Source: Deltaproteobacteria bacterium (lineage in GTDB: Bacteria > Desulfobacterota > Syntrophobacteria > Syntrophobacterales > Syntrophobacteraceae). From it: 64,000 nt of DNA. The stretch lies in NCBI GenBank assembly GCA_021777755.1, contig JAJYDE010000008.1:14984-78983 (forward strand), in the 5' to 3' direction. Within the stretch, counting starts at the first letter, position 1. Each line of letters opens with the position of its first letter. The notes under the pieces are model-generated. The model did not search any database, was not told the DNA's origin, and saw only the letters and a list, made by a program, of their open reading frames with translations. The translations under genes and the position numbers were made by a program. Below are positions 1 through 64,000 of this stretch, piece by piece.

Positions 1-38
1 CTCGACTGGCCTGGCCACACGGGGAGGGGCGGATCGGC

Positions 39-1166
39 ATGAGAAAAGCTGAGGGCGCCAGGCACAAGCTCGATGAAATGGTGGACCTCGTCCGCAGGCA
101 ATCCGATCTCGAAAGAAGATTGGAAAGCCGACCGAACACCTTGATCGAAAACCATCCTCATCTCGTAGGCTATGCATTTTTAGCCTTTCTTGCCGCAATA
201 CTCGTTTTTTTCCACTTGACCGTTTTGGCGCTTTCCTTTCTTTTTCTCTATTTTGTTTCCGATCTCATGACCGGCGACATTCACCGGGCACTGCCGTTTG
301 TGCCAAAAGCCGCGCTTTTCGCGTTGCTCTATACCGTGGTTGTTTTGGCCATTATACTGCTGTCCTATCAAGTGGTCCCGATGATGGTTAAAAATTTGCC
401 GGAACTGTCCAATCAACTTCGGGTCCAGGTGGTAAGAGATCTGAAAACGGCAACCCGAAGATGGGACCTCCCTGCCTACGTCAACGTTGATGAATTGAAG
501 ACCTCGATCGTCAAGGCAAGCGCCGATATTTTGCATTTCCTGGCAACCAGCCTGACACCGCTCTACAAGGGAGTCATTCAATTCGTCTTCGCTTTGGGGA
601 TAAACCTGTTTTTCTATTTCGAATCCGATAAGGTCGAGCAGGCCTTTACGCGAAATCCCGACAGCCTTATGACGTTTTTGTACAAGTTCTCCCGGACGAG
701 ATTGAAAATATTCTACATCTATTTCAGGCGCGTCATGGGAGGGCAGGTGATAATAGCGCTCATCAACACGCTCATCTCGCTGGTGGTGATCTTCGGTCTG
801 CCGTTGCGTCACCAGTTTCTGATGGTTTTCGTGGTTTTTTTCTGCGGGCTTTTTCCGGTTGTCGGAAACCTGATGTCAAACAGTGTTTTGACTATCAACG
901 CATTCGTGGCCGCGGGAATGTGGGGAACGGCGATCTGCCTGATAATGCTGATAGCGGTGCACAAGCTGGAATATTTTTTGAACTCGAGAATAATCGGAGG
1001 CATAGTGCATCTGCCGATGGCGGTTTCCCTCGGGGCGTTGATATTTTTCGAAGTCCTGCTTGGAATTCCCGGCCTTATTCTGGCCATGCCCCTGGTGCTT
1101 TTTTTCCGTCATGAACTGGAAAACATCCGGGGGATTTCTTCGCCGGGGCGTGTAAGCTCCGGATAA
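39..1166 (+). CDS. AI-2E family (PerM/UPF0118-like) inner-membrane transporter
   Basis: 375-aa ORF with multiple hydrophobic spans. The C-terminal half (GLFPVVGNLMSN ... LLGIPGLILAMPLV) has the layout of AI-2E permeases. Family assigned by recognition, not by search. Confidence 0.7.
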   Translation: MRKAEGARHKLDEMVDLVRRQSDLERRLESRPNTLIENHPHLVGYAFLAFLAAILVFFHLTVLALSFLFLYFVSDLMTGDIHRALPFVPKAALFALLYTVVVLAIILLSYQVVPMMVKNLPELSNQLRVQVVRDLKTATRRWDLPAYVNVDELKTSIVKASADILHFLATSLTPLYKGVIQFVFALGINLFFYFESDKVEQAFTRNPDSLMTFLYKFSRTRLKIFYIYFRRVMGGQVIIALINTLISLVVIFGLPLRHQFLMVFVVFFCGLFPVVGNLMSNSVLTINAFVAAGMWGTAICLIMLIAVHKLEYFLNSRIIGGIVHLPMAVSLGALIFFEVLLGIPGLILAMPLVLFFRHELENIRGISSPGRVSSG

Positions 1167-1190
1167 AGCCGGGCCGATGGGTTGATCGAC

Positions 1191-1988
1191 TCACCGCCTG
1201 GAACATTTTATTTGTTCATAGCCGATTCTGTTGAGGATTGCGCCCAGCCGCTCCCCCCTTATGTTGTTGGCGAAATAAATGTCGAGGCAGTTTTCTATGA
1301 TCCCCCGCGTTTGGTCTTGAGAGTAAATCCCCTCCATCTCTTTGCCCAGTTGAGGATGGCGGCCGAGCTTGCCTCCAAGCAGCACGCGCCAGCCCTTTTG
1401 CGCCTCCTGGATGGCCCCCGAAGGGCATGCTTCGATACACTTGCCGCACATCACGCACCTGCCGGCATCGATTGCGGGGACCGCCGATCCGGTTACGGCA
1501 TGGATGGCACCCTCGGCGCAGGAGGATAGACATGTCGAGCATCCCGTACAGCAGGAGTCCACAATCCGGGGACGCACGGCCCCTATTATGCCTATGTCGG
1601 AAATCTGGGGACGCGAACATCCGTTGGGGCAGTCTGAGAAACAAATCCGGAATTCGTGGTGAATTTTCAGAGCGTCTTTGGTCCGCTCCTTTAAAAACCC
1701 GGCGATGTCACGGTTCAAGAGCAGCCTGTCCAACTCGCCCGCGAGTTTTTCACTGTCGTTTGCCCGGTTTGTGCATCCGTTTGGGCCAAAACAGTTTTCT
1801 ATTTGGTATCCTTTGGAGTCAAGGGGCTTTCCTGTGAGCGCCTTTTTTTTGCATTCAAGGACGTGTTTTAGCAGAACTCTCTGCGCGCCTTGCCTCGCAG
1901 CTTCTTTTTCCACCTCCATCCGCACCCTTCGCCTGACGAAAAAGGGTGCCTTCATAACCGCCTCTTCGGCTTCACGCGTCCAGATCAT
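1191..1988 (-). CDS. Fe-S protein: PCP_red-like N-terminal domain fused to a sulfite/nitrite-reductase-like module with two 4Fe-4S ferredoxin motifs
   Basis: 265 aa. The N-terminus WTREAEEAVMKAPFFVRRRVRMEVEKEAARQG resembles the protochlorophyllide-reductase C-terminal (PCP_red) domain. It carries CTGCSTCLSSCP-type and CVMCGKCIEACP ferredoxin motifs, and the C-terminal LLGGKLGRH resembles sulfite reductase beta-type proteins. Confidence 0.6.
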   Translation of the reverse strand: MIWTREAEEAVMKAPFFVRRRVRMEVEKEAARQGAQRVLLKHVLECKKKALTGKPLDSKGYQIENCFGPNGCTNRANDSEKLAGELDRLLLNRDIAGFLKERTKDALKIHHEFRICFSDCPNGCSRPQISDIGIIGAVRPRIVDSCCTGCSTCLSSCAEGAIHAVTGSAVPAIDAGRCVMCGKCIEACPSGAIQEAQKGWRVLLGGKLGRHPQLGKEMEGIYSQDQTRGIIENCLDIYFANNIRGERLGAILNRIGYEQIKCSRR

Positions 1989-2214
1989 TGACCCACCTCG
2001 CAGGATAAAACGATAAAAATTTGCCTTTTAGACAAAATTTTACCCCATGGCCGTCGTTTAGACCATTGACTTGGATCAAGGTCGTGCGAAAAATTGCACC
2101 ATAAGAAAGTGCTCGCGTCCGCTTATCGCCCCGGGGGCCTTGGCCTGCGGTTTTCTGGTCATGGCCTGATATGCTCGACCTTTTCTGTTACCTTAGCCGA
2201 AAGGGACCCATCTC

Positions 2215-3411
2215 ATGAAAAAGGCGCTGAGAGAACTTGCCTGCGCTCTTAACAGGGCTGATCCTTCCGCGGCTTTTGCTTTCAGACTCTGGGACGGAGA
2301 ACTCATAGGATATGGTTCCACGCCGAGGACGACCATGGCCCTGAGGACTCCGGCGGTACCCGAAAGGTTGTTCGGCAAAGGGTTCCTGGGATTTGGAGAG
2401 GCCTATGTTTCAGGGGAGCTCGAAATCGAGGGAGACCTGCAGGAACTCCTGCGGCTGGGATTTGGCATGGGTTTTGATGAAAATCGTTCGCTGCGGGAGA
2501 AAATAGGGCTTTTGCCTTATTATCTCAAAACGAAGGCGACGGTGGACCGTTCGAGGAAAAACATTGCCCGTCACTACGATCTGGCGCCGGAATTCTATTC
2601 TCTTTTTCTCGATGAGTCTCTCACCTATTCCTGTGGATATTTCAGGAGCCAAAAGGATTCTTTGGCCCTGGCGCAGCGGCAAAAATACGATCTGATCGCC
2701 CGCAAACTGAGGCTAGGCCAAGGGGATACGATTCTGGACATCGGATGCGGCTATGGGGGCATGTTGCTGCGGGCCGTGCGGCAATGTGGTGCAAAAGGGC
2801 TTGGAATAACGCTTTCAAAGAACCAGTATGGTCATGTGCGCGGCAAAATCGCAGAGGCCGGGCTTGAGGGGGTCCTTGAGGTTAAGCTGCTCGACTACAG
2901 AGACCTTGTGGGAAAATTTGATAAAGTGGTGTCCATCGGGATGTTTGAACATGTCGGCAGAAGGTATATCCCGGTTTTCATGAAGCAGGTCGCAAAGCTT
3001 TTGAAAAAGGGGGGCACGGGTTTGCTGCACACGATTGCCAAGGAAGTCGAGTCGCCAACCGACCCCTGGACCCTGCGCTACATTTTCCCGGGCGGCTATA
3101 TCCCGGGGCTTGCGGAGACGTTGCGCGAAATGGGGCGGGCCGGTCTGTGCGTGCTTGACGTCGAACCTCTGCGGCTTCACTATGCCAGGACTCTCGACCG
3201 CTGGATAGAAAACTTTGAAAAGAATGCGGGAAAAATCGCTGAGATGTTTGGCGAGCGGTTTGTGCGCATGTGGCGTCTGTATCTCAATTCCTCCTCGGCG
3301 GGATTCAAATACGGGAATACCCGTGTCTACCAGATCCTTTTTTCCAATGGACTGAACAACGACTTGCCCGCCATTCGCGGCTACGAGGATTCCGCGGAGA
3401 ACGTGAACTGA
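2215..3411 (+). CDS. cfa: cyclopropane-fatty-acyl-phospholipid synthase (CMAS-family SAM methyltransferase)
   Basis: 398 aa. Carries HYDLAPEFYSLFLDESLTYSCGYF and the SAM motif ILDIGCGYGGM, plus a C-terminal RMWRLYL typical of the Cfa/CMAS family. Confidence 0.85.
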   Translation: MKKALRELACALNRADPSAAFAFRLWDGELIGYGSTPRTTMALRTPAVPERLFGKGFLGFGEAYVSGELEIEGDLQELLRLGFGMGFDENRSLREKIGLLPYYLKTKATVDRSRKNIARHYDLAPEFYSLFLDESLTYSCGYFRSQKDSLALAQRQKYDLIARKLRLGQGDTILDIGCGYGGMLLRAVRQCGAKGLGITLSKNQYGHVRGKIAEAGLEGVLEVKLLDYRDLVGKFDKVVSIGMFEHVGRRYIPVFMKQVAKLLKKGGTGLLHTIAKEVESPTDPWTLRYIFPGGYIPGLAETLREMGRAGLCVLDVEPLRLHYARTLDRWIENFEKNAGKIAEMFGERFVRMWRLYLNSSSAGFKYGNTRVYQILFSNGLNNDLPAIRGYEDSAENVN

Positions 3412-3638
3412 CGTTGTCTTCATTTAAAACGCGAGGCTTTCGGACCGGGCGGAAGACAAATGAATGAGCGCGTTGGCGAACCGGTCTTCCAACGGCAGCC
3501 TCACCCGAGTCCAAAAAACTTTCCCGGAAACCGCTTTTTATCGTTAAAATGAATCGCGTACATTCCTGGCAGGGGGGGGAGCCGCTCGCTTCTCCCCGGC
3601 TTTTTTTCAACGCGGCTGTCCGTGCGGGAGAGAATTTT

Positions 3639-5606
3639 TTGCTGAGTTTAAATGGCGTTTCAAAATTTCTGGGAAAGAAGGAACTTTTTCGCGATCTGTC
3701 CTTTCACGTGCATGCGGCGGATAGAATCGGTCTCATAGGGCCAAATGGGGCGGGAAAATCGACCCTTTTCGGCGTCATGCTGGGTTCGATCGAACCGGAT
3801 TCGGGCAGTGTGGTCCGCATCGGTGGAGTTCGACCGGGGTGGCTGCCACAGGAGATGATTCCCGCACAAGGCAAATCGGTAATCGAGCGGGCCTGCGACG
3901 TTTGTGAACAGTCACAGCGGCTTAGGGCCGAGCTCGACAGCCTACAAAGCGCGATGCATCTTGAAAAGCAGGCAACGGTTCTAACCGAGCTTGCGTCCAA
4001 ACACGCGGCCGCCTTTGAAAAACTCGAGCACCTCGTGGGTTACAACCTGGAGGCCAGGGCTGAAAAGGTCCTCGTGGGGCTCGGGTTTTCGGCCCGGCAG
4101 TTCAAACTGCCGGTAACGGCCCTTAGCGGCGGGTTGGTCATGCGGCTTGAGCTTGCAAGGCTTCTTCTTGCCCAAACCGACCTTTTGCTCCTCGACGAGC
4201 CCACAAACCATCTGGATCTGGACAGCCTCATGTGGCTGGAAGATTACCTGCTGAATTGCTCCTCGGCTCTTGTCCTCGTTTCGCACGACCGTGCCTTTCT
4301 AAACCGCACCGTTTCGCGCATCGTCGAGATCGAGGGGGGAATGATCCAGGACTATGCGGGCAACTATGATTTCTACCTGGAGGAAAAGGCCAAACGGATG
4401 GAAATCAGGATGGCCACCTACAAAAACCAGCAGGATCGCATCCGGCAAATCGAACGGTTTATCGATAAGAACAGGTACAATAACAAGAAGGCCGCTCAGG
4501 CTCAAAGCCGCATAAAAGTATTGGAAAAAATGGAAAAGATCGAAGCTCCATCGACCTCGTCGGAAATCCGTTTCGGGTTTCCCCCGGGCACCCGTTCGGG
4601 AAAGAAGGTCATGGAGTTGGTGCGGATGGGAAAATCCTACGGTGACAATACAGTCTATTCGGACATAGACCTCATTATCACCAGAGGGGATAAGATCGCC
4701 TTCATGGGGCCGAACGGGGCGGGAAAGAGCACACTTCTGAAAATCCTCTCCGGGTCGGTAAAGCCCGATTGCGGAGAAGTCCTGGCAGGTCTTCACACCG
4801 CGACCGGCTATTATGCCCAGCATCAATGGGAGCAGCTAAACCCGGAGGCAACGGTTTACGAAGAGGCTCTGTCGGTTTCGGGCGACATGGCGCAGTCTCA
4901 ATTGCGTGCTCTTCTGGGGTCGTTTCTTTTTCAGGGAGACGATGTGTTCAAGAAAACCTCGGTTCTCAGCGGAGGCGAAAAGGCCCGCCTGGTTTTATCC
5001 AAGTTGCTGCTTCAGCGGCCCAACTTTTTGCTCCTGGACGAACCGACTAACCATCTCGACATTGCATCCAGAGTCGTTTTGGAGAAGGCGCTGGGCGAAT
5101 TTGACGGAACGATTTGCTTTATCAGCCACGACAGGCGGTTCATAAACGCGGTGGCCAACAAGATACTGGTTGCCGGAAGCGGGGGCATCCATCTGTTCCC
5201 CGGAAACTACGACGACTACCTGCAGACCTGGAAGAGCCGCCTCGACGATTCGCCCCAGGAGGCGGATGGAAAGCCGGGGGGAAACGGCGTAAAATCGCAG
5301 ACCGCCCAAAAAAGAGCGCAAGCCGAATGGAGAAACCAGCTTTTTCGCGCCAAAAAGCCTGTCCAGGATATGATAGAGGGTATCGAGAAAGAGCTCGATT
5401 CCTGCCATGCGGAGCTGGAGGGGCTGCGAGAGCAGCTCTCCGATACGGCCACCTACAGGCAGGGAAAGCTTGCCGTCGAGATCCAAGGCAAATACCGGCA
5501 GGTTCAGAGCAGGCTCGATAATCTGAGCGGCCAATGGGAGGCCAAGGTTCTTGAACTGGAGCAGATAGAGGAAGGATTCCGGACAGCAAGGGCAAAGGAT
5601 GCGTAA
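3639..5606 (+). CDS. ABC-F family ATPase (Uup/YheS-like, no membrane domain)
   Basis: Two Walker A motifs (GPNGAGKST twice), two signatures (LSGGLVMR, LSGGEKAR), an inter-domain linker and a C-terminal coiled coil. The ORF opens at ATG 3549 without an RBS. TTG 3639 follows GGGAGAG and gives a canonical LLSLNGVSK N-terminus, but the start remains uncertain. Confidence 0.85.
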   Translation: MLSLNGVSKFLGKKELFRDLSFHVHAADRIGLIGPNGAGKSTLFGVMLGSIEPDSGSVVRIGGVRPGWLPQEMIPAQGKSVIERACDVCEQSQRLRAELDSLQSAMHLEKQATVLTELASKHAAAFEKLEHLVGYNLEARAEKVLVGLGFSARQFKLPVTALSGGLVMRLELARLLLAQTDLLLLDEPTNHLDLDSLMWLEDYLLNCSSALVLVSHDRAFLNRTVSRIVEIEGGMIQDYAGNYDFYLEEKAKRMEIRMATYKNQQDRIRQIERFIDKNRYNNKKAAQAQSRIKVLEKMEKIEAPSTSSEIRFGFPPGTRSGKKVMELVRMGKSYGDNTVYSDIDLIITRGDKIAFMGPNGAGKSTLLKILSGSVKPDCGEVLAGLHTATGYYAQHQWEQLNPEATVYEEALSVSGDMAQSQLRALLGSFLFQGDDVFKKTSVLSGGEKARLVLSKLLLQRPNFLLLDEPTNHLDIASRVVLEKALGEFDGTICFISHDRRFINAVANKILVAGSGGIHLFPGNYDDYLQTWKSRLDDSPQEADGKPGGNGVKSQTAQKRAQAEWRNQLFRAKKPVQDMIEGIEKELDSCHAELEGLREQLSDTATYRQGKLAVEIQGKYRQVQSRLDNLSGQWEAKVLELEQIEEGFRTARAKDA

Positions 5607-6499
5607 TGGATATTCACCGGCTGATGATTTTTTGCAAGGTCGTCGAGCTTCAAAGCTTTACAAAGGCCGCCGAGGCTTTGGGGCTTACACAGCCCACCGT
5701 AAGCGAGCACATCCGGGCGCTTGAAGATTCGCTCGGGGAAAAACTGATAGACCGGCTTGGACGCGAGACCGTGGCGAGCCCGGCTGGAAAAGTTCTCCAC
5801 AAATACGCCCGTGAGATCATTCAGCTCCGGGATCGAGCCGTCCAGGCCATCGGCAAATTCAAAGGCGACCTGTGCGGCTCCCTTTACCTCGGGGCGAGCA
5901 CCATCCCCGGGACCTATATACTTCCGAGGCTTGTTGGGACCTTCAAGGCCGTTTATCCCGCAATCCAGATTACCGTCAGAATCGGGGGCAGCGGGGAAAT
6001 CGTCAAGAAAATCCTCGACGGGGGAGTCGAGTTCGGAATAATCGGCGCCAGGTGGGATGAAAGGAAGATTCTGCTTGAGGAGATTTACTCGGACGAGCTT
6101 GTGCTGGCGGTCTACAGGGGACATCCGTGGCAACTGCGCGAATCGGTGGAACTCGATGAACTTGCGGGGGCGCCCTTCGTGCTTCGAGAACGTTCGTCGG
6201 GGACCCGGATGGTGACCGCCAGGGCTCTGGATGCGGCCGGGTTTTCCCCCTCGCTCTTAAACGTGGTGGCCGAGATGGGCACAACCGAATCGGTACGGGA
6301 GGCCATAAAGGCAAGGATCGGGATTTCCATAATTTCGCGCTACGCGGTGCGCGAAGACATCGAAAGGGGCAATCTTGTCGCGGTACCTCTAAAAGAGGTC
6401 AATATTCGCAGGCCGTTTTTTCTGGCGCAAAGAAAGAATCGGGAACTCTCGCCTCTATGTTGCGCTTTTCTGGAACATCTTAGAACCGGGGAGGGATAG
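5606..6499 (+). CDS. LysR-family transcriptional regulator
   Basis: The N-terminal wHTH MDIHRLMIFCKVVELQSFTKAAEALGLTQPTVSEHIRALE is followed by a LysR substrate-binding-type C-terminus. The start overlaps the ABC-F stop (TAATG). Confidence 0.85.
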   Translation: MDIHRLMIFCKVVELQSFTKAAEALGLTQPTVSEHIRALEDSLGEKLIDRLGRETVASPAGKVLHKYAREIIQLRDRAVQAIGKFKGDLCGSLYLGASTIPGTYILPRLVGTFKAVYPAIQITVRIGGSGEIVKKILDGGVEFGIIGARWDERKILLEEIYSDELVLAVYRGHPWQLRESVELDELAGAPFVLRERSSGTRMVTARALDAAGFSPSLLNVVAEMGTTESVREAIKARIGISIISRYAVREDIERGNLVAVPLKEVNIRRPFFLAQRKNRELSPLCCAFLEHLRTGEG

Positions 6500-6562
6500 G
6501 CGAGCTGTTTCATGTTACTTCAAGACACCGGCGTTTCTTTCCGCTTCTTTCTCCAATGCGGC

Positions 6563-7261
6563 TCAAAAGGACGACGATCCGATGGTGTGAATGACGCCGG
6601 AGACATATCTTTTGATGTCGCTTAAAGCGACGCTGTTTTCCCTGTCGAATTCGACGCCTATTTCCAGAAACTCCGAATCCCTGCTGAAATATTTGACCAT
6701 GCTGTCAATCTCTTGAGCCCTGGCCGCTTCGGCAATGTAAAAACAGAGGCTGATCCTCTGTCCTATATCCAAGGCCAAGGGGTCGGCCCCGACATTGTCA
6801 AGGCAAACCTTGCAGCCCCCCTCGCTGATGTTGACGATTATGGCTCGATACTCGCCTCGCCCGGCCTTGACGGTGGCCGAAAAGCCGCACGGCACACGTG
6901 GAGCTTTTCGTATCTTCCAGGATTTTATGATGTCGGGATAATCCAGAAAGATCATCAGCGCGGGTTTAATGATAGAAGAACTGATTGTTGCAGTGAAGGC
7001 ATAAGCGTTGCCTTCACTGATAAAGGAGACAAAGAGGGATTCTCCTTCGCTCAGCCTGCCCAAAAGTTCATGGGTGGCAAAAACGCGGACTATGAGGTAC
7101 TCGCCCGGAGTCATTCCGGCCAGGACCCCGGTAAAGCGGATTTTCTGATCCTTAAGCCCGTGCTCAAGCTTTAATCGCGAGCCGACAGCCATTTTCAGCA
7201 GCGGGTCCAGCAGGGGCGCCTCGAATTCCTCAGCCGTCGATTTCCCGGGATCGAATCCCAT
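6563..7261 (-). CDS. PilZ-domain c-di-GMP-binding protein (YcgR-like two-domain layout)
   Basis: 232 aa. The RKAPR (RxxxR) motif is followed by NISEGG (D/NxSxxG) in the C-terminal half, and the N-terminal beta-rich domain resembles PilZN. Confidence 0.7.
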   Translation of the reverse strand: MGFDPGKSTAEEFEAPLLDPLLKMAVGSRLKLEHGLKDQKIRFTGVLAGMTPGEYLIVRVFATHELLGRLSEGESLFVSFISEGNAYAFTATISSSIIKPALMIFLDYPDIIKSWKIRKAPRVPCGFSATVKAGRGEYRAIIVNISEGGCKVCLDNVGADPLALDIGQRISLCFYIAEAARAQEIDSMVKYFSRDSEFLEIGVEFDRENSVALSDIKRYVSGVIHTIGSSSF

Positions 7262-7515
7262 AAAGTATCCAAGGACCTCCTCTCTTTAATCGGGTTTGAA
7301 AATATTGTCGGTGGAAAATCGAATGGACGTTTCCTTTCTACCATAGAATTACAAATCGGGCAAAGAAGCTGCGAATGTTAATGGATTTTTGCCCGCCGGG
7401 ACAAATTTGCCGCGGTCCAGGCTGCCGGTGAGTCTTAAAAGAACTCGATTTTGATTGTTCCCGGGGCGCAGATCATATAGATTGTCGGGATCAAAAATCG
7501 TTAAAAGGCAAGGAA

Positions 7516-8769
7516 TTGAAAGCAGGCAATTGGATCAGATCTTACGGCAACAGGCGGGTTTTGTGCCTTGTCGGTCTTGGTTTTTCATCCGGCCTTCCCC
7601 TGGCGCTGACGGCTTCAACGCTTCAGGCCTGGCTCGTGACGGAAAAAGTTGGCCTGGGCGAGATCGGCCTGTTTTCCCTGGTAAGCTTGCCCTATACGCT
7701 CAAGGTCCTCTGGTCGCCGATAATGGACCGGTTCAGCCCGCCGTGGCTGGGAAGGAGGCGCGGCTGGATCCTGTCGCTTCAGGCGCTTCTCGCGCTCGCG
7801 ATCTTTCTGCTCGGACGGTGTTCGCCGGTTTCCATGCCTTTTTTGGTGGCTTTTGCCGCCATGCTCACGGCCTTTTTGAGCGCCAGCCAGGATATTGTCA
7901 TCGATGCCTATCGAACCGATGTTCTTCGTGAAAGCGAGCTGGGACCGGGGGCGGCGGCGGGCGCGGTCGGCTACAGGGTCTCCATGTTGGTCTCGGGCGC
8001 CCTCGCCCTCATCTTGTCCGATCACATGGCGTGGCGCACCGTTTATTGCGTGATGGCCGCCGTCATGCTCGCAAGTATCTGCTTTACGCTCATGGCCCCG
8101 GAGCCCGAGGTGAAGGTGAGAGCTCCCAAGAGCTTGAAGGAGGCCGTATGGGGGCCGCTGGTCAGCTACTTCAAGCGCTCGGGAGCCGTCGAGATGCTCT
8201 TTTTCATCATGATTTACAAACTGGGGAGCGTCATGGCCGGGACCATGACAACTCCCTTTTTGCTGAGCATCGGTTTCAGCCGCACGGACGTGGGCATGGT
8301 CAATAAATTCTTCGGCCTCTTCAGCACTATTGTCGGGACTTTGGTCGGAGGTAGAATTATTGCCGGGATCGGCATAAACCGTTCGCTTTGGGTTTTTGGT
8401 TTCGCACAGGCGATGTCCAATTTTTCGTTCGCCGCTCTGGCCTTTGTCGGCAAAAGCTTCCCCGGGCTGATCGTTGCCGTTGGCGTCGAGAACCTTTTCG
8501 GCGGGATGGGGGATGCGGCCTTTATCGCTTTTTTCATGAGCCTTTGCGACAAGCGCTTCACCGCGACCCAGTATGCGCTTCTAACAAGCTTCATGGCTGT
8601 GGACAGAGTTGTGGCGGGTGCGCCCATGGGGGCCGCGGCGCAATTTCTGGGCTGGCCCGCCTATTTCTCGCTCAGTGTTCTTGCCGCCGTCCCCGGCCTC
8701 GCGCTCCTTAGGAGGTTCGCCCCCTGGAACGGTGGCGGAAGGGCCGTTGCAACCATTGGCACCGATTAG
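7516..8769 (+). CDS. ampG: AmpG-family muropeptide MFS permease
   Basis: 417 aa with 12-14 hydrophobic spans. LPYTLKVLWSPIMDRFSPPWLGRRRGW is the AmpG signature region. TTG start. Confidence 0.8.
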   Translation: MKAGNWIRSYGNRRVLCLVGLGFSSGLPLALTASTLQAWLVTEKVGLGEIGLFSLVSLPYTLKVLWSPIMDRFSPPWLGRRRGWILSLQALLALAIFLLGRCSPVSMPFLVAFAAMLTAFLSASQDIVIDAYRTDVLRESELGPGAAAGAVGYRVSMLVSGALALILSDHMAWRTVYCVMAAVMLASICFTLMAPEPEVKVRAPKSLKEAVWGPLVSYFKRSGAVEMLFFIMIYKLGSVMAGTMTTPFLLSIGFSRTDVGMVNKFFGLFSTIVGTLVGGRIIAGIGINRSLWVFGFAQAMSNFSFAALAFVGKSFPGLIVAVGVENLFGGMGDAAFIAFFMSLCDKRFTATQYALLTSFMAVDRVVAGAPMGAAAQFLGWPAYFSLSVLAAVPGLALLRRFAPWNGGGRAVATIGTD

Positions 8770-8868
8770 TGACCGCTAGCGGTCACCAGAAAAGGCTTGG
8801 TTTTTGAACCATAATTTTGCTACTGTTTAAAATTTGCATCCTTCTGTTCGGAGGAAGACTTACATATC

Positions 8869-11529
8869 GTGATTGGCTGGCTAAAACGTAGAGGTAAGAA
8901 GAATTCGGAGACATTGCGCAGAGATCCCTTCGGTTTTTCGATCAATATAAAACCGAGATTTCCCCTGCAGATGTGGTTCGAGAGGGTGGTGCGCCGCGTG
9001 AGCGTTCCCGAGGACCGCCAGGAGTCGCTGCGGCAACTGTGCGGCAAGGGAACCGTGATCTATGCCATCAAAGAGCCCTCCCAGATTGATTTCGTCTATC
9101 TCAGCATGAGGTTTCATCAACTGGGTCTGCCCTCGCCCGTCTTCATGTTCGATCAGCATCCTTATCTGTGGCAGCCGCGATGGTATGCCCTGAAGACACT
9201 CGTTTGTCATTTCGTTCACCTCCTGCGCCAGGGCTGTTTCCCCGAACCTTATGAGGCCGGCTACTACGGGGAAAAGATAAGGGAAGGCCACTCCGGACTT
9301 TTCCCCCTGGTGGGCAAACGGGGCTATTATCGCAGCACGGTCCTGGTGGGAAACGATCCGCTTGAGCATCTCGTGGAGATCCAAAAAAGCTGCGACAGGC
9401 CGATTTATATCGTTCCGGTCGTGCTTCTCTACAACCGGCGTCCCGAAGGAAAATCGCGACGGGGGCCTCTGGAGATATTTCGGGGGCAAAGGAAACATTT
9501 TGGCTATGTGCGCAAAATGCTCTCATTCATCAGGGGCAATCCCTATGCGGTTATCGAAACCGGCGAGCCTTTGAATGTGCAGGAAATTCTGCCTGAACTC
9601 TCAGAGGAGCTGTGGCCGCGGCGCAAACAGATCTTCGAGCTGAGGCGCTCGCTCATCGATTCAATGGATGAAATCAAAAGAGCGATCGTGGGGCCGATTA
9701 TCAAAAGCAAGCTGGAGATGAAGGAGATAATCCTGCATCATCCCAAGCTCGAGGCCATGATGGCTCGGCGCGCCAGGGCCGGATCGCAGGAAATCTGGAA
9801 AGTGCGTATGGAGGCCGACGGTTTCCTTGAAGAAATCGCGGCCAACTACTCCGTGAGTTTTATTCAGCTTGCTTCCAAGATATTCAACTGGATCTGGAAC
9901 GGTCTCTTCGACGGCGTCGAACTCGACTACGACAGCCTGCAGAAGGTGAAAAAGGCGGCCCGCAACAATACGCTGGTCTATATTCCCAGCCATAAGAGCC
10001 ACATGGATTACCTGCTGCTCTCGCACCTGCTCTATACCAACAATCTGTACGCGCCCTTCATCGCGGCCGGAAAGAACCTGGCATTCTGGCCGCTCGGTTC
10101 GATTTTTCGAAGGGGCGGGGCCTTTTTTATCCGCCGAACCTTCACCGCCAAATTCTACACCGAGGTCTTTTCTCTCTATGTCAAAACCATGGTGCAACTG
10201 GGCCATAACATCGAGTATTTCATAGAGGGGGGGCGCAGCAGGACCGGCAAGCTCGTATTGCCCAAGCTGGGGCTGTTGACCATTCTCATTCAGGCGGTGG
10301 AAGAGGGCTATTGTGATGACCTGGTTTTTGTGCCCACCGCCATTTGCTATGACCGCATCCCGGATGCCGATTCTTATCTGAAGGAGATCACGGGTAATCC
10401 CAAGCAAGAGGAAAACCTCGGTCAGTTGGTAAAAGTTCGCGGGGTCATGCGGAAGCGGTATGGACGTGCGTACGTCAAGTTTGCCGAACCGATTTCGCTT
10501 AGGCGATACCTGGAGCATCACAACTACCGCCTGGGCGGCATGCGGCCCAAGGACCGGCATGCGATGTACCGCAATTTTGCCTACCGGATGATAAATCACA
10601 TCAATCAGGAATCGGTGGTCACCCCGTTCGCCCTGGCCTCCGCCGCCCTGCTGTCACTACCCCACCACGGGGTTTCAAAAGCCGAGTTTCTTGAAATATC
10701 GCGGACTTTCCACGATTTCATCGTCGCTCGGGGCGCATGCCTTTCCCGGTCCATGAAAAATCTGGGCGCAAGCCTTCAGGACTCGTTGCGCAGCATGGAG
10801 CGCAACAAGCTCATCGGCAAGCTCAAGGACGATGACGACGACCTGGAAGAAGAGGTCTTCACTATCGAAGACAGCAAAAGACTGGCCCTCGAGTATTACA
10901 AAAACAATGTAATCCATTTTCTGCTTCCCGCGGCTTACGTGGCGACCTCGATCCTTTCTCAGCAGACTTTCCGGTTCAGTGTGAGCCAGACGCTCGAAGA
11001 TGTGGTTTTCATGAAAAACTTCTTCAAATTCGAGTTCGTCTACGATAACGAACTCAGTGACGAGAAGCTGGTGGCCGATGTGCTCGATATCTTCGAAAAG
11101 CTCGAGTTTTTGCATCGGGCCGGGGAGGGCGATCAGCCATTTATTTTGGCGCACAGCGGTCTAAGGGCTGCCCATGCCTTTCACGGTCTGCTAAGAAACT
11201 ACTTCGAAGGCTACTGGCTCGTTTTGCGCGGCGTGCGCTATCTGCAAAAAAACAGCTTTACGGAAAAGGACTTCATAAAGAAGATCCTCAGCTTGGGTCA
11301 AAAGGCTCTGAAGTTGGGGCTGGTCGAAAGACCCGAATGCATTTCGAAAATTACCTTCGACAACGCTCTTAGACTTTATGTGGAAAAGAACATAATCACC
11401 AAAGCCGCGGGCGCGGAAAAAGATAAGGAAGAACAGTTTCGCTCCGGGCCGGAAAGCCGCGCTTCTTTGCAGCTCTACAGCAAGCAGATAAGCCGGTTTT
11501 TGCGTTCGCCCCATTTTGCCCTCCAATGA
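8869..11529 (+). CDS. plsB: glycerol-3-phosphate acyltransferase
   Basis: 886 aa. Has the acyltransferase HxxxxD motif (HKSHMDYLLLS), FFIRR and the FIEGGRSRTGK blocks, with PlsB-like length. GTG start. Confidence 0.85.
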   Translation: MIGWLKRRGKKNSETLRRDPFGFSINIKPRFPLQMWFERVVRRVSVPEDRQESLRQLCGKGTVIYAIKEPSQIDFVYLSMRFHQLGLPSPVFMFDQHPYLWQPRWYALKTLVCHFVHLLRQGCFPEPYEAGYYGEKIREGHSGLFPLVGKRGYYRSTVLVGNDPLEHLVEIQKSCDRPIYIVPVVLLYNRRPEGKSRRGPLEIFRGQRKHFGYVRKMLSFIRGNPYAVIETGEPLNVQEILPELSEELWPRRKQIFELRRSLIDSMDEIKRAIVGPIIKSKLEMKEIILHHPKLEAMMARRARAGSQEIWKVRMEADGFLEEIAANYSVSFIQLASKIFNWIWNGLFDGVELDYDSLQKVKKAARNNTLVYIPSHKSHMDYLLLSHLLYTNNLYAPFIAAGKNLAFWPLGSIFRRGGAFFIRRTFTAKFYTEVFSLYVKTMVQLGHNIEYFIEGGRSRTGKLVLPKLGLLTILIQAVEEGYCDDLVFVPTAICYDRIPDADSYLKEITGNPKQEENLGQLVKVRGVMRKRYGRAYVKFAEPISLRRYLEHHNYRLGGMRPKDRHAMYRNFAYRMINHINQESVVTPFALASAALLSLPHHGVSKAEFLEISRTFHDFIVARGACLSRSMKNLGASLQDSLRSMERNKLIGKLKDDDDDLEEEVFTIEDSKRLALEYYKNNVIHFLLPAAYVATSILSQQTFRFSVSQTLEDVVFMKNFFKFEFVYDNELSDEKLVADVLDIFEKLEFLHRAGEGDQPFILAHSGLRAAHAFHGLLRNYFEGYWLVLRGVRYLQKNSFTEKDFIKKILSLGQKALKLGLVERPECISKITFDNALRLYVEKNIITKAAGAEKDKEEQFRSGPESRASLQLYSKQISRFLRSPHFALQ

Positions 11530-11601
11530 GGGTGCGGCGGTTGGTCGCAACCGGTGAGGGCATCGCTTGACGCCCGCGGGAGAAAAAGAGGAGGAATTGG
11601 G

Positions 11602-12678
11602 ATGGAAATTTCCGTTCATCTGCTCGATGCGTCCAAGAAGCATGCAAAACCTTCGGACGAAAAGAACCTGGTTTTCGGCCGGGTTTTCACCGATCACATG
11701 TTTCTGGTCGATTTCAAGGGGCAAAACGGCTGGCAGGATGCCCGGATTGTCCCCTACGGACCTCTGGAGCTTGATCCGGCCGCCATGGTGCTCCACTACG
11801 GGCAGGGAATATTCGAAGGTTTGAAGGCCTACAGGCGGGCAAACGGTGAAATATGGCTCTTTCGGCCCCGGCAGAACTGCGAGCGGTTGAACCGTTCGGC
11901 CAAAAGGATGTGCATGCCCGAAATCGATGTGAGCCTGCAGTTGCGGGCCATCGAGAAGCTCATTGCGATCGATAAGGACTGGGTGCCTCACAGTCTCGGC
12001 TCATCGCTCTACATCAGGCCCACCATGATTGCAACCGAGCCTCACATAGGCGTGCGCCCTTCCGCCGAGTATATGTATTATGTAATCACCGGGCCTGTTG
12101 CGGCTTATTACGCCGAAGGGTTCAATCCCGTAAAGATCTATGTCGATGAGCAATACGTTCGCACAGTGCGCGGGGGACCGGGGGATGCCAAGACCATGGC
12201 CAATTATGCCTCCAGCCTTTTCGCCGCTGAATTGGCAAAAGAGAAGGGCTATACCCAGGTGCTCTGGCTCGATGGGGTTGAAAGACGCTACGTCGACGAA
12301 GTCGGGACCAGCAACATTTTTTTCCGAATTGGTGATGAACTCGTAACGCCGCCGCTTCAGGGCTCGATTCTGCCCGGGATCACCCGTGATTCGGTGATCC
12401 AACTGGCAAGACATCGGGGGATCAAGGTTAGCGAACGGCGCATTACAATCGAGGAGGTGATTGAAAAGGCCGGAAGCGGCGAACTCAAAGAGATGTTCGC
12501 CTCCGGGACCGCGGCCGTTATTTCCCCGGTGGGCGAGATTTGCTACCGGGACAAGATCAGCCGGATTGGAGATGGTGGGGTAGGAGAGTGGGCGCTGAAG
12601 CTTTACGACGAGATCCTCGGGATTCAGTACGGGGAAAGGGAAGATATCTTCGGATGGACACGGCGGCTGGATGTTTGA
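11602..12678 (+). CDS. ilvE: branched-chain amino acid aminotransferase (class IV)
   Basis: ATG 11602 is preceded by GAGGAGG. Carries FTDHMF, YGQGIFEGLKAYR and a C-terminal GTAAVISPV typical of type-II IlvE. Confidence 0.9.
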   Translation: MEISVHLLDASKKHAKPSDEKNLVFGRVFTDHMFLVDFKGQNGWQDARIVPYGPLELDPAAMVLHYGQGIFEGLKAYRRANGEIWLFRPRQNCERLNRSAKRMCMPEIDVSLQLRAIEKLIAIDKDWVPHSLGSSLYIRPTMIATEPHIGVRPSAEYMYYVITGPVAAYYAEGFNPVKIYVDEQYVRTVRGGPGDAKTMANYASSLFAAELAKEKGYTQVLWLDGVERRYVDEVGTSNIFFRIGDELVTPPLQGSILPGITRDSVIQLARHRGIKVSERRITIEEVIEKAGSGELKEMFASGTAAVISPVGEICYRDKISRIGDGGVGEWALKLYDEILGIQYGEREDIFGWTRRLDV

Positions 12679-12696
12679 GGGCCGGGAGGATTTAAG

Positions 12697-13275
12697 GTGC
12701 TCTTGCTTGCGATATATGGCTCGCCGAGGAAAAACGGCAACACGGATCTGATGACCGACAGCTTTATAGACGGGGCCCTCTCGGCCGCCAGCGTCGATCT
12801 TGAGAGAATTTATATCCGGGACCTGGGGATTTCAGGCTGTCTGGGTTGCGGTTATTGCGATAAACATGGAGTTTGCGTCCAAAAAGATGACATGACAAAA
12901 ATCTACCCCCTTTTGGAGAAGGCTGACCGAATCGTGCTTGCATCACCGATCTACTTCTACGGCATCACCGGTCAGGCCAAGCTTTTGGTGGACCGCAGCC
13001 AGGCACTTTTTATGCGCAAGAAGATGAAAAGCTCCGAAGCCTTCCCGGCGGCTGGCCCGGCTTCTCGCAAAGGGTTCTTCCTGTGCGCCGGTGCCACCCG
13101 GGGCAAGCGGCTCTTCGATTGCCCGGTCTTGACGGCGAAGTATTTTTTCGATGCAATCGGGGTCGCCTATGACGGGGAACTCTGCTTCAGGGAGTTGGAC
13201 GGAAAAGGAGCCGTGCGCGCCCACCCCGAAGCGCTCCTGGAATGCGGGAAGCGGGGAGAGGCTTTTATTGCATGA
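12697..13275 (+). CDS. iron-sulfur flavoprotein / NADPH-dependent FMN reductase family
   Basis: 192 aa. Has a flavodoxin-like SPRKNGNT loop and the compact Cys cluster GCLGCGYCDKHGVC typical of Isf proteins. GTG start after GGGAGGA. Confidence 0.75.
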   Translation: MLLLAIYGSPRKNGNTDLMTDSFIDGALSAASVDLERIYIRDLGISGCLGCGYCDKHGVCVQKDDMTKIYPLLEKADRIVLASPIYFYGITGQAKLLVDRSQALFMRKKMKSSEAFPAAGPASRKGFFLCAGATRGKRLFDCPVLTAKYFFDAIGVAYDGELCFRELDGKGAVRAHPEALLECGKRGEAFIA

Positions 13276-13303
13276 AAACGGCTGAGAGAAGGGCAAAATA
13301 AAA

Positions 13304-13333
13304 GGGGCCGGCAAGAGCCGGCCCTCATTTTTT
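13304..13333. terminator. bidirectional intrinsic terminator between the isf-like gene and cspA
   Basis: GGGGCCGGC-AAGA-GCCGGCCC hairpin flanked by an A-run upstream and TCATTTTTT downstream. It lies between convergent genes. Confidence 0.6.
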
Positions 13334-13356
13334 CAAACCGATTTGGAGCCCGTCTC

Positions 13357-13557
13357 TTAGGCCTTCCTGACGTTTACCGCCTGCGGACCCTTTTGCCCCT
13401 TTTCAATCTCGAACATCACTTCCTGGCCTTCGCTCAGGGTCTTGAACCCGTTTCCTTCAATTGCGCTAAAATGAACAAAAATATCCGGCCCATCAGTTAC
13501 TTCGATAAAGCCATAGCCCTTTTGTTCGTTGAACCACTTAACTCGACCTTCCGCCAT
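13357..13557 (-). CDS. cspA: cold-shock protein (CspA family)
   Basis: 66 aa. [19 protein letters not shown] carries the RNP1 motif and VHFSAI the RNP2 motif. About 220 nt of untranslated leader lies upstream. Confidence 0.95.
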
Positions 13558-13776
13558 CCCAAATTCCTTTCACTAGAAAAAAATAGTCCCAGCCAGGCGC
13601 GCTATTGGAGTTCTTGCGGCAAACGTCCCTTACGGCGAAAGACCGACTCAGGTAGACCCCAAATACCGACCTAAACGAATAACCTCGCCATTTTAGGGGG
13701 AGTCGATGAAAAAATCAACATTAATCCTGCGCATTCTCGTCGAGGGGTGGATAAAAAACCGTGAAGCCCGGGGAGG

Positions 13777-14562
13777 CTACGGAGTATTATGGCCCTCCAC
13801 CATATTTTTTCTGTGTTGCATATAGCCGTTGCGCATGGCCACGTACGGGTCCAGGGAGGCTTTCTTCAAGGCCTCGTAATCTCCCAGGTGGGCCGCGGTT
13901 TTGTCCGTATATTTGAGGGCGTCCGCGGGCAGGGTGTACCAGAAAGGACCGGGGACCCAGAAAAGGGGGTTCATGACCTGGTCGACCCCGTAGCCAAAAA
14001 TGTCTCTTCCGTCCGAGGGGCCAAGCCCCGGGATCACCAGGTAGGCGCCCGGCCACATGCCCCATTTGCCCAGCGTTTGTCCAAAATCGGCGTCATGATC
14101 ATCGACCCCCATGGCATTGTGAGCTACATCGAACAGGCCGCCAACGCCCACGGTGGAATTGATGATGAAGCGCGACATTTCGTCTCCGGCCCTGTGGGGT
14201 CTGCCCTGCAGGACGAAATTGACGAATCGCGCGGGGTCTTCGAGGTTTTGGAACCCGTTTCCGACCGCCTTGCGAACAGGCGAGGGCAAATGGAGATAGG
14301 CCTTGGCAATTGGCTTCATGACCCAAAAATAGAGCCGATCGTTGAACTTGAAGACTTTTCGGTTGAGACTCTCATAGGGGTCCGGGGTCTCATGGGCATT
14401 CGGGTTTTGCGGGGAAGCGGAGCATTGCTGCTCATTGGCGAAAACCGGTCCGCAGGTGAGGAGCGGAATTGCGGTAAGAGTGGAAATCAGCAGGAAAAGG
14501 AGCCCAACTTGTAAACAGGTGATCTTTCGCATAAGGAAGTTCCTTCTTCGGTCAGTGTACAT
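13777..14562 (-). CDS. mlaA: MlaA/VacJ-family outer-membrane lipoprotein
   Basis: Signal peptide with lipobox LLTCG, and NRKVFKFNDRLYFWVMKPIAKAY typical of VacJ. An alternative start at ATG 14532 (MRKIT...) is possible. Confidence 0.85.
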   Translation of the reverse strand: MYTDRRRNFLMRKITCLQVGLLFLLISTLTAIPLLTCGPVFANEQQCSASPQNPNAHETPDPYESLNRKVFKFNDRLYFWVMKPIAKAYLHLPSPVRKAVGNGFQNLEDPARFVNFVLQGRPHRAGDEMSRFIINSTVGVGGLFDVAHNAMGVDDHDADFGQTLGKWGMWPGAYLVIPGLGPSDGRDIFGYGVDQVMNPLFWVPGPFWYTLPADALKYTDKTAAHLGDYEALKKASLDPYVAMRNGYMQHRKNMVEGHNTP

Positions 14563-14797
14563 CCAATTGCAAGTATATTAATATTACAAGCTCGGAGTGC
14601 AAGCAAATAATAGGCTTGAAAGCCCGATTTTGTCTTTTCGCAGGCCACTGGTTTTGTTCCACCCGATTGCACGGTTTGCGAAGTGTAGATATATTAAGGA
14701 AGTTTCGCCCCACGCTCTGCGACATGCGGGCGCCAGGGAAAGAGGGGAGTTGTGTCGGTGGAGTTTTTTTCGACAACCAGCGGAAGAATGAAAGAAA

Positions 14798-16753
14798 ATG
14801 GCCGGTAACGAGCGGAAAGACCCTTTGAGCAGATTTTTCAGTCGTTTAAAAGGAGCCTCGGGCAACGGCCAACGAGGCCCGGACCAGCGAAAGGTACATT
14901 TTTCCATCTGGTATTTCATCCTGGCCGTGCTTGCGATTTTCTGGCTGCAAAACATTCTGACGGCCCAACAGACCAACCGGGTAAGCTATTCGCAGCTGAA
15001 ACAGATGATAAAGGCGGGCAAGGTGGCCTCGGTCATCATCGGTCCCGATATGGTGACAGCCACGCTCAAGGAGAAGACCGGCGACAAAAAGGCGGACAAG
15101 ACGGTTAGTGCTGTGCGGGTCGAGGACCCCGACCTTGTAAGGGACCTCGAGGCGCAGAAAATCAAGTTCAGCGGTGCCACCGACGACAAGTGGCTTAGCG
15201 CCTTGCTTACCTGGGTGGCCCCTCTGGCGATATTTTTCTTTTTTTGGAGTTTTCTCATGCGGCGTATGGGCAGTGGCCCTCAGGGAGTGCTTTCTGTAGG
15301 CAAGGCCAAGGTGAAGATCTATGCCGAAAAGGAGATCGGTGTGACCTTCGGCGATGTGGCGGGCATCGACGAGGCCAAGGCCGAGTTGGAGGAGATTGTC
15401 GATTTTCTCAAGGCGCCGGGGAAATTTGAAAAACTTGGTGGCAAGATCCCCAAGGGAGTTCTGCTGTTGGGGGCGCCGGGAACAGGCAAGACCCTGCTTG
15501 CGCGTGCCGTGGCGGGGGAGGCTGGCGCGCCCTTTTTCAGCATGAGCGGCTCCGAGTTCGTGGAGATGTTTGTGGGGATCGGCGCGGCGCGGGTGCGAGA
15601 CCTTTTTGCCCAAGCCAAGGAGCATGCGCCCTGCATCATTTTCGTCGATGAACTCGACGCATTGGGAAAGGCCCGAGGCCTCAATCCCATCGGCGGCCAT
15701 GACGAAAGGGAGCAGACTTTGAACCAACTCCTGGTGGAAATGGACGGTTTCGATCCGCGCTCGGGCGTCATAATCATGGCCGCAACCAACCGGCCCGAGA
15801 TTTTGGATCCGGCCCTGCTGCGCCCTGGCCGCTTCGATCGGCACGTGGCAATCGACAAGCCTGACATCAGGGGCAGAGAGGCCATTTTGCGCGTTCATGC
15901 CAAAGAGGTCAAAGTGGGGACAAATGTGGATTTGAAGAAAATCGCCGCCATGACCCCCGGATTTGTGGGGGCCGATCTGGCCAATCTCATCAATGAAGCG
16001 GCTCTGATCGCCGCAAGGCGCAACCGGGAAGAGGTGACCATGGCCGATTTTTTGGAGGCTGCCGACAGGATCATCGGCGGACTTGAAAAACGAAACCGGG
16101 CCATGAACCCCAAGGAGAAGGAGATCGTCGCCTATCATGAATCGGGCCATGCGCTGGTTGCCATGACCCTGCTCAATACGGACCCGGTCAGTAAAATATC
16201 CATCATCCCCAGGGGAATCGCCGCCCTTGGCTATACGCAGCAGCTTCCAACCGAAGACAGATATCTAATGACTCGCGAAGAGCTTCTTGCCCGGCTCAAG
16301 GTGCTTCTTGGCGGCAGGGTCGCCGAGGAGATCATCTTCGGGGATATTTCCACCGGGGCTCAAAACGATCTGCAGCGTGCAACCGATATCGCCCGGCGGA
16401 TGATCACCGAATACGGAATGAGCAAAAAGCTTGGACCTCTTACTTACGTGCGGGAGGGGCGCTCGGCGCACCTCGATCTCGGTTTCGGCCCCCGGGAAAG
16501 AGAATACAGCGAAAAAATCGCCCGTCAAATAGATGACGAGATGGTGGCCATGATCGAGGAGACCCACACGGGGGTGACAAAAATCCTGGGCGAGCGGCGA
16601 AACATGCTCGTGAAGCTGGCCGGGATTTTGCTCGAAAAAGAATCCCTGGACGGCGAAGAGTTGAAGAAATTCCAGGATGAGGTGAGGGCCGCGGGTTGCG
16701 TCGAACCCGCCGATGATCAAAGTGAATCTCGGCTTGACAGCTCCCCGTCCTGA
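14798..16753 (+). CDS. ftsH: ATP-dependent zinc metalloprotease FtsH
   Basis: 651 aa. Has two N-terminal TM spans, an AAA+ Walker A (GAPGTGKT), the SRH and the HESGHA zinc motif. Confidence 0.95.
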
Positions 16754-16827
16754 GGTATATAAAAAGCATTTTACACGGTACGAGGATAAAATTATTTTCA
16801 CAGGCTGTGAATTCAAGGAGATTGGGA

Positions 16828-17088
16828 TTGGCAAACCATAAGTCAGCGATCAAAAGGGCAAGGCAGAGCGAGGAGCGCCGCGTGAGAAACCGCTCCGCCA
16901 AAACCAGGATAAAAAACGTTATTCGGGGCCTCGATGAAGCTTTGGGTGCAAAGGCTTCCGAAAAAGCGGCCGAAGAGTTGAAAAAGGCCGTATCCGTGAT
17001 TGCCGTGGCGGCTTCAAAAGGGGTCATTCACAAAAATACGGCTTCACGCAAAATTTCGCGCCTTACCCGAAGGGTCAACGCTCTTTAG
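16828..17088 (+). CDS. rpsT: 30S ribosomal protein S20
   Basis: ANHKSAIKRARQSEERRVRNRS is a canonical S20 N-terminus. TTG 16828 lies 7 nt after AAGGAG. The longer ORF from 16807 is unlikely. Confidence 0.9.
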   Translation: MANHKSAIKRARQSEERRVRNRSAKTRIKNVIRGLDEALGAKASEKAAEELKKAVSVIAVAASKGVIHKNTASRKISRLTRRVNAL

Positions 17089-17136
17089 CCCCCCGCCAGG
17101 AAAGCGAAGCAGCAAAAAGTCAAGTTGCAAAGGGGA

Positions 17137-18135
17137 TTAATTCCTGTTTGCCGCCAAGTCGAGCACCAGGTCTTCGAGCAAAAGCTCAGGGGAGACCCCG
17201 GTGCTCTTTATCGCGATATCGGTCTGGCCGACGGCTTCCATGACCCTGTAAAGGGTTGCATCCGAGAAGCGGCCGGCCTGTTCGATCGCCTTTTTGACCA
17301 CGAAAGGGTGTTTCCCGATCCGTTTGGCCAGCTGGGATTCGGGTATGCCCTGCCGCAAACCGTCCTTCACCTGCCACACGATACGAAATTGTCCAGCAAG
17401 CGTCGATAAAATCTTCAGGGGAACTTCACCGGATGTGAGCAGGCTGCGCAGGGCGGTAAGGGCCTTGTCGGGTTGGCGGCCCTTGATGTGGTCGAGCAGG
17501 TCGAAGGCTGAAAAGGTTCTGTGCGCTCCCGCGGCCTCAAGAATGTCTTCGGCTTGCAGCCTCTGCCTTTCGCCCGCGAAGGTGCAGATCTTGTCGAGTT
17601 CCGAGGAGAGGGTCTGCAAGTCGGTTCCCGAGATCTCGACGAGCAGGGACGCGGCCCCCGGGGAAAGGATTTTCCCCAGTTGTTTTGCTCGTTCGACCAG
17701 CCAGTGAGGGGCTTCCCTCTCGCCGGGAGGCCGAAACACGACAACCTGTCCTTTGGTTTCGACCGCTTTTGCCAGTCCTTCGACGTTTTTCCTGCCGGGT
17801 GCGGTCATGACCAGGCAGGCGGAGGCCGGGATGCGCGCTACAAATGCTTCGACCTCGGACAGCGCCCCTTTACCCCATGCCTCTACCCCATCGACCATGA
17901 TCACCCTTCGTCCACCGAACATCGGAAGGACGGCAATCCGGGCTATAAAGTCCGCCGGTTCGATTTCCTTGGCCTGAAGCCGTTCGCCGTTGAAACGTCC
18001 CCCTCCTTTTGGCAGCACTACCGCGAGCAGTTTGTCCCAAGCTTCGCCCATCGTCAAGGAAGCGGGGCCAACGAAAAGATAGACCGGGTCGATCTTGCCC
18101 GCGCGCAGCGTTTTGGAAAAACCGTCAGAGTCCAT
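17137..18135 (-). CDS. holA: DNA polymerase III delta subunit
   Basis: 332 aa. YLFVGP...FGGRRVIMV matches the HolA pattern, and the gene sits in the conserved leuS-lptE-holA arrangement. Confidence 0.85.
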   Translation of the reverse strand: MDSDGFSKTLRAGKIDPVYLFVGPASLTMGEAWDKLLAVVLPKGGGRFNGERLQAKEIEPADFIARIAVLPMFGGRRVIMVDGVEAWGKGALSEVEAFVARIPASACLVMTAPGRKNVEGLAKAVETKGQVVVFRPPGEREAPHWLVERAKQLGKILSPGAASLLVEISGTDLQTLSSELDKICTFAGERQRLQAEDILEAAGAHRTFSAFDLLDHIKGRQPDKALTALRSLLTSGEVPLKILSTLAGQFRIVWQVKDGLRQGIPESQLAKRIGKHPFVVKKAIEQAGRFSDATLYRVMEAVGQTDIAIKSTGVSPELLLEDLVLDLAANRN

Positions 18136-18734
18136 CAGAAGCTGCTCAAAAACGTGTCATGAACGCGCCTTGCCATGTCTGAGGCGATATACTGGATGGC
18201 ATACTGCCTGTTTTCAAAGCCTGCCAGGGGCTGGGGCTGCAGCGGATTATCATTTACATCGTAGACCTTCCAGTAGGAGAAGTTGGGATCATGCCAGATC
18301 ACTTTGTGCGTCTTCTTATCCACACACTGGATGTCCAGGGAAATATAGAGTCTGTTTTCAACCGTAATCCGCTGTGAGACCACAGAGACCGGGCTATGGG
18401 AAACGGGGTAGCTGTATATGCTCTTGATGGTGCCTTTGAGGACGGCTTGCGCCTCGGCCTCGGGCACAACTTTCATTGTGCCTTTCCTCATGAACTGCTG
18501 CCTCAGGGCCGCAGCAAACACGGCCCCAGCATTGGGCTCGGAGGTGTTGTTTTTGAAAACGGGGATGGCGATACAGCTAAGTCCGGGCTCGGGTCCCGAC
18601 CCCTCGCCGGAAAACTGGTAGCCGCATGAGGCCAGAAAAAACACGCAGACTGATGCCAGAAAAAAGGGCAGGACGTGATTGGCCGCTTTATGCCAGGTCG
18701 GGTTCCTTCGAGTAACGGCGGCGCCGAAGGTCAT
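18135..18734 (-). CDS. lptE: LPS-assembly lipoprotein LptE-like
   Basis: Lipobox FFLASCGYQFSG (compare LptE CGFHLRG) and a position between leuS and holA. The start is uncertain: the ORF opens at 18845, and ATG 18734 gives a plausible signal peptide. Confidence 0.6.
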   Translation of the reverse strand: MTFGAAVTRRNPTWHKAANHVLPFFLASVCVFFLASCGYQFSGEGSGPEPGLSCIAIPVFKNNTSEPNAGAVFAAALRQQFMRKGTMKVVPEAEAQAVLKGTIKSIYSYPVSHSPVSVVSQRITVENRLYISLDIQCVDKKTHKVIWHDPNFSYWKVYDVNDNPLQPQPLAGFENRQYAIQYIASDMARRVHDTFLSSF

Positions 18735-18930
18735 TGCGGCGGTGTTTCGGGGCCGCGATCCATGGTTTTGCGATTTGTTCGCGCGGTCTGTCTCTTTTGC
18801 TCGCAACTCGGTATCGGCCCTCAATTGAAAATTTTGTCCAGCCATGGCGAACTCCGATGACCACTGGTTTGTGAATTGACGAAAATTCGGCCCCGGGCAT
18901 ATCCCGTCGGGCTCCTCCCGCTCTTGGCTC

Positions 18931-21417
18931 CTAAACGACTATATTTATCAGCTTCTTTGGAACCACGACCACCTTGCGGGGCTGCTTGCCCCCCATGAAC
19001 TCCCCGACCCTGGGGTCCGACAAGGAGATCTGTTCGATTTGCGCATCCGTTGCATCTGCGGGAACGCTCAACCTGCTTCGCAGTTTGCCGTTTACCTGGA
19101 CCACGATGAGGATCTCTTCGGCCTTGAGCGCCCCTTCGTCCCATGTGGGCCAGGGGGTGTCGAGAAGGATTTTTTCATGGCCCATGGCCTGCCAGAGTTC
19201 TTCACAAATGTGCGGGGCCATGGGAGACAGAGCGACAACGACCGCTTCCACGGCTTCCCTTACGACCGCCAGGAACATGGGGTGGTCACCGCGGTTTTCG
19301 AGAACCTGGTATGTCAGGTTCACAAGCTCCATGACCGCGGCGATCGCCGTGTTGAAATGAAACCTCTCGCGAATGTCCTCGGTCACTTTTTTTATCGTCT
19401 GATGGGTCTTGCGGCGAAGAGCCGCAAGGTCGGAGGATAGATCATCGCCATCGAAAGAGGGGGCGTTTTTCAGCGTGTCGATGTTTTCCCAGACAAGCCT
19501 CCACAACCGGGACAGGAAGCGAAAAGAGCCTTCGACGCCCTGGTCGCTCCAGTCGAGGTCCTTTTCGGGCGGGGCGGCGAAGAGGCAAAAAAGGCGCACG
19601 GTGTCGGCCCCGTAGGTTTTAATCATGACGTCGGGGTCTACGACGTTGCCCTTTGACTTGCTCATCTTGAAGCCGTCTTTAATCACCATCCCCTGGGTAA
19701 GCAGGTTTTGGAAAGGCTCATCGACTTCCAGATAGCCAAGGTCTCGGAGGACTTTTACGAAAAACCTCGAATAGAGCAGATGAAGAACGGCATGCTCTAT
19801 GCCTCCGATATACTGGTCGACGGGCATCCAGTATTTGACCTTTTGCCTGGCAAGAGGACCTTTGTCAAAATCCGGGCAGGAGTAGCGGGCGAAATACCAG
19901 GAGGATTCAACGAATGTGTCCATGGTGTCGGTTTCTCGCCTGGCCTCGGCCCCGCATTGGGGACATCGGGTCGAATAGAAGGGCTTGTGTACGGGAAGTG
20001 GAGAGCCTCCGTTTTCCAAAAGCTCCACGTCGAGCGGGAGTTCGACCGGCAGATCCTTTTCCGGGACCGGCACCACGCCGCACTTTTCACAGTAGACCAT
20101 GGGGATGGGAGCGCCCCAGTAGCGCTGCCGGGATATCCCCCAGTCGCGAAGCCTGTGCTGCACGGTCAACTCGGCAAGACCCTTTTTGGCCAAAGCCTCC
20201 GTTATGGCTACCCTGGCGGTTTCGGAATCCATTCCAGTAAATTCGGCCGAATCGACCAGAATTCCGTATTCTTCATCGGCGCCGGCAAGTTCTGAGGCGC
20301 GCGGGGGGTGTTGGGCTCCGGCCGGTTTTATGACCACATCTATTGGCAGATCGTATTTTTTTGCAAACTCGAAATCTCGCTGGTCGTGGGCGGGAACGGC
20401 CATGACCGCGCCCGTGCCGTAGGCCATGAGGACGAAATTGGCGACGTAGACGGGCATCTTTTTCCCCGTCACCGGGTTTATGCAGTAGCCGCCGGTGAAA
20501 ACGCCCTCCTTTTCCAATAGATCGGCTTCCCGTTCATTGCGTTTGGATTGCTTGGCCTTTTGGATGAAATCGAGCACCGCGGCCTCCCCGGGCTTTCCGC
20601 GGCACAGGTCTGGAACCAGCGGATGTTCGGCGGCAAGGCTCAAAAAAGTCGCCCCGAAGAGCGTATCGGCCCGGGTGGTGAAAACCTGGATGTTTCCCTC
20701 TCCCGTCTCGAGTGGAAAACAGACCCTGCTTCCGGTGCTTCTGCCAATCCAGTTCTGCTGCATGGTCAGCACCCGCTCGGGCCATCCGGGAAGCTTGAGC
20801 GTATTTTCCAGCAGTTCATCGACATAGTGGGTGATCCGGAAAAACCATTGCTCCATCTCCTTTTGAACCACCGGCGTATCACAGCGCCAGCAGACGCCGT
20901 TTTCCACCTGTTCATTGGCGAGGACCGTGCCGCAGGTCGAGCACCAGTTGACGTAGGAGCTTTTCCTGTAGGCCAACCCCTTTTCGTACATCTTGAGAAA
21001 AAAGAGCTGCTCCCACCTGTAGTATTGCGGCGTGCAGGTGGCGATTTCGCGCGACCAGTCGTAAGAAAAACCAAGTTGCTTGAGCTGGTTTCTCATGTAG
21101 TCGATATTGTCGAAAGTCCATCTGGCCGGATGGGTGCCGGCCTTTATGGCGGCGTTTTCGGCAGGCATTCCGAAAGCGTCCCAGCCCATGGGATGGAGCA
21201 CGTTGTAGCCGCGCATCCGCATGAATCGGGCGACCACGTCTCCGATGGTGTAATTTCGCACATGTCCCATATGGATGCGGCCCGAAGGATAGGGAAACAT
21301 CTCGAGCAGGTAATATTTTTCCTTGTCCGGATCCTCTCGGACTTCGAAAACCCGGGAGTCGTCCCAGTACTTCTGCCATTTTGTTTCAATTGATTTGGGC
21401 GAATATTTTTGTTCCAT
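18931..21417 (-). CDS. leuS: leucyl-tRNA synthetase
   Basis: 828 aa. Carries the HIGH motif ([11 protein letters not shown]) and the KMSKS motif (FKMSKSKGN). Confidence 0.97.
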
Positions 21418-21423
21418 GCATCC

Positions 21424-23364
21424 TCACGAAATTTTGCCCCCGGGCGCCGTTTCCGCCTCCGGAATGATCAGTTTGAGGTCGTTTGCGTCACGCACGGCCA
21501 GAACCATTCCGTGCGATTCGATTCCCATGAGCTTGGCAGGCTTCAAGTTGGCTACGATAACCACCTGTTTGCCGACAAGGGTCCGCGGTGGGTGCGTCTT
21601 GGCGATTCCGGCCACGATCTGCCTCCGCTCTCCGATATCGACCAGAAGCTTCACCAGCTTCTCGGACTTGGGGACATTTTCCGCCGTCAGGATCCGGCCT
21701 ATGCGCAGATCCACCTGGCGGAAAAGGTCGATATCGATGAGAGCCGCAACGCTTTGTTCGGCCTTCGGGGTCGTATCGGCCCTTTTGGCCTCCTGCGCGG
21801 GTTTTGGAAGCCTCTCCTGTTTTTTGTCCGAGCTCTCGACTCTGGGGAAAAGCGATTCGCCCTTGACGACCCCGGTGCCTCCCACCAGACTACCCCAGGC
21901 GCCGTCTTTGGCCAGCCTGAGATCCTCCACCCGTTTTTCCACTCCGAGCCGCTCGAGCATCTTCGCGGAGGTCTCGGGCATAAAAGGCGAAATCAGGACG
22001 GCAACCACCCTGTTTACTTCGAGAAGTGTGCGGATGACGGTCTTTAGCCGCGCATGCCGGTCCGCATCCTTGGCCAAGTTCCAGGGAGCGGCCGTATCGA
22101 TGTATTTGTTGGCCGCGCCGATACACTCCCAAATGGCCATGAGGGCCTTGTGAAAACCAAGAGCCGGCATTTGCTCCCGGAATTGACGAAGAGCATTTTC
22201 GACCTTGGCCTGAAGCTCGGAGTCCATGGCCTCGGGCTCGGTTGCGAAGGGGGGGATCTTGCCCTCAAAGTAGCGTTCGGTCATTGCGAGCGAGCGGCTG
22301 AAAAGATTTCCCAGATCGTTTGCCAAATCGGCGTTTATGCGCTGAACGAGCGCCTCGCGGCTAAATCCCGCGTCCAGTCCGAAGACCATTTCACGCAACA
22401 GAAAATAACGAAAGGCTTCGGCTCCGTAAACGGCGGCCATGTCCAGGGGGCGGACCACCGTGCCGTGGCTTTTGCTCATTTTGCCTTCTTCGGTTTTCCA
22501 GTAGCCGTGGACGTTCAAATGGCGGTACATGGGGATCCCGGCAGCCTTGAGCATGGCCGGCCAGTAGATTCCATGAGGCTTGAGGATGTCTTTGGCAATG
22601 GTGTGCTGGGCAACCGGCCAGAACTCGGTGAAGAGCTCCCCGCCGGGATATCCCAGGGCCGAGACATAGTTTAGCAGGGCGTCGAACCAGACGTATGTGA
22701 CATAATTTGCGTCAAAGGGCAGCGGAATGCCCCAGTCGAGCCGCTCGGCGGGTCGCGAGATGCAAAGGTCTTCAAGAGGTTCGCGCAAGAAAGCCAGCAC
22801 CTCGTTTCGGTACCTCTCCGGGCGAATGCAGTCGGGATTGGACTCCAGGTGTTCGATGAGCCAGTCCTGGTATTTGCTCATTCGGAAAAAATAATTGGCT
22901 TCTTCGCGCTCGATCAGGGGCTTGTCGTGATCGGGGCATTTGCCGTCCACGATCTCCCGTTCGGTGTAGAACCGCTCACAGCCTACGCAGTAAAACCCCT
23001 TGTAGGTGCTGAAGTAGATTTCACCCGCGTCGTAAACCTTTTGCAACACGTACTGGACAACATTGACATGCTCGCTGTCCGTTGTGCGGATGAACTTGTC
23101 GCTTTGGATGCCGAGCTTGGGCCATGTTTGGCGGAAAAGGCCGCTGATCCTGTCGGCGTACGCCTTGGGGGATATGCCCGAAGACCGGGCGGCCTGAGCT
23201 ATCTTATCGCCGTGTTCGTCGGTGCCGGTCAAAAAAAAGGTCTTCGATCCCATGATCTTGTGGAAACGGTTCAAAACGTCGGCCACAATGGTGGTATAGG
23301 CGTGGCCTATGTGGGGTTCGGCATTGACGTAGTAGATCGGAGTCGTAATATAGAATCGGTTCAT
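21424..23364 (-). CDS. metG: methionyl-tRNA synthetase with C-terminal tRNA-binding (EMAP-like) domain
   Basis: 646 aa. Carries HIGHAYT, KMSKSHG and a C-terminal DLRIGRI...VVIVANLKPAKLMG OB-fold. Confidence 0.97.
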   Translation of the reverse strand: MNRFYITTPIYYVNAEPHIGHAYTTIVADVLNRFHKIMGSKTFFLTGTDEHGDKIAQAARSSGISPKAYADRISGLFRQTWPKLGIQSDKFIRTTDSEHVNVVQYVLQKVYDAGEIYFSTYKGFYCVGCERFYTEREIVDGKCPDHDKPLIEREEANYFFRMSKYQDWLIEHLESNPDCIRPERYRNEVLAFLREPLEDLCISRPAERLDWGIPLPFDANYVTYVWFDALLNYVSALGYPGGELFTEFWPVAQHTIAKDILKPHGIYWPAMLKAAGIPMYRHLNVHGYWKTEEGKMSKSHGTVVRPLDMAAVYGAEAFRYFLLREMVFGLDAGFSREALVQRINADLANDLGNLFSRSLAMTERYFEGKIPPFATEPEAMDSELQAKVENALRQFREQMPALGFHKALMAIWECIGAANKYIDTAAPWNLAKDADRHARLKTVIRTLLEVNRVVAVLISPFMPETSAKMLERLGVEKRVEDLRLAKDGAWGSLVGGTGVVKGESLFPRVESSDKKQERLPKPAQEAKRADTTPKAEQSVAALIDIDLFRQVDLRIGRILTAENVPKSEKLVKLLVDIGERRQIVAGIAKTHPPRTLVGKQVVIVANLKPAKLMGIESHGMVLAVRDANDLKLIIPEAETAPGGKIS

Positions 23365-23407
23365 TTGCCCTCTTTCAGTTCAGTAACAAGGGAATATCGA
23401 GCGGGTT

Positions 23408-24241
23408 TCATTCCTTGCACCGTTCACCCCCACCACTTTTGACTCCATCTTTGCCCCTGTCTTTCACATCGATCTCCAGTTCCCGACCGTCTTCCAGAAG
23501 CACCGTGTAGGAACGGCCTATTACATTCTGCCGTACAACTTTTCCCTTCCCTTCAGGCAGTTCCACTTTCTTGCCCATCTTGGGCATATCCTTGCGCAGT
23601 TCCTTGTAGGTTTCGTGTTCATACTGCAGACAGCACATGAGCCTGCCGCAGGCTCCGGAGATTTTAGAGGGATTGAGACTAAGATTTTGCTCCTTGGCCA
23701 TTCTTATGGAAACGGCGTGAAAATTCTTCAAAAACGTCGCACAGCATAGAGGCCTGCCGCAGCCTCCAAGGCCGCCCACCATTTTGGCCTGGTTTCTGAT
23801 TCCTATCTGCCGCAACTCCACGCGTGTGCGCAAGCGCCTGACGAGGTCCTTGAGGAGTTCCCTGAAATCTACCCTGCCCTCGGCGGTGAAGTAGAAGATG
23901 ATCTTGGCTCCGTCGAAAAAATACTCCACATCCACCAGATTCATGGGAAGCTGGTGGGTGGCGATCCTTTCAAGGCAAAAAGCCTTCGCGTCCGCCTCGA
24001 CCTGCGCATTGTCGGCCAGTTGGCGTATTTCCTCCCTGGTCGCCATCCGCTCGATCTTCTTGATTTCCTTGGGATGTATATCGGGATTTCTTGGACAGGG
24101 CGGTTCAACGACTAGTCCAAGCCCCACCCCCTGTTCCGTTTTAACAATCACATAGTCGTCCCTTGCGGGAGAAAATTCGCCCGGATCAAAATTATAGAGC
24201 CTGCCCCCTTTTCGAAAACGAATTCCAATGACCTTTTCCAT
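23408..24241 (-). CDS. ricT: PSP1 domain protein (YaaT/RicT-like)
   Basis: 277 aa. Has a PSP1 C-terminal-type core with GGCGRPLCCATFL and CGRLMCCLQYE Cys motifs, and sits directly downstream of holB as in many bacteria. Confidence 0.85.
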   Translation of the reverse strand: MEKVIGIRFRKGGRLYNFDPGEFSPARDDYVIVKTEQGVGLGLVVEPPCPRNPDIHPKEIKKIERMATREEIRQLADNAQVEADAKAFCLERIATHQLPMNLVDVEYFFDGAKIIFYFTAEGRVDFRELLKDLVRRLRTRVELRQIGIRNQAKMVGGLGGCGRPLCCATFLKNFHAVSIRMAKEQNLSLNPSKISGACGRLMCCLQYEHETYKELRKDMPKMGKKVELPEGKGKVVRQNVIGRSYTVLLEDGRELEIDVKDRGKDGVKSGGGERCKE

Positions 24242-25250
24242 ATAACAAGTCCTTTATGGCCAGGCAGAGGCCTTCGAGGCACATCTGCAGGTTTGCATTC
24301 ACTTTTAAACCTTGCATGGCCAGTTCCACCCTTTGATATAAAATGAACAGGTGTTCGGCCGGGACAGACCCGGCCGCTTCCCTGGTTTTGCCGTGAAGTT
24401 CGAAGGTGAGCGCGGGGCCATTTCCCGCGGTCCCTTCCGCTGGACTGCGAGCCCCGGCGACCCGGTACAAGATGAGGTCGCGCACCCATAGCTTTATAAA
24501 CTCGAGATCGCGTTCCACGGTTTCGCGACCCTTTGCCCAATCGGAAACCATGGGAAAAAGATCGAGAATGGAAAGGGTCGCAAGGCTTTCCAAACGCTCG
24601 ACAACCTTTTTCCAGCCCTCGGTTTGATCCTGGCCGCAAAACCATCCGGCCTTTTCGAGGCTGCCTTCGGCCAGTCGGGCAATGGCCTCGGCGCTCGGGG
24701 CCAAGAGCCCCTTTTGGCTCACGAGCCACTGCGCCACGATCCGGTCATCCAGGGGCTGAAAACGCACCTGACAGCATCTCGAGACGATGGTGGGCAAAAG
24801 CATCTGCGACTCGAGTGTGAGCAGGATGAAAATATTGGCCTCGGGCGGCTCCTCCAAAATTTTTAAGATGGCGTTGGCCGCAAGCTCCATCATCTTGTGC
24901 GCGTCATGAATTATAACGACGCGGAATTTGCCCTCGAAGGGACGGAAGCGAAACCGCTTCACCAGTTCGCGTATCTGCTCGACTTTGATGGACGCTCCGT
25001 CGCTTTTGACATGGACCACATCGGGATGAAGCCCTTCTTCGAGTTTGTGGCACGACCCGCAGGAGCCGCAAGCATCATGATCGCGCGGCGAAAGGCAGTT
25101 CAAAGCCCTGGCAAACTCCAAGGCCGCGGCAAGTTTTCCCGAACCCGCCATGCCGGAAAAAAGAAAGGCATGCGGAACGGTCTCTTTTTCGAGCACCCGC
25201 TTTAGAAAGCCAACGGCCCTCCGCTGGCCCGCAATACTGGATAGCGCCAT
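24192..25250 (-). CDS. holB: DNA polymerase III delta-prime subunit
   Basis: HAFLFSGMAGSGKLAAALEFARALNC plus a zinc-module Cys cluster (CGSCGSC). The 3' end overlaps the PSP1 gene by 50 nt. Confidence 0.85.
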   Translation of the reverse strand: MALSSIAGQRRAVGFLKRVLEKETVPHAFLFSGMAGSGKLAAALEFARALNCLSPRDHDACGSCGSCHKLEEGLHPDVVHVKSDGASIKVEQIRELVKRFRFRPFEGKFRVVIIHDAHKMMELAANAILKILEEPPEANIFILLTLESQMLLPTIVSRCCQVRFQPLDDRIVAQWLVSQKGLLAPSAEAIARLAEGSLEKAGWFCGQDQTEGWKKVVERLESLATLSILDLFPMVSDWAKGRETVERDLEFIKLWVRDLILYRVAGARSPAEGTAGNGPALTFELHGKTREAAGSVPAEHLFILYQRVELAMQGLKVNANLQMCLEGLCLAIKDLLYGKGHWNSFSKRGQAL

Positions 25251-25306
25251 ATTTGTCCAGCGTCTTTTCGATCAGTCGAGATCTTTTCCGTCGTTTGCCA
25301 CAGCTG

Positions 25307-26329
25307 TCAACTCCGGCTGTCGATCTGTTCGTTAGATGCGGCCTGCGCGCCATTGTCCTTGGGAAAGCCGCGAAAAAAATGCCTGCCGAAAATGGTTTCA
25401 TATCCCGTCCACAGGCCGTCGTTATGGCTTGAATCGGAGATAATCCTGTCTATGGAGTTCATCTTCGCGTCCAGATCGTCGGCCAGGTGCAGGGCGAAAG
25501 CCTCCCTGCTTGCAGGCGGCCTCACGGCGCCAAACTGGGTCTCGCCATGGTGGCTGAGGATAAGGTGCTTTACGATGAGCGTGGCCTCGGCGGGAAAACC
25601 GGCGAGGCGCCCGATCACCCGGTCGATGATCTGAGTGCCCAGCACCATGTGTCCCACAAGTCGCCCCGCATCGGAATAGTCGATGCGGGTGTCGTAGACG
25701 AATTCCTCTATTTTCCCGATGTCGTGGAAAAAAGCGCCGGCCATCAGCTGGTTGCGGTCGAGCACCGGATAATGATTGCTGAACCTGTAGGCGAGCGTCA
25801 TGACCGACAATGTATGCTCGAGAAGACCGCCGATGTAGGCATGGTGCATGGATTTGGCCGCCGGGGCCGTTTTGAACCGGACCATGATGGCCGAATCGGC
25901 CAGCACCGCACGGCAAAGCCTTTGAAAGGGGTCCTCGGTCATGCCCGCCACGAGTTTGCTCAGATTTTCGAAAAGTACCTCCCGGTCATGGGGGCAGACC
26001 GGGAGAAAATCACTCGGGTCGCAGCTCCCGGCGGCGACAGGCAAAATTTCGGATATGTTTAGCTGAATGCGGTCCTTGTAGAGTTCTGTCCTTGCCCGAA
26101 TAAATACGATATCCCCGGACTTGAAAAGCTCCGAAGCCTCAGCCGCCTTTTCCCACATCTTGCCGCTGACCTCGCCCGTTTTGTCCGAGAGCCTCAAATC
26201 GAGGTACGTCGAACCGTTGCGCGCGGTCTTCAGTTGCTTTTCAGCGACAAAATGTGAAGACATTTCGACGTTTGGTTTTAGTTCCGATATGAACAACTTG
26301 GGCACCGGCCACCTGCCTTGGCTTTTCAT
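25307..26329 (-). CDS. OB-fold + HD-domain phosphohydrolase (YhaM-like 3'-5' exoribonuclease family)
   Basis: 340 aa. The N-terminal OB-fold (YLDLRLSDKTGEVSGKMW) is followed by an HD domain (FFHDIGK ... LILSHHG). Confidence 0.7.
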   Translation of the reverse strand: MKSQGRWPVPKLFISELKPNVEMSSHFVAEKQLKTARNGSTYLDLRLSDKTGEVSGKMWEKAAEASELFKSGDIVFIRARTELYKDRIQLNISEILPVAAGSCDPSDFLPVCPHDREVLFENLSKLVAGMTEDPFQRLCRAVLADSAIMVRFKTAPAAKSMHHAYIGGLLEHTLSVMTLAYRFSNHYPVLDRNQLMAGAFFHDIGKIEEFVYDTRIDYSDAGRLVGHMVLGTQIIDRVIGRLAGFPAEATLIVKHLILSHHGETQFGAVRPPASREAFALHLADDLDAKMNSIDRIISDSSHNDGLWTGYETIFGRHFFRGFPKDNGAQAASNEQIDSRS

Positions 26330-26397
26330 AGTGTAAAAGGCTCATTTTATTACGTTCCGGCCCTTGAGTCAAACCCAACCGCAAAGGACCGATTTTC

Positions 26398-26652
26398 TTA
26401 CTCCACAACGATTTTAGTGGCTTTTTTGCCCTCCGAGCCCTCCTTTCTTTTCTCAAGGTTCGAGATGCGCTGGTCGATCAGCGACCGGAAGGCCTGGAGT
26501 ATTTCGATGCGGGCGTTATACATGTGGGTGTAAAACGCCCCCTGTTTTTCCTTGGCGTCTTTTACCGTTTTGATAAGGGAGCAAAAAAGGCAGTTCATGC
26601 TCTCGGCTTGCGGTTCGTCGTTGTGGCAGGATTCATCCATGGTTTCCTCCAA
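26398..26652 (-). CDS. small hypothetical protein (CxxC + predicted helical C-terminus), coupled to the ArsA-like ATPase
   Basis: 84-aa ORF whose start overlaps the ArsA-family stop by 8-20 nt, depending on which ATG is used. Carries CLFC and an amphipathic C-terminus. No family recognised. Confidence 0.5.
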   Translation of the reverse strand: MEETMDESCHNDEPQAESMNCLFCSLIKTVKDAKEKQGAFYTHMYNARIEILQAFRSLIDQRISNLEKRKEGSEGKKATKIVVE

Positions 26653-27823
26653 AATCGATTACAAGATAGTCCTCGATCAGCCGGGCCTTGCCTGGTTCGA
26701 GAGAAACGAAGGCGCGAGGCAAGATAATGTTTCTTTTAAAATTGCCTATGCGCACGATCAGTTCTTCACCGACCTTGGAAAGCTCCACCTCGGCTTTTTC
26801 CATAAACGGCAGGTGAATTCTTGCCGTGTAGCGGCCGTTTTCACCGCTGAATTCGCAGGTGCGACGGCTGTAGAAGATGTCCGAGGGATTGAGGTCCTTG
26901 AAGAGTTGGCTTCCGAGATTTCCAAGGGCGTCTTGCCCGAGGATCTCGCTGCTGTGAAAGGGAACTTGAAGCAGCGGAACGGGATGAAAATAAGACCTCG
27001 CCAAATCAAAATATTCCTTCTGCGACTTTTGCCACGACTCCATGAACTCCCCCCGCGCCTCCTCGGGGAAAACTCGGTTGATGATCACCGCATCGATGGA
27101 AAGCTGGTGGAGCGAAAAGAACATGAATGCCCTTTGGGTTTCGCGAAGCACCATTTTTTCAAGGTTTGTGACCAGGCGTACCGTTGTGATCGCGGGATCG
27201 GTGAGCAACCGGTCCACCCCCTGAAGTCTTTGAAAAAGATTTTCGATAGAGGCGAAGTATTCGTCTTCGGGCAGCGGAATGTCGGAGAACCGTTTGGCAA
27301 CCGGCCTCATGTAGCCCACAAGTTTTCTTTCCACCCGGAAGACCTTCTTCATGTACCATTCGAGGGTTTTGGGAAGGCTCACAAAACGGATCGATTCGGC
27401 GGTCGGAGCGCAATCGAGAATGATCAGATCGTATGCATTCTCTTTTGCGTACCGGTTGACGTAGAGCAGCGCCGCCACCTCTTCCATGCCGGGAAGGATG
27501 GCCAGTTCCTCGGCCAGCACGTCCTCGATGCCCGAGGCGCTTAGCAGTACCGAAATATACTTGTGGACTTCCCCCCAATATTTGGAGATTTCCTCGTGAA
27601 CGTCGAGTTCCTGGATGGAAAGACCTTGCGAAATATTTATGGGCGCCCCCCGGTTTTTATCCATGAGGGAGCGGTCGAGATCGAAAGCGTCGGAGAGACT
27701 GTGCGCCGGATCAAGAGACATGACCAGGGTATTTAGCCCAAGCTTTGAGGCGGCAACCCCCGTCGCCCCGGCAACGCTTGTTTTCCCGACCCCGCCTTTT
27801 CCGGCATACAGCAATATTCTCAT
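26633..27823 (-). CDS. ArsA/GET3-family ATPase with C-terminal HSP20-like domain
   Basis: 396 aa. Has the deviant Walker A GKGGVGKTS, an ArsA-type switch region and a beta-rich C-terminus (RIHLPFMEKAEVELSKVGEELIVRIGNFKRNIILP) resembling the ArsA_HSP20 domain. Confidence 0.85.
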   Translation of the reverse strand: MRILLYAGKGGVGKTSVAGATGVAASKLGLNTLVMSLDPAHSLSDAFDLDRSLMDKNRGAPINISQGLSIQELDVHEEISKYWGEVHKYISVLLSASGIEDVLAEELAILPGMEEVAALLYVNRYAKENAYDLIILDCAPTAESIRFVSLPKTLEWYMKKVFRVERKLVGYMRPVAKRFSDIPLPEDEYFASIENLFQRLQGVDRLLTDPAITTVRLVTNLEKMVLRETQRAFMFFSLHQLSIDAVIINRVFPEEARGEFMESWQKSQKEYFDLARSYFHPVPLLQVPFHSSEILGQDALGNLGSQLFKDLNPSDIFYSRRTCEFSGENGRYTARIHLPFMEKAEVELSKVGEELIVRIGNFKRNIILPRAFVSLEPGKARLIEDYLVIDFGGNHG

Positions 27824-27937
27824 AAACGGAGCTCCGTTCCGTAAATATTTTACTTATTTTAATCGATCGATCATACTATATTAAAATATAAATGACAAAG
27901 TCGTGTCGCCAAAGAGCGAAAAATTGAAAGGAGGGCC

Positions 27938-28309
27938 GTGAGGGTGGAAAAGCCTGCGTTGAACGATCTGGTCCAAAAAATAAAGGACAGGGCGGACTTT
28001 TCGAAAGTCGGAATGATCGTCTGCCACAACGGGGTGGTGCGGGGCGTCTCCCGTAGCGGGAAACCCGTGGAATACCTCGACATTGATGCGGATATGCAAA
28101 TCTGGGAGAAAATCCTTGAAGAGATGAGGGCCGAACCGGGCATCGTTGCCGTCGATGCCAGCCTGCTTACCGGAAGACGCTTTGTTGGCGATGACGTGAT
28201 GTATGTGGCCGTTGCGGGAGACATCCGGGAAAACGTTTTCCCCGCATTGGAAAAAACCGTCAACCGCCTGAAAAAGGAAGCGGTGAAAAAAAGCGAAAAG
28301 CTTCTTTGA
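27938..28309 (+). CDS. MoaE-like (molybdopterin synthase catalytic subunit family) small protein
   Basis: 123 aa, GTG start after AAAGGAGGG. GMIVCHNGVVRG, the VEYLDIDAD region and a C-terminal RLKKEAVKK loosely follow the MoaE pattern. Weak assignment. Confidence 0.5.
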   Translation: MRVEKPALNDLVQKIKDRADFSKVGMIVCHNGVVRGVSRSGKPVEYLDIDADMQIWEKILEEMRAEPGIVAVDASLLTGRRFVGDDVMYVAVAGDIRENVFPALEKTVNRLKKEAVKKSEKLL

Positions 28310-28323
28310 AAAGAAGCTGGAAA

Positions 28324-28358
28324 ATCGAGACGCGCGGAAATGCGTCTCGATTTTCTTC
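28324..28358 (+). terminator. intrinsic terminator after the MoaE-like gene
   Basis: A 10-bp perfect stem ATCGAGACGC / GCGTCTCGAT with an 8-nt loop, followed by TTTCTTCC. Confidence 0.65.
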
Positions 28359-28627
28359 CTGCTTTGGGGGCTCCCCCTCCGGGGGGAGGGGGAAGCCGCT
28401 TTGAGAATATAATCACATAGAAGGGAGGATTTTTTTCGGGAAACCCGCCAGGATCGTGTTGACATTTTCCCGGTTGGCTGCTATCTAGATGTCCCGACAT
28501 TTCTGGTCCGCTGGATATGCGAAACAGTTCCTTTCCCTCTCTTAACATCGCGCACACATCCGTGTTTTTCGCCAAAGCTGGACAAAGCCGCAATCCTCTA
28601 TCAATCACTTAAAATTCAGGAGGTTCC

Positions 28628-30559
28628 ATGTCCACGAAGGTTCCTGTCCAGGAAAGCTGGACAAAAGGCGCGCACTGCGATAACCAAGGTTATCTCGACA
28701 TGTACAAGAAATCCATTACCGATCCCGAGGGCTTCTGGGGCGAACTGGCCAAAGGAATCGACTGGTTTTCACCCTGGGACAAGGTGAAGGAAGGGGGATT
28801 TACCGATGATGTCCGCGTGAAGTGGTTTTCGGGTGGAAAACTCAATCTGAGCTACAACTGCCTGGACCGGCACCTGGCCAAGCGTGGCGATCAGGTGGCG
28901 ATAATTTGGGAAGGCGACGATCCGTCGGTCAGCAAGAAAATCACCTACTCCGAACTTCACCGGGAAGTCTGTAAATTTGCAAACGTCATGAAGTCCCTCG
29001 GGGTCAAAAAAGGGGACCGTGTCACCATCTATCTGCCAATGATTCCGCAACTGGCGGTCGCCATGCTGGCCTGCACCAGGATCGGCGCCATCCACTCCAT
29101 CGTGTTCGCCGGCTTTTCGCCCGAGTCGCTGGCCGGGCGTATCGAGGACTGCCAGGGCAAGCTCGTCATCACCGCCGATGAGGGTCTTCGCGGCGGCAAG
29201 AAGGTCCCGCTCAAGGCCAACACGGACGCCGCGGTGGAAAAGTGCCCCTTCGTTGAAAAAGTGATCATGGTCAGGCACACCAAGGGGGATGTGGCTTTCG
29301 TTCCGGGCCGGGATGTCGATTGGGACGACCTGATGAGCAAAGCCTCGGCGGATTGTCCTGCCGAGCACATGGATGCGGAAGACCCGCTTTTCATTCTCTA
29401 TACCTCGGGTTCGACCGGCAAGCCCAAGGGCGTTTTGCACACCACGGGCGGCTACCTGGTATATGTTTCGGTTTCCCACAAGTATGTCTTCGATTACCGC
29501 GAGGGCGAGGTCTACTGGTGTACGGCGGACATCGGCTGGGTAACGGGTCACAGCTACATTGTCTACGGTCCGCTTGCCAACGGCGCGACCACGCTCATGT
29601 ACGAGGGCATTCCCAACCATCCCAACTGGTCCAGGTTCTGGGATGTGGTCGATAAGCACAATGTGAATATTTTCTACACCGCGCCGACGGCCATCCGGGC
29701 CATCATGCGCCAGGGCGAGGCGCCCGTGAGGTGTACTTCCAGAAAGAGCATCAGGGTGCTTGGCACCGTGGGCGAGCCGATCAACCCCGAAGTATGGCTC
29801 TGGTATTACGATGTGGTGGGCGACAAGCGCTGCCCCATTGTCGATACCTGGTGGCAGACCGAAACGGGCGGCATTCTGATAACACCGCTTCCGGGCGCAA
29901 CCGCTCTAAAACCCGGCTCGGCGACCAGGCCCTTTTTCGGTGTGCAGCCAGCGATCATCACCCCCGAGGGCCAGCTGGTCGAAGGCGCGGGCGAGGGATA
30001 TCTGGTCATGAAGGATTCGTGGCCCGGAATGCTTCGCACAGTTTACGGCGACCACGATCGTTTCAAGCAGACCTACTTTTCCAACTATCCGGGCCTTTAT
30101 TTCACCGGTGACGGTGCGCGCCGCGATGAAGACGGCTATTACTGGATCACGGGCCGTGTCGACGATGTTATCAACGTCTCGGGCCATCGTCTGGGTACGG
30201 CCGAAATCGAATCGGCCCTGGTTGCCCATCCCTCCGTTGCGGAATCCGCGGTGGTGGGTTGCCCCCATGACCTTAAAGGACAGGGCATCTATGCCTTTGT
30301 GACTCTTAAGGCCGGTATCGAGCCCACCGATCAGCTCCGCAAGGATTTGGTGCAGTGGGTGCGAAAAGAAATCGGCCCGATTGCTTCCCCCGATTCCATC
30401 CAGTGGGCCCCGGGGCTTCCCAAGACCAGATCGGGCAAGATTATGCGCCGTATCTTGAGAAAAATTGCCGCAAACGAGGTGGAAAACCTGGGCGATACTT
30501 CGACCCTGGCCGAACCGGCCGTGGTCGACGATCTGCTCAAAAATCGCCTCTCGGCCTGA
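28628..30559 (+). CDS. acs: acetyl-CoA synthetase (AMP-forming)
   Basis: 643 aa. Carries [42 protein letters not shown] and [11 protein letters not shown]. Confidence 0.97.
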
Positions 30560-30577
30560 TTTGAGCTTGTATGAAAA

Positions 30578-30603
30578 AAGGGGGGCCTTGCGGCCCCCCT
30601 TTT
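30578..30603 (+). terminator. intrinsic terminator after acs
   Basis: GGGGGGCC-TTGC-GGCCCCCC hairpin flanked by AAAAA and TTTT. Confidence 0.75.
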
Positions 30604-30759
30604 GATTTCCCCGCCGCCCGCCGCTTTTCCAGCAGGGTTTTTCCCATTTTCCGACTTGCGGCCTTTGCCGCGAAAGTTTATAAAACACTGTTTAGCGTTA
30701 GAATTCAGCCACGAAGTGTGCGGGCCGAACCCGACCCGGATTGCGCGGAGGATAGCTCG

Positions 30760-30969
30760 ATGACCTTTAATCCTTTCAATATGCTCATACTTTTTGTTAT
30801 ATTCCTGATACCGGTAGTCCCCACACTCTGGGCCATTGTGGATTTGCCCCGGCGGCGGTTTTCCAGGACCAGGTGGAAGGTTATCTGGTTTGCCCTGGTG
30901 GCCACGCTGCCGGTTTTAGGGGCAATCGTCTACTTCGCCTTTGTCCGGCGCCATACTGAACCGATTTGA
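30760..30969 (+). CDS. small membrane protein with PLD-nuclease N-terminal (PLDc_N) type domain
   Basis: ATG 30760 after GGAGGA. 69 aa with two TM spans and the WAIVDL...KVIWFALVATLPVLGAIVYF pattern typical of PLDc_N proteins. The longer ORF from 30571 runs through the acs terminator and is rejected. Confidence 0.6.
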   Translation: MTFNPFNMLILFVIFLIPVVPTLWAIVDLPRRRFSRTRWKVIWFALVATLPVLGAIVYFAFVRRHTEPI

Positions 30970-31004
30970 GACAAATTTTACGACCGCTAAGGATTGAATG
31001 AACA

Positions 31005-32900
31005 ATGCTCGATTTTGTCAGAAGACACTCGAGGTCATGGGTAATCAAGTTATTGCTGATCGTTGTGATCCTGGTTTTCATCGGATGGGGTGGATACCTC
31101 TACCAGACCCGGCATGCAAGCGATATAGCCGTGGTGGGCAACAAATACATCAGCGTGGATGAATATCAGAGGGCCTATCAGAATATGGCCGAACATATTC
31201 GCAAGCAGTTCGGGGGCGCCGTGCCTGAAAAGCTGATGGAGGCGCTCAATGTAAGAAGGCAGGCTCTCGATGCGCTGGTTCGTCGCTACCTGGTTATCAG
31301 GGGCGCGCGGCAATTGGGCCTTCAGGCCACAGCCTCCGAGGTTCGCGCGGCTATCGCCAAAATACCGGCTTTTCAGAACAAGGGAAATTTCGATCTGAAC
31401 CGCTACAAGGCCGTTCTGTTTCAAAACAGGATGACCCCCGAAGATTTCGAGCAGCAGATGGCCGATGATATTACGGCCACAAACGCCGAGGTTTTCATAA
31501 TGGGGCAGGCGATCGTAACGAAGGCCGAAATAGAGTCTTCCTATCATTTCGACAATGACCGGATAAAGCTTGCCTATGTTCTTTTCGATCCTTCGAGTTT
31601 CGAAGCCGCGGTGAAAGTCGATAATGCGGCTCTTGAGGCCTTTTACAAGAAAAACCGTGATAAATACATGGAGCCCGAGAAGCGCCAAATTGCTTATGTG
31701 GTGATAAACTCGCAAGATCTCGAAAAAAGTATCCAACCCACGGAAGGTCAGATCAAACAGTATTACGACGAAAACGGTGCCGAGTTCACCCATGGAAAAG
31801 AGGTGCATGCGCGACGCATCCTTTTGCGGATAAAGCCCGGCGCATCCGGCGCGGAGATAAAAAAGGCAAACGCCGAGGCGGCTAAAATCCTGGCTGAAGC
31901 ACGGCAGGGAAAAGATTTTGCCTCGCTTGCCAAAAAGTATTCGCAGGACGCGGCCACGGCGAAAAACGGCGGGGACCTTGGAGTGATCTCCTCCCAAAAG
32001 ATGTCTGCCGCCTTTTCGAAGGCCGCTTTCGCCCTCAAGCCGGGGGAGATGAGCCCGGTCGTGCATACGCCCTCGGGGCTTAACATCATCAAGGTCGAGG
32101 AAGTAAAAAAGGCCGGGACCGAAACACTCGATCAGGCAAGAGCGCGGATCGTAAAAGAGCTTAAGGCGCAGGGTGCTCGCGACCAGATCTACAAGGACGC
32201 GCAAAACCTTCGCGATGAGGCCTATGCCATGCAGGATATGGACAAGGCCGCTCTCAAGCTCAAGATGAAGGTCTCCGCCCCGGTGTGGATAACCATGTCC
32301 GAAAAGCAGTCCCCGGCCAACCCTTTTCCTCGCGGCGCCAGGGCAAAGCTCTTCGAACTCGGCCAGGGGGATGTGAGCGACATGCTGAAGATTCCCGGAG
32401 GCTATATTGTGGCCCAGGTAAAATCGATACAAAAACCCGTACCGGCGCCTTTTGCGAAAGTAAAAGACAAGGTTGCGAGCGATTTTCGCCTGGTGGAAGG
32501 CCGAAAGCTCGCTCTTAAGCAGGCGAGCGCCACTCTTGAGAGCGCGAGGCAACAAAACGGCCTTGCCGCGGCGGCCAAAGCCGTCAATGCCTCCGTCACG
32601 CAAAGCGGATACTTTTCCCGGCAGAGTCCTGATAAGGGGCTGAAGATGCTTCAGGGGACCAACCTCGATGCCGTTTTCAGCCTGGATAAGTCGAACCCTT
32701 TTCCAAAATCCGCGTTGCAGGTCGGGGCCGCCTACATGGTGTGTCAGTTCGGCGGGAAAGAGCCTGCCGGTGCGCCTTCCAAGCAGCGGATGGCTGAAAT
32801 CTCCCACATTATCATGCAGCAAAAAAGGGACGTCGTGTGGAGAACCTGGCTGGGCGAAATCGCCAAGACCACGAAGGTTCAGTATTTGAAAAAGATTTAG
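31005..32900 (+). CDS. ppiD: periplasmic chaperone / peptidyl-prolyl isomerase PpiD-like
   Basis: 631 aa. The N-terminal anchor MLDFVRRHSRSWVIKLLLIVVILVF is followed by a SurA_N-like region and a parvulin domain (HARRILL...GGDLGVISS...GLNIIKV). Confidence 0.8.
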   Translation: MLDFVRRHSRSWVIKLLLIVVILVFIGWGGYLYQTRHASDIAVVGNKYISVDEYQRAYQNMAEHIRKQFGGAVPEKLMEALNVRRQALDALVRRYLVIRGARQLGLQATASEVRAAIAKIPAFQNKGNFDLNRYKAVLFQNRMTPEDFEQQMADDITATNAEVFIMGQAIVTKAEIESSYHFDNDRIKLAYVLFDPSSFEAAVKVDNAALEAFYKKNRDKYMEPEKRQIAYVVINSQDLEKSIQPTEGQIKQYYDENGAEFTHGKEVHARRILLRIKPGASGAEIKKANAEAAKILAEARQGKDFASLAKKYSQDAATAKNGGDLGVISSQKMSAAFSKAAFALKPGEMSPVVHTPSGLNIIKVEEVKKAGTETLDQARARIVKELKAQGARDQIYKDAQNLRDEAYAMQDMDKAALKLKMKVSAPVWITMSEKQSPANPFPRGARAKLFELGQGDVSDMLKIPGGYIVAQVKSIQKPVPAPFAKVKDKVASDFRLVEGRKLALKQASATLESARQQNGLAAAAKAVNASVTQSGYFSRQSPDKGLKMLQGTNLDAVFSLDKSNPFPKSALQVGAAYMVCQFGGKEPAGAPSKQRMAEISHIIMQQKRDVVWRTWLGEIAKTTKVQYLKKI

Positions 32901-33008
32901 CGTTACTCGGGGATTCGCCCAGGGACGTTTTATGCCGGAGTCCGTGGTCGCCCGCCCCGGCGATCTTCAAGCCGGGGTCCAGGGGGCGCCGGGCCGAAAG
33001 GGTAGCCC

Positions 33009-33347
33009 ATGCGCATGCTTGTTACGGGAGCCGGCGGGCTCATCGGTTCAGAGGTGGTCTCCTATTTTTCCGGTCGTTGCGAGTCCATTACGGGACTTGA
33101 CAACAACATGAGGGCCGACTTCTTCGGCCCGGAAGGCGATGTGCGGTGGAATATCGCCAAGCTCGAAACCAGCTATGCAAATTTCAAAAACCGCATTTGT
33201 GACATACGCGACAAAGACGCCGTCCAGGCGTTTTTCCGGGAACAACCGCTCGATGTGGTGGTCCATTGCGCCGCCCAGCCCTCCCATGATCTTGCCGCAT
33301 CCCGCCCGCTCGATGATTTCCACGGTGGCCGCCTGGCATCGGCATGA
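33009..33347 (+). pseudogene. truncated NAD-dependent sugar epimerase/dehydratase (N-terminal ~100 aa only)
   Basis: A Rossmann motif MRMLVTGAGGLIGS and HCAAQPSHD match the first third of CDP-paratose-2-epimerase-like SDRs (normally about 330 aa). The frame ends at residue 112, and I found no continuation in any frame of the next 100 nt. Confidence 0.7.
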
Positions 33348-33448
33348 AAAAGGTCGCGAGAACCTCGTCGAATTGGTGTCGGACAACCGCGAAGGACTGA
33401 CTGCCTCGGGGCTGTAATGCGTGGCGCCCGTGTTTCAAGGGGGAATTT

Positions 33449-34618
33449 TTGCGAAGTTTTGAAGTTGCCTCGGATATTGTTGCCACTGATCCGAATGGAA
33501 ATATCCATTTCGATCGGTCGCGGGAGAGAAGAGCCAATAGGGTGACTCGCCGCTTCGACATAAATATGGGTTTTAAATGCAATTTTCGCTGCAAGTTCTG
33601 TTACTACCTGGGCGCCATTAATGCCGGAAAAACGCGGGACCTCTCCACGGAGGAGGTGAAGCGGCGATTGCGGGTCGGGCGAAGTTGGGGGAAAACCGCT
33701 GTGGATCTGACCGGTGGCGAGCCAACGATGCGCGAAGATCTCGCGGAACTTGTCTCCTTTGCCCGAAAGATCGGCTATCAGACTGTCTGTATCATCACCA
33801 ACGGCTGGATAATAGGCTCCAATAAGGACTATCTTCAAAAGTTGGCCGAGGCCGGATTAAATGACATCCTGATGTCGCTTCACGGCCCCGATGCCGAAAC
33901 CCACCAGGAACTGACCGGCAAGAAGGGCTCCTACGAGCGGTTCCTGGCCGCGGTGGAGAGGGTAAAGCACACCCCTGGCGTGCGCCTTCGGTTCAACCAC
34001 GTGATATGCGAGCAAAACTTCGAAAAGATCGAAAAAAGCGGCGATCTTCTCGCCTCTTTTGAACCGGACGCAATGAATTTCATTTTGTTTCAGCCAACAC
34101 GCGATGCCTTGAGGGCCGAGAAGGCCATAAAGTTTCGAAGCTACAAACAGGTGACTCCCCATCTTGCGCAAGCCATAGAGAAACACCGGGCGAGGGTCCC
34201 CCGCATAAATGTCCGCGATCTTCCCTTTTGCCTCTTGAAGGGTTTTGAGCCCCACATAAAGACGATGTTCCAGCTCCAGTACGAAAAGGTGGAGTGGGAT
34301 TACTGCCTGGACGTGATATTCAAGAAGGGTTATCCTTTCTACGGGGCGAGCGCGGTGTTCGGGGCGATTCTGAGCGCTGAAAACCCTTATTTCCGCACGG
34401 CCGACTGGGATAACAAAAGACACCTTGCCATACAGCGGGCGCGCGCGTTTACGATGCGGAAACAGGGTGGGGCGTGCGCCCGGTGCGCGATCACCCACAT
34501 ATGCGACGGTCTTGTCAAAGACTACTTTGAGCGGTGCGGAGATGGCGAGCTGTCGCCTTACAGCGGGGAGCGGATAACAAATCCGACGTACTTCATCGAG
34601 CGGGATGAGCTTGAATGA
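33449..34618 (+). CDS. radical SAM enzyme with SPASM/twitch-like C-terminal Cys motif
   Basis: 389 aa. Carries CNFRCKFC (CX3CX2C), DLTGGEPTM and a C-terminal CARCAITHICDG (CX2CX5C). TTG start after AAGGGGGAA. It is a paralogue of the 37817-39133 product. Confidence 0.8.
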   Translation: MRSFEVASDIVATDPNGNIHFDRSRERRANRVTRRFDINMGFKCNFRCKFCYYLGAINAGKTRDLSTEEVKRRLRVGRSWGKTAVDLTGGEPTMREDLAELVSFARKIGYQTVCIITNGWIIGSNKDYLQKLAEAGLNDILMSLHGPDAETHQELTGKKGSYERFLAAVERVKHTPGVRLRFNHVICEQNFEKIEKSGDLLASFEPDAMNFILFQPTRDALRAEKAIKFRSYKQVTPHLAQAIEKHRARVPRINVRDLPFCLLKGFEPHIKTMFQLQYEKVEWDYCLDVIFKKGYPFYGASAVFGAILSAENPYFRTADWDNKRHLAIQRARAFTMRKQGGACARCAITHICDGLVKDYFERCGDGELSPYSGERITNPTYFIERDELE

Positions 34619-35451
34619 GTTCCCCCGGGGCTTTGATAACTATTGCTATACCGACTTACAACCGGTGTGATGAACTTGCCCGGTGCCTTAAAAGCTGCGT
34701 GACGCACGCCCCCGATTGCCCGATCATTGTTGTCGATGACGGAGGCTCCGACGGGACCGACCTAATGATTCGGGATAATTTCCCCGGGATCGTTTATCTG
34801 AGAAGCGATATGAATCGCGGCCCGGGGCATGCCAGAAATTTGGCCTTTGCCGCGGCAAAGACCGAATATGTGGCCTTTTTCGATTCGGATGTAGTGTTGG
34901 ACCCTGGTTGGTACGAGGCCGCAGGCGGCCGTCTTTCGCCCGATACGATCCTTGCGGGGCGGGTCGAGCAGCCGGAGGGAAAGTTGGAAATAGGGCCTAG
35001 AAAAATGATGCCCTGGGGAGGGAGTCTTCCCTGTCGCCGTGAGGCGTCCGCCAACGTAGCCAGCAGCAACAATATGGTTGTCCCCGTCGGTGTGTACAAA
35101 AAGGTGGGAGGTTTCGACGAATTTCTGGGCATATACTTTGAAGACAGCTACTTTTGCATCTGCGCTCGAAGAGCAGGCATTAAAGTGCGGTATGTCGACA
35201 AAGCCAAGGTCGTCCATTTCCACAACTCTTTTTTCAATGTAGACAGGAAGCGGCGCCAAGTCCGAAACAGAAGTTTTGCAATGACGCGTTCGTCACGAAA
35301 CCCGCTTGCCATGGCCGTTCTTCAATCGGCGGTCACCATGGTGGAGATTTGTTTTCTTCTGGCGGTTGGCAGATACTTGGGCGCCGGGGCATGCTTTGCC
35401 GGGCTTATGAGCGGCTTGCGTGAGGTTGTTACTAGCAAGGGGACGTGTTGA
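34615..35451 (+). CDS. family 2 glycosyltransferase
   Basis: 278 aa. ITIAIPTYNRCDEL, VVDDGGSDGT and the FFDSDVV (DxD) motif define a GT-A fold. The ATG overlaps the radical SAM stop (ATGA). Confidence 0.85.
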   Translation: MSSPGALITIAIPTYNRCDELARCLKSCVTHAPDCPIIVVDDGGSDGTDLMIRDNFPGIVYLRSDMNRGPGHARNLAFAAAKTEYVAFFDSDVVLDPGWYEAAGGRLSPDTILAGRVEQPEGKLEIGPRKMMPWGGSLPCRREASANVASSNNMVVPVGVYKKVGGFDEFLGIYFEDSYFCICARRAGIKVRYVDKAKVVHFHNSFFNVDRKRRQVRNRSFAMTRSSRNPLAMAVLQSAVTMVEICFLLAVGRYLGAGACFAGLMSGLREVVTSKGTC

Positions 35452-35571
35452 TACACTTGTCATGCTGGAGTTTTGGGCTGCAGCGGGGCATACGCTCTTT
35501 CCTGATGAACCTGATATATTAAGGACTACAGGGTAGATGCTGCCTGACGAAAACAGCGGAGAGGGTATGTC

Positions 35572-36432
35572 ATGAATGCGATTCATCGTATGAAACACTT
35601 AATTCCACGGCTTTTATTAAGCTTCAGAATCCCTTATCTGACCGACAGCGTGCGCGAATGCCCAATCTGCCGCGGTGCTTCCGAGCCGGAGAATTGCAAA
35701 CGACGTTCCGATCTGTGGCGTTGCACCGTCTGTGATCATGTGTATGCTGCCAGTGTACCTCGTAGGTTGTTGCTTGAGCATCTTTATGGCGGCATGCAGT
35801 ATTGGCTGATGGACAAGGGACATCAGGGCATTCAGACAATAGCCTTCGGCTCACAGTGGGATGGCTTTCTGGAAGCACGGATGGCCATCCTGGTTAGAGC
35901 GGGATTAAATTGTAACGGAGCGGGAAAGAAAAACATTTTCGAGATCGGGTGCTCCGAGGGAATGTTGGTTGCCAACCTTCAGCGTTGCGGGCATAAAGTT
36001 GCCGGCTGCGATATGAACGCCGCGATTGTTGCTCGCGGAAAACAATGTCTTGGTGTCGACATTGTGGCCGGAGCTTTCGAGGGGCTGTCGTTACCTGTTT
36101 CCACCTATGATTTCGTCATATCTTTCCATACCCTGGAACATATGAGGGCCCCTGAAACGGTGTTCGACAAAATAACGAAGATCCTCCGAGTTGACGGGAC
36201 GGTTGTCATAGAGGTTCCCGGCGGCAAGGAAGAGTACGGAACGCTTGATCACCTGCATTTTTTCTCCCGACAGTCATTGGAAAGATTGATCGCCACGTGG
36301 TTCGAGAAGGTCGAAATTATAGAGAATAGCTATACAAATAGTAATGGAGATCAAGTCTGCTCCTACTACGGTAGTGGCCGCTATCCAAGAAAATTGCAAG
36401 GAAATGGGGGACGCGGTTTGGAGAATGATTAA
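35572..36432 (+). CDS. class I SAM-dependent methyltransferase with N-terminal Zn-ribbon
   Basis: 286 aa. CPICRG...CTVCDH is a four-Cys ribbon. SAM motif I is IFEIGCSEGML, with acidic loop GCDMN. Confidence 0.8.
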   Translation: MNAIHRMKHLIPRLLLSFRIPYLTDSVRECPICRGASEPENCKRRSDLWRCTVCDHVYAASVPRRLLLEHLYGGMQYWLMDKGHQGIQTIAFGSQWDGFLEARMAILVRAGLNCNGAGKKNIFEIGCSEGMLVANLQRCGHKVAGCDMNAAIVARGKQCLGVDIVAGAFEGLSLPVSTYDFVISFHTLEHMRAPETVFDKITKILRVDGTVVIEVPGGKEEYGTLDHLHFFSRQSLERLIATWFEKVEIIENSYTNSNGDQVCSYYGSGRYPRKLQGNGGRGLEND

Positions 36433-36735
36433 ACAAGTAGCAACGGGGTGGTCATCAGGACACTCTACAAATGAGAGCTTTTACGTTCTGTCGCCTTTCG
36501 AACAGTCTTTTGGAAAATCGGGCTCGTTTAATGGGGGATTTCGCGTGACCATCAGGGGCCTTGATCGGCTGTGGGAGCCGATAGGTGTTTCCCTGGAGGT
36601 TTGCCAACGTGGACGCCCGATTTTGTTACGATCACAAATCTCGGTTGGGTCTTTAATTGACACGGGGAGAGCCTGATATATTCATTTATCTAAAATGTTC
36701 ACCAGACAGTCCAAGCCGTGTTTAAAGAATGTCGG

Positions 36736-37851
36736 TCAAAGATATGCACAATCGTAAGTCTCAACGTCAAGCGGAACCTTTCGTGACACGTTCCGTTTGC
36801 GGAAGAGGCGTCCAAAATATAATACACTTAATTGTAAAAAAGTCAGGTTGGTGAGAAAAAAAAGAACGTATCTATTTACTCCAAGTGAAACTATTTCACG
36901 TATATTGTCATTATCAAACAAGATGTCATACGGTGTTAAAATATAGGAAAGAGCATACATAAATCTTTTAAGGGACAGGAGGCTAATGAATTGTTCATGG
37001 TATTTGAGGAGGTGAGCCAAAATACATTCTAGTAAAGTCACGTGCGAGGGATGTTGCCTCAGATCGCCGGTTGGCAATCGACCCCCCAAAATGGGATTTA
37101 TGGAAAAACCATTCTTGCTGTGCCGACGATAGCTGCCATGCACTGTTGGAATTAGCAATGATCCCCCAATGAGATTTGCGAAATGGCAGATGTAGTTATC
37201 TGCGCAGATGCGAAAGGGGCGGCTGTCCTCGGGCATGATTATGTCAAGGGTTGAACGACGGAACATCATTGAACTGGTCGTCGCCCAAACCCAGTAAGCC
37301 ATTTGAAGCGGCAGTGGGCGGACCACCGTATTCTGTCCCTTATGGCTTAAATCGGGGTGCATACCGGCAATAATCTCATTTTTTTCATTTATCTGGAACT
37401 GATTCGAACTCGTGAAAGCTACGGGCATGAAATTTAGATGAGCTTTGACATGTGTCCATAAAAAATCCTCGAAGAGCTGATCATCAGCGTCAACGAACAC
37501 GACGAAAATGCCCTCGGTGTGCTTTAAACCTGTCTTGAAGGCTTCCATTTGGCCACCGTTTTCATCATGCCGGATGAGTTGAAATCTGCCTTCGAGATTG
37601 TGGGACTTAATGAATCCTTCCACAACCTCGACGGATCGGTCCAGTGAGCAGTCATCGACGATAACGCACTTGAAATTCGTATACGTCTGTTTAAGGATGG
37701 AATCAAGACACCGTCCAATGTAATCGGCATAATTATAGCAACTGACAATCACGGCGACTTCTGGAAACCTGAAATGTTCTTGATGCGGGTCAATATTAGC
37801 ATATTGAAAATTCCAACTATAAGGACCATTCATAATCTTCCCTTTCAACAA
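36736..37851 (-). CDS. family 2 glycosyltransferase with C-terminal hydrophobic segment
   Basis: 371 aa. VAVIVSCYNYADYIGRCLDSILKQTY, VIVDDCSLDRS and the VDADD (DxD) motif define GT2, and YVLFFLTNLTFLQLSVLYF forms a C-terminal hydrophobic span. The start overlaps the upstream radical SAM stop (17-35 nt depending on ATG). Confidence 0.8.
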   Translation of the reverse strand: MLKGKIMNGPYSWNFQYANIDPHQEHFRFPEVAVIVSCYNYADYIGRCLDSILKQTYTNFKCVIVDDCSLDRSVEVVEGFIKSHNLEGRFQLIRHDENGGQMEAFKTGLKHTEGIFVVFVDADDQLFEDFLWTHVKAHLNFMPVAFTSSNQFQINEKNEIIAGMHPDLSHKGQNTVVRPLPLQMAYWVWATTSSMMFRRSTLDIIMPEDSRPFRICADNYICHFANLIGGSLLIPTVHGSYRRHSKNGFSINPILGGRLPTGDLRQHPSHVTLLECILAHLLKYHEQFISLLSLKRFMYALSYILTPYDILFDNDNIREIVSLGVNRYVLFFLTNLTFLQLSVLYFGRLFRKRNVSRKVPLDVETYDCAYL

Positions 37852-39133
37852 TCTTATCCTGTTGCACTATGTAATGTCTAGGATCTGAAAAGCGGGGTCC
37901 ATTAATAATCGGACTAGCCTCGGTGGTTCCGAATAAGTTTGTGTAGTCACCATGAAAGCCATCGCATATAGGCTTTATCGAACAATTATCACAGACCGGG
38001 GCATAGGAGTATTTGCAATGTACCGAAGCTCTCATTTGCGCATTTTTACGGTAAAGCTCATCAATGCCTAGTGTTTTAGATGGAGTGACAACTACTCGCA
38101 ATTTGTGGTAAACGGAGAGAAGATACTTGCGCAGATCCGGGGTAGCGCGTGTAACACCATTTATGAAGTGAACGACTGATTTAGATAATAGACCATATTT
38201 AGTCAAATCGAAGGTCACATCGCTCAGGGAAACAGTGGGAGTGGGGCATCCATCTCTCATGCGTTGCGGCTGGAGGCCTGTCCACGACCATGAGGCATAG
38301 TCCCATTCATGGGTATCATAGGGGAGCTGCTGGAAGTTGTAGATAGATTTTCTATGCCTCTCACTAACAATGCAAAACGGAATATAGCGGACGTTGCACT
38401 CGATGCCAGCATCATCTAAAATATCCAAAGCAGCATCTAGATTTGGTTTGATATCGCTGTATCGAGGTACGTTTTCGGATGATCTCTTGTCTGAATTTTG
38501 CTGATCCTCAAATGGGTTGAAAGCGATAAAATTTACGACACGGGCTCCAGAGTTTATCGCCAGATGTGAGATTTCTCTGATTTGTGGAAGCGCTTCCTTT
38601 GAAAGCACGCAATTAAAGCGAAATGGAAGGCCAATTTTCTGCAGATTTTCCAGAGCCTTCATCTGCCTCGCATGAGCTCCTGGCACACCAACAATTTTGC
38701 TGTAGGTTTCACCAATGCCATGAACGCTGATGAGAAGATCGCGAATCCCTGAGTCAATGAGCCTTTGGCATTTGTCATAGTTATCGAGCACTATGGCATT
38801 GGTGATAAGAGTTGGAATCAGCCCGATATCACGACAATAGCGAACCAGTTCGTAGATATCGGGGTAGATCATAGGCTCTCCTCCCTGTATATCAATGGCG
38901 CAATTAGCATAGTGATCGACAAGCGTAGTGCATATCTGTTTTGCTTTATCGAGAGACATAAATGGATGCTCAGGGTGGTCTTTTTTTGCAATTCGATCCA
39001 GAAAATAGCAGAAATGGCAGCGCAAATTGCAAGTCTGTCCTAACCAGAGCACTCCCCTTCGGGTCAAAACCCGGCGCCTCGATTTTTGATATTCCGCGAT
39101 GCCAGAGTCAATAAAAATTTCATGCGAAATCAT
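37817..39133 (-). CDS. radical SAM enzyme with SPASM/twitch-like C-terminal Cys motif (low-GC paralogue)
   Basis: 438 aa. Carries CNLRCHFC (CX3CX2C), DIQGGEPMI and a C-terminal CDNCSIKPICDG. Its tail aligns with that of the 33449-34618 product. Confidence 0.8.
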   Translation of the reverse strand: MISHEIFIDSGIAEYQKSRRRVLTRRGVLWLGQTCNLRCHFCYFLDRIAKKDHPEHPFMSLDKAKQICTTLVDHYANCAIDIQGGEPMIYPDIYELVRYCRDIGLIPTLITNAIVLDNYDKCQRLIDSGIRDLLISVHGIGETYSKIVGVPGAHARQMKALENLQKIGLPFRFNCVLSKEALPQIREISHLAINSGARVVNFIAFNPFEDQQNSDKRSSENVPRYSDIKPNLDAALDILDDAGIECNVRYIPFCIVSERHRKSIYNFQQLPYDTHEWDYASWSWTGLQPQRMRDGCPTPTVSLSDVTFDLTKYGLLSKSVVHFINGVTRATPDLRKYLLSVYHKLRVVVTPSKTLGIDELYRKNAQMRASVHCKYSYAPVCDNCSIKPICDGFHGDYTNLFGTTEASPIINGPRFSDPRHYIVQQDKIVEREDYEWSL

Positions 39134-39172
39134 AGTTATTCCCCCAGTAGTGTGTAATTAGGTTTATTTAAG

Positions 39173-40582
39173 CTAATTTCCATTATCCAAAGACTGGGTG
39201 GTGTTTATTAGGAAGGCGCCAGTAAAATAATTATACATACCGGGAGAAAATTCCCTCGGCTCCATTTCGGCAAAAGTCAATACTCGGCTGCGGAAATGAA
39301 AATCGGAATTGACAACGCACGCCCTGAGATTTCTTTGGTCGGTCTGGAACTGGAGGTCGGGTTGCTGGTCATCGCTTGTGGCCACCATATCGGTTTGATC
39401 CGCAGAGCAGAGAATATCCCAATTATGGTAGTCTCTGGTGGTGAAATCGGGAGGGAATCTACCATTTTGGGCGCCGCAACGCCAATTGTCGTACTTTTCT
39501 GAAATCATGGCGTTTGCCTGGTATTTCTCGATGAAAACGCTTTCCTTGACTTCCATCAAGACGCTCCACCGGATGTGCCGGGGGCTTATGAACTCCAAAT
39601 CCCATTGCTGTACGATCGGAAATGAAAAAAACTCTCCCACGCATTTTATGTGTCGATCATTTACAGTGATGCATTTCCAGACCGCCCTCGTCGAGTCGTT
39701 CCAGAAAACGGTATTTTTGACGCCGGGCTGACTTATAAGCATGGAGGTGTAGAGGCCGAATCTTTTGGTTATTTCCATGTTTTTCCAATACACCATGGCC
39801 TTGCCATTGTTGAATATCACCACCAGATCGTCATATTTGACGACCGTTGTGCCGGCGGCATCTCCCAGCATCTGCAGATAGCTCCCCATGGCGCTGTCGG
39901 GCGGGCCGCTGGTTACCACCTTGCCTTTGTTCAAAAGCATCACTTCGTCGCATATATTGCTTACCAGTCCCAAGTCATGAGAGACAAAGACCACGGTTTT
40001 CCTGCGGTTACGGAATTCCAGGAATTTGTTAAGGCATTTGCGCTGAAAACTCTCGTCGCCGACCGCGAGAACTTCGTCAACCAGCAGGATATCGGCATCT
40101 GTATGGACCGCCACCGAGAAGCCCAACCGGGTCATCATGCCCGATGAGTACTTGACTATCGGCATGTCAATGAAATCGGCAAGCTCTGAAAATTCGACGA
40201 TTCGATCGTATTTTGCCGCCACTTGCTTCTTGGTGAGACCCATCAAGGCGCCATTTAGAAAAATGTTTTCACGCCCGGTAAGTTCGGTGTGGAACCCGGC
40301 GCTCAATTCTATCATCGGGGCGATCCGGCCGGCGACCTTCAACTGCCCCCTGTCGGGGAAGGTGACTCTTGCCAGGATTTTTAGAATCGTACTCTTGCCA
40401 GCGCCGTTGGGTCCGATGACGCCAAATACCGAACCCTGTTTGACCTCGAAATTGACATTATGGAGGGCCCAAAAATCCGACTTCTTGTCACGAAAGCCCG
40501 ATGTGGAAAAAAATCTCTTGAAGGGACTCCAATTCTGGGTGTTGTATTTCTTGCACAGATTTAAACCTTCTATAACGATCAT
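39173..40582 (-). CDS. wzt: Wzt/TagH-type polysaccharide ABC exporter ATPase with ~220-aa extra C-terminal domain
   Basis: 469 aa. ALHNVNFEVKQGSVFGVIGPNGAGKST, YSSGMMTRLGF and LLVDEVLAVGD are typical of Wzt/TagH. Residues from about 246 to 469 form an unrecognised beta-rich, Trp-rich domain. Confidence 0.85.
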   Translation of the reverse strand: MIVIEGLNLCKKYNTQNWSPFKRFFSTSGFRDKKSDFWALHNVNFEVKQGSVFGVIGPNGAGKSTILKILARVTFPDRGQLKVAGRIAPMIELSAGFHTELTGRENIFLNGALMGLTKKQVAAKYDRIVEFSELADFIDMPIVKYSSGMMTRLGFSVAVHTDADILLVDEVLAVGDESFQRKCLNKFLEFRNRRKTVVFVSHDLGLVSNICDEVMLLNKGKVVTSGPPDSAMGSYLQMLGDAAGTTVVKYDDLVVIFNNGKAMVYWKNMEITKRFGLYTSMLISQPGVKNTVFWNDSTRAVWKCITVNDRHIKCVGEFFSFPIVQQWDLEFISPRHIRWSVLMEVKESVFIEKYQANAMISEKYDNWRCGAQNGRFPPDFTTRDYHNWDILCSADQTDMVATSDDQQPDLQFQTDQRNLRACVVNSDFHFRSRVLTFAEMEPREFSPGMYNYFTGAFLINTTQSLDNGN

Positions 40583-40592
40583 AAATCATTTC

Positions 40593-41363
40593 TCACATCA
40601 CATCAGCGAAGTTTTTTTCCAGCTTTCTGAACACGGCATAACCAAGCAAAAAAAGAATTACTCCAGCAAGCATGACTCTGGATAACATACCGATATCGGG
40701 CGGTGTGCCAAAAACGAGAATGCGCCTGTACGAGTCCACCAGTCCGGCAACCGGATTCATGATGTAGATGGTTCTCCATCTTGCTGGAACCGCATTCAAC
40801 TGATACATTACCGGAGAAGCAAGCATCCAAAACTGCATAATAAGCGGTATCCCAATCACAAGATCTCTACCATAAACGGCAGCAGATGATACTAAAAGCA
40901 CAAGGCCAAATGAAACAAAAATCTGAATAACAATTAAAAGTGGAAGATATAAGACCATGGATGTTATTGGGACATGATAGTACACAGCCAATGGAAAATA
41001 CAGTAAAAGCGGGATGAAAAGATCAATAACAGATACAATTACGGAGGCTGCAGGAAACATTTCTCTGGGGCAGTAGATTTTTTTAATAATATGAGAATTG
41101 GATATGAAGCTATATGTTCCTGCGATTATAGAATTCGAAAAGCATGACCAGGGAATAAGTGCGGAACAAATTAGCAACGAATGTGGAACTTTCTCGCCTT
41201 TGACTCCGAGAAACCTATATATCATCACGAAGAGAGCCGTCAAAACCAGCGGTTGAATAAAGGCCCAAGCCGGACCCAGCAAAGATCGCCTGTAGCGCAC
41301 GATCAGCTCTCGACGAACAAGAGCCAGCATCAGATCCTTCTTGCTTAGGATGTCGGAAATCAT
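40593..41363 (-). CDS. wzm: ABC-2 type polysaccharide exporter permease (Wzm/TagG-like)
   Basis: 256 aa with 6 hydrophobic spans. The N-terminal LVRRELIVRYRRSLLGPAWAFIQPL is the ABC-2 Wzm signature. It lies directly upstream of wzt. Confidence 0.85.
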   Translation of the reverse strand: MISDILSKKDLMLALVRRELIVRYRRSLLGPAWAFIQPLVLTALFVMIYRFLGVKGEKVPHSLLICSALIPWSCFSNSIIAGTYSFISNSHIIKKIYCPREMFPAASVIVSVIDLFIPLLLYFPLAVYYHVPITSMVLYLPLLIVIQIFVSFGLVLLVSSAAVYGRDLVIGIPLIMQFWMLASPVMYQLNAVPARWRTIYIMNPVAGLVDSYRRILVFGTPPDIGMLSRVMLAGVILFLLGYAVFRKLEKNFADVM

Positions 41364-41623
41364 GATTGCTGTACCTTGCCGGTTGGCGCAAAAAGAGATC
41401 CGCGCACTTGCGCGGTCGAGCCTGATTGTGAAAGCAAAAAGTTTGCCAATTGCGCCCCTTCAGGTGGCCCGGAGCCACCATCGTAATTCGTCATACAAGA
41501 GAAACTCGCCAACCCGCGCGATAAGCAAGCCCTGCTGTAGTGTAGGTGCCGGTCTGTTCGGTCCCGCTTGCCGTTTCGAGAGTCGGCGAAATGCGCATTG
41601 GCGCCAGGCTCTCCTGTGGTCGA

Positions 41624-42475
41624 TCACGGCTCACCGCCCAAAACACAATTATCAATCAACCGCGTCTTGCCCACCCACACGGCCAAAGCCAGTAGCGTCG
41701 GGCCGTCCACGATCTCCACATCCTCGATGGTCTCGGTGTTGCAAAGCCTCGCGTAATCTATGACGGCGCCACCGCCTTCGCTGATGCGATCGCTTACGGC
41801 CTTTAAAATTGCCCCGGCGTCCTTTTGCCCCGCGTTCACCAACTGTCTGGCAAGTTCGAGTGAGCGGGAAAGGCGCAGGGCGATCGGGCGCTCGTCCGGT
41901 GTGAGGTAGGTGTTTCGGCTGCTCATGGCCAGGCCGTCTTCTTCGCGCACGATCGGATGGCCCACGATTTCGACATCCATGTTCAAATCCTTGACCATGC
42001 GCCGGATGGTCACAAGCTGCTGGAAGTCCTTTTGGCCGAAAACGGCCGCGTGGGGTTTCACGGCGTTAAAGAGCTTGGTCACAACCGTTGCCACACCTCG
42101 AAAGAAAATCGGACGGCTCGCGCCGCACAGATTTTTGGTAACGCGGCCAACCTCGACACAGGTCTGGAACCCTTCGGGATACATCTGCTCGGCGGAAGGG
42201 GTAAAAGCAATATCCGTGCCGATTTTCGCGCTAAGATCGAGGTCGCGCCGAAGGTCTCGCGGATAGCTTGCAAAGTCCTCGGTCGGGGCGAACTGGGCGG
42301 GATTTACGAAAATGCTGATCACGCTCTTTGTTCCCAGGCCCCTGGCGGTGCGCAAAAGGCTCAAATGCCCTTCGTGCAAAAATCCCATCGTGGGGACGAA
42401 TGCAATTTTTTCTCCCTCGGCGCGCCAGGCTTCAGCCAGCCGCCGCATCTCGGCAACATTTTCGACAATGCGCAT
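41624..42475 (-). CDS. panC: pantoate--beta-alanine ligase
   Basis: 283 aa. Carries VPTMGFLHEGHLSL, FVNPAQF and FGQKDFQQ. Confidence 0.95.
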   Translation of the reverse strand: MRIVENVAEMRRLAEAWRAEGEKIAFVPTMGFLHEGHLSLLRTARGLGTKSVISIFVNPAQFAPTEDFASYPRDLRRDLDLSAKIGTDIAFTPSAEQMYPEGFQTCVEVGRVTKNLCGASRPIFFRGVATVVTKLFNAVKPHAAVFGQKDFQQLVTIRRMVKDLNMDVEIVGHPIVREEDGLAMSSRNTYLTPDERPIALRLSRSLELARQLVNAGQKDAGAILKAVSDRISEGGGAVIDYARLCNTETIEDVEIVDGPTLLALAVWVGKTRLIDNCVLGGEP

Positions 42476-42932
42476 TTGGGCAACTCCTCATGGCAGGGAC
42501 GTCGGGCGAATGTTGGAGCGCGCCACGCCCCCGTACCCCGGCATTTCCGCACCGGAGCGGAAATCGTGAAAACCGCCGATCCCGTTCGCAGTTTACTATA
42601 TTTGACGCCGATATTTGATAGTAAATTTTTTACAGTCATTTTGGAAAAAGAAGACCACGGAGCCTGTATACGTGAAATCGAGCGGCCCTGCAACCGCTGC
42701 CGAAATTTAGGGAAAAAAAGAGAGCCCCGCTCGAAGGATTAGGGCTTTACCGCGGGAATTTTTCCCGCGGATCCTGTAAAATAACAAGCAGAAATGATAT
42801 AAGATTTGTGCGCGATATGGTTCGATCTTTAAGTTCAAAAGACAAGAGCGCCACATCCTTTGAAATCTCGGCTGTCCGCGACAATCCCCTCGTTTGTCGG
42901 GGGCGGAAAGGCACAGGGCGGGACGGGTGTCG

Positions 42933-43562
42933 ATGAAAAAAGTGCTGATCGTTTGTTTGTTTCTATTGCCGGGCGTTCTTTTGAGACCGCTTTTCGCCGC
43001 CACCCCGGCGATGATCGGTAAAAACCTCTTCTCCCAGGACCGCAAGCCTCCATCTCCCAACGCCGACTCGACGGCCCCCGGCCGAGTCGGCGCGGGCACT
43101 GCCATAGGAAACATTCAACTGGACGGTGTGATCTTTCGCAATAGTGCCAAGACGGCGGTTTTGCGGCTGAAAAATGTCAGTGGCTTGAACCAGGCCGCCC
43201 ATCCCGAGTCGCCATTCGTTTCGGTTCGCGTGGGAGAGATGGTCGATGATTTCCGGGTGACAAAAATCGATCTTCGAAGCGTCACTCTGGAACGAAGCGG
43301 CCAGTCATACACTGTGGGGCTTTTTGCCAATAACAAGGTCGCCGCTCCCGCATCCCCGCCTCCAACCGCGAATGCGGCTTCCAACGGAAAGCCGCAGCCT
43401 CTGCCCGGCCGGGCCGGCGTGAAGCCGGGGCTTCCCAACGGCGCCATGTTTCATCCCCAAAACTTGGGGCAGGCCATGAGACCCCCGCTGACAATGCCCC
43501 ACGGCCGCCCCCCCGTCAGTCTTCCCGTCACTCGCGCTGCAACGGGCACCGGGACAAAATAA
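42933..43562 (+). CDS. secreted protein with PilP/GspC-like beta domain and Pro/Ala-rich tail
   Basis: ATG 42933 gives the signal peptide MKKVLIVCLFLLPGVLL. GVIFRNSAKTAVLRLKN...VRVGEMVDDFRVTKIDLRSVTLERSGQSYTV resembles the small beta domain of PilP/GspC. The C-terminus is low-complexity and proline-rich. Weak assignment. Confidence 0.45.
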   Translation: MKKVLIVCLFLLPGVLLRPLFAATPAMIGKNLFSQDRKPPSPNADSTAPGRVGAGTAIGNIQLDGVIFRNSAKTAVLRLKNVSGLNQAAHPESPFVSVRVGEMVDDFRVTKIDLRSVTLERSGQSYTVGLFANNKVAAPASPPPTANAASNGKPQPLPGRAGVKPGLPNGAMFHPQNLGQAMRPPLTMPHGRPPVSLPVTRAATGTGTK

Positions 43563-43905
43563 TCGCCGGACGGCCAAAGGAGTAATGGAAGGCGAGCAAT
43601 AAGGCAATCCCCCCTCGCCCCCCTTTGCAAAGAGGGGCGATCGAGCCTTGCACCCGGCACCGCCATGAAGCCCCGATTCAAGGCATGAGTGCAACCGAAG
43701 TCTTCTCCACACAATGCGGCGTTTCGTCGTTTCACGGCCGCGCCTGAATTCCCAACGCTTTTTCATTCGATTGTCCCGACGGGCGCGCGCGGTTTGGTGG
43801 ACTTCATCGGAAGCTGTGTGATAAGGTCTGAGGCCTTATGGCGTTTTACCGACAACAGATCCTGATAGTGTGTGCAAATGCGGTTTTGTGGACGCCGGAG
43901 GGGGG

Positions 43906-44655
43906 ATGACAGCGATGGATGCAGCGGTATCCAGCGGGACAGAGTGCCGGGCTGATGAGCGGGAGCGCGTTTGCCAGCTGTGCGGCTTGAACGGGGGAGG
44001 CGAACTGAGGCCGGGGGTGCTGGTCAGGCCCGCGGTTGGTGAATTGATCCGGCGTGAATTTGGCACTTGGGATGAAAAGGGCTGGATTTGCGAAAAGGAC
44101 CTCCAGAAGTATCGCTGCAGATATGTGGAGGGGTTCATTGAAACCGAAAAAGGCAAACTCACCGATATCGAGCGGGAAGTCATCGACAGCATAAGAAAAC
44201 AGGACATCCTTGCGACCAATCCCATCGAAGAGGCCGACAAAAAGCTGGCCCCCGGCGACAGGATGGCCGACCGGATTGCGGATTTCGGCGGCAGTTGGAC
44301 CTTCATTTTCATCTTCTTCGGGATCCTTGTGGGCTGGATGGTTGTAAATACCCTCATTTTAGCACTTCACCCGTTCGACCCCTATCCTTACATACTTCTC
44401 AACCTGGTGCTCTCCTGCCTTGCGGCCATCCAGGCGCCCATAATCATGATGAGTCAGAAACGGCAGGAGACCCGCGACCGCTCGCGGGCGCTGCACGACT
44501 ATCAGGTCAACCTCAAGGCGGAGCTCGAAATTCGCCACCTGCACCAAAAGGTGGACCACCTCTTGACTCACCAATGGGAAATGCTTCTGGAGATTCAGGA
44601 GACGCAGAGAGACTTTCTCGATGCACTGGGGGATTTCAAGCGCAATCGGCCCTGA
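43906..44655 (+). CDS. DUF1003-family membrane protein
   Basis: ATG 43906 lies 5 nt after GGAGG. ADRIADFGGSWTFIFIF...PYPYILLNLVLSCLAAIQAPIIMMSQKRQ is the DUF1003 core. The N-terminal region has Cys pairs (CQLCG, C...C). Confidence 0.75.
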   Translation: MTAMDAAVSSGTECRADERERVCQLCGLNGGGELRPGVLVRPAVGELIRREFGTWDEKGWICEKDLQKYRCRYVEGFIETEKGKLTDIEREVIDSIRKQDILATNPIEEADKKLAPGDRMADRIADFGGSWTFIFIFFGILVGWMVVNTLILALHPFDPYPYILLNLVLSCLAAIQAPIIMMSQKRQETRDRSRALHDYQVNLKAELEIRHLHQKVDHLLTHQWEMLLEIQETQRDFLDALGDFKRNRP

Positions 44656-44909
44656 ATTCGAAAGCCTCGGGCGCCCGGTGCAACCCCATGGACTTTGCCT
44701 ACTTCAATTTTCGGCCCGGAAGGCTTACCCGACGCGGAAGCCATGCCCCGGCGGATTGAAAAAATTTTCCGATCGGAGTGGATTCATCGTTTTCTTCCTA
44801 AAGTTCTTCGGGAAAAAATCCGATACACATTAGGCCATACTTACCGATTGCACCGTGACAGTTTCCGCGGCACAGTCCGTGTTTGCGGCGGAAATGGGAG
44901 GTTTAGACG

Positions 44910-45221
44910 ATGAGCATCGGAGCACTCAATACTTCCACGTTCACTCCGTTTCTGGATCCGGGGAAAGATCCCCCCTGGGGCCCAAGAGATCTTGACAAGC
45001 TCAAGCTTTTCATGGACCAGGGTATTCCGACCGCCGAAATTGCAAAGCAACTCGGGACAACCGTCAGTGATGTTCAACAGATGGTGGAGGCCTTGAAGCA
45101 GTTGTCCGGCGATAACGCCCCCGCGGCAGCTTCCGCGAGCATGGAGGCGACAAATCAACCCGGCGGCAATAATGCGGGCCCGAGTCAAATCACCGGCCAA
45201 AATGTGGACCTCAAAGCTTAG
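44910..45221 (+). CDS. hypothetical small protein with putative HTH
   Basis: 103 aa with GGGAGG 9 nt upstream. LKLFMDQGIPTAEIAKQLGTTVSDVQQMV looks like a helix-turn-helix, and the C-terminus looks disordered. No family recognised. Confidence 0.45.
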   Translation: MSIGALNTSTFTPFLDPGKDPPWGPRDLDKLKLFMDQGIPTAEIAKQLGTTVSDVQQMVEALKQLSGDNAPAAASASMEATNQPGGNNAGPSQITGQNVDLKA

Positions 45222-45668
45222 CGAGTCCTCGGGGCGTTTGAATTTCTCCAATGGCTCAGGCGTGCGATCGGGGATGTGTGCCACAGAATTTGCTGGCGAC
45301 ATTTCCACCGGTTTCCAAGCGCGCTCCAACCGGATGCCTTCTCCCCCCCACGTTTAAGATCGCCCGGCGGCAAGACTCACCGAAACTTGTTTCCGGTGCC
45401 GGGAAAACTTTGTGCGCGGTCCCGAGATCTCGTATCAGGTTTTAAGAGACCGCTTTCGTAGCTTTCTACGTTCCAAGCGATCCTTCCGGACATCGGATTT
45501 GCGTCGATTCAAACCTGTTAAAGGCGATTGGTCCTTGCCCTGGACTCCCCGGCCGTGTTTTTGCGGCACATAAATTGCTTCTTCGCTTCCGGTGAAAATG
45601 AGGACGCAGGTGGTGAAGAATGCCGTCAAAATTTTGAATCCACGGAGCATGTGAGGAGCACCTTTTAT

Positions 45669-47603
45669 ATGTGTGGTATCGCGGGTATGTTTTTTAATTG
45701 TGCCAAAGGCCCGGTGAGCGAGCCTGACATGTCTTCCGCACTGGGGCGGCTTGCGCGACGCGGACCCGACGGGCAGGGAATAAGCCGCGGCCGGGGCTGG
45801 GTCTTCGGGCACAGGCGTTTGGCGGTCATCGACTTGAAGGGGGGAGTGCAGCCCTTCGAGGCTCCCGGCGGCGTGCTCACCTATAACGGAGAGCTTTACA
45901 ACTACCGGGAGCTACGGGACCAGTTGCGGGCCGCGGGGCAGGTGTTTACGACGGCTTCCGATACCGAGGTGCTGCTCAAGTCCTGGTTGTTCTGGGGCCC
46001 CGATTGCCTCAAGCGTTTCAACGGCATGTTCGCCTTCGCCATCTATGACGCCGCACAAGACGCCCTCTTCCTGGCCAGGGACCACCTGGGGATCAAGCCG
46101 CTCTTTTATCATGCCGGTAAAAGCGGGTTCTATTTCGCTTCATCGATGGCGGCGCTGCTGGCCTTTAAAGAGGTGCCTGCGGTAGCCGACCCCGTGGGGA
46201 TCTCCCATTATCTTACCACCACCCAGGTGACAATGGGCGCCCGCACCCTGGTAAAGGAGGTGTGCTGCCTGGAACCGGGCCACTGGCTGGAGGTGCGGCG
46301 CGATTTCGAGGAAAATCCGCCCAAGGCCTTGCGCTACTGGCGAATTGCCGACCAAAGCCGGGAGGCGATACCCTTCGAAGATGCGCTCGCCCGGACGCGC
46401 GAGCTTGTCCACGACTCGGTGCGGTCACAGCTGGTAAGCGATGTGCCTTTGGGCGGATTTTTAAGTGGTGGCATCGACTCGACAATCATCGCCTCTCAGG
46501 CGTCCAAACTCTGTTCTTTCAACGCCTATAGCGTGGGATACGATTGTGCGCCCTTCGCCGGCGAATCCTACAACGAATGGCCATATATTCGAGAGGCCGC
46601 GGCTCGCTATGGTATTGGATGCAAGGAAATTGTCCTGCGGGAATCGGATTACCCCGAGGACTGGAAATTTCTCATCGCCCAAAAGGGCCAACCCCTCAGC
46701 ACACCCAATGAAATCGGCATCTACAGGCTGGCCGACGCCTTGAGACGGGAATATACCGTGGCACTTAGCGGTGAGGGCGCCGACGAGGTCTTCGGGGGAT
46801 ATACCGAAGCCTATTTTTCGGTTACCGATTTCATCCACTCTCAGCACCTGGGCCGGCTTCCACCCAACGTCAGTCAATCCGTTTCCGCCGCCTTGAAGCG
46901 CATGTACGGGACCGATCAGTTTCATTCCCTGCTAGACCATTTTTTGCGAGTGGTCAGTTTCATGAATTTCGGGATCAAATTCAACCTGTTGCGGCCGCAA
47001 TGGCAGGAGGCGCTAAAAAGCGACGAAGCCCTCATCCTTCACTATGCCGAGCGCTTTGCCGCCATGAATAACTGCACGCCTTTCGACACCTACATGCGAT
47101 TGCTGCTGGAAAAAAATCTGCAGAATCTGCTTTTCCGCCTTGATTCGAGCACCATGGCCGCTTCCGTGGAAGGTCGCGTACCCTTCACAGATCCACGCCT
47201 CGTGTCTCTGCTTTTTTCGCTTCCCGATCATTATAAAATGGATTGGACCAAGGAGGCGGGCGAAAACGAAATTTGGAATCTCAACACGGTCGAAGCCGCC
47301 GCCCGGGGACTGATCAGGAGTAAGATTCTGCTGCGGGCCGCTTTTGCCGATGTGGTGCCGCAATCAATCCTCAACAGGGTCAAGGTGAGCTTCCCGGTAC
47401 CGTTTCGCCAATGGTTCGGAGGCTCTTTGCGCCAAATGGTGGAAAGCCGTCTTCGCGAAAACCCCTGGGCCAGGGACTGGTTGCGGCCCGAATCGGTGGA
47501 CATGCTTCTTGCCAACCTGGATCAGGCGGCCTACGCACTGCTTGTGTGGCCTTTGCTCAACCTGTGCCTGTGGCAGGAAGCCATGGGCATCTCCTGGGAG
47601 TAG
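45669..47603 (+). CDS. asparagine synthase-family glutamine amidotransferase (AsnB-like)
   Basis: MCGIAG is the N-terminal nucleophile Cys of class II GATases. SGGIDS is the PP-loop. 644 aa. The ORF upstream of ATG 45669 is non-homologous. Confidence 0.85.
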   Translation: MCGIAGMFFNCAKGPVSEPDMSSALGRLARRGPDGQGISRGRGWVFGHRRLAVIDLKGGVQPFEAPGGVLTYNGELYNYRELRDQLRAAGQVFTTASDTEVLLKSWLFWGPDCLKRFNGMFAFAIYDAAQDALFLARDHLGIKPLFYHAGKSGFYFASSMAALLAFKEVPAVADPVGISHYLTTTQVTMGARTLVKEVCCLEPGHWLEVRRDFEENPPKALRYWRIADQSREAIPFEDALARTRELVHDSVRSQLVSDVPLGGFLSGGIDSTIIASQASKLCSFNAYSVGYDCAPFAGESYNEWPYIREAAARYGIGCKEIVLRESDYPEDWKFLIAQKGQPLSTPNEIGIYRLADALRREYTVALSGEGADEVFGGYTEAYFSVTDFIHSQHLGRLPPNVSQSVSAALKRMYGTDQFHSLLDHFLRVVSFMNFGIKFNLLRPQWQEALKSDEALILHYAERFAAMNNCTPFDTYMRLLLEKNLQNLLFRLDSSTMAASVEGRVPFTDPRLVSLLFSLPDHYKMDWTKEAGENEIWNLNTVEAAARGLIRSKILLRAAFADVVPQSILNRVKVSFPVPFRQWFGGSLRQMVESRLRENPWARDWLRPESVDMLLANLDQAAYALLVWPLLNLCLWQEAMGISWE

Positions 47604-47697
47604 GAGGCAAAATCCAAGGGAGACTGGTAACTCCGGGGGGGGTGCGGCAAAAGGGAAATAAGTCCGGTCTCACTCCCCTTTCGCAACATCGATAGCA

Positions 47698-48414
47698 TCA
47701 ATGGAAATTTCGGGCGGATACCGCCCCGACCTCTTGTTTGCGCCGAAAAAACAGTGCCCAACCAAGCATCGCGCCTACCACCAAAAACAGCGAGGAGGGT
47801 TCCGGGACAGCCGCCGTGCCGCCGACTCCGCAGCCATTGGTTCCAAAATAGGCTTTAAGATCGGTCAGCTGCGAGAGATCCAGACCCGATGCACCGGAAA
47901 AGACAAAAGTTACGGAGTTTTCGGCAAAAGGGTGATGGTTTTTCATGCCGTCCAGGTTGATATTGGTGCCGTTCGCCACGATTCCGTATTGAGCGCTGCC
48001 GGGAGCCGACTTGTGTATGGTGCCGGCATCAAAGAGACCGTTTTCTCCCGATGTGGCTATGCCATAGGCGTCGCTGCCGTGGGAGCTGGAAAGCGTATTC
48101 GTCCAAGTACCCGAAATGTTGTTGCCTCCGCTCGGAGTCAAAGAACTGGCGGTTGTGCTCAAAAGCTTGAGGGTAATATTGTCAAAGCCGGGCGCCTGCC
48201 AGGTGAGCCCGGTAAGGACACCGGCATCACTCAATGTTCCGCCCCTCGTGGTATTGGTCAGAACCACCGTAAGATCGTTGCCCGAAAGGGTGAAGCTCGC
48301 TGTCGCCGAATTTGTCCCGGCGAAAGTGAACGAGGTGGTCGCCCAAGCCCTGGCGCTTAACAGAGTAGATGCAAGAATCGCCGCTGCGAAAATAACCGGT
48401 TTTAAGTTATGCAT
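47698..48414 (-). CDS. PEP-CTERM sorting-domain surface protein
   Basis: ATG 48414 follows AGGAGG. The protein has a signal peptide and a Thr/Ser/Gly/Asn-rich body. The C-terminal VPEPSSLFLVVGAMLGWALFFRRKQ supplies the PEP motif, a TM span and a basic cluster. Confidence 0.85.
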   Translation of the reverse strand: MHNLKPVIFAAAILASTLLSARAWATTSFTFAGTNSATASFTLSGNDLTVVLTNTTRGGTLSDAGVLTGLTWQAPGFDNITLKLLSTTASSLTPSGGNNISGTWTNTLSSSHGSDAYGIATSGENGLFDAGTIHKSAPGSAQYGIVANGTNINLDGMKNHHPFAENSVTFVFSGASGLDLSQLTDLKAYFGTNGCGVGGTAAVPEPSSLFLVVGAMLGWALFFRRKQEVGAVSARNFH

Positions 48415-48870
48415 ATTTCTCCTCCTTTCCACGACGATGAATGTAAGTCGGAATCGGCAAACATCAATGTTAGGAGCAACAAAAAATATTCGGTGAAGCG
48501 TAAAAAAGCGGGGGTATCCAAGTCCGGATGAAGATGGCAGGCTTTGCCGTCGTGCAGCCGATTGGCTGCACGCCCCCCCCCAAAGGGGGATTACGACGGG
48601 TCTGCCAAACGCGGGAAGCTATATTTTGCTGTGTCCATAAGCGGGCTGGCCTGCCGGTTTTCCCGTGAGCAGGCCTTCCTCGCGCACGGCTTTTAAGGCT
48701 GATCGGGCCGCGAAAGACCGGTGTGATCAGAAAAGGGCATCAGGAGCCAGGGAACAAAGCCCTGCCCGGGGAAAAACAGGCATGGGCCGGTATACATGAG
48801 ATGACGAATATGGTGACAGGGTCCGCCAGAGGGTCTGGACTCGGACCGTTTGCACATCGATGGTTGGTTT

Positions 48871-49698
48871 TCATCCCTTGTAGCCGTGTTGGAGCAGATA
48901 GGAATAGAATTTGGGTTTTAGCCAGCGGCTGCGATAGGGCGGCAGAGGCGAGTTGAACGCCGCGATCCGTTCTTCCATGACTTTGGGATGGGATTTCCGG
49001 AACCGCTTCATCATGGTCAGGTTGTATTGGAAGGAGTCGGGAGGCCGGACATGTTCTCTTCCGTAATGGCCTCTTAGAAGACTCGCCTTCTCGGCAAGCT
49101 TGGATGGGTCCTTTACCGAAGTATAATGATATATCCGGATATTGCTTTTCACGTAATGCTCTTTGGGCCCTTCGAGAATTCTCCTTGGCGCCCCGCGCAG
49201 GGCGAAGGCGACCGCATCCCCGATGCTTACGACCTCGCCGGTGTTTCGTATGATGCGGCAGGCTTTTCTGTGGCTGTAAGGATTATAGGTCCGGTAGTCG
49301 CCGTAGAAATGGATGAACCGCAGGCTGATCGTCTTTACGGAAGGTTTGCCGTCGCATTTTTCAATCAGTTTCTTGAGCTTGGGGAGGTCCTTTTCATGAA
49401 TGACCTCATCGGCCTGGAGACTGAAGGCCCAATCGCCTTTGCATTCGCCGAGGGCGATATTGGTCAGATGGCTGAAAATTTCACCGCCATATTTGAAATC
49501 GTCGCGCCATTCATTTTCCACTATGCGGACCTTGTCGCTTCCGATGCTCTTTATCAGATCGACTGTGCCGTCTTCGGACCTGCCCACCAAAACGATGTAT
49601 TCATCGACTATCGGAAGAATGGATTTGATCGATTCAACGACCGGATATTGGAGCTTGATGGCGTTTTTAACAATGGTAAAACCCGAGATCTTCATCAA
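48871..49698 (-). CDS. family 2 glycosyltransferase-like protein
   Basis: 275 aa. ISGFTIVKNAIKLQYPVVESIKSILPIVDEYIVLVG...SLQADEV follows a GT-A/GT2 pattern. Confidence 0.7.
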   Translation of the reverse strand: MMKISGFTIVKNAIKLQYPVVESIKSILPIVDEYIVLVGRSEDGTVDLIKSIGSDKVRIVENEWRDDFKYGGEIFSHLTNIALGECKGDWAFSLQADEVIHEKDLPKLKKLIEKCDGKPSVKTISLRFIHFYGDYRTYNPYSHRKACRIIRNTGEVVSIGDAVAFALRGAPRRILEGPKEHYVKSNIRIYHYTSVKDPSKLAEKASLLRGHYGREHVRPPDSFQYNLTMMKRFRKSHPKVMEERIAAFNSPLPPYRSRWLKPKFYSYLLQHGYKG

Positions 49699-49770
49699 TA
49701 TTCCCCTTTGGCTTTGCGGCAGCTTCTACAGAAAAAGGGCCGCCTTGGCAAATAAAAAAAACTCCAATTT

Positions 49771-51105
49771 TCAGCCGACGACGGTTCCTCTGAGATCTTC
49801 TCCGCTAAAGCCCTTCACCTTGACCATAACAAACTTTCCGGAGCAAATGCCTTCAGCCGGCAAAAAAAACACCTTCACATAGTTGCCCGAGAGGCCTTCG
49901 AAGAGGTCGGAGCGGACTTTTGTCTCCACGAGGAGCTCCAGATTTTGCCCCTGGAGTTTTTCGCGGAAGGCGCGCTTTTTCCGCCTGCCAAGCTCCTGGA
50001 GGATCAAGGCGCGCCGTTTCATCTCATCGGGGTGCACGGGGTCGCAAAACTGCGCGGCCGGGGCGCCGGGGCGAGGCGAAAAGGGAAATACGTGCAGATA
50101 GCCAAGAGGCAGTCCGTCGATAAAGGCGAGGGTATTTTCAAACTGCTTTTCGCTTTCTCCCGGAAAGCCGGTTAGCACATCGGCGCCGATGGCCGCCTCC
50201 GGAAACGAGGCGACAAGGCGGTGGACAAGCTCGCTGTAATTCCCGGGGCTGTAGGATCGGCCCATTCGCGAAAGGATGACAGGATCTGCGCTTTGCAGCG
50301 GGATATGGAAATGGCGGCAGATCCACGGGTTGGCTGAAATCACCTCCACCAGCCGCGAATCGAATTCTTCGGGTTCGATGGAACTGAGCCGGAGGCGCGG
50401 AGGTAAAGGAGCGCTCGAAGCGATCATTTCGAGCAGATCGGGCAGGCTTCGGGGCGAGGCAAGATCTTTTCCCCATTTCCCGAGGTGGATTCCTGTCAGC
50501 ACAATTTCCCCGTAACCGGCCCGGATCAGTTGATGGAGCTGCTCGAGGGCGAGCGCGGGCGCAAGGCTGCGGCTTTTTCCCCGCACACGGGGCACGACGC
50601 AGTAGGAGCAAAAGGCATCGCAGCCGTCCTGGACTTTGAGCATGGCCCTGGTTCGGCCCGTATGCATGTGCGAGACGGGCGAAATGTCAAAATCCGCGCA
50701 CAGGCGCGGGTCGGGATCGAGCCCGATGCAGGGTTTTTCGAAGCTGCCGGGGCGGCGCAGCCATTCGAGGAGCTTAAATTTTCCGGGGTTTCCGAGAATA
50801 TGGGTGGCCAGCCCCTCGCGGGCTATCCGTTGCCCGTCGAGTTGGGCGTAGCACCCCGCGGCCACCACTCGTGCCTCCGGATTGGTCCGCCGCGCCCTGC
50901 GCAGCAGTTGCCGGGTTTGCGATCCCGCCTTGGCCGTTACCGCGCAGCTGTGTACGATATAGACGTCGGCGCTTTCGCGGAACGAAACGGCTCTGTAGCC
51001 CGCCTGTTTTAAAAGTTCGAAAAAGTAGGAGGTTTCATACTGGTTGACCTTGCAGCCCAGGGTTTCAATAGCAACTGTCGGCTCATGGTGTTCTTCCGGC
51101 CTCAA
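49771..51105 (-). CDS. mtaB: tRNA t6A37 methylthiotransferase MtaB (radical SAM MTTase)
   Basis: VAIETLGCKVNQYE marks the UPF0004 domain, CDAFCSYCVVP the radical SAM cluster, and a TRAM-like domain forms the C-terminus. The ORF opens at 51255. TTG 51105 after GAGGGGA gives the canonical N-terminus and a TTGA overlap with the upstream stop. Confidence 0.8.
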   Translation of the reverse strand: MRPEEHHEPTVAIETLGCKVNQYETSYFFELLKQAGYRAVSFRESADVYIVHSCAVTAKAGSQTRQLLRRARRTNPEARVVAAGCYAQLDGQRIAREGLATHILGNPGKFKLLEWLRRPGSFEKPCIGLDPDPRLCADFDISPVSHMHTGRTRAMLKVQDGCDAFCSYCVVPRVRGKSRSLAPALALEQLHQLIRAGYGEIVLTGIHLGKWGKDLASPRSLPDLLEMIASSAPLPPRLRLSSIEPEEFDSRLVEVISANPWICRHFHIPLQSADPVILSRMGRSYSPGNYSELVHRLVASFPEAAIGADVLTGFPGESEKQFENTLAFIDGLPLGYLHVFPFSPRPGAPAAQFCDPVHPDEMKRRALILQELGRRKKRAFREKLQGQNLELLVETKVRSDLFEGLSGNYVKVFFLPAEGICSGKFVMVKVKGFSGEDLRGTVVG

Positions 51106-52343
51106 ATCCCCATCCCCTCTGCGTAAAAAGCCATACTGGCGAAGGTGACAAAAGAACCATTTTCGTCCACCAGGGCATGTGATTGGCTGAGGGTCTGTCC
51201 AAGAGCGTGCCCCTCGAGCGCCTTTGCCATCGTATAGAGGGGAGCGACCCCGCATATCTTTCTGCTGTTGCCGTCTTGATTGATGGTTTGGAGGAAATCA
51301 TCCGCGCGGCACCTTTCGAGCAGTTTCAAAAGGCGAGCGTCCAGGGCGAGACTACGTTCGATCATCCCGGCATTCGGCCTGAAGTCGTCTCCGTAGCGAG
51401 GGCCGACATGGGCAAAATCAACGCTTGCGATTATCCCCGTCGAGCCCTTGCCTGCAAGGACAAGTTCGCGAAGGAGCCCGGCGAACTCATCGACCCTTTT
51501 GCGCTCCGCCCCGTGGTCCTCGGGGTCGAAGGAACACAGTATCGGTACGATGCGCGCCCCCGGCTGCAGAAAAGATAGAAATACCGCCTGGAATTCTATC
51601 GTATGCTCCGTTCGGTGATTATATTGGCTTGCGCGAAGGTCGAACGGGGTTCGATCGAGCAATTGCGCGCAGATTTTGCGATCGCAGGCCACAAGGCCGA
51701 GCGGTGTTTCGAAATCTTTAACGGTCAGGGCAAAGCAGTTTTTTACGTACTCGTGCCCTGTGCCCAGCACGATCCAGGTGTCTGGGGCCAAGCTTTCGGC
51801 AGCCGATTTATAGGCATGGGCAAAACAGGGACCGCCCGCATTGAGATCGATATGGGGGGCCACCAGGCCAACGATTTTGCGGGCTCTCTTTGTCGCGGGG
51901 CGCGCAAAGCCCGGACCGCCGTTTTCGGCTCTGAAAAAGGCGCCCAGTTTTTCCCGAAGCTCCGATGCCTTGAGCGGGTAGCTCGAACCGGCATGACACA
52001 TTTTTCTAACCGGGCTCTCAAGGAATTGGGAGATTTGTTTTGCCGCCAGGTTTCGAAACCGATCATTATCGAGGAAAAGATGCTGGTCGAGAATTTCGAC
52101 CAGGTTGCGCAGTTCTTCCATGGGAATCGACTGGCCGGTCTGTTTCATGAAACCGGCTTGCAGCTCTTCCAGGGAATTGCCGCCGTTCATGTTGGCCAGA
52201 AGGTGGAGCGCTATCGGGGGGAAGACCAGGCTTTCGGACGAGTAGCCCGTTCGGTCTCGAACAAGGATCAATTTTTCTCCGCAATGTTCGATCGGCCGGG
52301 CTTCGAGGTCTTCTCGGAGTTTGGGGTGCGGCTGTTTTGTCAT
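51102..52343 (-). CDS. Memo-like protein (AmmeMemoRadiSam system protein B family) with ~100-aa N-terminal extension
   Basis: 413 aa. Carries HAGSSYP, VAPHIDLNAGGPCFAHAY, LGTGH, HRTEHTIEFQAVFL and VDFAHVG, following the Memo/extradiol-dioxygenase-like motif order. Confidence 0.75.
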   Translation of the reverse strand: MTKQPHPKLREDLEARPIEHCGEKLILVRDRTGYSSESLVFPPIALHLLANMNGGNSLEELQAGFMKQTGQSIPMEELRNLVEILDQHLFLDNDRFRNLAAKQISQFLESPVRKMCHAGSSYPLKASELREKLGAFFRAENGGPGFARPATKRARKIVGLVAPHIDLNAGGPCFAHAYKSAAESLAPDTWIVLGTGHEYVKNCFALTVKDFETPLGLVACDRKICAQLLDRTPFDLRASQYNHRTEHTIEFQAVFLSFLQPGARIVPILCSFDPEDHGAERKRVDEFAGLLRELVLAGKGSTGIIASVDFAHVGPRYGDDFRPNAGMIERSLALDARLLKLLERCRADDFLQTINQDGNSRKICGVAPLYTMAKALEGHALGQTLSQSHALVDENGSFVTFASMAFYAEGMGI

Positions 52344-52502
52344 CTTGGATGATTTCCCTGGCGAAATGTTGAAAACGGAATTACTTTCCTCGGGTCGAGA
52401 GGCTCGATTTCATTGACTGAGAAGCCGTATCGTGCTAATCCTGAAAAGCTGTACTTCAACTGCTTTTTCGTCTCCTTTCAACAGGAGGGCTTCGTCTCTT
52501 CA

Positions 52503-54200
52503 ATGACTTCTATGCGTTTGTTCGTCTGTATTTTGTGTGGCGTCCTTCTTTCCGGCTGCAGCCAGTCACTGTTGTCCCCGGCCGCGCCGGGGCCTGCGCC
52601 CAAGGCGTCCATGGATGTTCGGGCCGAGGCCTACTATCAGTATTTGGCCGCCCGGCAATATGTTAACGAAAAGCACTACAACAAGGCAATAGAAGCTTAC
52701 GGGAAAGCCTTGCGGATCGATCCCGGCTCCCCCGAGCTTCAAATGGAACTTGCCTCGCTTTACTTTCACCAAAAACAGTTCGATGCGGCACTGAAGCTCC
52801 TTGAGTCCTCGATCGGCGCCGCTCCGGGTCGGGCGAGCGCCTATCTTCTTCTTGGCCGGATCTATGCCGAGAAAGGTCGTCTGGACGATGCGGCCCGGTC
52901 CTTCAATCGGGCCATTGCGATCGACCCTTCGATGACCGAGGCCTACCTTTTCCTCGGGGCGCTCTATGCCCAGCAGAGCCATTTCAACAAGGCCATCGAA
53001 GTGTTTGACCAGCTCGCGCAAAAGGCGCCCGGAAATCCCGTGCCTCTTTACTACAAGGCACGGATATTCCTGGATATGAAGTATTACGACCAGGCCGAGC
53101 AGGTGTTGAAGCAATTGCTTGCCGAGCAGCCGGGGTTCCAGGACGCGATGCTCGACCTGGCCTATATTTATGAGGTTACCGACCGGCCAGGGGAGGCCGA
53201 AAAGACCTACCTGCAAATTCTTCTGAGCAATCCGGCCAACGTGCGGGCGCTTGCCAGACTGGGAAACCTTTACATGCGCGCAGACAGGGGCGGGGAGGCC
53301 ATCCAGCAGTTCGACCGCTTGCTCGCCATCGACCCCAAGAATGCGGAAAGTCGCCTCAAGATCGGGATTATCCACCTTCAGCAGAAAAACTACAAGGCTG
53401 CCGAGGAGGACTTCAAGGTTCTATTGAAGAGTAATCCCAAGTTCGATCAGCCCCTTTATTACCTTGCGCTGGCGCAAGAGGCCACCTCGGACTATCGGGG
53501 GGCGATCCGCAGCCTCGGGGCCATTTCCACCGCAAGCCCCATGTGGAATGCGGCCCAAACGCGCATGGCCAAGATTTATGTGAAAATGAAAGACTTTCGC
53601 AATGCCGCCGCGGTTTTAAACGAGGCTATCGCCAAAAGCCCCGGGGCGAGCGATCTGTACGTGAACCTGGCGCTGGTTTATGAAAAGGCCAATAGAACCC
53701 GGGAGGCTCTAGACACCCTCGATCGGGGACTCAAGGTTTTGCCCGGCAATTCCAGTCTGCTTTTCCGCAAAGGCCTCGAGCTGTCCCAAATGGGCCGGGA
53801 GAGTGAAGCCATCGAGACGATGCGCAAAATCCTGGCTTCCGAGCCAAGGAACCCGGACGCGCTCAACTTTATCGGCTACAGTTACGCGGAAAAAGGGATT
53901 CACCTGCTGGAGGCCAAGGAGTTGATCCTGCAAGCGCTAAGCGCTTCCCCCGATGACGGCTACATAATGGACAGTCTCGGCTGGGTCTATTTCAAGATGG
54001 GAAAACACAAAAAAGCGCTCGACACGCTGCTTGAGGCGGTAAAGAGGGCGCCCGAGGACCCGGTTATCCGGGAACATTTGGGCGATGTCTATCTGAAGCT
54101 CGGCAAAAAGGCGAAGGCCGGCGAAGCCTACCGCAAAGCCATCGAGTTCAAACAGACGGGGGTGGAAACCATCAGGGCCAAGCTCAACGCCATCAGGTAG
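52503..54200 (+). CDS. TPR-repeat lipoprotein
   Basis: Signal peptide with lipobox LLSGCSQ, followed by about 14 TPR-like repeats (A..Y..AL..DP periodicity). The start is placed at ATG 52503, though the ORF opens at 52413. Confidence 0.8.
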   Translation: MTSMRLFVCILCGVLLSGCSQSLLSPAAPGPAPKASMDVRAEAYYQYLAARQYVNEKHYNKAIEAYGKALRIDPGSPELQMELASLYFHQKQFDAALKLLESSIGAAPGRASAYLLLGRIYAEKGRLDDAARSFNRAIAIDPSMTEAYLFLGALYAQQSHFNKAIEVFDQLAQKAPGNPVPLYYKARIFLDMKYYDQAEQVLKQLLAEQPGFQDAMLDLAYIYEVTDRPGEAEKTYLQILLSNPANVRALARLGNLYMRADRGGEAIQQFDRLLAIDPKNAESRLKIGIIHLQQKNYKAAEEDFKVLLKSNPKFDQPLYYLALAQEATSDYRGAIRSLGAISTASPMWNAAQTRMAKIYVKMKDFRNAAAVLNEAIAKSPGASDLYVNLALVYEKANRTREALDTLDRGLKVLPGNSSLLFRKGLELSQMGRESEAIETMRKILASEPRNPDALNFIGYSYAEKGIHLLEAKELILQALSASPDDGYIMDSLGWVYFKMGKHKKALDTLLEAVKRAPEDPVIREHLGDVYLKLGKKAKAGEAYRKAIEFKQTGVETIRAKLNAIR

Positions 54201-54287
54201 CGCGCATGCGGCGGGAAACGAGTACTTCGATCGCAATCAGGCCCATGCATCCGTTCACACATTGATTCTTCGGGGAGCCTGAGGGAA

Positions 54288-55091
54288 ATGAATTCATCTA
54301 TTGCGCACCTGTTGAAGATTTTTCTTTCTTTTCTGTTCATGCTGGTGATTGCAACGGGCTGCGTGCGGGCGCCGTTTCCTTCCCCGAAAACTTCCGGGCT
54401 TGCTCCAGAGCAGCCTTCCCCGGCCGTCCAAATCGCCGCGATGAAGTACCGGTCCGATTTTTGGAAAAATTTTCAATCCAAACTGCGCATCGACGTCAGC
54501 GGGAAGTCTGCCCGGTTCAGTTCGCCCGCGATCGTTCTGGTCAAAGCGCCCGATCTGGTGAGGTTTGAAACCTTCACCCCCATCGGCATGACCGCCGCCC
54601 TATTTGTTTCCAACCCATCCGGACCATATCTGCTGATACCTTCTCAAAAAGTGGTCTACACCGCCAGGCGGCCCGAAAGCGTTGTGCGGCGGTTTCTGGG
54701 TGGCGTGAGCTTGTCGGTTGGCTTTTTCAGTCATGTGTTGAGCGCCTCCGTTCCGGCCGAGATGCTTGGCACTCTCAAGGGTCGCTATCAAGATGGTTTG
54801 CTTAGATTGACCTCGAAGAGTTCCGCGGGATATTTCGAGTGGCAGATAGCCTCGGGTGCCCTGGTTCGTGTGTTTATCGGAAGCCCTCGATTCGAGGGGG
54901 AAGTCGTGTATGATCCCCCGGTCCCGCTTGCCGGTGAGTCCGTGCCTCAAAGAATTCACATATCCTCGAAGAAATGGAAAATGGAGGTCCGCGTTGAAAA
55001 GATGCGGCCCGCCGCACAATTTCCGCCGGGAGTTTTCCATTTGCCCGAGTTGCCCGGTGTACGGCAGGTCGTGCTGGACGGGACCAAATGA
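54288..55091 (+). CDS. LolB-like / DUF4292-type outer-membrane lipoprotein
   Basis: Lipobox VIATGCV. The beta-rich body resembles the LolA/LolB-fold DUF4292 proteins that commonly follow a TPR lipoprotein. Assignment by recognition only. Confidence 0.55.
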   Translation: MNSSIAHLLKIFLSFLFMLVIATGCVRAPFPSPKTSGLAPEQPSPAVQIAAMKYRSDFWKNFQSKLRIDVSGKSARFSSPAIVLVKAPDLVRFETFTPIGMTAALFVSNPSGPYLLIPSQKVVYTARRPESVVRRFLGGVSLSVGFFSHVLSASVPAEMLGTLKGRYQDGLLRLTSKSSAGYFEWQIASGALVRVFIGSPRFEGEVVYDPPVPLAGESVPQRIHISSKKWKMEVRVEKMRPAAQFPPGVFHLPELPGVRQVVLDGTK

Positions 55092-55588
55092 GCCAAACCG
55101 ATGAACCCGGCAAGCGCTTCGCCGCCGATATCATGCTGGGCAGGCTTGCCAGGTGGCTGCGAGTGCTGGGGTTCGACGCCCGCTCCATGGTTATTGCCAA
55201 CCGTTTCCTGATTGCGTCACTGCTTTTCGAAGGGTTTATTCCCGTTACCCGCAGGGAGAAGTTCCGGGATCGGGAAGGGGTGATTTTTATTCGAGGTAAT
55301 CATCATTTCGAGCAGTTGAGGGAATTGATATCCCTGGCCGCCCTGGGCCGTGAGGAAGTGCGCCTTTTTTCGCGCTGCATCCTCTGCAATGCCGCTCTGG
55401 AAGATGTCTTGGCGGAGGTTGTCTTTGGCGTCGTGCCCGACCATGTGTTCGAAACGGTATCGGATTTTCGCCGGTGCCCGCAATGCGCAAGGGTCTACTG
55501 GCCCGGCAGCCACAGGCGGAAAATGGTCCGGCAACTCGAAACTTTAACGGGCTGGAGCCTGTTGGAAGGAGAAGAGGGTGGAAGGTAG
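55088..55588 (+). CDS. Mut7-C RNase domain (DUF82, PIN-like + Zn ribbon) protein
   Basis: FAADIMLGRLARWLRVLGFDA is the DUF82 N-terminal signature. CILCN...CPQCARVYWPGSH is the C-terminal Zn ribbon. The ATG overlaps the upstream stop (ATGA). Confidence 0.75.
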   Translation: MSQTDEPGKRFAADIMLGRLARWLRVLGFDARSMVIANRFLIASLLFEGFIPVTRREKFRDREGVIFIRGNHHFEQLRELISLAALGREEVRLFSRCILCNAALEDVLAEVVFGVVPDHVFETVSDFRRCPQCARVYWPGSHRRKMVRQLETLTGWSLLEGEEGGR

Positions 55589-55919
55589 CGATGCGATCGG
55601 AAAAGTATCGGGGGCGGCCTTGAGAGGGCTCCAAATCGCCAGTGCCTGGTCTGTGTGTTTTGTCAAAAAGAAAGCTACGGGGTTTGCACTCCGAAAGGCC
55701 AAAAAAAAACTCGATGCCGCGACCTCCATGCTCGGCATGGAGATTTACGCCCTCTACAGGCGAGGGGAAGGCGAAATTTTAAACTCGCCTTTGATCACCG
55801 GGCAGTTGCAGACAGTTCAAGAGGCCGAATCCCGGCTACTCGATCTGCAGGCTCGCGCGGACGCTATCGAGGAGGAATATCGCAAAAAAAAGAATGCGGT
55901 GTCGGCAAAACAGGGCTAG
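55578..55919 (+). CDS. hypothetical small basic / predicted coiled-coil protein
   Basis: 113-aa ORF with a GTG start overlapping the Mut7-C gene by 11 nt. Basic N-terminus and a heptad-like C-terminus. No family recognised, and coding status is uncertain. Confidence 0.35.
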   Translation: MEGSDAIGKVSGAALRGLQIASAWSVCFVKKKATGFALRKAKKKLDAATSMLGMEIYALYRRGEGEILNSPLITGQLQTVQEAESRLLDLQARADAIEEEYRKKKNAVSAKQG

Positions 55920-55926
55920 GTCGCCC

Positions 55927-56427
55927 TTATCCTTCCTGCGCGCAGTCGGATGGGTCCCCCTGAATTTTATCCAGAGCGTGGGGAAGGGCCGCGAGGATGG
56001 CTTCCAGGTTTTCCAAAGCCCCTTTGGGGCTTCCGGGCAGGTTTACGATAAGGGTTTTGCCCCGAATGCCCGCAACGGCCCTTGAGAGCATGGCGTGGGG
56101 GGTTTTGCGCATGCTTGCGGCCCGCATGGCCTCCGCAAGTCCGGGGACCGGCTTTTCAAGAATCGCCAGAGTGGCTTCGGGAGTGAGGTCGCGTGGTGAA
56201 ACTCCCGTACCCCCGGTGGTGACGATAAGGGCCGCGCCTTCGCTGTCCGCCAAACTTGCCAGGATCTCTTTTATCCGCTCGTAGTCATCGGCAATGACGG
56301 TCTTTGAGAAGACTTCGTAGCCTTCGGCGGCAAGTCTTGCCGCCAGGACCTCTCCCGAGCGGTCTTCACGAAGCCCCTGAGAGCCGAGATCGCTCATGGT
56401 CACAATCGCTGTTTTTCTGGAAAACAT
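55927..56427 (-). CDS. mog: molybdenum cofactor biosynthesis protein MogA/MoaB family
   Basis: 166 aa. LIVTTGGTGVSPRDLTPEA and the GIRGKTLIVNLPGSPKG motifs are present. Confidence 0.85.
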   Translation of the reverse strand: MFSRKTAIVTMSDLGSQGLREDRSGEVLAARLAAEGYEVFSKTVIADDYERIKEILASLADSEGAALIVTTGGTGVSPRDLTPEATLAILEKPVPGLAEAMRAASMRKTPHAMLSRAVAGIRGKTLIVNLPGSPKGALENLEAILAALPHALDKIQGDPSDCAQEG

Positions 56428-56511
56428 GGGTTTGCCTCCGATAAAGCCGAATCCACCGCGGTCGGGGAGAGCAACGCCCTCCGGGCTTCCCGCGGTGGAT
56501 TCTTATTGCGG

Positions 56512-58608
56512 CTATTTCTCTTCTTTTTCCTTTTCCCGTTCTTTTTTCGCCAGTTCGACTATCTTTTCCTGAAGTGCTCCCGGGACTTCCTCGTAGTGTG
56601 AGAACTTCATGGTGAACATCCCCCGGCCCGCGGTCATCGAGCGAAGGTCGGGAGCGTACTTGAGCACTTCCACAAGCGGGGTGTTGGCTTTCACTATCTG
56701 CTTGTTGCCCTTGGTTTCCATGCCAAGCACCCGTCCGCGCCGGGAATTGAGGTCTCCTATGATATCTCCCATGGCGTCGTCGGGAACGGTAATTTCCATT
56801 TCCATGACCGGTTCGAGCAGGGTGGGCCGGGCTTCCATCACCCCCTTCTTGAAGGCCATCGACCCGGCGATCTTGAACGCCATTTCCGAGGAATCGACCG
56901 TATGGTAGGATCCATCGACCAGGTCCACCTTGAAGTCCACCACCGGGCATCCGGCAAGGGGGCCTTCGTGGAGGGCTTCGGCGATTCCCTTTTCGACCGC
57001 CGGTATGTACTGCCTGGGGATGACCCCGCCAACGATCTTGTCATAGAACTGGAATCCCTCGCCCCGGGGCAGGGCTTCTATTTCGATCCAGCAGTCGCCG
57101 TACTGGCCGCGCCCGCCGGACTGTTTTTTGTACTTGCCCTGCACGCGGGCCTTGCCCTTGATCGTCTCTTTGTAGGAGACCTTCGGGGGCTTGAGGTTTA
57201 CTTCCACGCCGAATTTGCGCCTCAGTTTGTCCACAACCGCTTCTATATGGATTTCTCCCATTCCCGAGAGAATCATTTCGCGGGTTTCGTCGTTTCTTTG
57301 CAGCTTCAAGGTCAGATCTTCTTCCATCAGGCGTGAAAGCGAGGAGAAAATCTTTTCTTCGTCCCCCTTGCTCTTGGGTTCCACGGCAAGGGAGTAAATG
57401 GCGGGGGGGATTTCGATGGCGGGGAAAACGATGGGGTCTTTTTCCGAGCAGAGCGTATCCTGCGTAGTGGTTTCCTTGAGTTTTGCCACGGCCACCACAT
57501 CGCCCGGCCCGGCCGACTCGACGGGTTCCTGGTTTTTGCCCTTGAGCCGCAGGAGCTGGCCGAAGCGTTCCTTTGCACCCTTGTTGGAGTTAAGAACCGT
57601 GGAGTCGGGTGCGAGTGTGCCCGAAAAGATGCGCAGAATGGACAGCCTGCCGGCATACGGGTCGCTTACGGTCTTGATAACCAAAGAGCTGAAGGGGGCC
57701 GCGGAGTCCGGTTCTCTAACCGTTTCAGCATCTCCTTTGACCGGGCGGCCCTTCACCGATCCGCGATCCAGCGGAGAGGGCATGCACTCGGCTATGAGGT
57801 CGAGCAGGGGCTGAATGCCGATGTTGGCGCTCCCCGAGCCGCAGGCGATGGGGATCAGCTTGCCGCCTATCACCGCGGACCGAAGAGCCCCCCTTATTTC
57901 CTCGACGGAAAGCTCGCCCGCGTCCAGGTATTTTTCCAGCAGTTCGTCGCTTGATTCCGCCACATGTTCGACGATGGCCTCCCGGTATTGGTCCGCCAAG
58001 TCGGATAACTCGTCCGGCATATCCTTTACTTCGAACTTTCCGCTTTCATCCCCCGCGTAGAGGTAAGCCTTGCCGCCAAGGATGTCGGCAACCCCTTTAA
58101 ATGTTTCGGCCGCTCCGATCGGGATTTGAAGAGGAACGCAGGCATCGCCGAACATGTCTTGGATGGCCCGCACGGTTTTGGCGAAATCCGCCCTCTCTCG
58201 GTCCATCTTGTTAATGAACACCATTTTGGGCTGATTGAATTCGGTTGCGAATTCCCACACTTTCTCGGTCTGGACGCGAACGCCGTCAACGGCGTCGGCG
58301 AGCACGACCACGGAGTCGCCTCCCTGCATGGAGGTCTTGGTTTCCGCGATGAAGTTGAAGTCTCCGGGGGTGTCGATCAGGGTGAAGGGCTGCTTTTTCC
58401 AGCTAAACGAGTAAACCGAACTGCTTATGGTTGCTTTGCGCTTGATCTCTTCAGGCTCGAAATCCAGGACAGAACTGCCTTCGTCCACTTTGCCCAGCCT
58501 GGTCGTAGCGCCGGAGCCAAAAAGCATGGCCTCGGCCAGGGAGGTTTTACCCGCACCGCCGTGCGAGATGATTGCGAAAGTACGAACTCTTGCCACGTCC
58601 TCTTTCAT
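56512..58608 (-). CDS. elongation factor G paralogue (EF-G2-like)
   Basis: 698 aa with the five-domain EF-G layout. G1 is SHGGAGKTS rather than the canonical AHIDAGKTT, with DTPGDFNF and NKMD also present. It is not in an rpsL-rpsG-fusA context. Confidence 0.9.
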   Translation of the reverse strand: MKEDVARVRTFAIISHGGAGKTSLAEAMLFGSGATTRLGKVDEGSSVLDFEPEEIKRKATISSSVYSFSWKKQPFTLIDTPGDFNFIAETKTSMQGGDSVVVLADAVDGVRVQTEKVWEFATEFNQPKMVFINKMDRERADFAKTVRAIQDMFGDACVPLQIPIGAAETFKGVADILGGKAYLYAGDESGKFEVKDMPDELSDLADQYREAIVEHVAESSDELLEKYLDAGELSVEEIRGALRSAVIGGKLIPIACGSGSANIGIQPLLDLIAECMPSPLDRGSVKGRPVKGDAETVREPDSAAPFSSLVIKTVSDPYAGRLSILRIFSGTLAPDSTVLNSNKGAKERFGQLLRLKGKNQEPVESAGPGDVVAVAKLKETTTQDTLCSEKDPIVFPAIEIPPAIYSLAVEPKSKGDEEKIFSSLSRLMEEDLTLKLQRNDETREMILSGMGEIHIEAVVDKLRRKFGVEVNLKPPKVSYKETIKGKARVQGKYKKQSGGRGQYGDCWIEIEALPRGEGFQFYDKIVGGVIPRQYIPAVEKGIAEALHEGPLAGCPVVDFKVDLVDGSYHTVDSSEMAFKIAGSMAFKKGVMEARPTLLEPVMEMEITVPDDAMGDIIGDLNSRRGRVLGMETKGNKQIVKANTPLVEVLKYAPDLRSMTAGRGMFTMKFSHYEEVPGALQEKIVELAKKEREKEKEEK

Positions 58609-59190
58609 GTTTTATCCTTTCTCCTTAGAGTCGACCGGGGGAGGAAAGATTTCCCCGGACTCGAGCGCAATTGCCTGCGGGCGATCCCCTTCAACTGATC
58701 GCGGCAGGAACCCTTCCTGGATGGAGACGGCTTCTCGCGTCCTTCGAGCCACCCCCGGCCGCGGGTGCGGCAGGGTGGTCCGGCCTCTGATAGAGGCGCG
58801 ATGGGCCGGGAGGCCTTGCAAGCGCGCCCCGCGAGGGGGTGCACCGGGCTATGCGGGCGGGGCGGGGATGCGGCCCACCACACCCTTTGCATAAAATCTT
58901 CTTACGACCCTTCGGTGTATCCTGAGATCACGAAAAGTTGGACTGCTTTCGCGTTTTGGCGAGGCAAAACTTTGCGGGATAGCAGATCCGATACACAAGG
59001 CCCAAATATTTTTAATTATTTCAAATAGCCCGTAAAGTCAATAAGGCGTGTTAACAAAGTAACTTCACGGGGCGGGCCGCAATGGCCCCAAACCTGTAGT
59101 GGTCAAAGGGGGGAGAGACTTTTTACGTGGCAAGACGCGGGGAACTTAAGCTCCTTTCCTTTATCAAATCATCACGGCTTGACTTCCGGC

Positions 59191-59925
59191 CTAATCACGT
59201 GCACGGTTGACACAATTGAAGGCCAGGACAAAAAGAATTGCCCCGAGCACGGCGAGCAAAACATAGGACGAATAGAGGGGCGGTTGTGCGAATGCGGCTG
59301 CGCGAATGGCTTTGCACGCATGGGTTAGAGGTAGAAAATGGAGTATGTACCGGACCCATGGGGGCATGGAGTTTACGGGGAAGAAAGTGCCGCCCAGGAA
59401 GGCCATCGGGGTTATAAAAAAGTTGCTTAGAAGCGCCTGGTCGGAGTGCGATTTGACAAGCATCGCCAACGTAACGGCCAGGGACGAAAAAACGAAGGCG
59501 TTAAGGCTTACCGCCAACCAGAAATAGAAATTATAGGAGAGAACCACACCCGAGGCGGCTGCTATCAAAAGGATCACCGCAACCGAAAAAAGCGCCCTCG
59601 TAATTCCCGCGAGCACCTCGCCACTGACGTATGACAAATTTCCGATCGGCGCCGCTTGAAATTCTTCGAAGACATGCCAGTAAAACCTGGCAATGTTTAT
59701 CTCGCTCGACATGGCGAAAGCCTGCGTCATGCTGCTCATTGCCACAAGCCCCGGGATGAGAAATTCCATGTAGGAATGGCCGCCCACTTTCAAGTTTCTT
59801 CCCATCCCGAATCCGAAGGCGACGATGTAGAGCAGGGGACTAATCGCAATGGAGGCCAATTGTCTGAAAAATCTCTTGCGAAGGATCAGCATCTCTCTTT
59901 GGTAGATTGCCAGTATGGCGCTCAT
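59191..59925 (-). CDS. ABC-2 type transporter permease
   Basis: 244 aa with 6 TM spans. The N-terminus ILAIYQREMLILRKRFFRQL is typical of ABC-2 (NodJ/DrrB-like) permeases. Confidence 0.8.
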   Translation of the reverse strand: MSAILAIYQREMLILRKRFFRQLASIAISPLLYIVAFGFGMGRNLKVGGHSYMEFLIPGLVAMSSMTQAFAMSSEINIARFYWHVFEEFQAAPIGNLSYVSGEVLAGITRALFSVAVILLIAAASGVVLSYNFYFWLAVSLNAFVFSSLAVTLAMLVKSHSDQALLSNFFITPMAFLGGTFFPVNSMPPWVRYILHFLPLTHACKAIRAAAFAQPPLYSSYVLLAVLGAILFVLAFNCVNRARD

Positions 59926-59998
59926 AGGACGCCCCCGCCTCCCGTTTCCGGTCAGTCTGAAATTTTTATGATCGGGGCGGGACGCCGCCCCGTGGCCC

Positions 59999-60844
59999 TC
60001 ACTGCTGCCTGACCTTCTTGCCGGTAAGGGAAATGAATACGTCTTCGAGATTGACTCGCCTCAGAGAAAAGCTGCCTCCGTTGGCCGTTATGTGGTCGTT
60101 GGCATCTTCTCTATTGCGGAAATAAACCGTCTGCATGTCTCCATCGCCCACCTTGTCGAGTGCCCATGCCCCGATGGCCTCCATGAGGTTTTGCGGGGTG
60201 TCGAGGGCAACGATTATGCCCTTGTCCAGAAAGGCCACCCTGTCCGCCAGAAATTCGGCCTCTTCTATGTAATGGGTGGTAAGAAAGATGGTCGTTCCGT
60301 TTTTTTGGATGCTTTTTACCAAAGACCATATCCGGCGCCTGATGGCCGGATCAAGACCCGCGGTGGGTTCATCGAGAAACAGGATCTTCGGCGAATGCAT
60401 GAGCGCTCTTGCGATCATCACTCTGCGTTTCATTCCGCCCGAGAGCGATTTTACCGCACTGTTGAGCCTGTCCGCTATTTCCACGTACTCCAGGAGTTCT
60501 TCGATCCGCCCAAGGCGCTCCTTGCGAGGCATCTGAAAAAGTTTTCCGTGCAGGTGCAGATTTTCGCCCACGCTCAGTTCGTTGTCGAGATTGATATTTT
60601 GGGTGACGACCCCGCACTGACGCTTGGCCTGCACGCTTTCCTTGTCGATATGAAATCCGTGAAGCCATGCATCGCCGGAAGAAGCCGCCGCGAGCCCGGT
60701 AAGAATCCTGATGGTGGTCGTCTTGCCCGAACCGTTCGGCCCCAGGTAGGAAAAAAGCTCTCCCTCGCCAACCTGGAGACTGACCCCTCTCAGGGCTTCC
60801 ACCTTGCCGTAGAGTTTACGCAGATTTTCGAGTCGAATCATCAT
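59999..60844 (-). CDS. ABC transporter ATP-binding protein (ABC-2 exporter partner)
   Basis: MMIRLENLRKLYGK..., Walker A GPNGSGKTT, signature LSGGMKRR and Walker B LFLDEP. The start is placed at ATG 60844, though the ORF opens at 60913. Confidence 0.85.
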   Translation of the reverse strand: MMIRLENLRKLYGKVEALRGVSLQVGEGELFSYLGPNGSGKTTTIRILTGLAAASSGDAWLHGFHIDKESVQAKRQCGVVTQNINLDNELSVGENLHLHGKLFQMPRKERLGRIEELLEYVEIADRLNSAVKSLSGGMKRRVMIARALMHSPKILFLDEPTAGLDPAIRRRIWSLVKSIQKNGTTIFLTTHYIEEAEFLADRVAFLDKGIIVALDTPQNLMEAIGAWALDKVGDGDMQTVYFRNREDANDHITANGGSFSLRRVNLEDVFISLTGKKVRQQ

Positions 60845-61054
60845 TCGGGGCTTCCGCGATCCATCTGCAGATCCTCTTTCAGGTTGAACATGGGAAATGC
60901 TAATGTTATGCAAAATCGTAAAAATTGTGAAGACTCAAATTTTCCGCTTCCAAATGCGTGGCGGTTGCCCGCGTTTTTTCGTTGAACTATCACCCTTATT
61001 TATACCAAACTCCGAGGTTGACCTGCGATCGTCGATGTTGTAGCATGGCTTCGC

Positions 61055-61225
61055 TTTTTAGTAGCGTCAGGTACTTTCGAGTTTAATTGGGAATCCCGTG
61101 AAATTCGGGAACGGTCCCGCCGCTGTATACGGGGACGAAATCCGGTTTGCCACTTTCTCGCGCTGGCGGGTGGGGAAGGCTTGGAGAGTAGGGAGATCCG
61201 TGAGTCAGAAGACCTGCCTGATGCC
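61055..61225 (+). promoter_or_regulatory. cobalamin (B12) riboswitch aptamer
   Basis: The + strand carries the conserved blocks in order: GGGAATCCCGTGAAATTCGGGAACGGTCCCGCCGCTGTA, then GCCACT (B12 box), GGGAAGGC, and AGTCAGAAGACCTGCC. Confidence 0.8.
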
Positions 61226-61291
61226 GTTTGGCGCGCCGGCACGTGGTGATGCCGGGTGGCCTTGGCCAAGGACCAAGTAAACTGGGTGCAG

Positions 61292-61328
61292 TCCTGGAAT
61301 TCCAATGGGGAATCCGGGATTTTTTTTT
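61292..61328 (+). terminator. riboswitch expression-platform terminator
   Basis: TCCTGGAATTCC-AATG-GGAATCCGGGA imperfect hairpin followed by nine T residues, about 65 nt after the aptamer. Confidence 0.6.
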
Positions 61329-61486
61329 GGGGCCAAGCTCCGGGGCCTGGCGGCGGAACCGCTCGGAAACTCCCGGTACGAAGCCCTCCGCGCCATTGCA
61401 ACCCGTAAGGCCCCCGTCGTCTTTTGCTCGTGATGATTTCTATTCCGCCGCTTTCCTGAGAATTGCGGCACCGGTTGGAGTGGCTG

Positions 61487-62209
61487 ATGTTGGGCACATT
61501 ATTCGGCATTGGAGTTGGACCTGGAGATCCTGAACTGCTGACCATCAAGGCGGCAAAAATCCTTAGAGAAATTCCCCACGTTTTCGCGGCCTCATCGAGC
61601 AAAAACGATTACAGCCTTGCTTTTGCAATCGTTCGCGAATACCTTCCGAAGGGAGCCAGCGTAGAGCAACTCGATTTTCCGATGACCTTCAGCCATGACC
61701 AACTGGAGGATGCCTGGCAGGCCAACTGCGAAAGGGTCGCCCAATTGTTGGAGGGGGGAAAAGACGTCGCGTTTCTGACCTTGGGAGACCCCCTTACCTA
61801 CAGCACCTTCTCCTACCTTATGCGCAAGGTCCGCGGCCGGCTTCCCGAAGTCAACGTCACCGTAATTCCGGGAATCACCGCTTTCCAAGCCGCCGCCGCC
61901 TGTGCCAAAGAGCCCCTGGTCGAAGGCGAGGAGAGTCTCGCCATCGTTTCGGCGGCCAAAGGCGTGGACAAACTCAAGGACGCCATGAGTGTGGCCGAAA
62001 ACATCGTCATGATGAAGACCTATAAGCGGTTTCCTCAGATCCTGGCTCAAATCCGGGAAGAAGGTTTGCAGGATCGCTGTTTTTTCATAAGCAGGTGCGG
62101 ATTGGACGGGCAGGTCGTGGAGCGCGACTTCGACAGGCTCGAGTCTATGGAACAGCCTCCGAACTACCTGTCCCTCATGATCATAAAGAAAAACGGGCTG
62201 GGGAAATAA
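61487..62209 (+). CDS. cbiL: precorrin-2 / cobalt-factor II C20-methyltransferase
   Basis: MLGTLFGIGVGPGDPELLTIKAAKIL is the tetrapyrrole methylase N-terminus, and FLTLGDP is also present. The CbiL/CobI-like length is about 240 aa. Confidence 0.85.
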   Translation: MLGTLFGIGVGPGDPELLTIKAAKILREIPHVFAASSSKNDYSLAFAIVREYLPKGASVEQLDFPMTFSHDQLEDAWQANCERVAQLLEGGKDVAFLTLGDPLTYSTFSYLMRKVRGRLPEVNVTVIPGITAFQAAAACAKEPLVEGEESLAIVSAAKGVDKLKDAMSVAENIVMMKTYKRFPQILAQIREEGLQDRCFFISRCGLDGQVVERDFDRLESMEQPPNYLSLMIIKKNGLGK

Positions 62210-62216
62210 CGCTTTT

Positions 62217-62996
62217 TCATGGTCGCTCCCCCTTTTTGAAAGCCACCTGAAGCGTATCGCAAAAATCGTTGTGCGCCACCCGTGCATGGACATTGAACAC
62301 ATCCCCAAGCACCTCGGCGGTAAGCACCTGTTCCAGGGGGCCCTCGGCCGCCACACTGCCGGCCTTCATGCAAATCAGCCGGTCGCAGTAGAGCGCCGCA
62401 AGGTTGACATCCTGCATTACGGCCACGACCAGCGAATCCGAGCACACCTTTGCCGCCGCCAGATTGAGCATCGACAGGCTATGGTGCATGTCAAGGCTTG
62501 CGGTTGCCTCATCGAGCAGCATCACCGGCGTCTTTTGCGCCAGGCAGCGGGCAAAGACCACCCGCTGGCGCTCCCCGCCGCTGAGTTGGTTGACGTGGCG
62601 CGCCTGGAAACCGTCGAGATCGGCCTGCCGCATGACCTCCTCCACTATGGCGCGGTCCGCCTCGCCCGGCTGTGCGAACCGGGGAATATGGGGATAGCGA
62701 CCCATCATGACGATTTCCCGGCAGGTATAGGGGAAATTGATCCGGAAATCCTGGGGGACGATCGCGATGCTTCGGGCGATCGTTTTGCGGTCGAGTCGAT
62801 GCAGGGGACTGCCCTTCAGCCGCACGCAACCATGCTCGGGCCGCAGGTGGCCGGCCAGAAGGTCGAGCAGGGTGCTCTTGCCGCAGCCGTTGGGGCCGAT
62901 GATGCCGTAAAAATGGCCCGTTTCCAACCTCAGGTTGAGATCTTCAAAAACAGGCCTTGCGTCATAGGAAAATCCGACATGCTCCAGAGAGTACAT
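62217..62996 (-). CDS. ABC ATP-binding protein of FecE/BtuD type (siderophore/cobalamin importer)
   Basis: The start MYSLEHVGFSY at ATG 62996 overlaps the permease stop (ATGA). Carries Walker A GPNGCGKST, LSGGERQR and LLDEATASLD. The long N-terminal extension of the ORF (to 63782) is an out-of-frame overlap with the permease. Confidence 0.85.
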   Translation of the reverse strand: MYSLEHVGFSYDARPVFEDLNLRLETGHFYGIIGPNGCGKSTLLDLLAGHLRPEHGCVRLKGSPLHRLDRKTIARSIAIVPQDFRINFPYTCREIVMMGRYPHIPRFAQPGEADRAIVEEVMRQADLDGFQARHVNQLSGGERQRVVFARCLAQKTPVMLLDEATASLDMHHSLSMLNLAAAKVCSDSLVVAVMQDVNLAALYCDRLICMKAGSVAAEGPLEQVLTAEVLGDVFNVHARVAHNDFCDTLQVAFKKGERP

Positions 62997-63997
62997 CACG
63001 GGGCCTGCCGGTTTTGCAGCATGCGCCTGCGGTAAATATAACAAAAACAAGGCCCGCCTATCAGCGCCGTTACGACGCCGATGGGAATTTGCCCGGGCAA
63101 AAGGGTGCGGGTTAGCGTATCGGCTCCCAGCAGCAGGAGTCCCCCGGCCAGGGCCGAAACCGGGATGAGGAGCCGGTTGTCCGGCCCGGTCACCGAACGT
63201 ACCAGGTGAGGCACCAGCAATCCCACAAAGCCTATAATGCCCGAAACGGCCACACAGACCCCCGTAACCAGGGAAGCCGTGATCAGCAGCAACAGGGAAA
63301 TCCGGCGAGGCGATACGCCCAGGGAGCCTGCCGTGCGGTTCCCCAGGGCGAGCAGGTTGAGGTCCCGGCTGAAATATAAAAAAACCGAAAGCCCTGAAGC
63401 GGTCGTTACGGCAAGCAGTCCGACCTCGGCCCAGGTCCTTGAAGCAAAGCTGCCCATCAGCCAGAAAATGATGACCCCGACTGAATCGTTGGCCAGATAT
63501 TTTATGAGGCTGACTCCCGCGGAAAGTATGGAAGAAACGATTATGCCGGCAAGAATCAGGCTGCCCGAGGACAATTCCGCGCTTGCGGCCGTAAGATAGA
63601 TCACCGCCGCCAGTGTGGCCGCGGCTCCGGCAAAAGCAAAGGCGGGGGCCGACCAGAGCCCCAGAAGAGTAAAATTGAACAGCAGTGCGAGCGAGGCCCC
63701 GAAGGCCGCCCCCGCCGATATGCCCAAGGTGTACGGCTCGGCTAGCGGATTTAGCAGTATCCCCTGAAACACCGCGCCGCAAACCGCGAGGTTTCCCCCC
63801 ACCAGCATGGCTGCAAGGATTCGCGGAAGGCGCACATCCATGACCACCACGGGGGCCGTGCGGCCAAGATTTGCGATCAACCCGGTGTCTCCGCTCATCT
63901 TTGCCGCGACGATCCGAATGACTTCCAAAAATGGAATCCTCACATAGCCCGAGCCAGCGGACAAAACGACGACGCTACCCAGCGCAATCGCCAGCAC
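62996..63997 (-). CDS. FecCD/BtuC-family ABC importer permease (5' end probably cut by window edge)
   Basis: 333 aa visible with about 9 TM spans. RLPRILAAMLVGGNLAVCGAVFQGILLNPLAEPYTLGISAGA is the FecCD signature. The ORF runs to the last full codon of the window. Confidence 0.85.
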   Translation of the reverse strand: MLAIALGSVVVLSAGSGYVRIPFLEVIRIVAAKMSGDTGLIANLGRTAPVVVMDVRLPRILAAMLVGGNLAVCGAVFQGILLNPLAEPYTLGISAGAAFGASLALLFNFTLLGLWSAPAFAFAGAAATLAAVIYLTAASAELSSGSLILAGIIVSSILSAGVSLIKYLANDSVGVIIFWLMGSFASRTWAEVGLLAVTTASGLSVFLYFSRDLNLLALGNRTAGSLGVSPRRISLLLLITASLVTGVCVAVSGIIGFVGLLVPHLVRSVTGPDNRLLIPVSALAGGLLLLGADTLTRTLLPGQIPIGVVTALIGGPCFCYIYRRRMLQNRQAP

Positions 63998-64000
63998 GGT

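Follow-up and report, generated by a model that had tools for sequence, protein, structure and literature searches.

Radical SAM enzymes and a new Wzt domain in a putative tailoring-and-export gene block for a surface glycan in a Deltaproteobacteria bacterium

The DNA analysed was a 64,000-nucleotide stretch of contig JAJYDE010000008.1 from a Deltaproteobacteria bacterium, referred to here as the window. Reading of the sequence found all eight ORFs of a block at 33009-41363 where the original prediction had placed them (Table 1). The block is flanked by genes for a PpiD-type protein (SurA_N/Rotamase) and PanC. Its plus strand carries an SDR remnant, the rSAM1-GT2_1 pair and a methyltransferase gene, and its minus strand reads wzm-wzt-rSAM2-GT2_2. 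Coordinates, domain matches and tblastn thus bore out the predicted layout, including the ppiD and panC flanks and the epimerase remnant. The genes form an accessory set whose predicted task is to make a surface sugar polymer and export it. A hairpin followed by a T-run suggests that panC and the wzm operon have separate transcripts; the hint is a weak one, because shuffled sequence would be expected to contain as many such sites as the region does.

Table 1. Features of the block (positions in the window)
Feature	Positions	Strand	Basis or remark
Truncated SDR/epimerase-dehydratase pseudogene	33009..33347	+	N-terminal 107 of ~353 residues
rSAM1, radical SAM enzyme, 389 aa	33449..34618	+	PF04055, 100 bits
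GT2_1, family-2 glycosyltransferase, 278 aa	34615..35451	+	PF00535 (Glycos_transf_2), 88 bits
Class-I SAM methyltransferase with Zn-ribbon, 286 aa	35572..36432	+	Methyltransf_11, _23, _25
GT2_2, family-2 glycosyltransferase, 365-371 aa	36736..37851	-	PF00535, 98 bits
rSAM2, radical SAM enzyme, 438 aa	37817..39133	-	PF04055, 72 bits
Wzt, ATP-binding subunit of glycan ABC exporter, 469 aa	39173..40582	-	ABC_tran
Cdom, new Wzt C-terminal domain, residues 241-469	39176..39862	-	Conservation in Wzt proteins
Wzm, ABC-2 permease, 245-256 aa	40593..41363	-	PF01061 (ABC2_membrane), 63 bits
Terminator-like hairpin and T-run, between panC and wzm	41400..41415	-	Consensus scan only

The SDR remnant matched positions 1-88 of 240 of the Pfam Epimerase profile (2.4e-13), and the full-length SDRs of two loci with rSAM2 relatives (L015 and L080) aligned with it by tblastn at residues 4-107 only, with 43-49% identity. 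The remnant was not called as a gene by gene callers, and tblastn found no remaining part of the gene within the window. As originally predicted, an initiating transferase is lacking: homology searches found no homologue of one, nor of GT4 or DegT, anywhere in the 64 kb. A chain-extending GT and an intact nucleotide-sugar gene are likewise absent from the window; with the SDR gene truncated as well, the block cannot work alone. The GC content is 0.44-0.47 in the minus-strand operon versus 0.55-0.58 elsewhere. These features, and the rarity of the GT2_2 and Cdom-Wzt combination described below, would fit a decaying or mosaic island, that is, a non-functional leftover of glycan genes acquired horizontally from two sources. 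We consider this improbable, since the other seven ORFs are intact with their CX3CX2C, GGEP, DXD, SAM-binding and Walker motifs, identical proteins recur on 9 contigs that come from several samples, and the genes for WecA and other initiating enzymes commonly lie at another place in the genome.

The two radical SAM enzymes had been described as SPASM-like. The Radical_SAM assignment held, but the SPASM label did not: Pfam profiles gave no SPASM (PF13186) match on their C-terminal parts even at E<=10, and these hold only a CX2CX5C motif and one upstream Cys. rSAM1 has the motifs CNFRCKFC, GGEP and EWD, and C261 with C343xxC346xxxxxC352; rSAM2 has C35x3C39x2C42, GGEP and E276-W277-D278, with C254, C381, C384 and C390 as candidate auxiliary-cluster ligands. 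The two share 31% identity (1e-36) and, judged by their sequences, are paralogues of one uncharacterised family. Seven Cys (CX3CX2C, C254 and CX2CX5C) and EWD are invariant in 124 sequences from both rSAM families, and the four invariant C-terminal Cys probably hold a second [4Fe-4S] cluster. Searches found 56 homologues of rSAM1 and at least 1124 clusters of rSAM2 homologues; the genomes of 227 species carry rSAM2 relatives, within glycan loci.

Membership of a well-characterised family, which had been raised as a possible objection, was not found: neither protein reached any NCBIfam cut-off, all matches being far below. MftC (54-57 bits, cut-off 265), BlsE (60 bits, cut-off 400), Tes (78 bits, cut-off 450) and anSME (far below its cut-off) were all rejected as identities, and Pfam profiles revealed no B12-binding domain in rSAM1 or rSAM2. 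A structure prediction and fold search had also been proposed. The AF2 model of rSAM2 (pLDDT 91.9) matched solved structures in Foldseek over a ~240-aa core only (TM ~0.42, 15-21% identity), and the C-terminal ~190 aa had no counterpart among them. The top match was GDGT-MAS (3.4e-11). It could be read as a sign of lipid chemistry, in which the polyprenol carrier or a membrane lipid would be the rSAM substrate, as for Tes/GDGT-MAS or HpnJ, and the head group of a glycolipid would be the product of the GT2s, and UbiA and FAD-reductase genes beside distant rSAM1 relatives would agree with it, as would B12-rSAMs beside GT2s in sister loci L005 and L108 (best model HpnJ, 266-346 bits, cut-off 577.6). 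This is very unlikely, since the GDGT-MAS match is no better than that to ~40 other rSAM cores, the Tes score is far too low, the window has no lipid-synthesis genes and the exporter is of the glycan type.

Both predicted overlaps between glycosyltransferase and radical SAM genes were confirmed in the sequence: GT2_1 starts in the stop of rSAM1 (ATGA at 34615-34618), and GT2_2 overlaps the stop of rSAM2, by 17 nt with the likelier start at ATG 37833. Gene callers gave 365 aa for GT2_2. By hydropathy a C-terminal hydrophobic segment was found in GT2_1 (230-263) and a C-terminal hydrophobic helix in GT2_2 (328-347); the two carry DSD and DADD motifs, respectively. The closest NCBIfam model to GT2_1 was MftF, with 105 bits against a cut-off of 280, and GT2_2 scored 38 bits with it, so that with the MftC scores above the suggested analogy to mycofactocin (MftC/MftF) fails. 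The predicted Zn-ribbon of the methyltransferase is present as an N-terminal CxxC...CxxC set (C30, C33, C51 and C54). Orthologues of this enzyme (220-278 bits) were found in 8 rSAM2 loci, and in three (L066, L068 and L084) the gene lies directly after wzt.

The ATPase domain of Wzt is nearest, among solved relatives, to Aquifex aeolicus Wzt (2e-64), with TagH/TarH also near; NCBIfam grouped it with TagH and galactan Wzt, below their cut-offs. Wzm resembles the galactan Wzm/RfbD model and has multiple transmembrane segments by hydropathy. The predicted Wzm/Wzt exporter is therefore upheld by ABC_tran, ABC2_membrane and the likeness to the Aquifex protein, but not by Wzt_C, in whose place is a C-terminal extension of ~215-229 aa, here named Cdom. 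Cdom had no Pfam or PDB sequence match, a classical Wzt_C carbohydrate-binding domain was rejected (hhalign probability 0.1%), and a single-sequence structure model reached pLDDT 40. Cdom is present in 25 of 36 Wzt proteins from rSAM loci and is tandemly duplicated in the ~690-aa forms. Among 396 representatives it occurs in 1-7 tandem copies on Wzt, and in 5 of the top 150 it is fused to radical-SAM domains. Cdom fusions with rSAM/SPASM and with B12-rSAM both exist; one protein consists of an NBD, five Cdom copies and rSAM/SPASM. In a reciprocal test, metagenome loci were picked by Cdom alone. Among ~22 with usable flanks, 19 had rSAM genes and 17 had one directly beside the Cdom protein, and WecA-type, GT4 and GT2-rSAM fusion genes lay alongside. 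The association of radical-SAM enzymes with Cdom, overlooked in the original prediction, is the strongest partner signal.

Neighbourhoods were counted by our own ORF and homology calls in loci picked via two conserved peptides. This survey, which had been proposed, showed that a GT2 neighbour and Wzm/Wzt recur: a GT2 gene was present in 73 of 85 loci with rSAM2 relatives and strictly adjacent in 39; 34 loci had Wzm/Wzt, and 39 encoded at least two rSAMs of the family. For the rSAM1 family, GT2 was adjacent in 6/8 loci and no more than two genes away in 8/8, and sister systems encode GT2-rSAM fusion proteins. The coupling is thus real, but for rSAM2 it goes too far to claim that the pair forms a single functional unit. 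GT2_2 orthologues (at least 200 bits) occur in 24/79 rSAM2 loci, mostly directly downstream of the rSAM2 homologue, while 23/79 lack a GT2_2 orthologue and have rSAM2 together with Wzm-Wzt(Cdom); the genes flanking rSAM2 in Hydrogenedentota are unrelated. Because a Cdom-type Wzt and a GT2_2 orthologue occur together in only 1/79 loci, the window may be a mosaic of two systems.

The methyltransferase and Wzm/Wzt both recur as locus members. Loci L005 and L006 have the order rSAM1-GT2-Wzm-Wzt-MT followed by a second rSAM-GT2 pair, and a Geoanaerobacter pelophilus operon reads GT2-rSAM-rSAM-Wzm-Wzt-MT-rSAM2-GT2, its end adjoining a GT9 heptosyltransferase gene. Two large polysaccharide loci, L007 and L008, contain genes for Wzy_C, UDP-glucose dehydrogenase, GT1 and GT-C; GT4, DegT, SDR, AsnB, Bac_transf and WecA-type genes are further neighbours in homologous loci. 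This company supports the earlier view that the product is a glycan and not a peptide. Hardly any weight is left for a RiPP or glycopeptide system, the least probable reading considered, in which a precursor peptide would be cross-linked or epimerised by the rSAMs, receive sugars from the GT2s and methyl groups from the methyltransferase, and leave through the ABC-2 pump. The rSAMs do weakly resemble PqqE, SkfB, SuiB and sactipeptide maturases, at scores under the thresholds, and sister loci contain several SPASM and B12 rSAMs whose best NCBIfam matches include RiPP C-methyltransferases. However, the block's intergenic gaps hold no plausible precursor-peptide ORF, as originally noted, profile searches found no RRE, PqqD, protease or SPASM domain, the neighbours are glycan genes, and the ATPase is of the Wzt/TagH type.

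In many bacterial phyla the rSAM family and Cdom keep company, at times within a single protein, and this points to undescribed radical chemistry on exported glycans. From these data we infer, with slightly more confidence than doubt, that the block is the tailoring-and-export module of an ABC-transporter-dependent, polyprenol-linked surface glycan pathway. The two membrane-anchored GT2s would each add one sugar, and the radical-SAM enzyme translationally coupled to each would alter a sugar of the lipid-linked glycan by taking H from one of its C-H groups. The Zn-ribbon methyltransferase would O-methylate the glycan and Wzm/Wzt export the finished chain. Cdom would be a polymer- or terminus-binding module that keeps the substrate in place for the exporter and, where relatives have a Cdom-rSAM fusion, for the radical enzymes too; as its fold has no confident model, calling it glycan-binding is an analogy. 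BtrN and anSME have a fully Cys-ligated auxiliary cluster, and as that of the block enzymes is presumably the same, our best guess for the reaction is that a sugar carbon is oxidised or epimerised. Known Wzt C-terminal modules read a terminal cap, the synthesis of which stops chain growth (PMC9445017, PMC3482155). The rSAM, GT2 and methyltransferase products may form such a chain-ending, export-licensing cap, because the gene position wzm-wzt-[MT]-rSAM parallels wzm-wzt-wbdD of E. coli O9a.

Against this module stand the genes missing from the window, the GC difference between the block halves, and the fact that adjacency and fusion to GT2 fit a donor-level role of the rSAMs equally well. In that case, which we regard as possible though clearly less likely, the rSAM would make an unusual activated sugar (nucleotide or polyprenyl-phosphate) for transfer by its partner GT2, and an ordinary exporter would have a Cdom that merely reads the resulting residue. 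DesII, BlsE, AprD4 and BtrN act on small-molecule sugars and viperin on CTP; DesII, BlsE and viperin rank with the best structural matches of the rSAM2 core, but the matches extend no further than this generic core, and enzymes that act on peptides or lipids reach equal scores. The gene overlaps, the C-terminal hydrophobic helices of the GT2s, which resemble those of polyprenyl-phosphate sugar synthases, and UbiA, GT-C and DUF2079 genes in some homologous loci also speak for donor-level chemistry. On the other hand, rSAM2 often accompanies Wzm-Wzt(Cdom) with no GT nearby, and direct Cdom-rSAM fusion is more easily explained by an rSAM acting on a Cdom-held polymer.

Among the known systems that come closest to the tailoring-and-export module are the O-polysaccharide ABC pathways that have a terminator and a cap-reading Wzt (E. 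coli O9a/O8 WbdD, Klebsiella O12 WbbB, Aquifex aeolicus WzmWzt), which share with it Wzm, a Wzt with a C-terminal extension, tailoring genes including a methyltransferase directly after wzt and, in sister loci of the block, a WecA-type initiator. In those pathways, and presumably here, synthesis of the chain is finished on a polyprenol carrier before it leaves the cytoplasm (PMC9445017, PMC3482155, PMC11231755). The block differs in that the Wzt extension is the unrelated, often tandem Cdom, the genes after wzt encode radical-SAM enzymes, of which searchable papers on these pathways contain no report, and a kinase or Kdo-transferase terminator is absent. Several uncharacterised rSAM genes inside a surface-glycan locus are also known from a 36-kb plasmid of Brachyspira hyodysenteriae, where a block of six radical-SAM genes sits amid GT and rfb genes and for which no Wzm/Wzt partnership or Cdom is reported (PMC4267127); we found no rSAM2 homologue there at 1e-10. 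Mycofactocin loci likewise combine rSAM and GT2, and MftF is the best curated match of GT2_1, but the block lacks SPASM and the MftA, MftB, MftD and MftE genes, and its context is glycan export. In hopanoid side-chain synthesis the GT2 HpnI attaches a sugar to a lipid-linked acceptor, and the neighbouring B12 radical SAM enzyme HpnJ remodels that sugar; the block has the same pairing of a GT2 with a neighbouring radical-SAM enzyme on a putative lipid-linked sugar, but it has no B12 domain in its rSAMs and no hopanoid genes, and it includes an exporter. With BtrN, DesII, BlsE and AprD4 the block rSAMs share the radical-SAM core and differ beyond it, the similarity being core-only (~240 aa, TM ~0.4); their auxiliary Cys set suggests, by analogy, redox chemistry like that of BtrN.

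Translation recovered every ORF at the coordinates of the original prediction, and the block, which is flanked by genes for a PpiD-type chaperone and PanC, encodes intact, motif-bearing enzymes together with an exporter. Both glycosyltransferases combine a GT-A profile match with a DXD motif and are thus members of family GT2. The predicted ATGA stop/start overlap between rSAM1 and GT2_1 was read directly in the sequence; on the opposite strand, if GT2_2 begins at the ATG at 37833, as it does in the gene callers' models, rSAM2 ends with its TAG 17 nt into that gene. The window proteins were found on nine contigs from several samples.

Genes of the block, with domain matches and motifs
Feature	Coordinates	Strand	Match or motif	Source
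SDR remnant	33009-33347	+	Epimerase/RmlD, N-terminal region only	Pfam
rSAM1	33449-34618	+	Radical_SAM, 100 bits; weak Fer4_12 match; CNFRCKFC	Pfam and translation
GT2_1	34615-35451	+	Glycos_transf_2 (PF00535), 88 bits; DSD	Pfam and translation
MT (Zn-ribbon methyltransferase)	35572-36432	+	class-I methyltransferase domains	Pfam
GT2_2	36736-37851	-	Glycos_transf_2 (PF00535), 98 bits; DADD	Pfam and translation
rSAM2	37817-39133	-	Radical_SAM, 72 bits; weak Fer4_12 match; CNLRCHFC	Pfam and translation
Wzt	39173-40582	-	ABC_tran	Pfam
Wzm	40593-41363	-	ABC2_membrane (PF01061), 63 bits	Pfam

In alignments with the ~353-aa SDRs of related loci, the SDR fragment covers residues 4-107, and the rest of the gene was found nowhere in the 64-kb window; therefore, it is a truncated pseudogene. 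The wzm-wzt-rSAM2-GT2_2 operon (36000-41500) has a GC content of 0.44-0.47, whereas the flanks and the half with rSAM1 and GT2_1 (33000-35500, about 0.55) have 0.55-0.58; the two convergent halves probably arrived separately. The 64-kb window contains neither an initiating polyprenyl-phosphate transferase nor chain-building glycosyltransferases, and no WecA-type, Bac_transf, GT4 or DegT homologue was found in it. The truncated SDR gene, the step in GC content and the absence of an initiator together suggest a decaying mosaic island, against which stands the intactness of all genes other than the remnant. Elsewhere in the window, a 691-aa AsnB-type asparagine synthase/amidotransferase ORF is located at 45528-47603 (+), 4 kb beyond panC; AsnB-like genes are found repeatedly as neighbours in rSAM loci (7 loci), and this ORF might share the glycan pathway or be housekeeping. 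A full-length cobalamin riboswitch aptamer (Rfam RF00174, 100.6 bits) was found at 61052-61235 (+), near ABC-type transporter ORFs (59999-63782).

Both rSAM1 and rSAM2 belong to the radical SAM superfamily (PF04055), with the CX3CX2C motif and scores above the cut-off of 29.5 bits, and they are paralogues (31% identity, 1e-36 over the first ~280 residues). Their description as SPASM-like was not borne out: PF13186 gave no match at E<=0.01 with the whole proteins or at E<=10 with the C-terminal parts, and of the SPASM-type cysteines (seven, for two auxiliary clusters) only CX2CX5C and one upstream invariant Cys were seen. Alignment of 124 members of both families showed invariance at C35/C39/C42, GGEP, C254, E276-W277-D278 and C381xxC384xxxxxC390. 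The four extra invariant cysteines (C254, C381, C384 and C390) would be enough for one candidate auxiliary [4Fe-4S] cluster, and our guess is that such a cluster, if fully Cys-ligated, would make oxidation or epimerisation of a sugar carbon the likelier reaction.

No curated NCBIfam family accepts either protein. The best scores were 103 bits for archaeal MoaA (cut-off 325) and 90 bits for AhbD (cut-off 500), and the curated cut-offs ruled out MoaA, AhbD and PqqE identities. Identities with BlsE (rSAM1 60 bits, cut-off 400), Tes (rSAM1 78 bits, cut-off 450) and the anaerobic sulfatase maturase were also rejected; for the last, rSAM2 scored 52 bits against the TIGR03942 cut-off of 349, and for rSAM1 the model fell outside the 25 best of 75 families. 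The proposed likeness to the mycofactocin pair MftC/MftF failed at the same level, with 54.5 and 57.1 bits for MftC (TIGR03962, cut-off 265) and 105.3 and 38.3 bits for MftF (TIGR03965, cut-off 280), and mftA and mftB are not neighbours. The AlphaFold model of rSAM2 was of high quality (pLDDT 91.9, pTM 0.90). In a Foldseek search of the PDB its ~240-residue core alone aligned (TM about 0.42, 12-22% identity), to an undiscriminating list of GDGT-MAS, DesII, SkfB, SuiB, viperin, BlsE and PFL-AE; a PDB search by rSAM sequence profile agreed, returning generic rSAM cores only. The C-terminal part of the model matched no solved twitch enzyme in the Foldseek search, and its ~190 residues have no solved counterpart in the PDB.

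The rSAM1 family is rare, with 56 matches in 5.8 billion proteins, and its neighbourhoods were compared in eight independent loci. A GT2 gene was adjacent to the rSAM1 homologue in six of them and at most two genes away in all eight. Loci L005 and L006 (65-67% identity) carry rSAM-GT2-Wzm-Wzt-MT followed by a second rSAM-GT2 pair; L089 has rSAM-GT2-B12rSAM-B12rSAM-heparinase II/III-like and L090 has GT2-DUF354-AsnB-rSAM-GT2. The GT2 overlaps the rSAM start within an EPS-type locus in L007 (Inmirania), and lies two genes from the rSAM in L008, where a large set of polysaccharide genes includes Wzy_C, UDP-glucose dehydrogenases, GT1s and a GT-C. L009 has the order GT2-GT2-rSAM, which recurs with one inserted gene in L091. 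These last two rSAMs are distant relatives (35-39% identity) in GT2-GT2-rSAM-FAD oxidoreductase units, convergent with an rSAM(/SPASM)-UbiA-TPR unit and near Peptidase_S74 genes, which looks like a different, likewise uncharacterised arrangement.

The rSAM2 family is much larger (at least 1124 clusters), with relatives in 227 species-level genomes from phyla and taxa that include Thermodesulfobacteriota, Nitrospirota, Hydrogenedentota, Sorangium, Campylobacterales, Gemmatimonadota and Planctomycetota; in the plasmid collection there was no rSAM2 homologue, one partial core match apart. In 85 loci we called the ORFs, gave them labels according to their homology with proteins of the window, and ran an all-against-all clustering; since the rSAM loci were retrieved through short conserved peptides, the following counts are biased to close relatives. 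Of the 85 loci, 73 contained a GT2 gene, and in 39 a GT2 was the immediate same-strand neighbour; 39 loci had two or more rSAMs of the family and 34 had Wzm/Wzt. SDRs were present in 26 loci, B12-type rSAMs in 19 and the Zn-ribbon MT cluster in 10, counting the contig of the window itself. Further recurrent neighbours were DegT aminotransferases, GT4s, Bac_transf, AsnB-type amidotransferases and MptE-like proteins. The convergent layout of both cassette types recurs in L010 (Thermodesulfobacteriota) and L011 (Nitrospirota). Two cultured species are among the carriers. Geoanaerobacter pelophilus (L118, GCA_018476885.1; JAHCVJ010000003.1, 271-293 kb) has a 12-gene operon, UbiA-GT2-rSAM-rSAM-Wzm-Wzt-?-MT-rSAM2-GT2-TPR-GT2, just past which come a small ORF and then a GT9 heptosyltransferase gene. 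Sorangium cellulosum So ce56 (L055, NC_010162, about 9.29 Mb) carries an rSAM2 homologue in a locus with Bac_transf. The parts of the block co-occur across phyla, and the genes surrounding its relatives are glycan genes. This context makes a RiPP system unlikely, as does the lack of precursor, RRE and protease genes; no ORF in the intergenic gaps of the block made a convincing precursor peptide, including the small ones within 36433-36735 and 41364-41623.

The original prediction took rSAM and GT2 as one functional unit, which overstates the case for rSAM2. True GT2_2 orthologues (>=200 bits) were found in 24 of 79 rSAM2 loci, mostly directly downstream of the rSAM2 homologue. The partner was a GT2_2 orthologue only in 17 of the 79 loci, a Wzt with the C-terminal domain of the window Wzt (Cdom) only in 23, a GT2_2 orthologue plus another Wzt in 6, and neither in 31; a GT2_2 orthologue and a Cdom-type Wzt occurred together in one, so the combination in the window is uncommon. 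rSAM2 is thus not obligatorily tied to a GT2. In Hydrogenedentota the unit is reduced to Wzm-Wzt-[MT]-rSAM2-[rSAM2], with unrelated genes downstream and no glycosyltransferase nearby. In five Wzm-Wzt(Cdom)-rSAM2 units from genome loci found by searching with the rSAM2 alignment (L033, L050, L066, L071 and L084, from Hydrogenedentota, Nitrospirales, Rhodothermaeota and unclassified MAGs), wzm is directly preceded by a glycerate kinase gene.

The Wzm/Wzt assignment itself stood, the pair comprising an ABC-2 permease and an ATPase of the Wzt/TagH clade that, among solved sequences, is nearest to Aquifex aeolicus Wzt (2e-64) and TagH/TarH. A lipid-modifying role of the rSAMs is unlikely given this exporter type and the failure of the Tes model. 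The classical Wzt_C (PF14524) gave no match on the window Wzt, and Cdom (residues 241-469) matched no Pfam family and no PDB sequence. At the sequence level, Cdom was rejected as a divergent Wzt_C (0.1% profile-profile probability against the Wzt_C domains of the same locus set); its single-sequence structure model (pLDDT 40) gave a hint of a beta-rich fold only. Cdom is conserved in 25 of 36 Wzt proteins of the rSAM loci and is tandemly duplicated in ~690-aa forms. An exhaustive HMMER search of 1.84 billion representatives found it in 396 proteins at E<=1e-3, with 1-7 copies each. Among the best 150 of the 396, 81 have a Wzt ATPase domain at the N-terminal end and five are Cdom-radical-SAM fusions (P0278, P0281, P0198, P0201 and P0295): P0278 and P0281 have two Cdom copies with Radical_SAM and SPASM, and P0295 (1856 aa) joins a Wzt ATPase, five Cdom copies, Radical_SAM and SPASM in a single chain. 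Fusions of Cdom to radical SAM/SPASM or B12-binding radical-SAM domains were also seen at L101:8650-10158, L108:8608-12432 and L116:8799-14211.

Reciprocally, 26 metagenome loci were retrieved through Cdom alone, using four close Cdom sequences, and about 22 had usable flanks. Radical-SAM genes were present in 19 of these ~22, a count that covers Cdom-selected loci alone, and in 17 an rSAM gene lay directly beside the Cdom protein, usually in a run of 1-6 genes right after wzt. The runs include SPASM-type rSAMs, B12-binding rSAMs, Cdom-rSAM fusions and GT2-rSAM fusions. The last (L096:8659-10578, L097, L104-L107 and L115) are single proteins of ~640 aa directly after a three-Cdom Wzt and have a Cys-rich CLLPCFCD tail; Pfam places Glycos_transf_2 at 9-173 and Radical_SAM at 334-497. 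In relatives, both GT2 and Cdom are joined to radical SAM domains by fusion. The fused and neighbouring rSAMs fall into several subfamilies only remotely like rSAM1 and rSAM2; the element that recurs is not a single orthologous enzyme but Cdom, GT2 and radical SAM as partners. Upstream of wzm in the Cdom loci were GT4, a WecA/MraY-type transferase (PF00953; best curated model WecA), an FAD amine-oxidase-like protein and a TPR protein, and L096 has both the PF00953 WecA-type gene and a GT4. This gene content suggests that the group as a whole belongs to polyprenol-linked, ABC-transporter-dependent glycan assembly.

Within such a pathway, the rSAMs would modify a sugar of the lipid-linked glycan, and Cdom would bind the lipid-linked polymer, both for the exporter and for the fused rSAMs. 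Alternatively, the chemistry may take place at the donor level, with the rSAM making the sugar that its partner GT2 transfers. Adjacency and fusion of rSAM and GT2 fit this explanation equally well; it is weakened mainly by the Wzm-Wzt-rSAM2 units that have no glycosyltransferase and by the Cdom-rSAM fusions. Returning to modification of the lipid-linked glycan, chain ending in Wzm/Wzt pathways is known to be signalled by methyl, phosphate-methyl or Kdo caps, which Wzt_C reads. The order wzm-wzt-[MT]-rSAM places the rSAM at the position of the WbdD/WbbB terminators in model O-antigen loci (PMC3482155, PMC11231755), and in WbdD/WbbB-type systems the C-terminal module of Wzt reads the terminal cap (PMC9445017). 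By this analogy, the rSAM, GT2 and MT products might build a chain-ending, export-licensing structure, a suggestion that we put forward tentatively. We are similarly doubtful of the broader proposal, an unrecognised Wzm/Wzt class spread over many phyla, in which Cdom would couple the exporter physically to rSAMs and a radical-made glycan modification, possibly at the growing end, would end synthesis and license export.

If true, this Cdom-coupled class with its radical-made export signal would be the first radical-SAM role in ABC-transporter-dependent glycan assembly. Wzt would gain a new reader domain, and a well-studied pathway would acquire tailoring enzymes of a new class, able to act on unactivated sugar carbons. 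Two orphan radical-SAM families (>1000 sequence clusters) and an orphan domain of 396 representatives would obtain a testable function, with unusual, undescribed sugar structures predicted in Thermodesulfobacteriota, Nitrospirota, Hydrogenedentota, Sorangium and others; G. pelophilus and S. cellulosum So ce56 are available as cultured carriers.

Radical-SAM genes have been noticed inside glycan loci of a Brachyspira hyodysenteriae plasmid, without characterisation (PMC4267127); the plasmid proteins are not homologous to rSAM2 at 1e-10. In the literature, of which coverage was incomplete so that this is absence of evidence only, we came across no account of radical-SAM enzymes in Wzm/Wzt pathways, and none of Cdom; leads to Xanthomonas and to Geobacter Xap/GSU1501 were irrelevant. 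Where a GT2 and then a radical-SAM enzyme act on a lipid-linked sugar, the closest functional parallel is offered by HpnI/HpnJ rather than by mycofactocin. HpnJ is the hopanoid ring-contraction enzyme. Unlike it, neither window rSAM has a B12-binding domain (PF02310), and HpnJ-like proteins occur in sister loci only: the B12-binding rSAMs adjoining GT2 genes at L005:16648-18150 and L108:8608-12432 have HpnJ as top NCBIfam match over nearly the full model length, at 266-346 bits, below the cut-off of 577.6. Wzm/Wzt pathways make O-antigens, capsule-like polymers, S-layer glycans and teichoic acids. The system in the window is like the Wzm/Wzt O-polysaccharide pathway in its working, but differs from it in having no classical Wzt_C and in its added radical-SAM enzymes.
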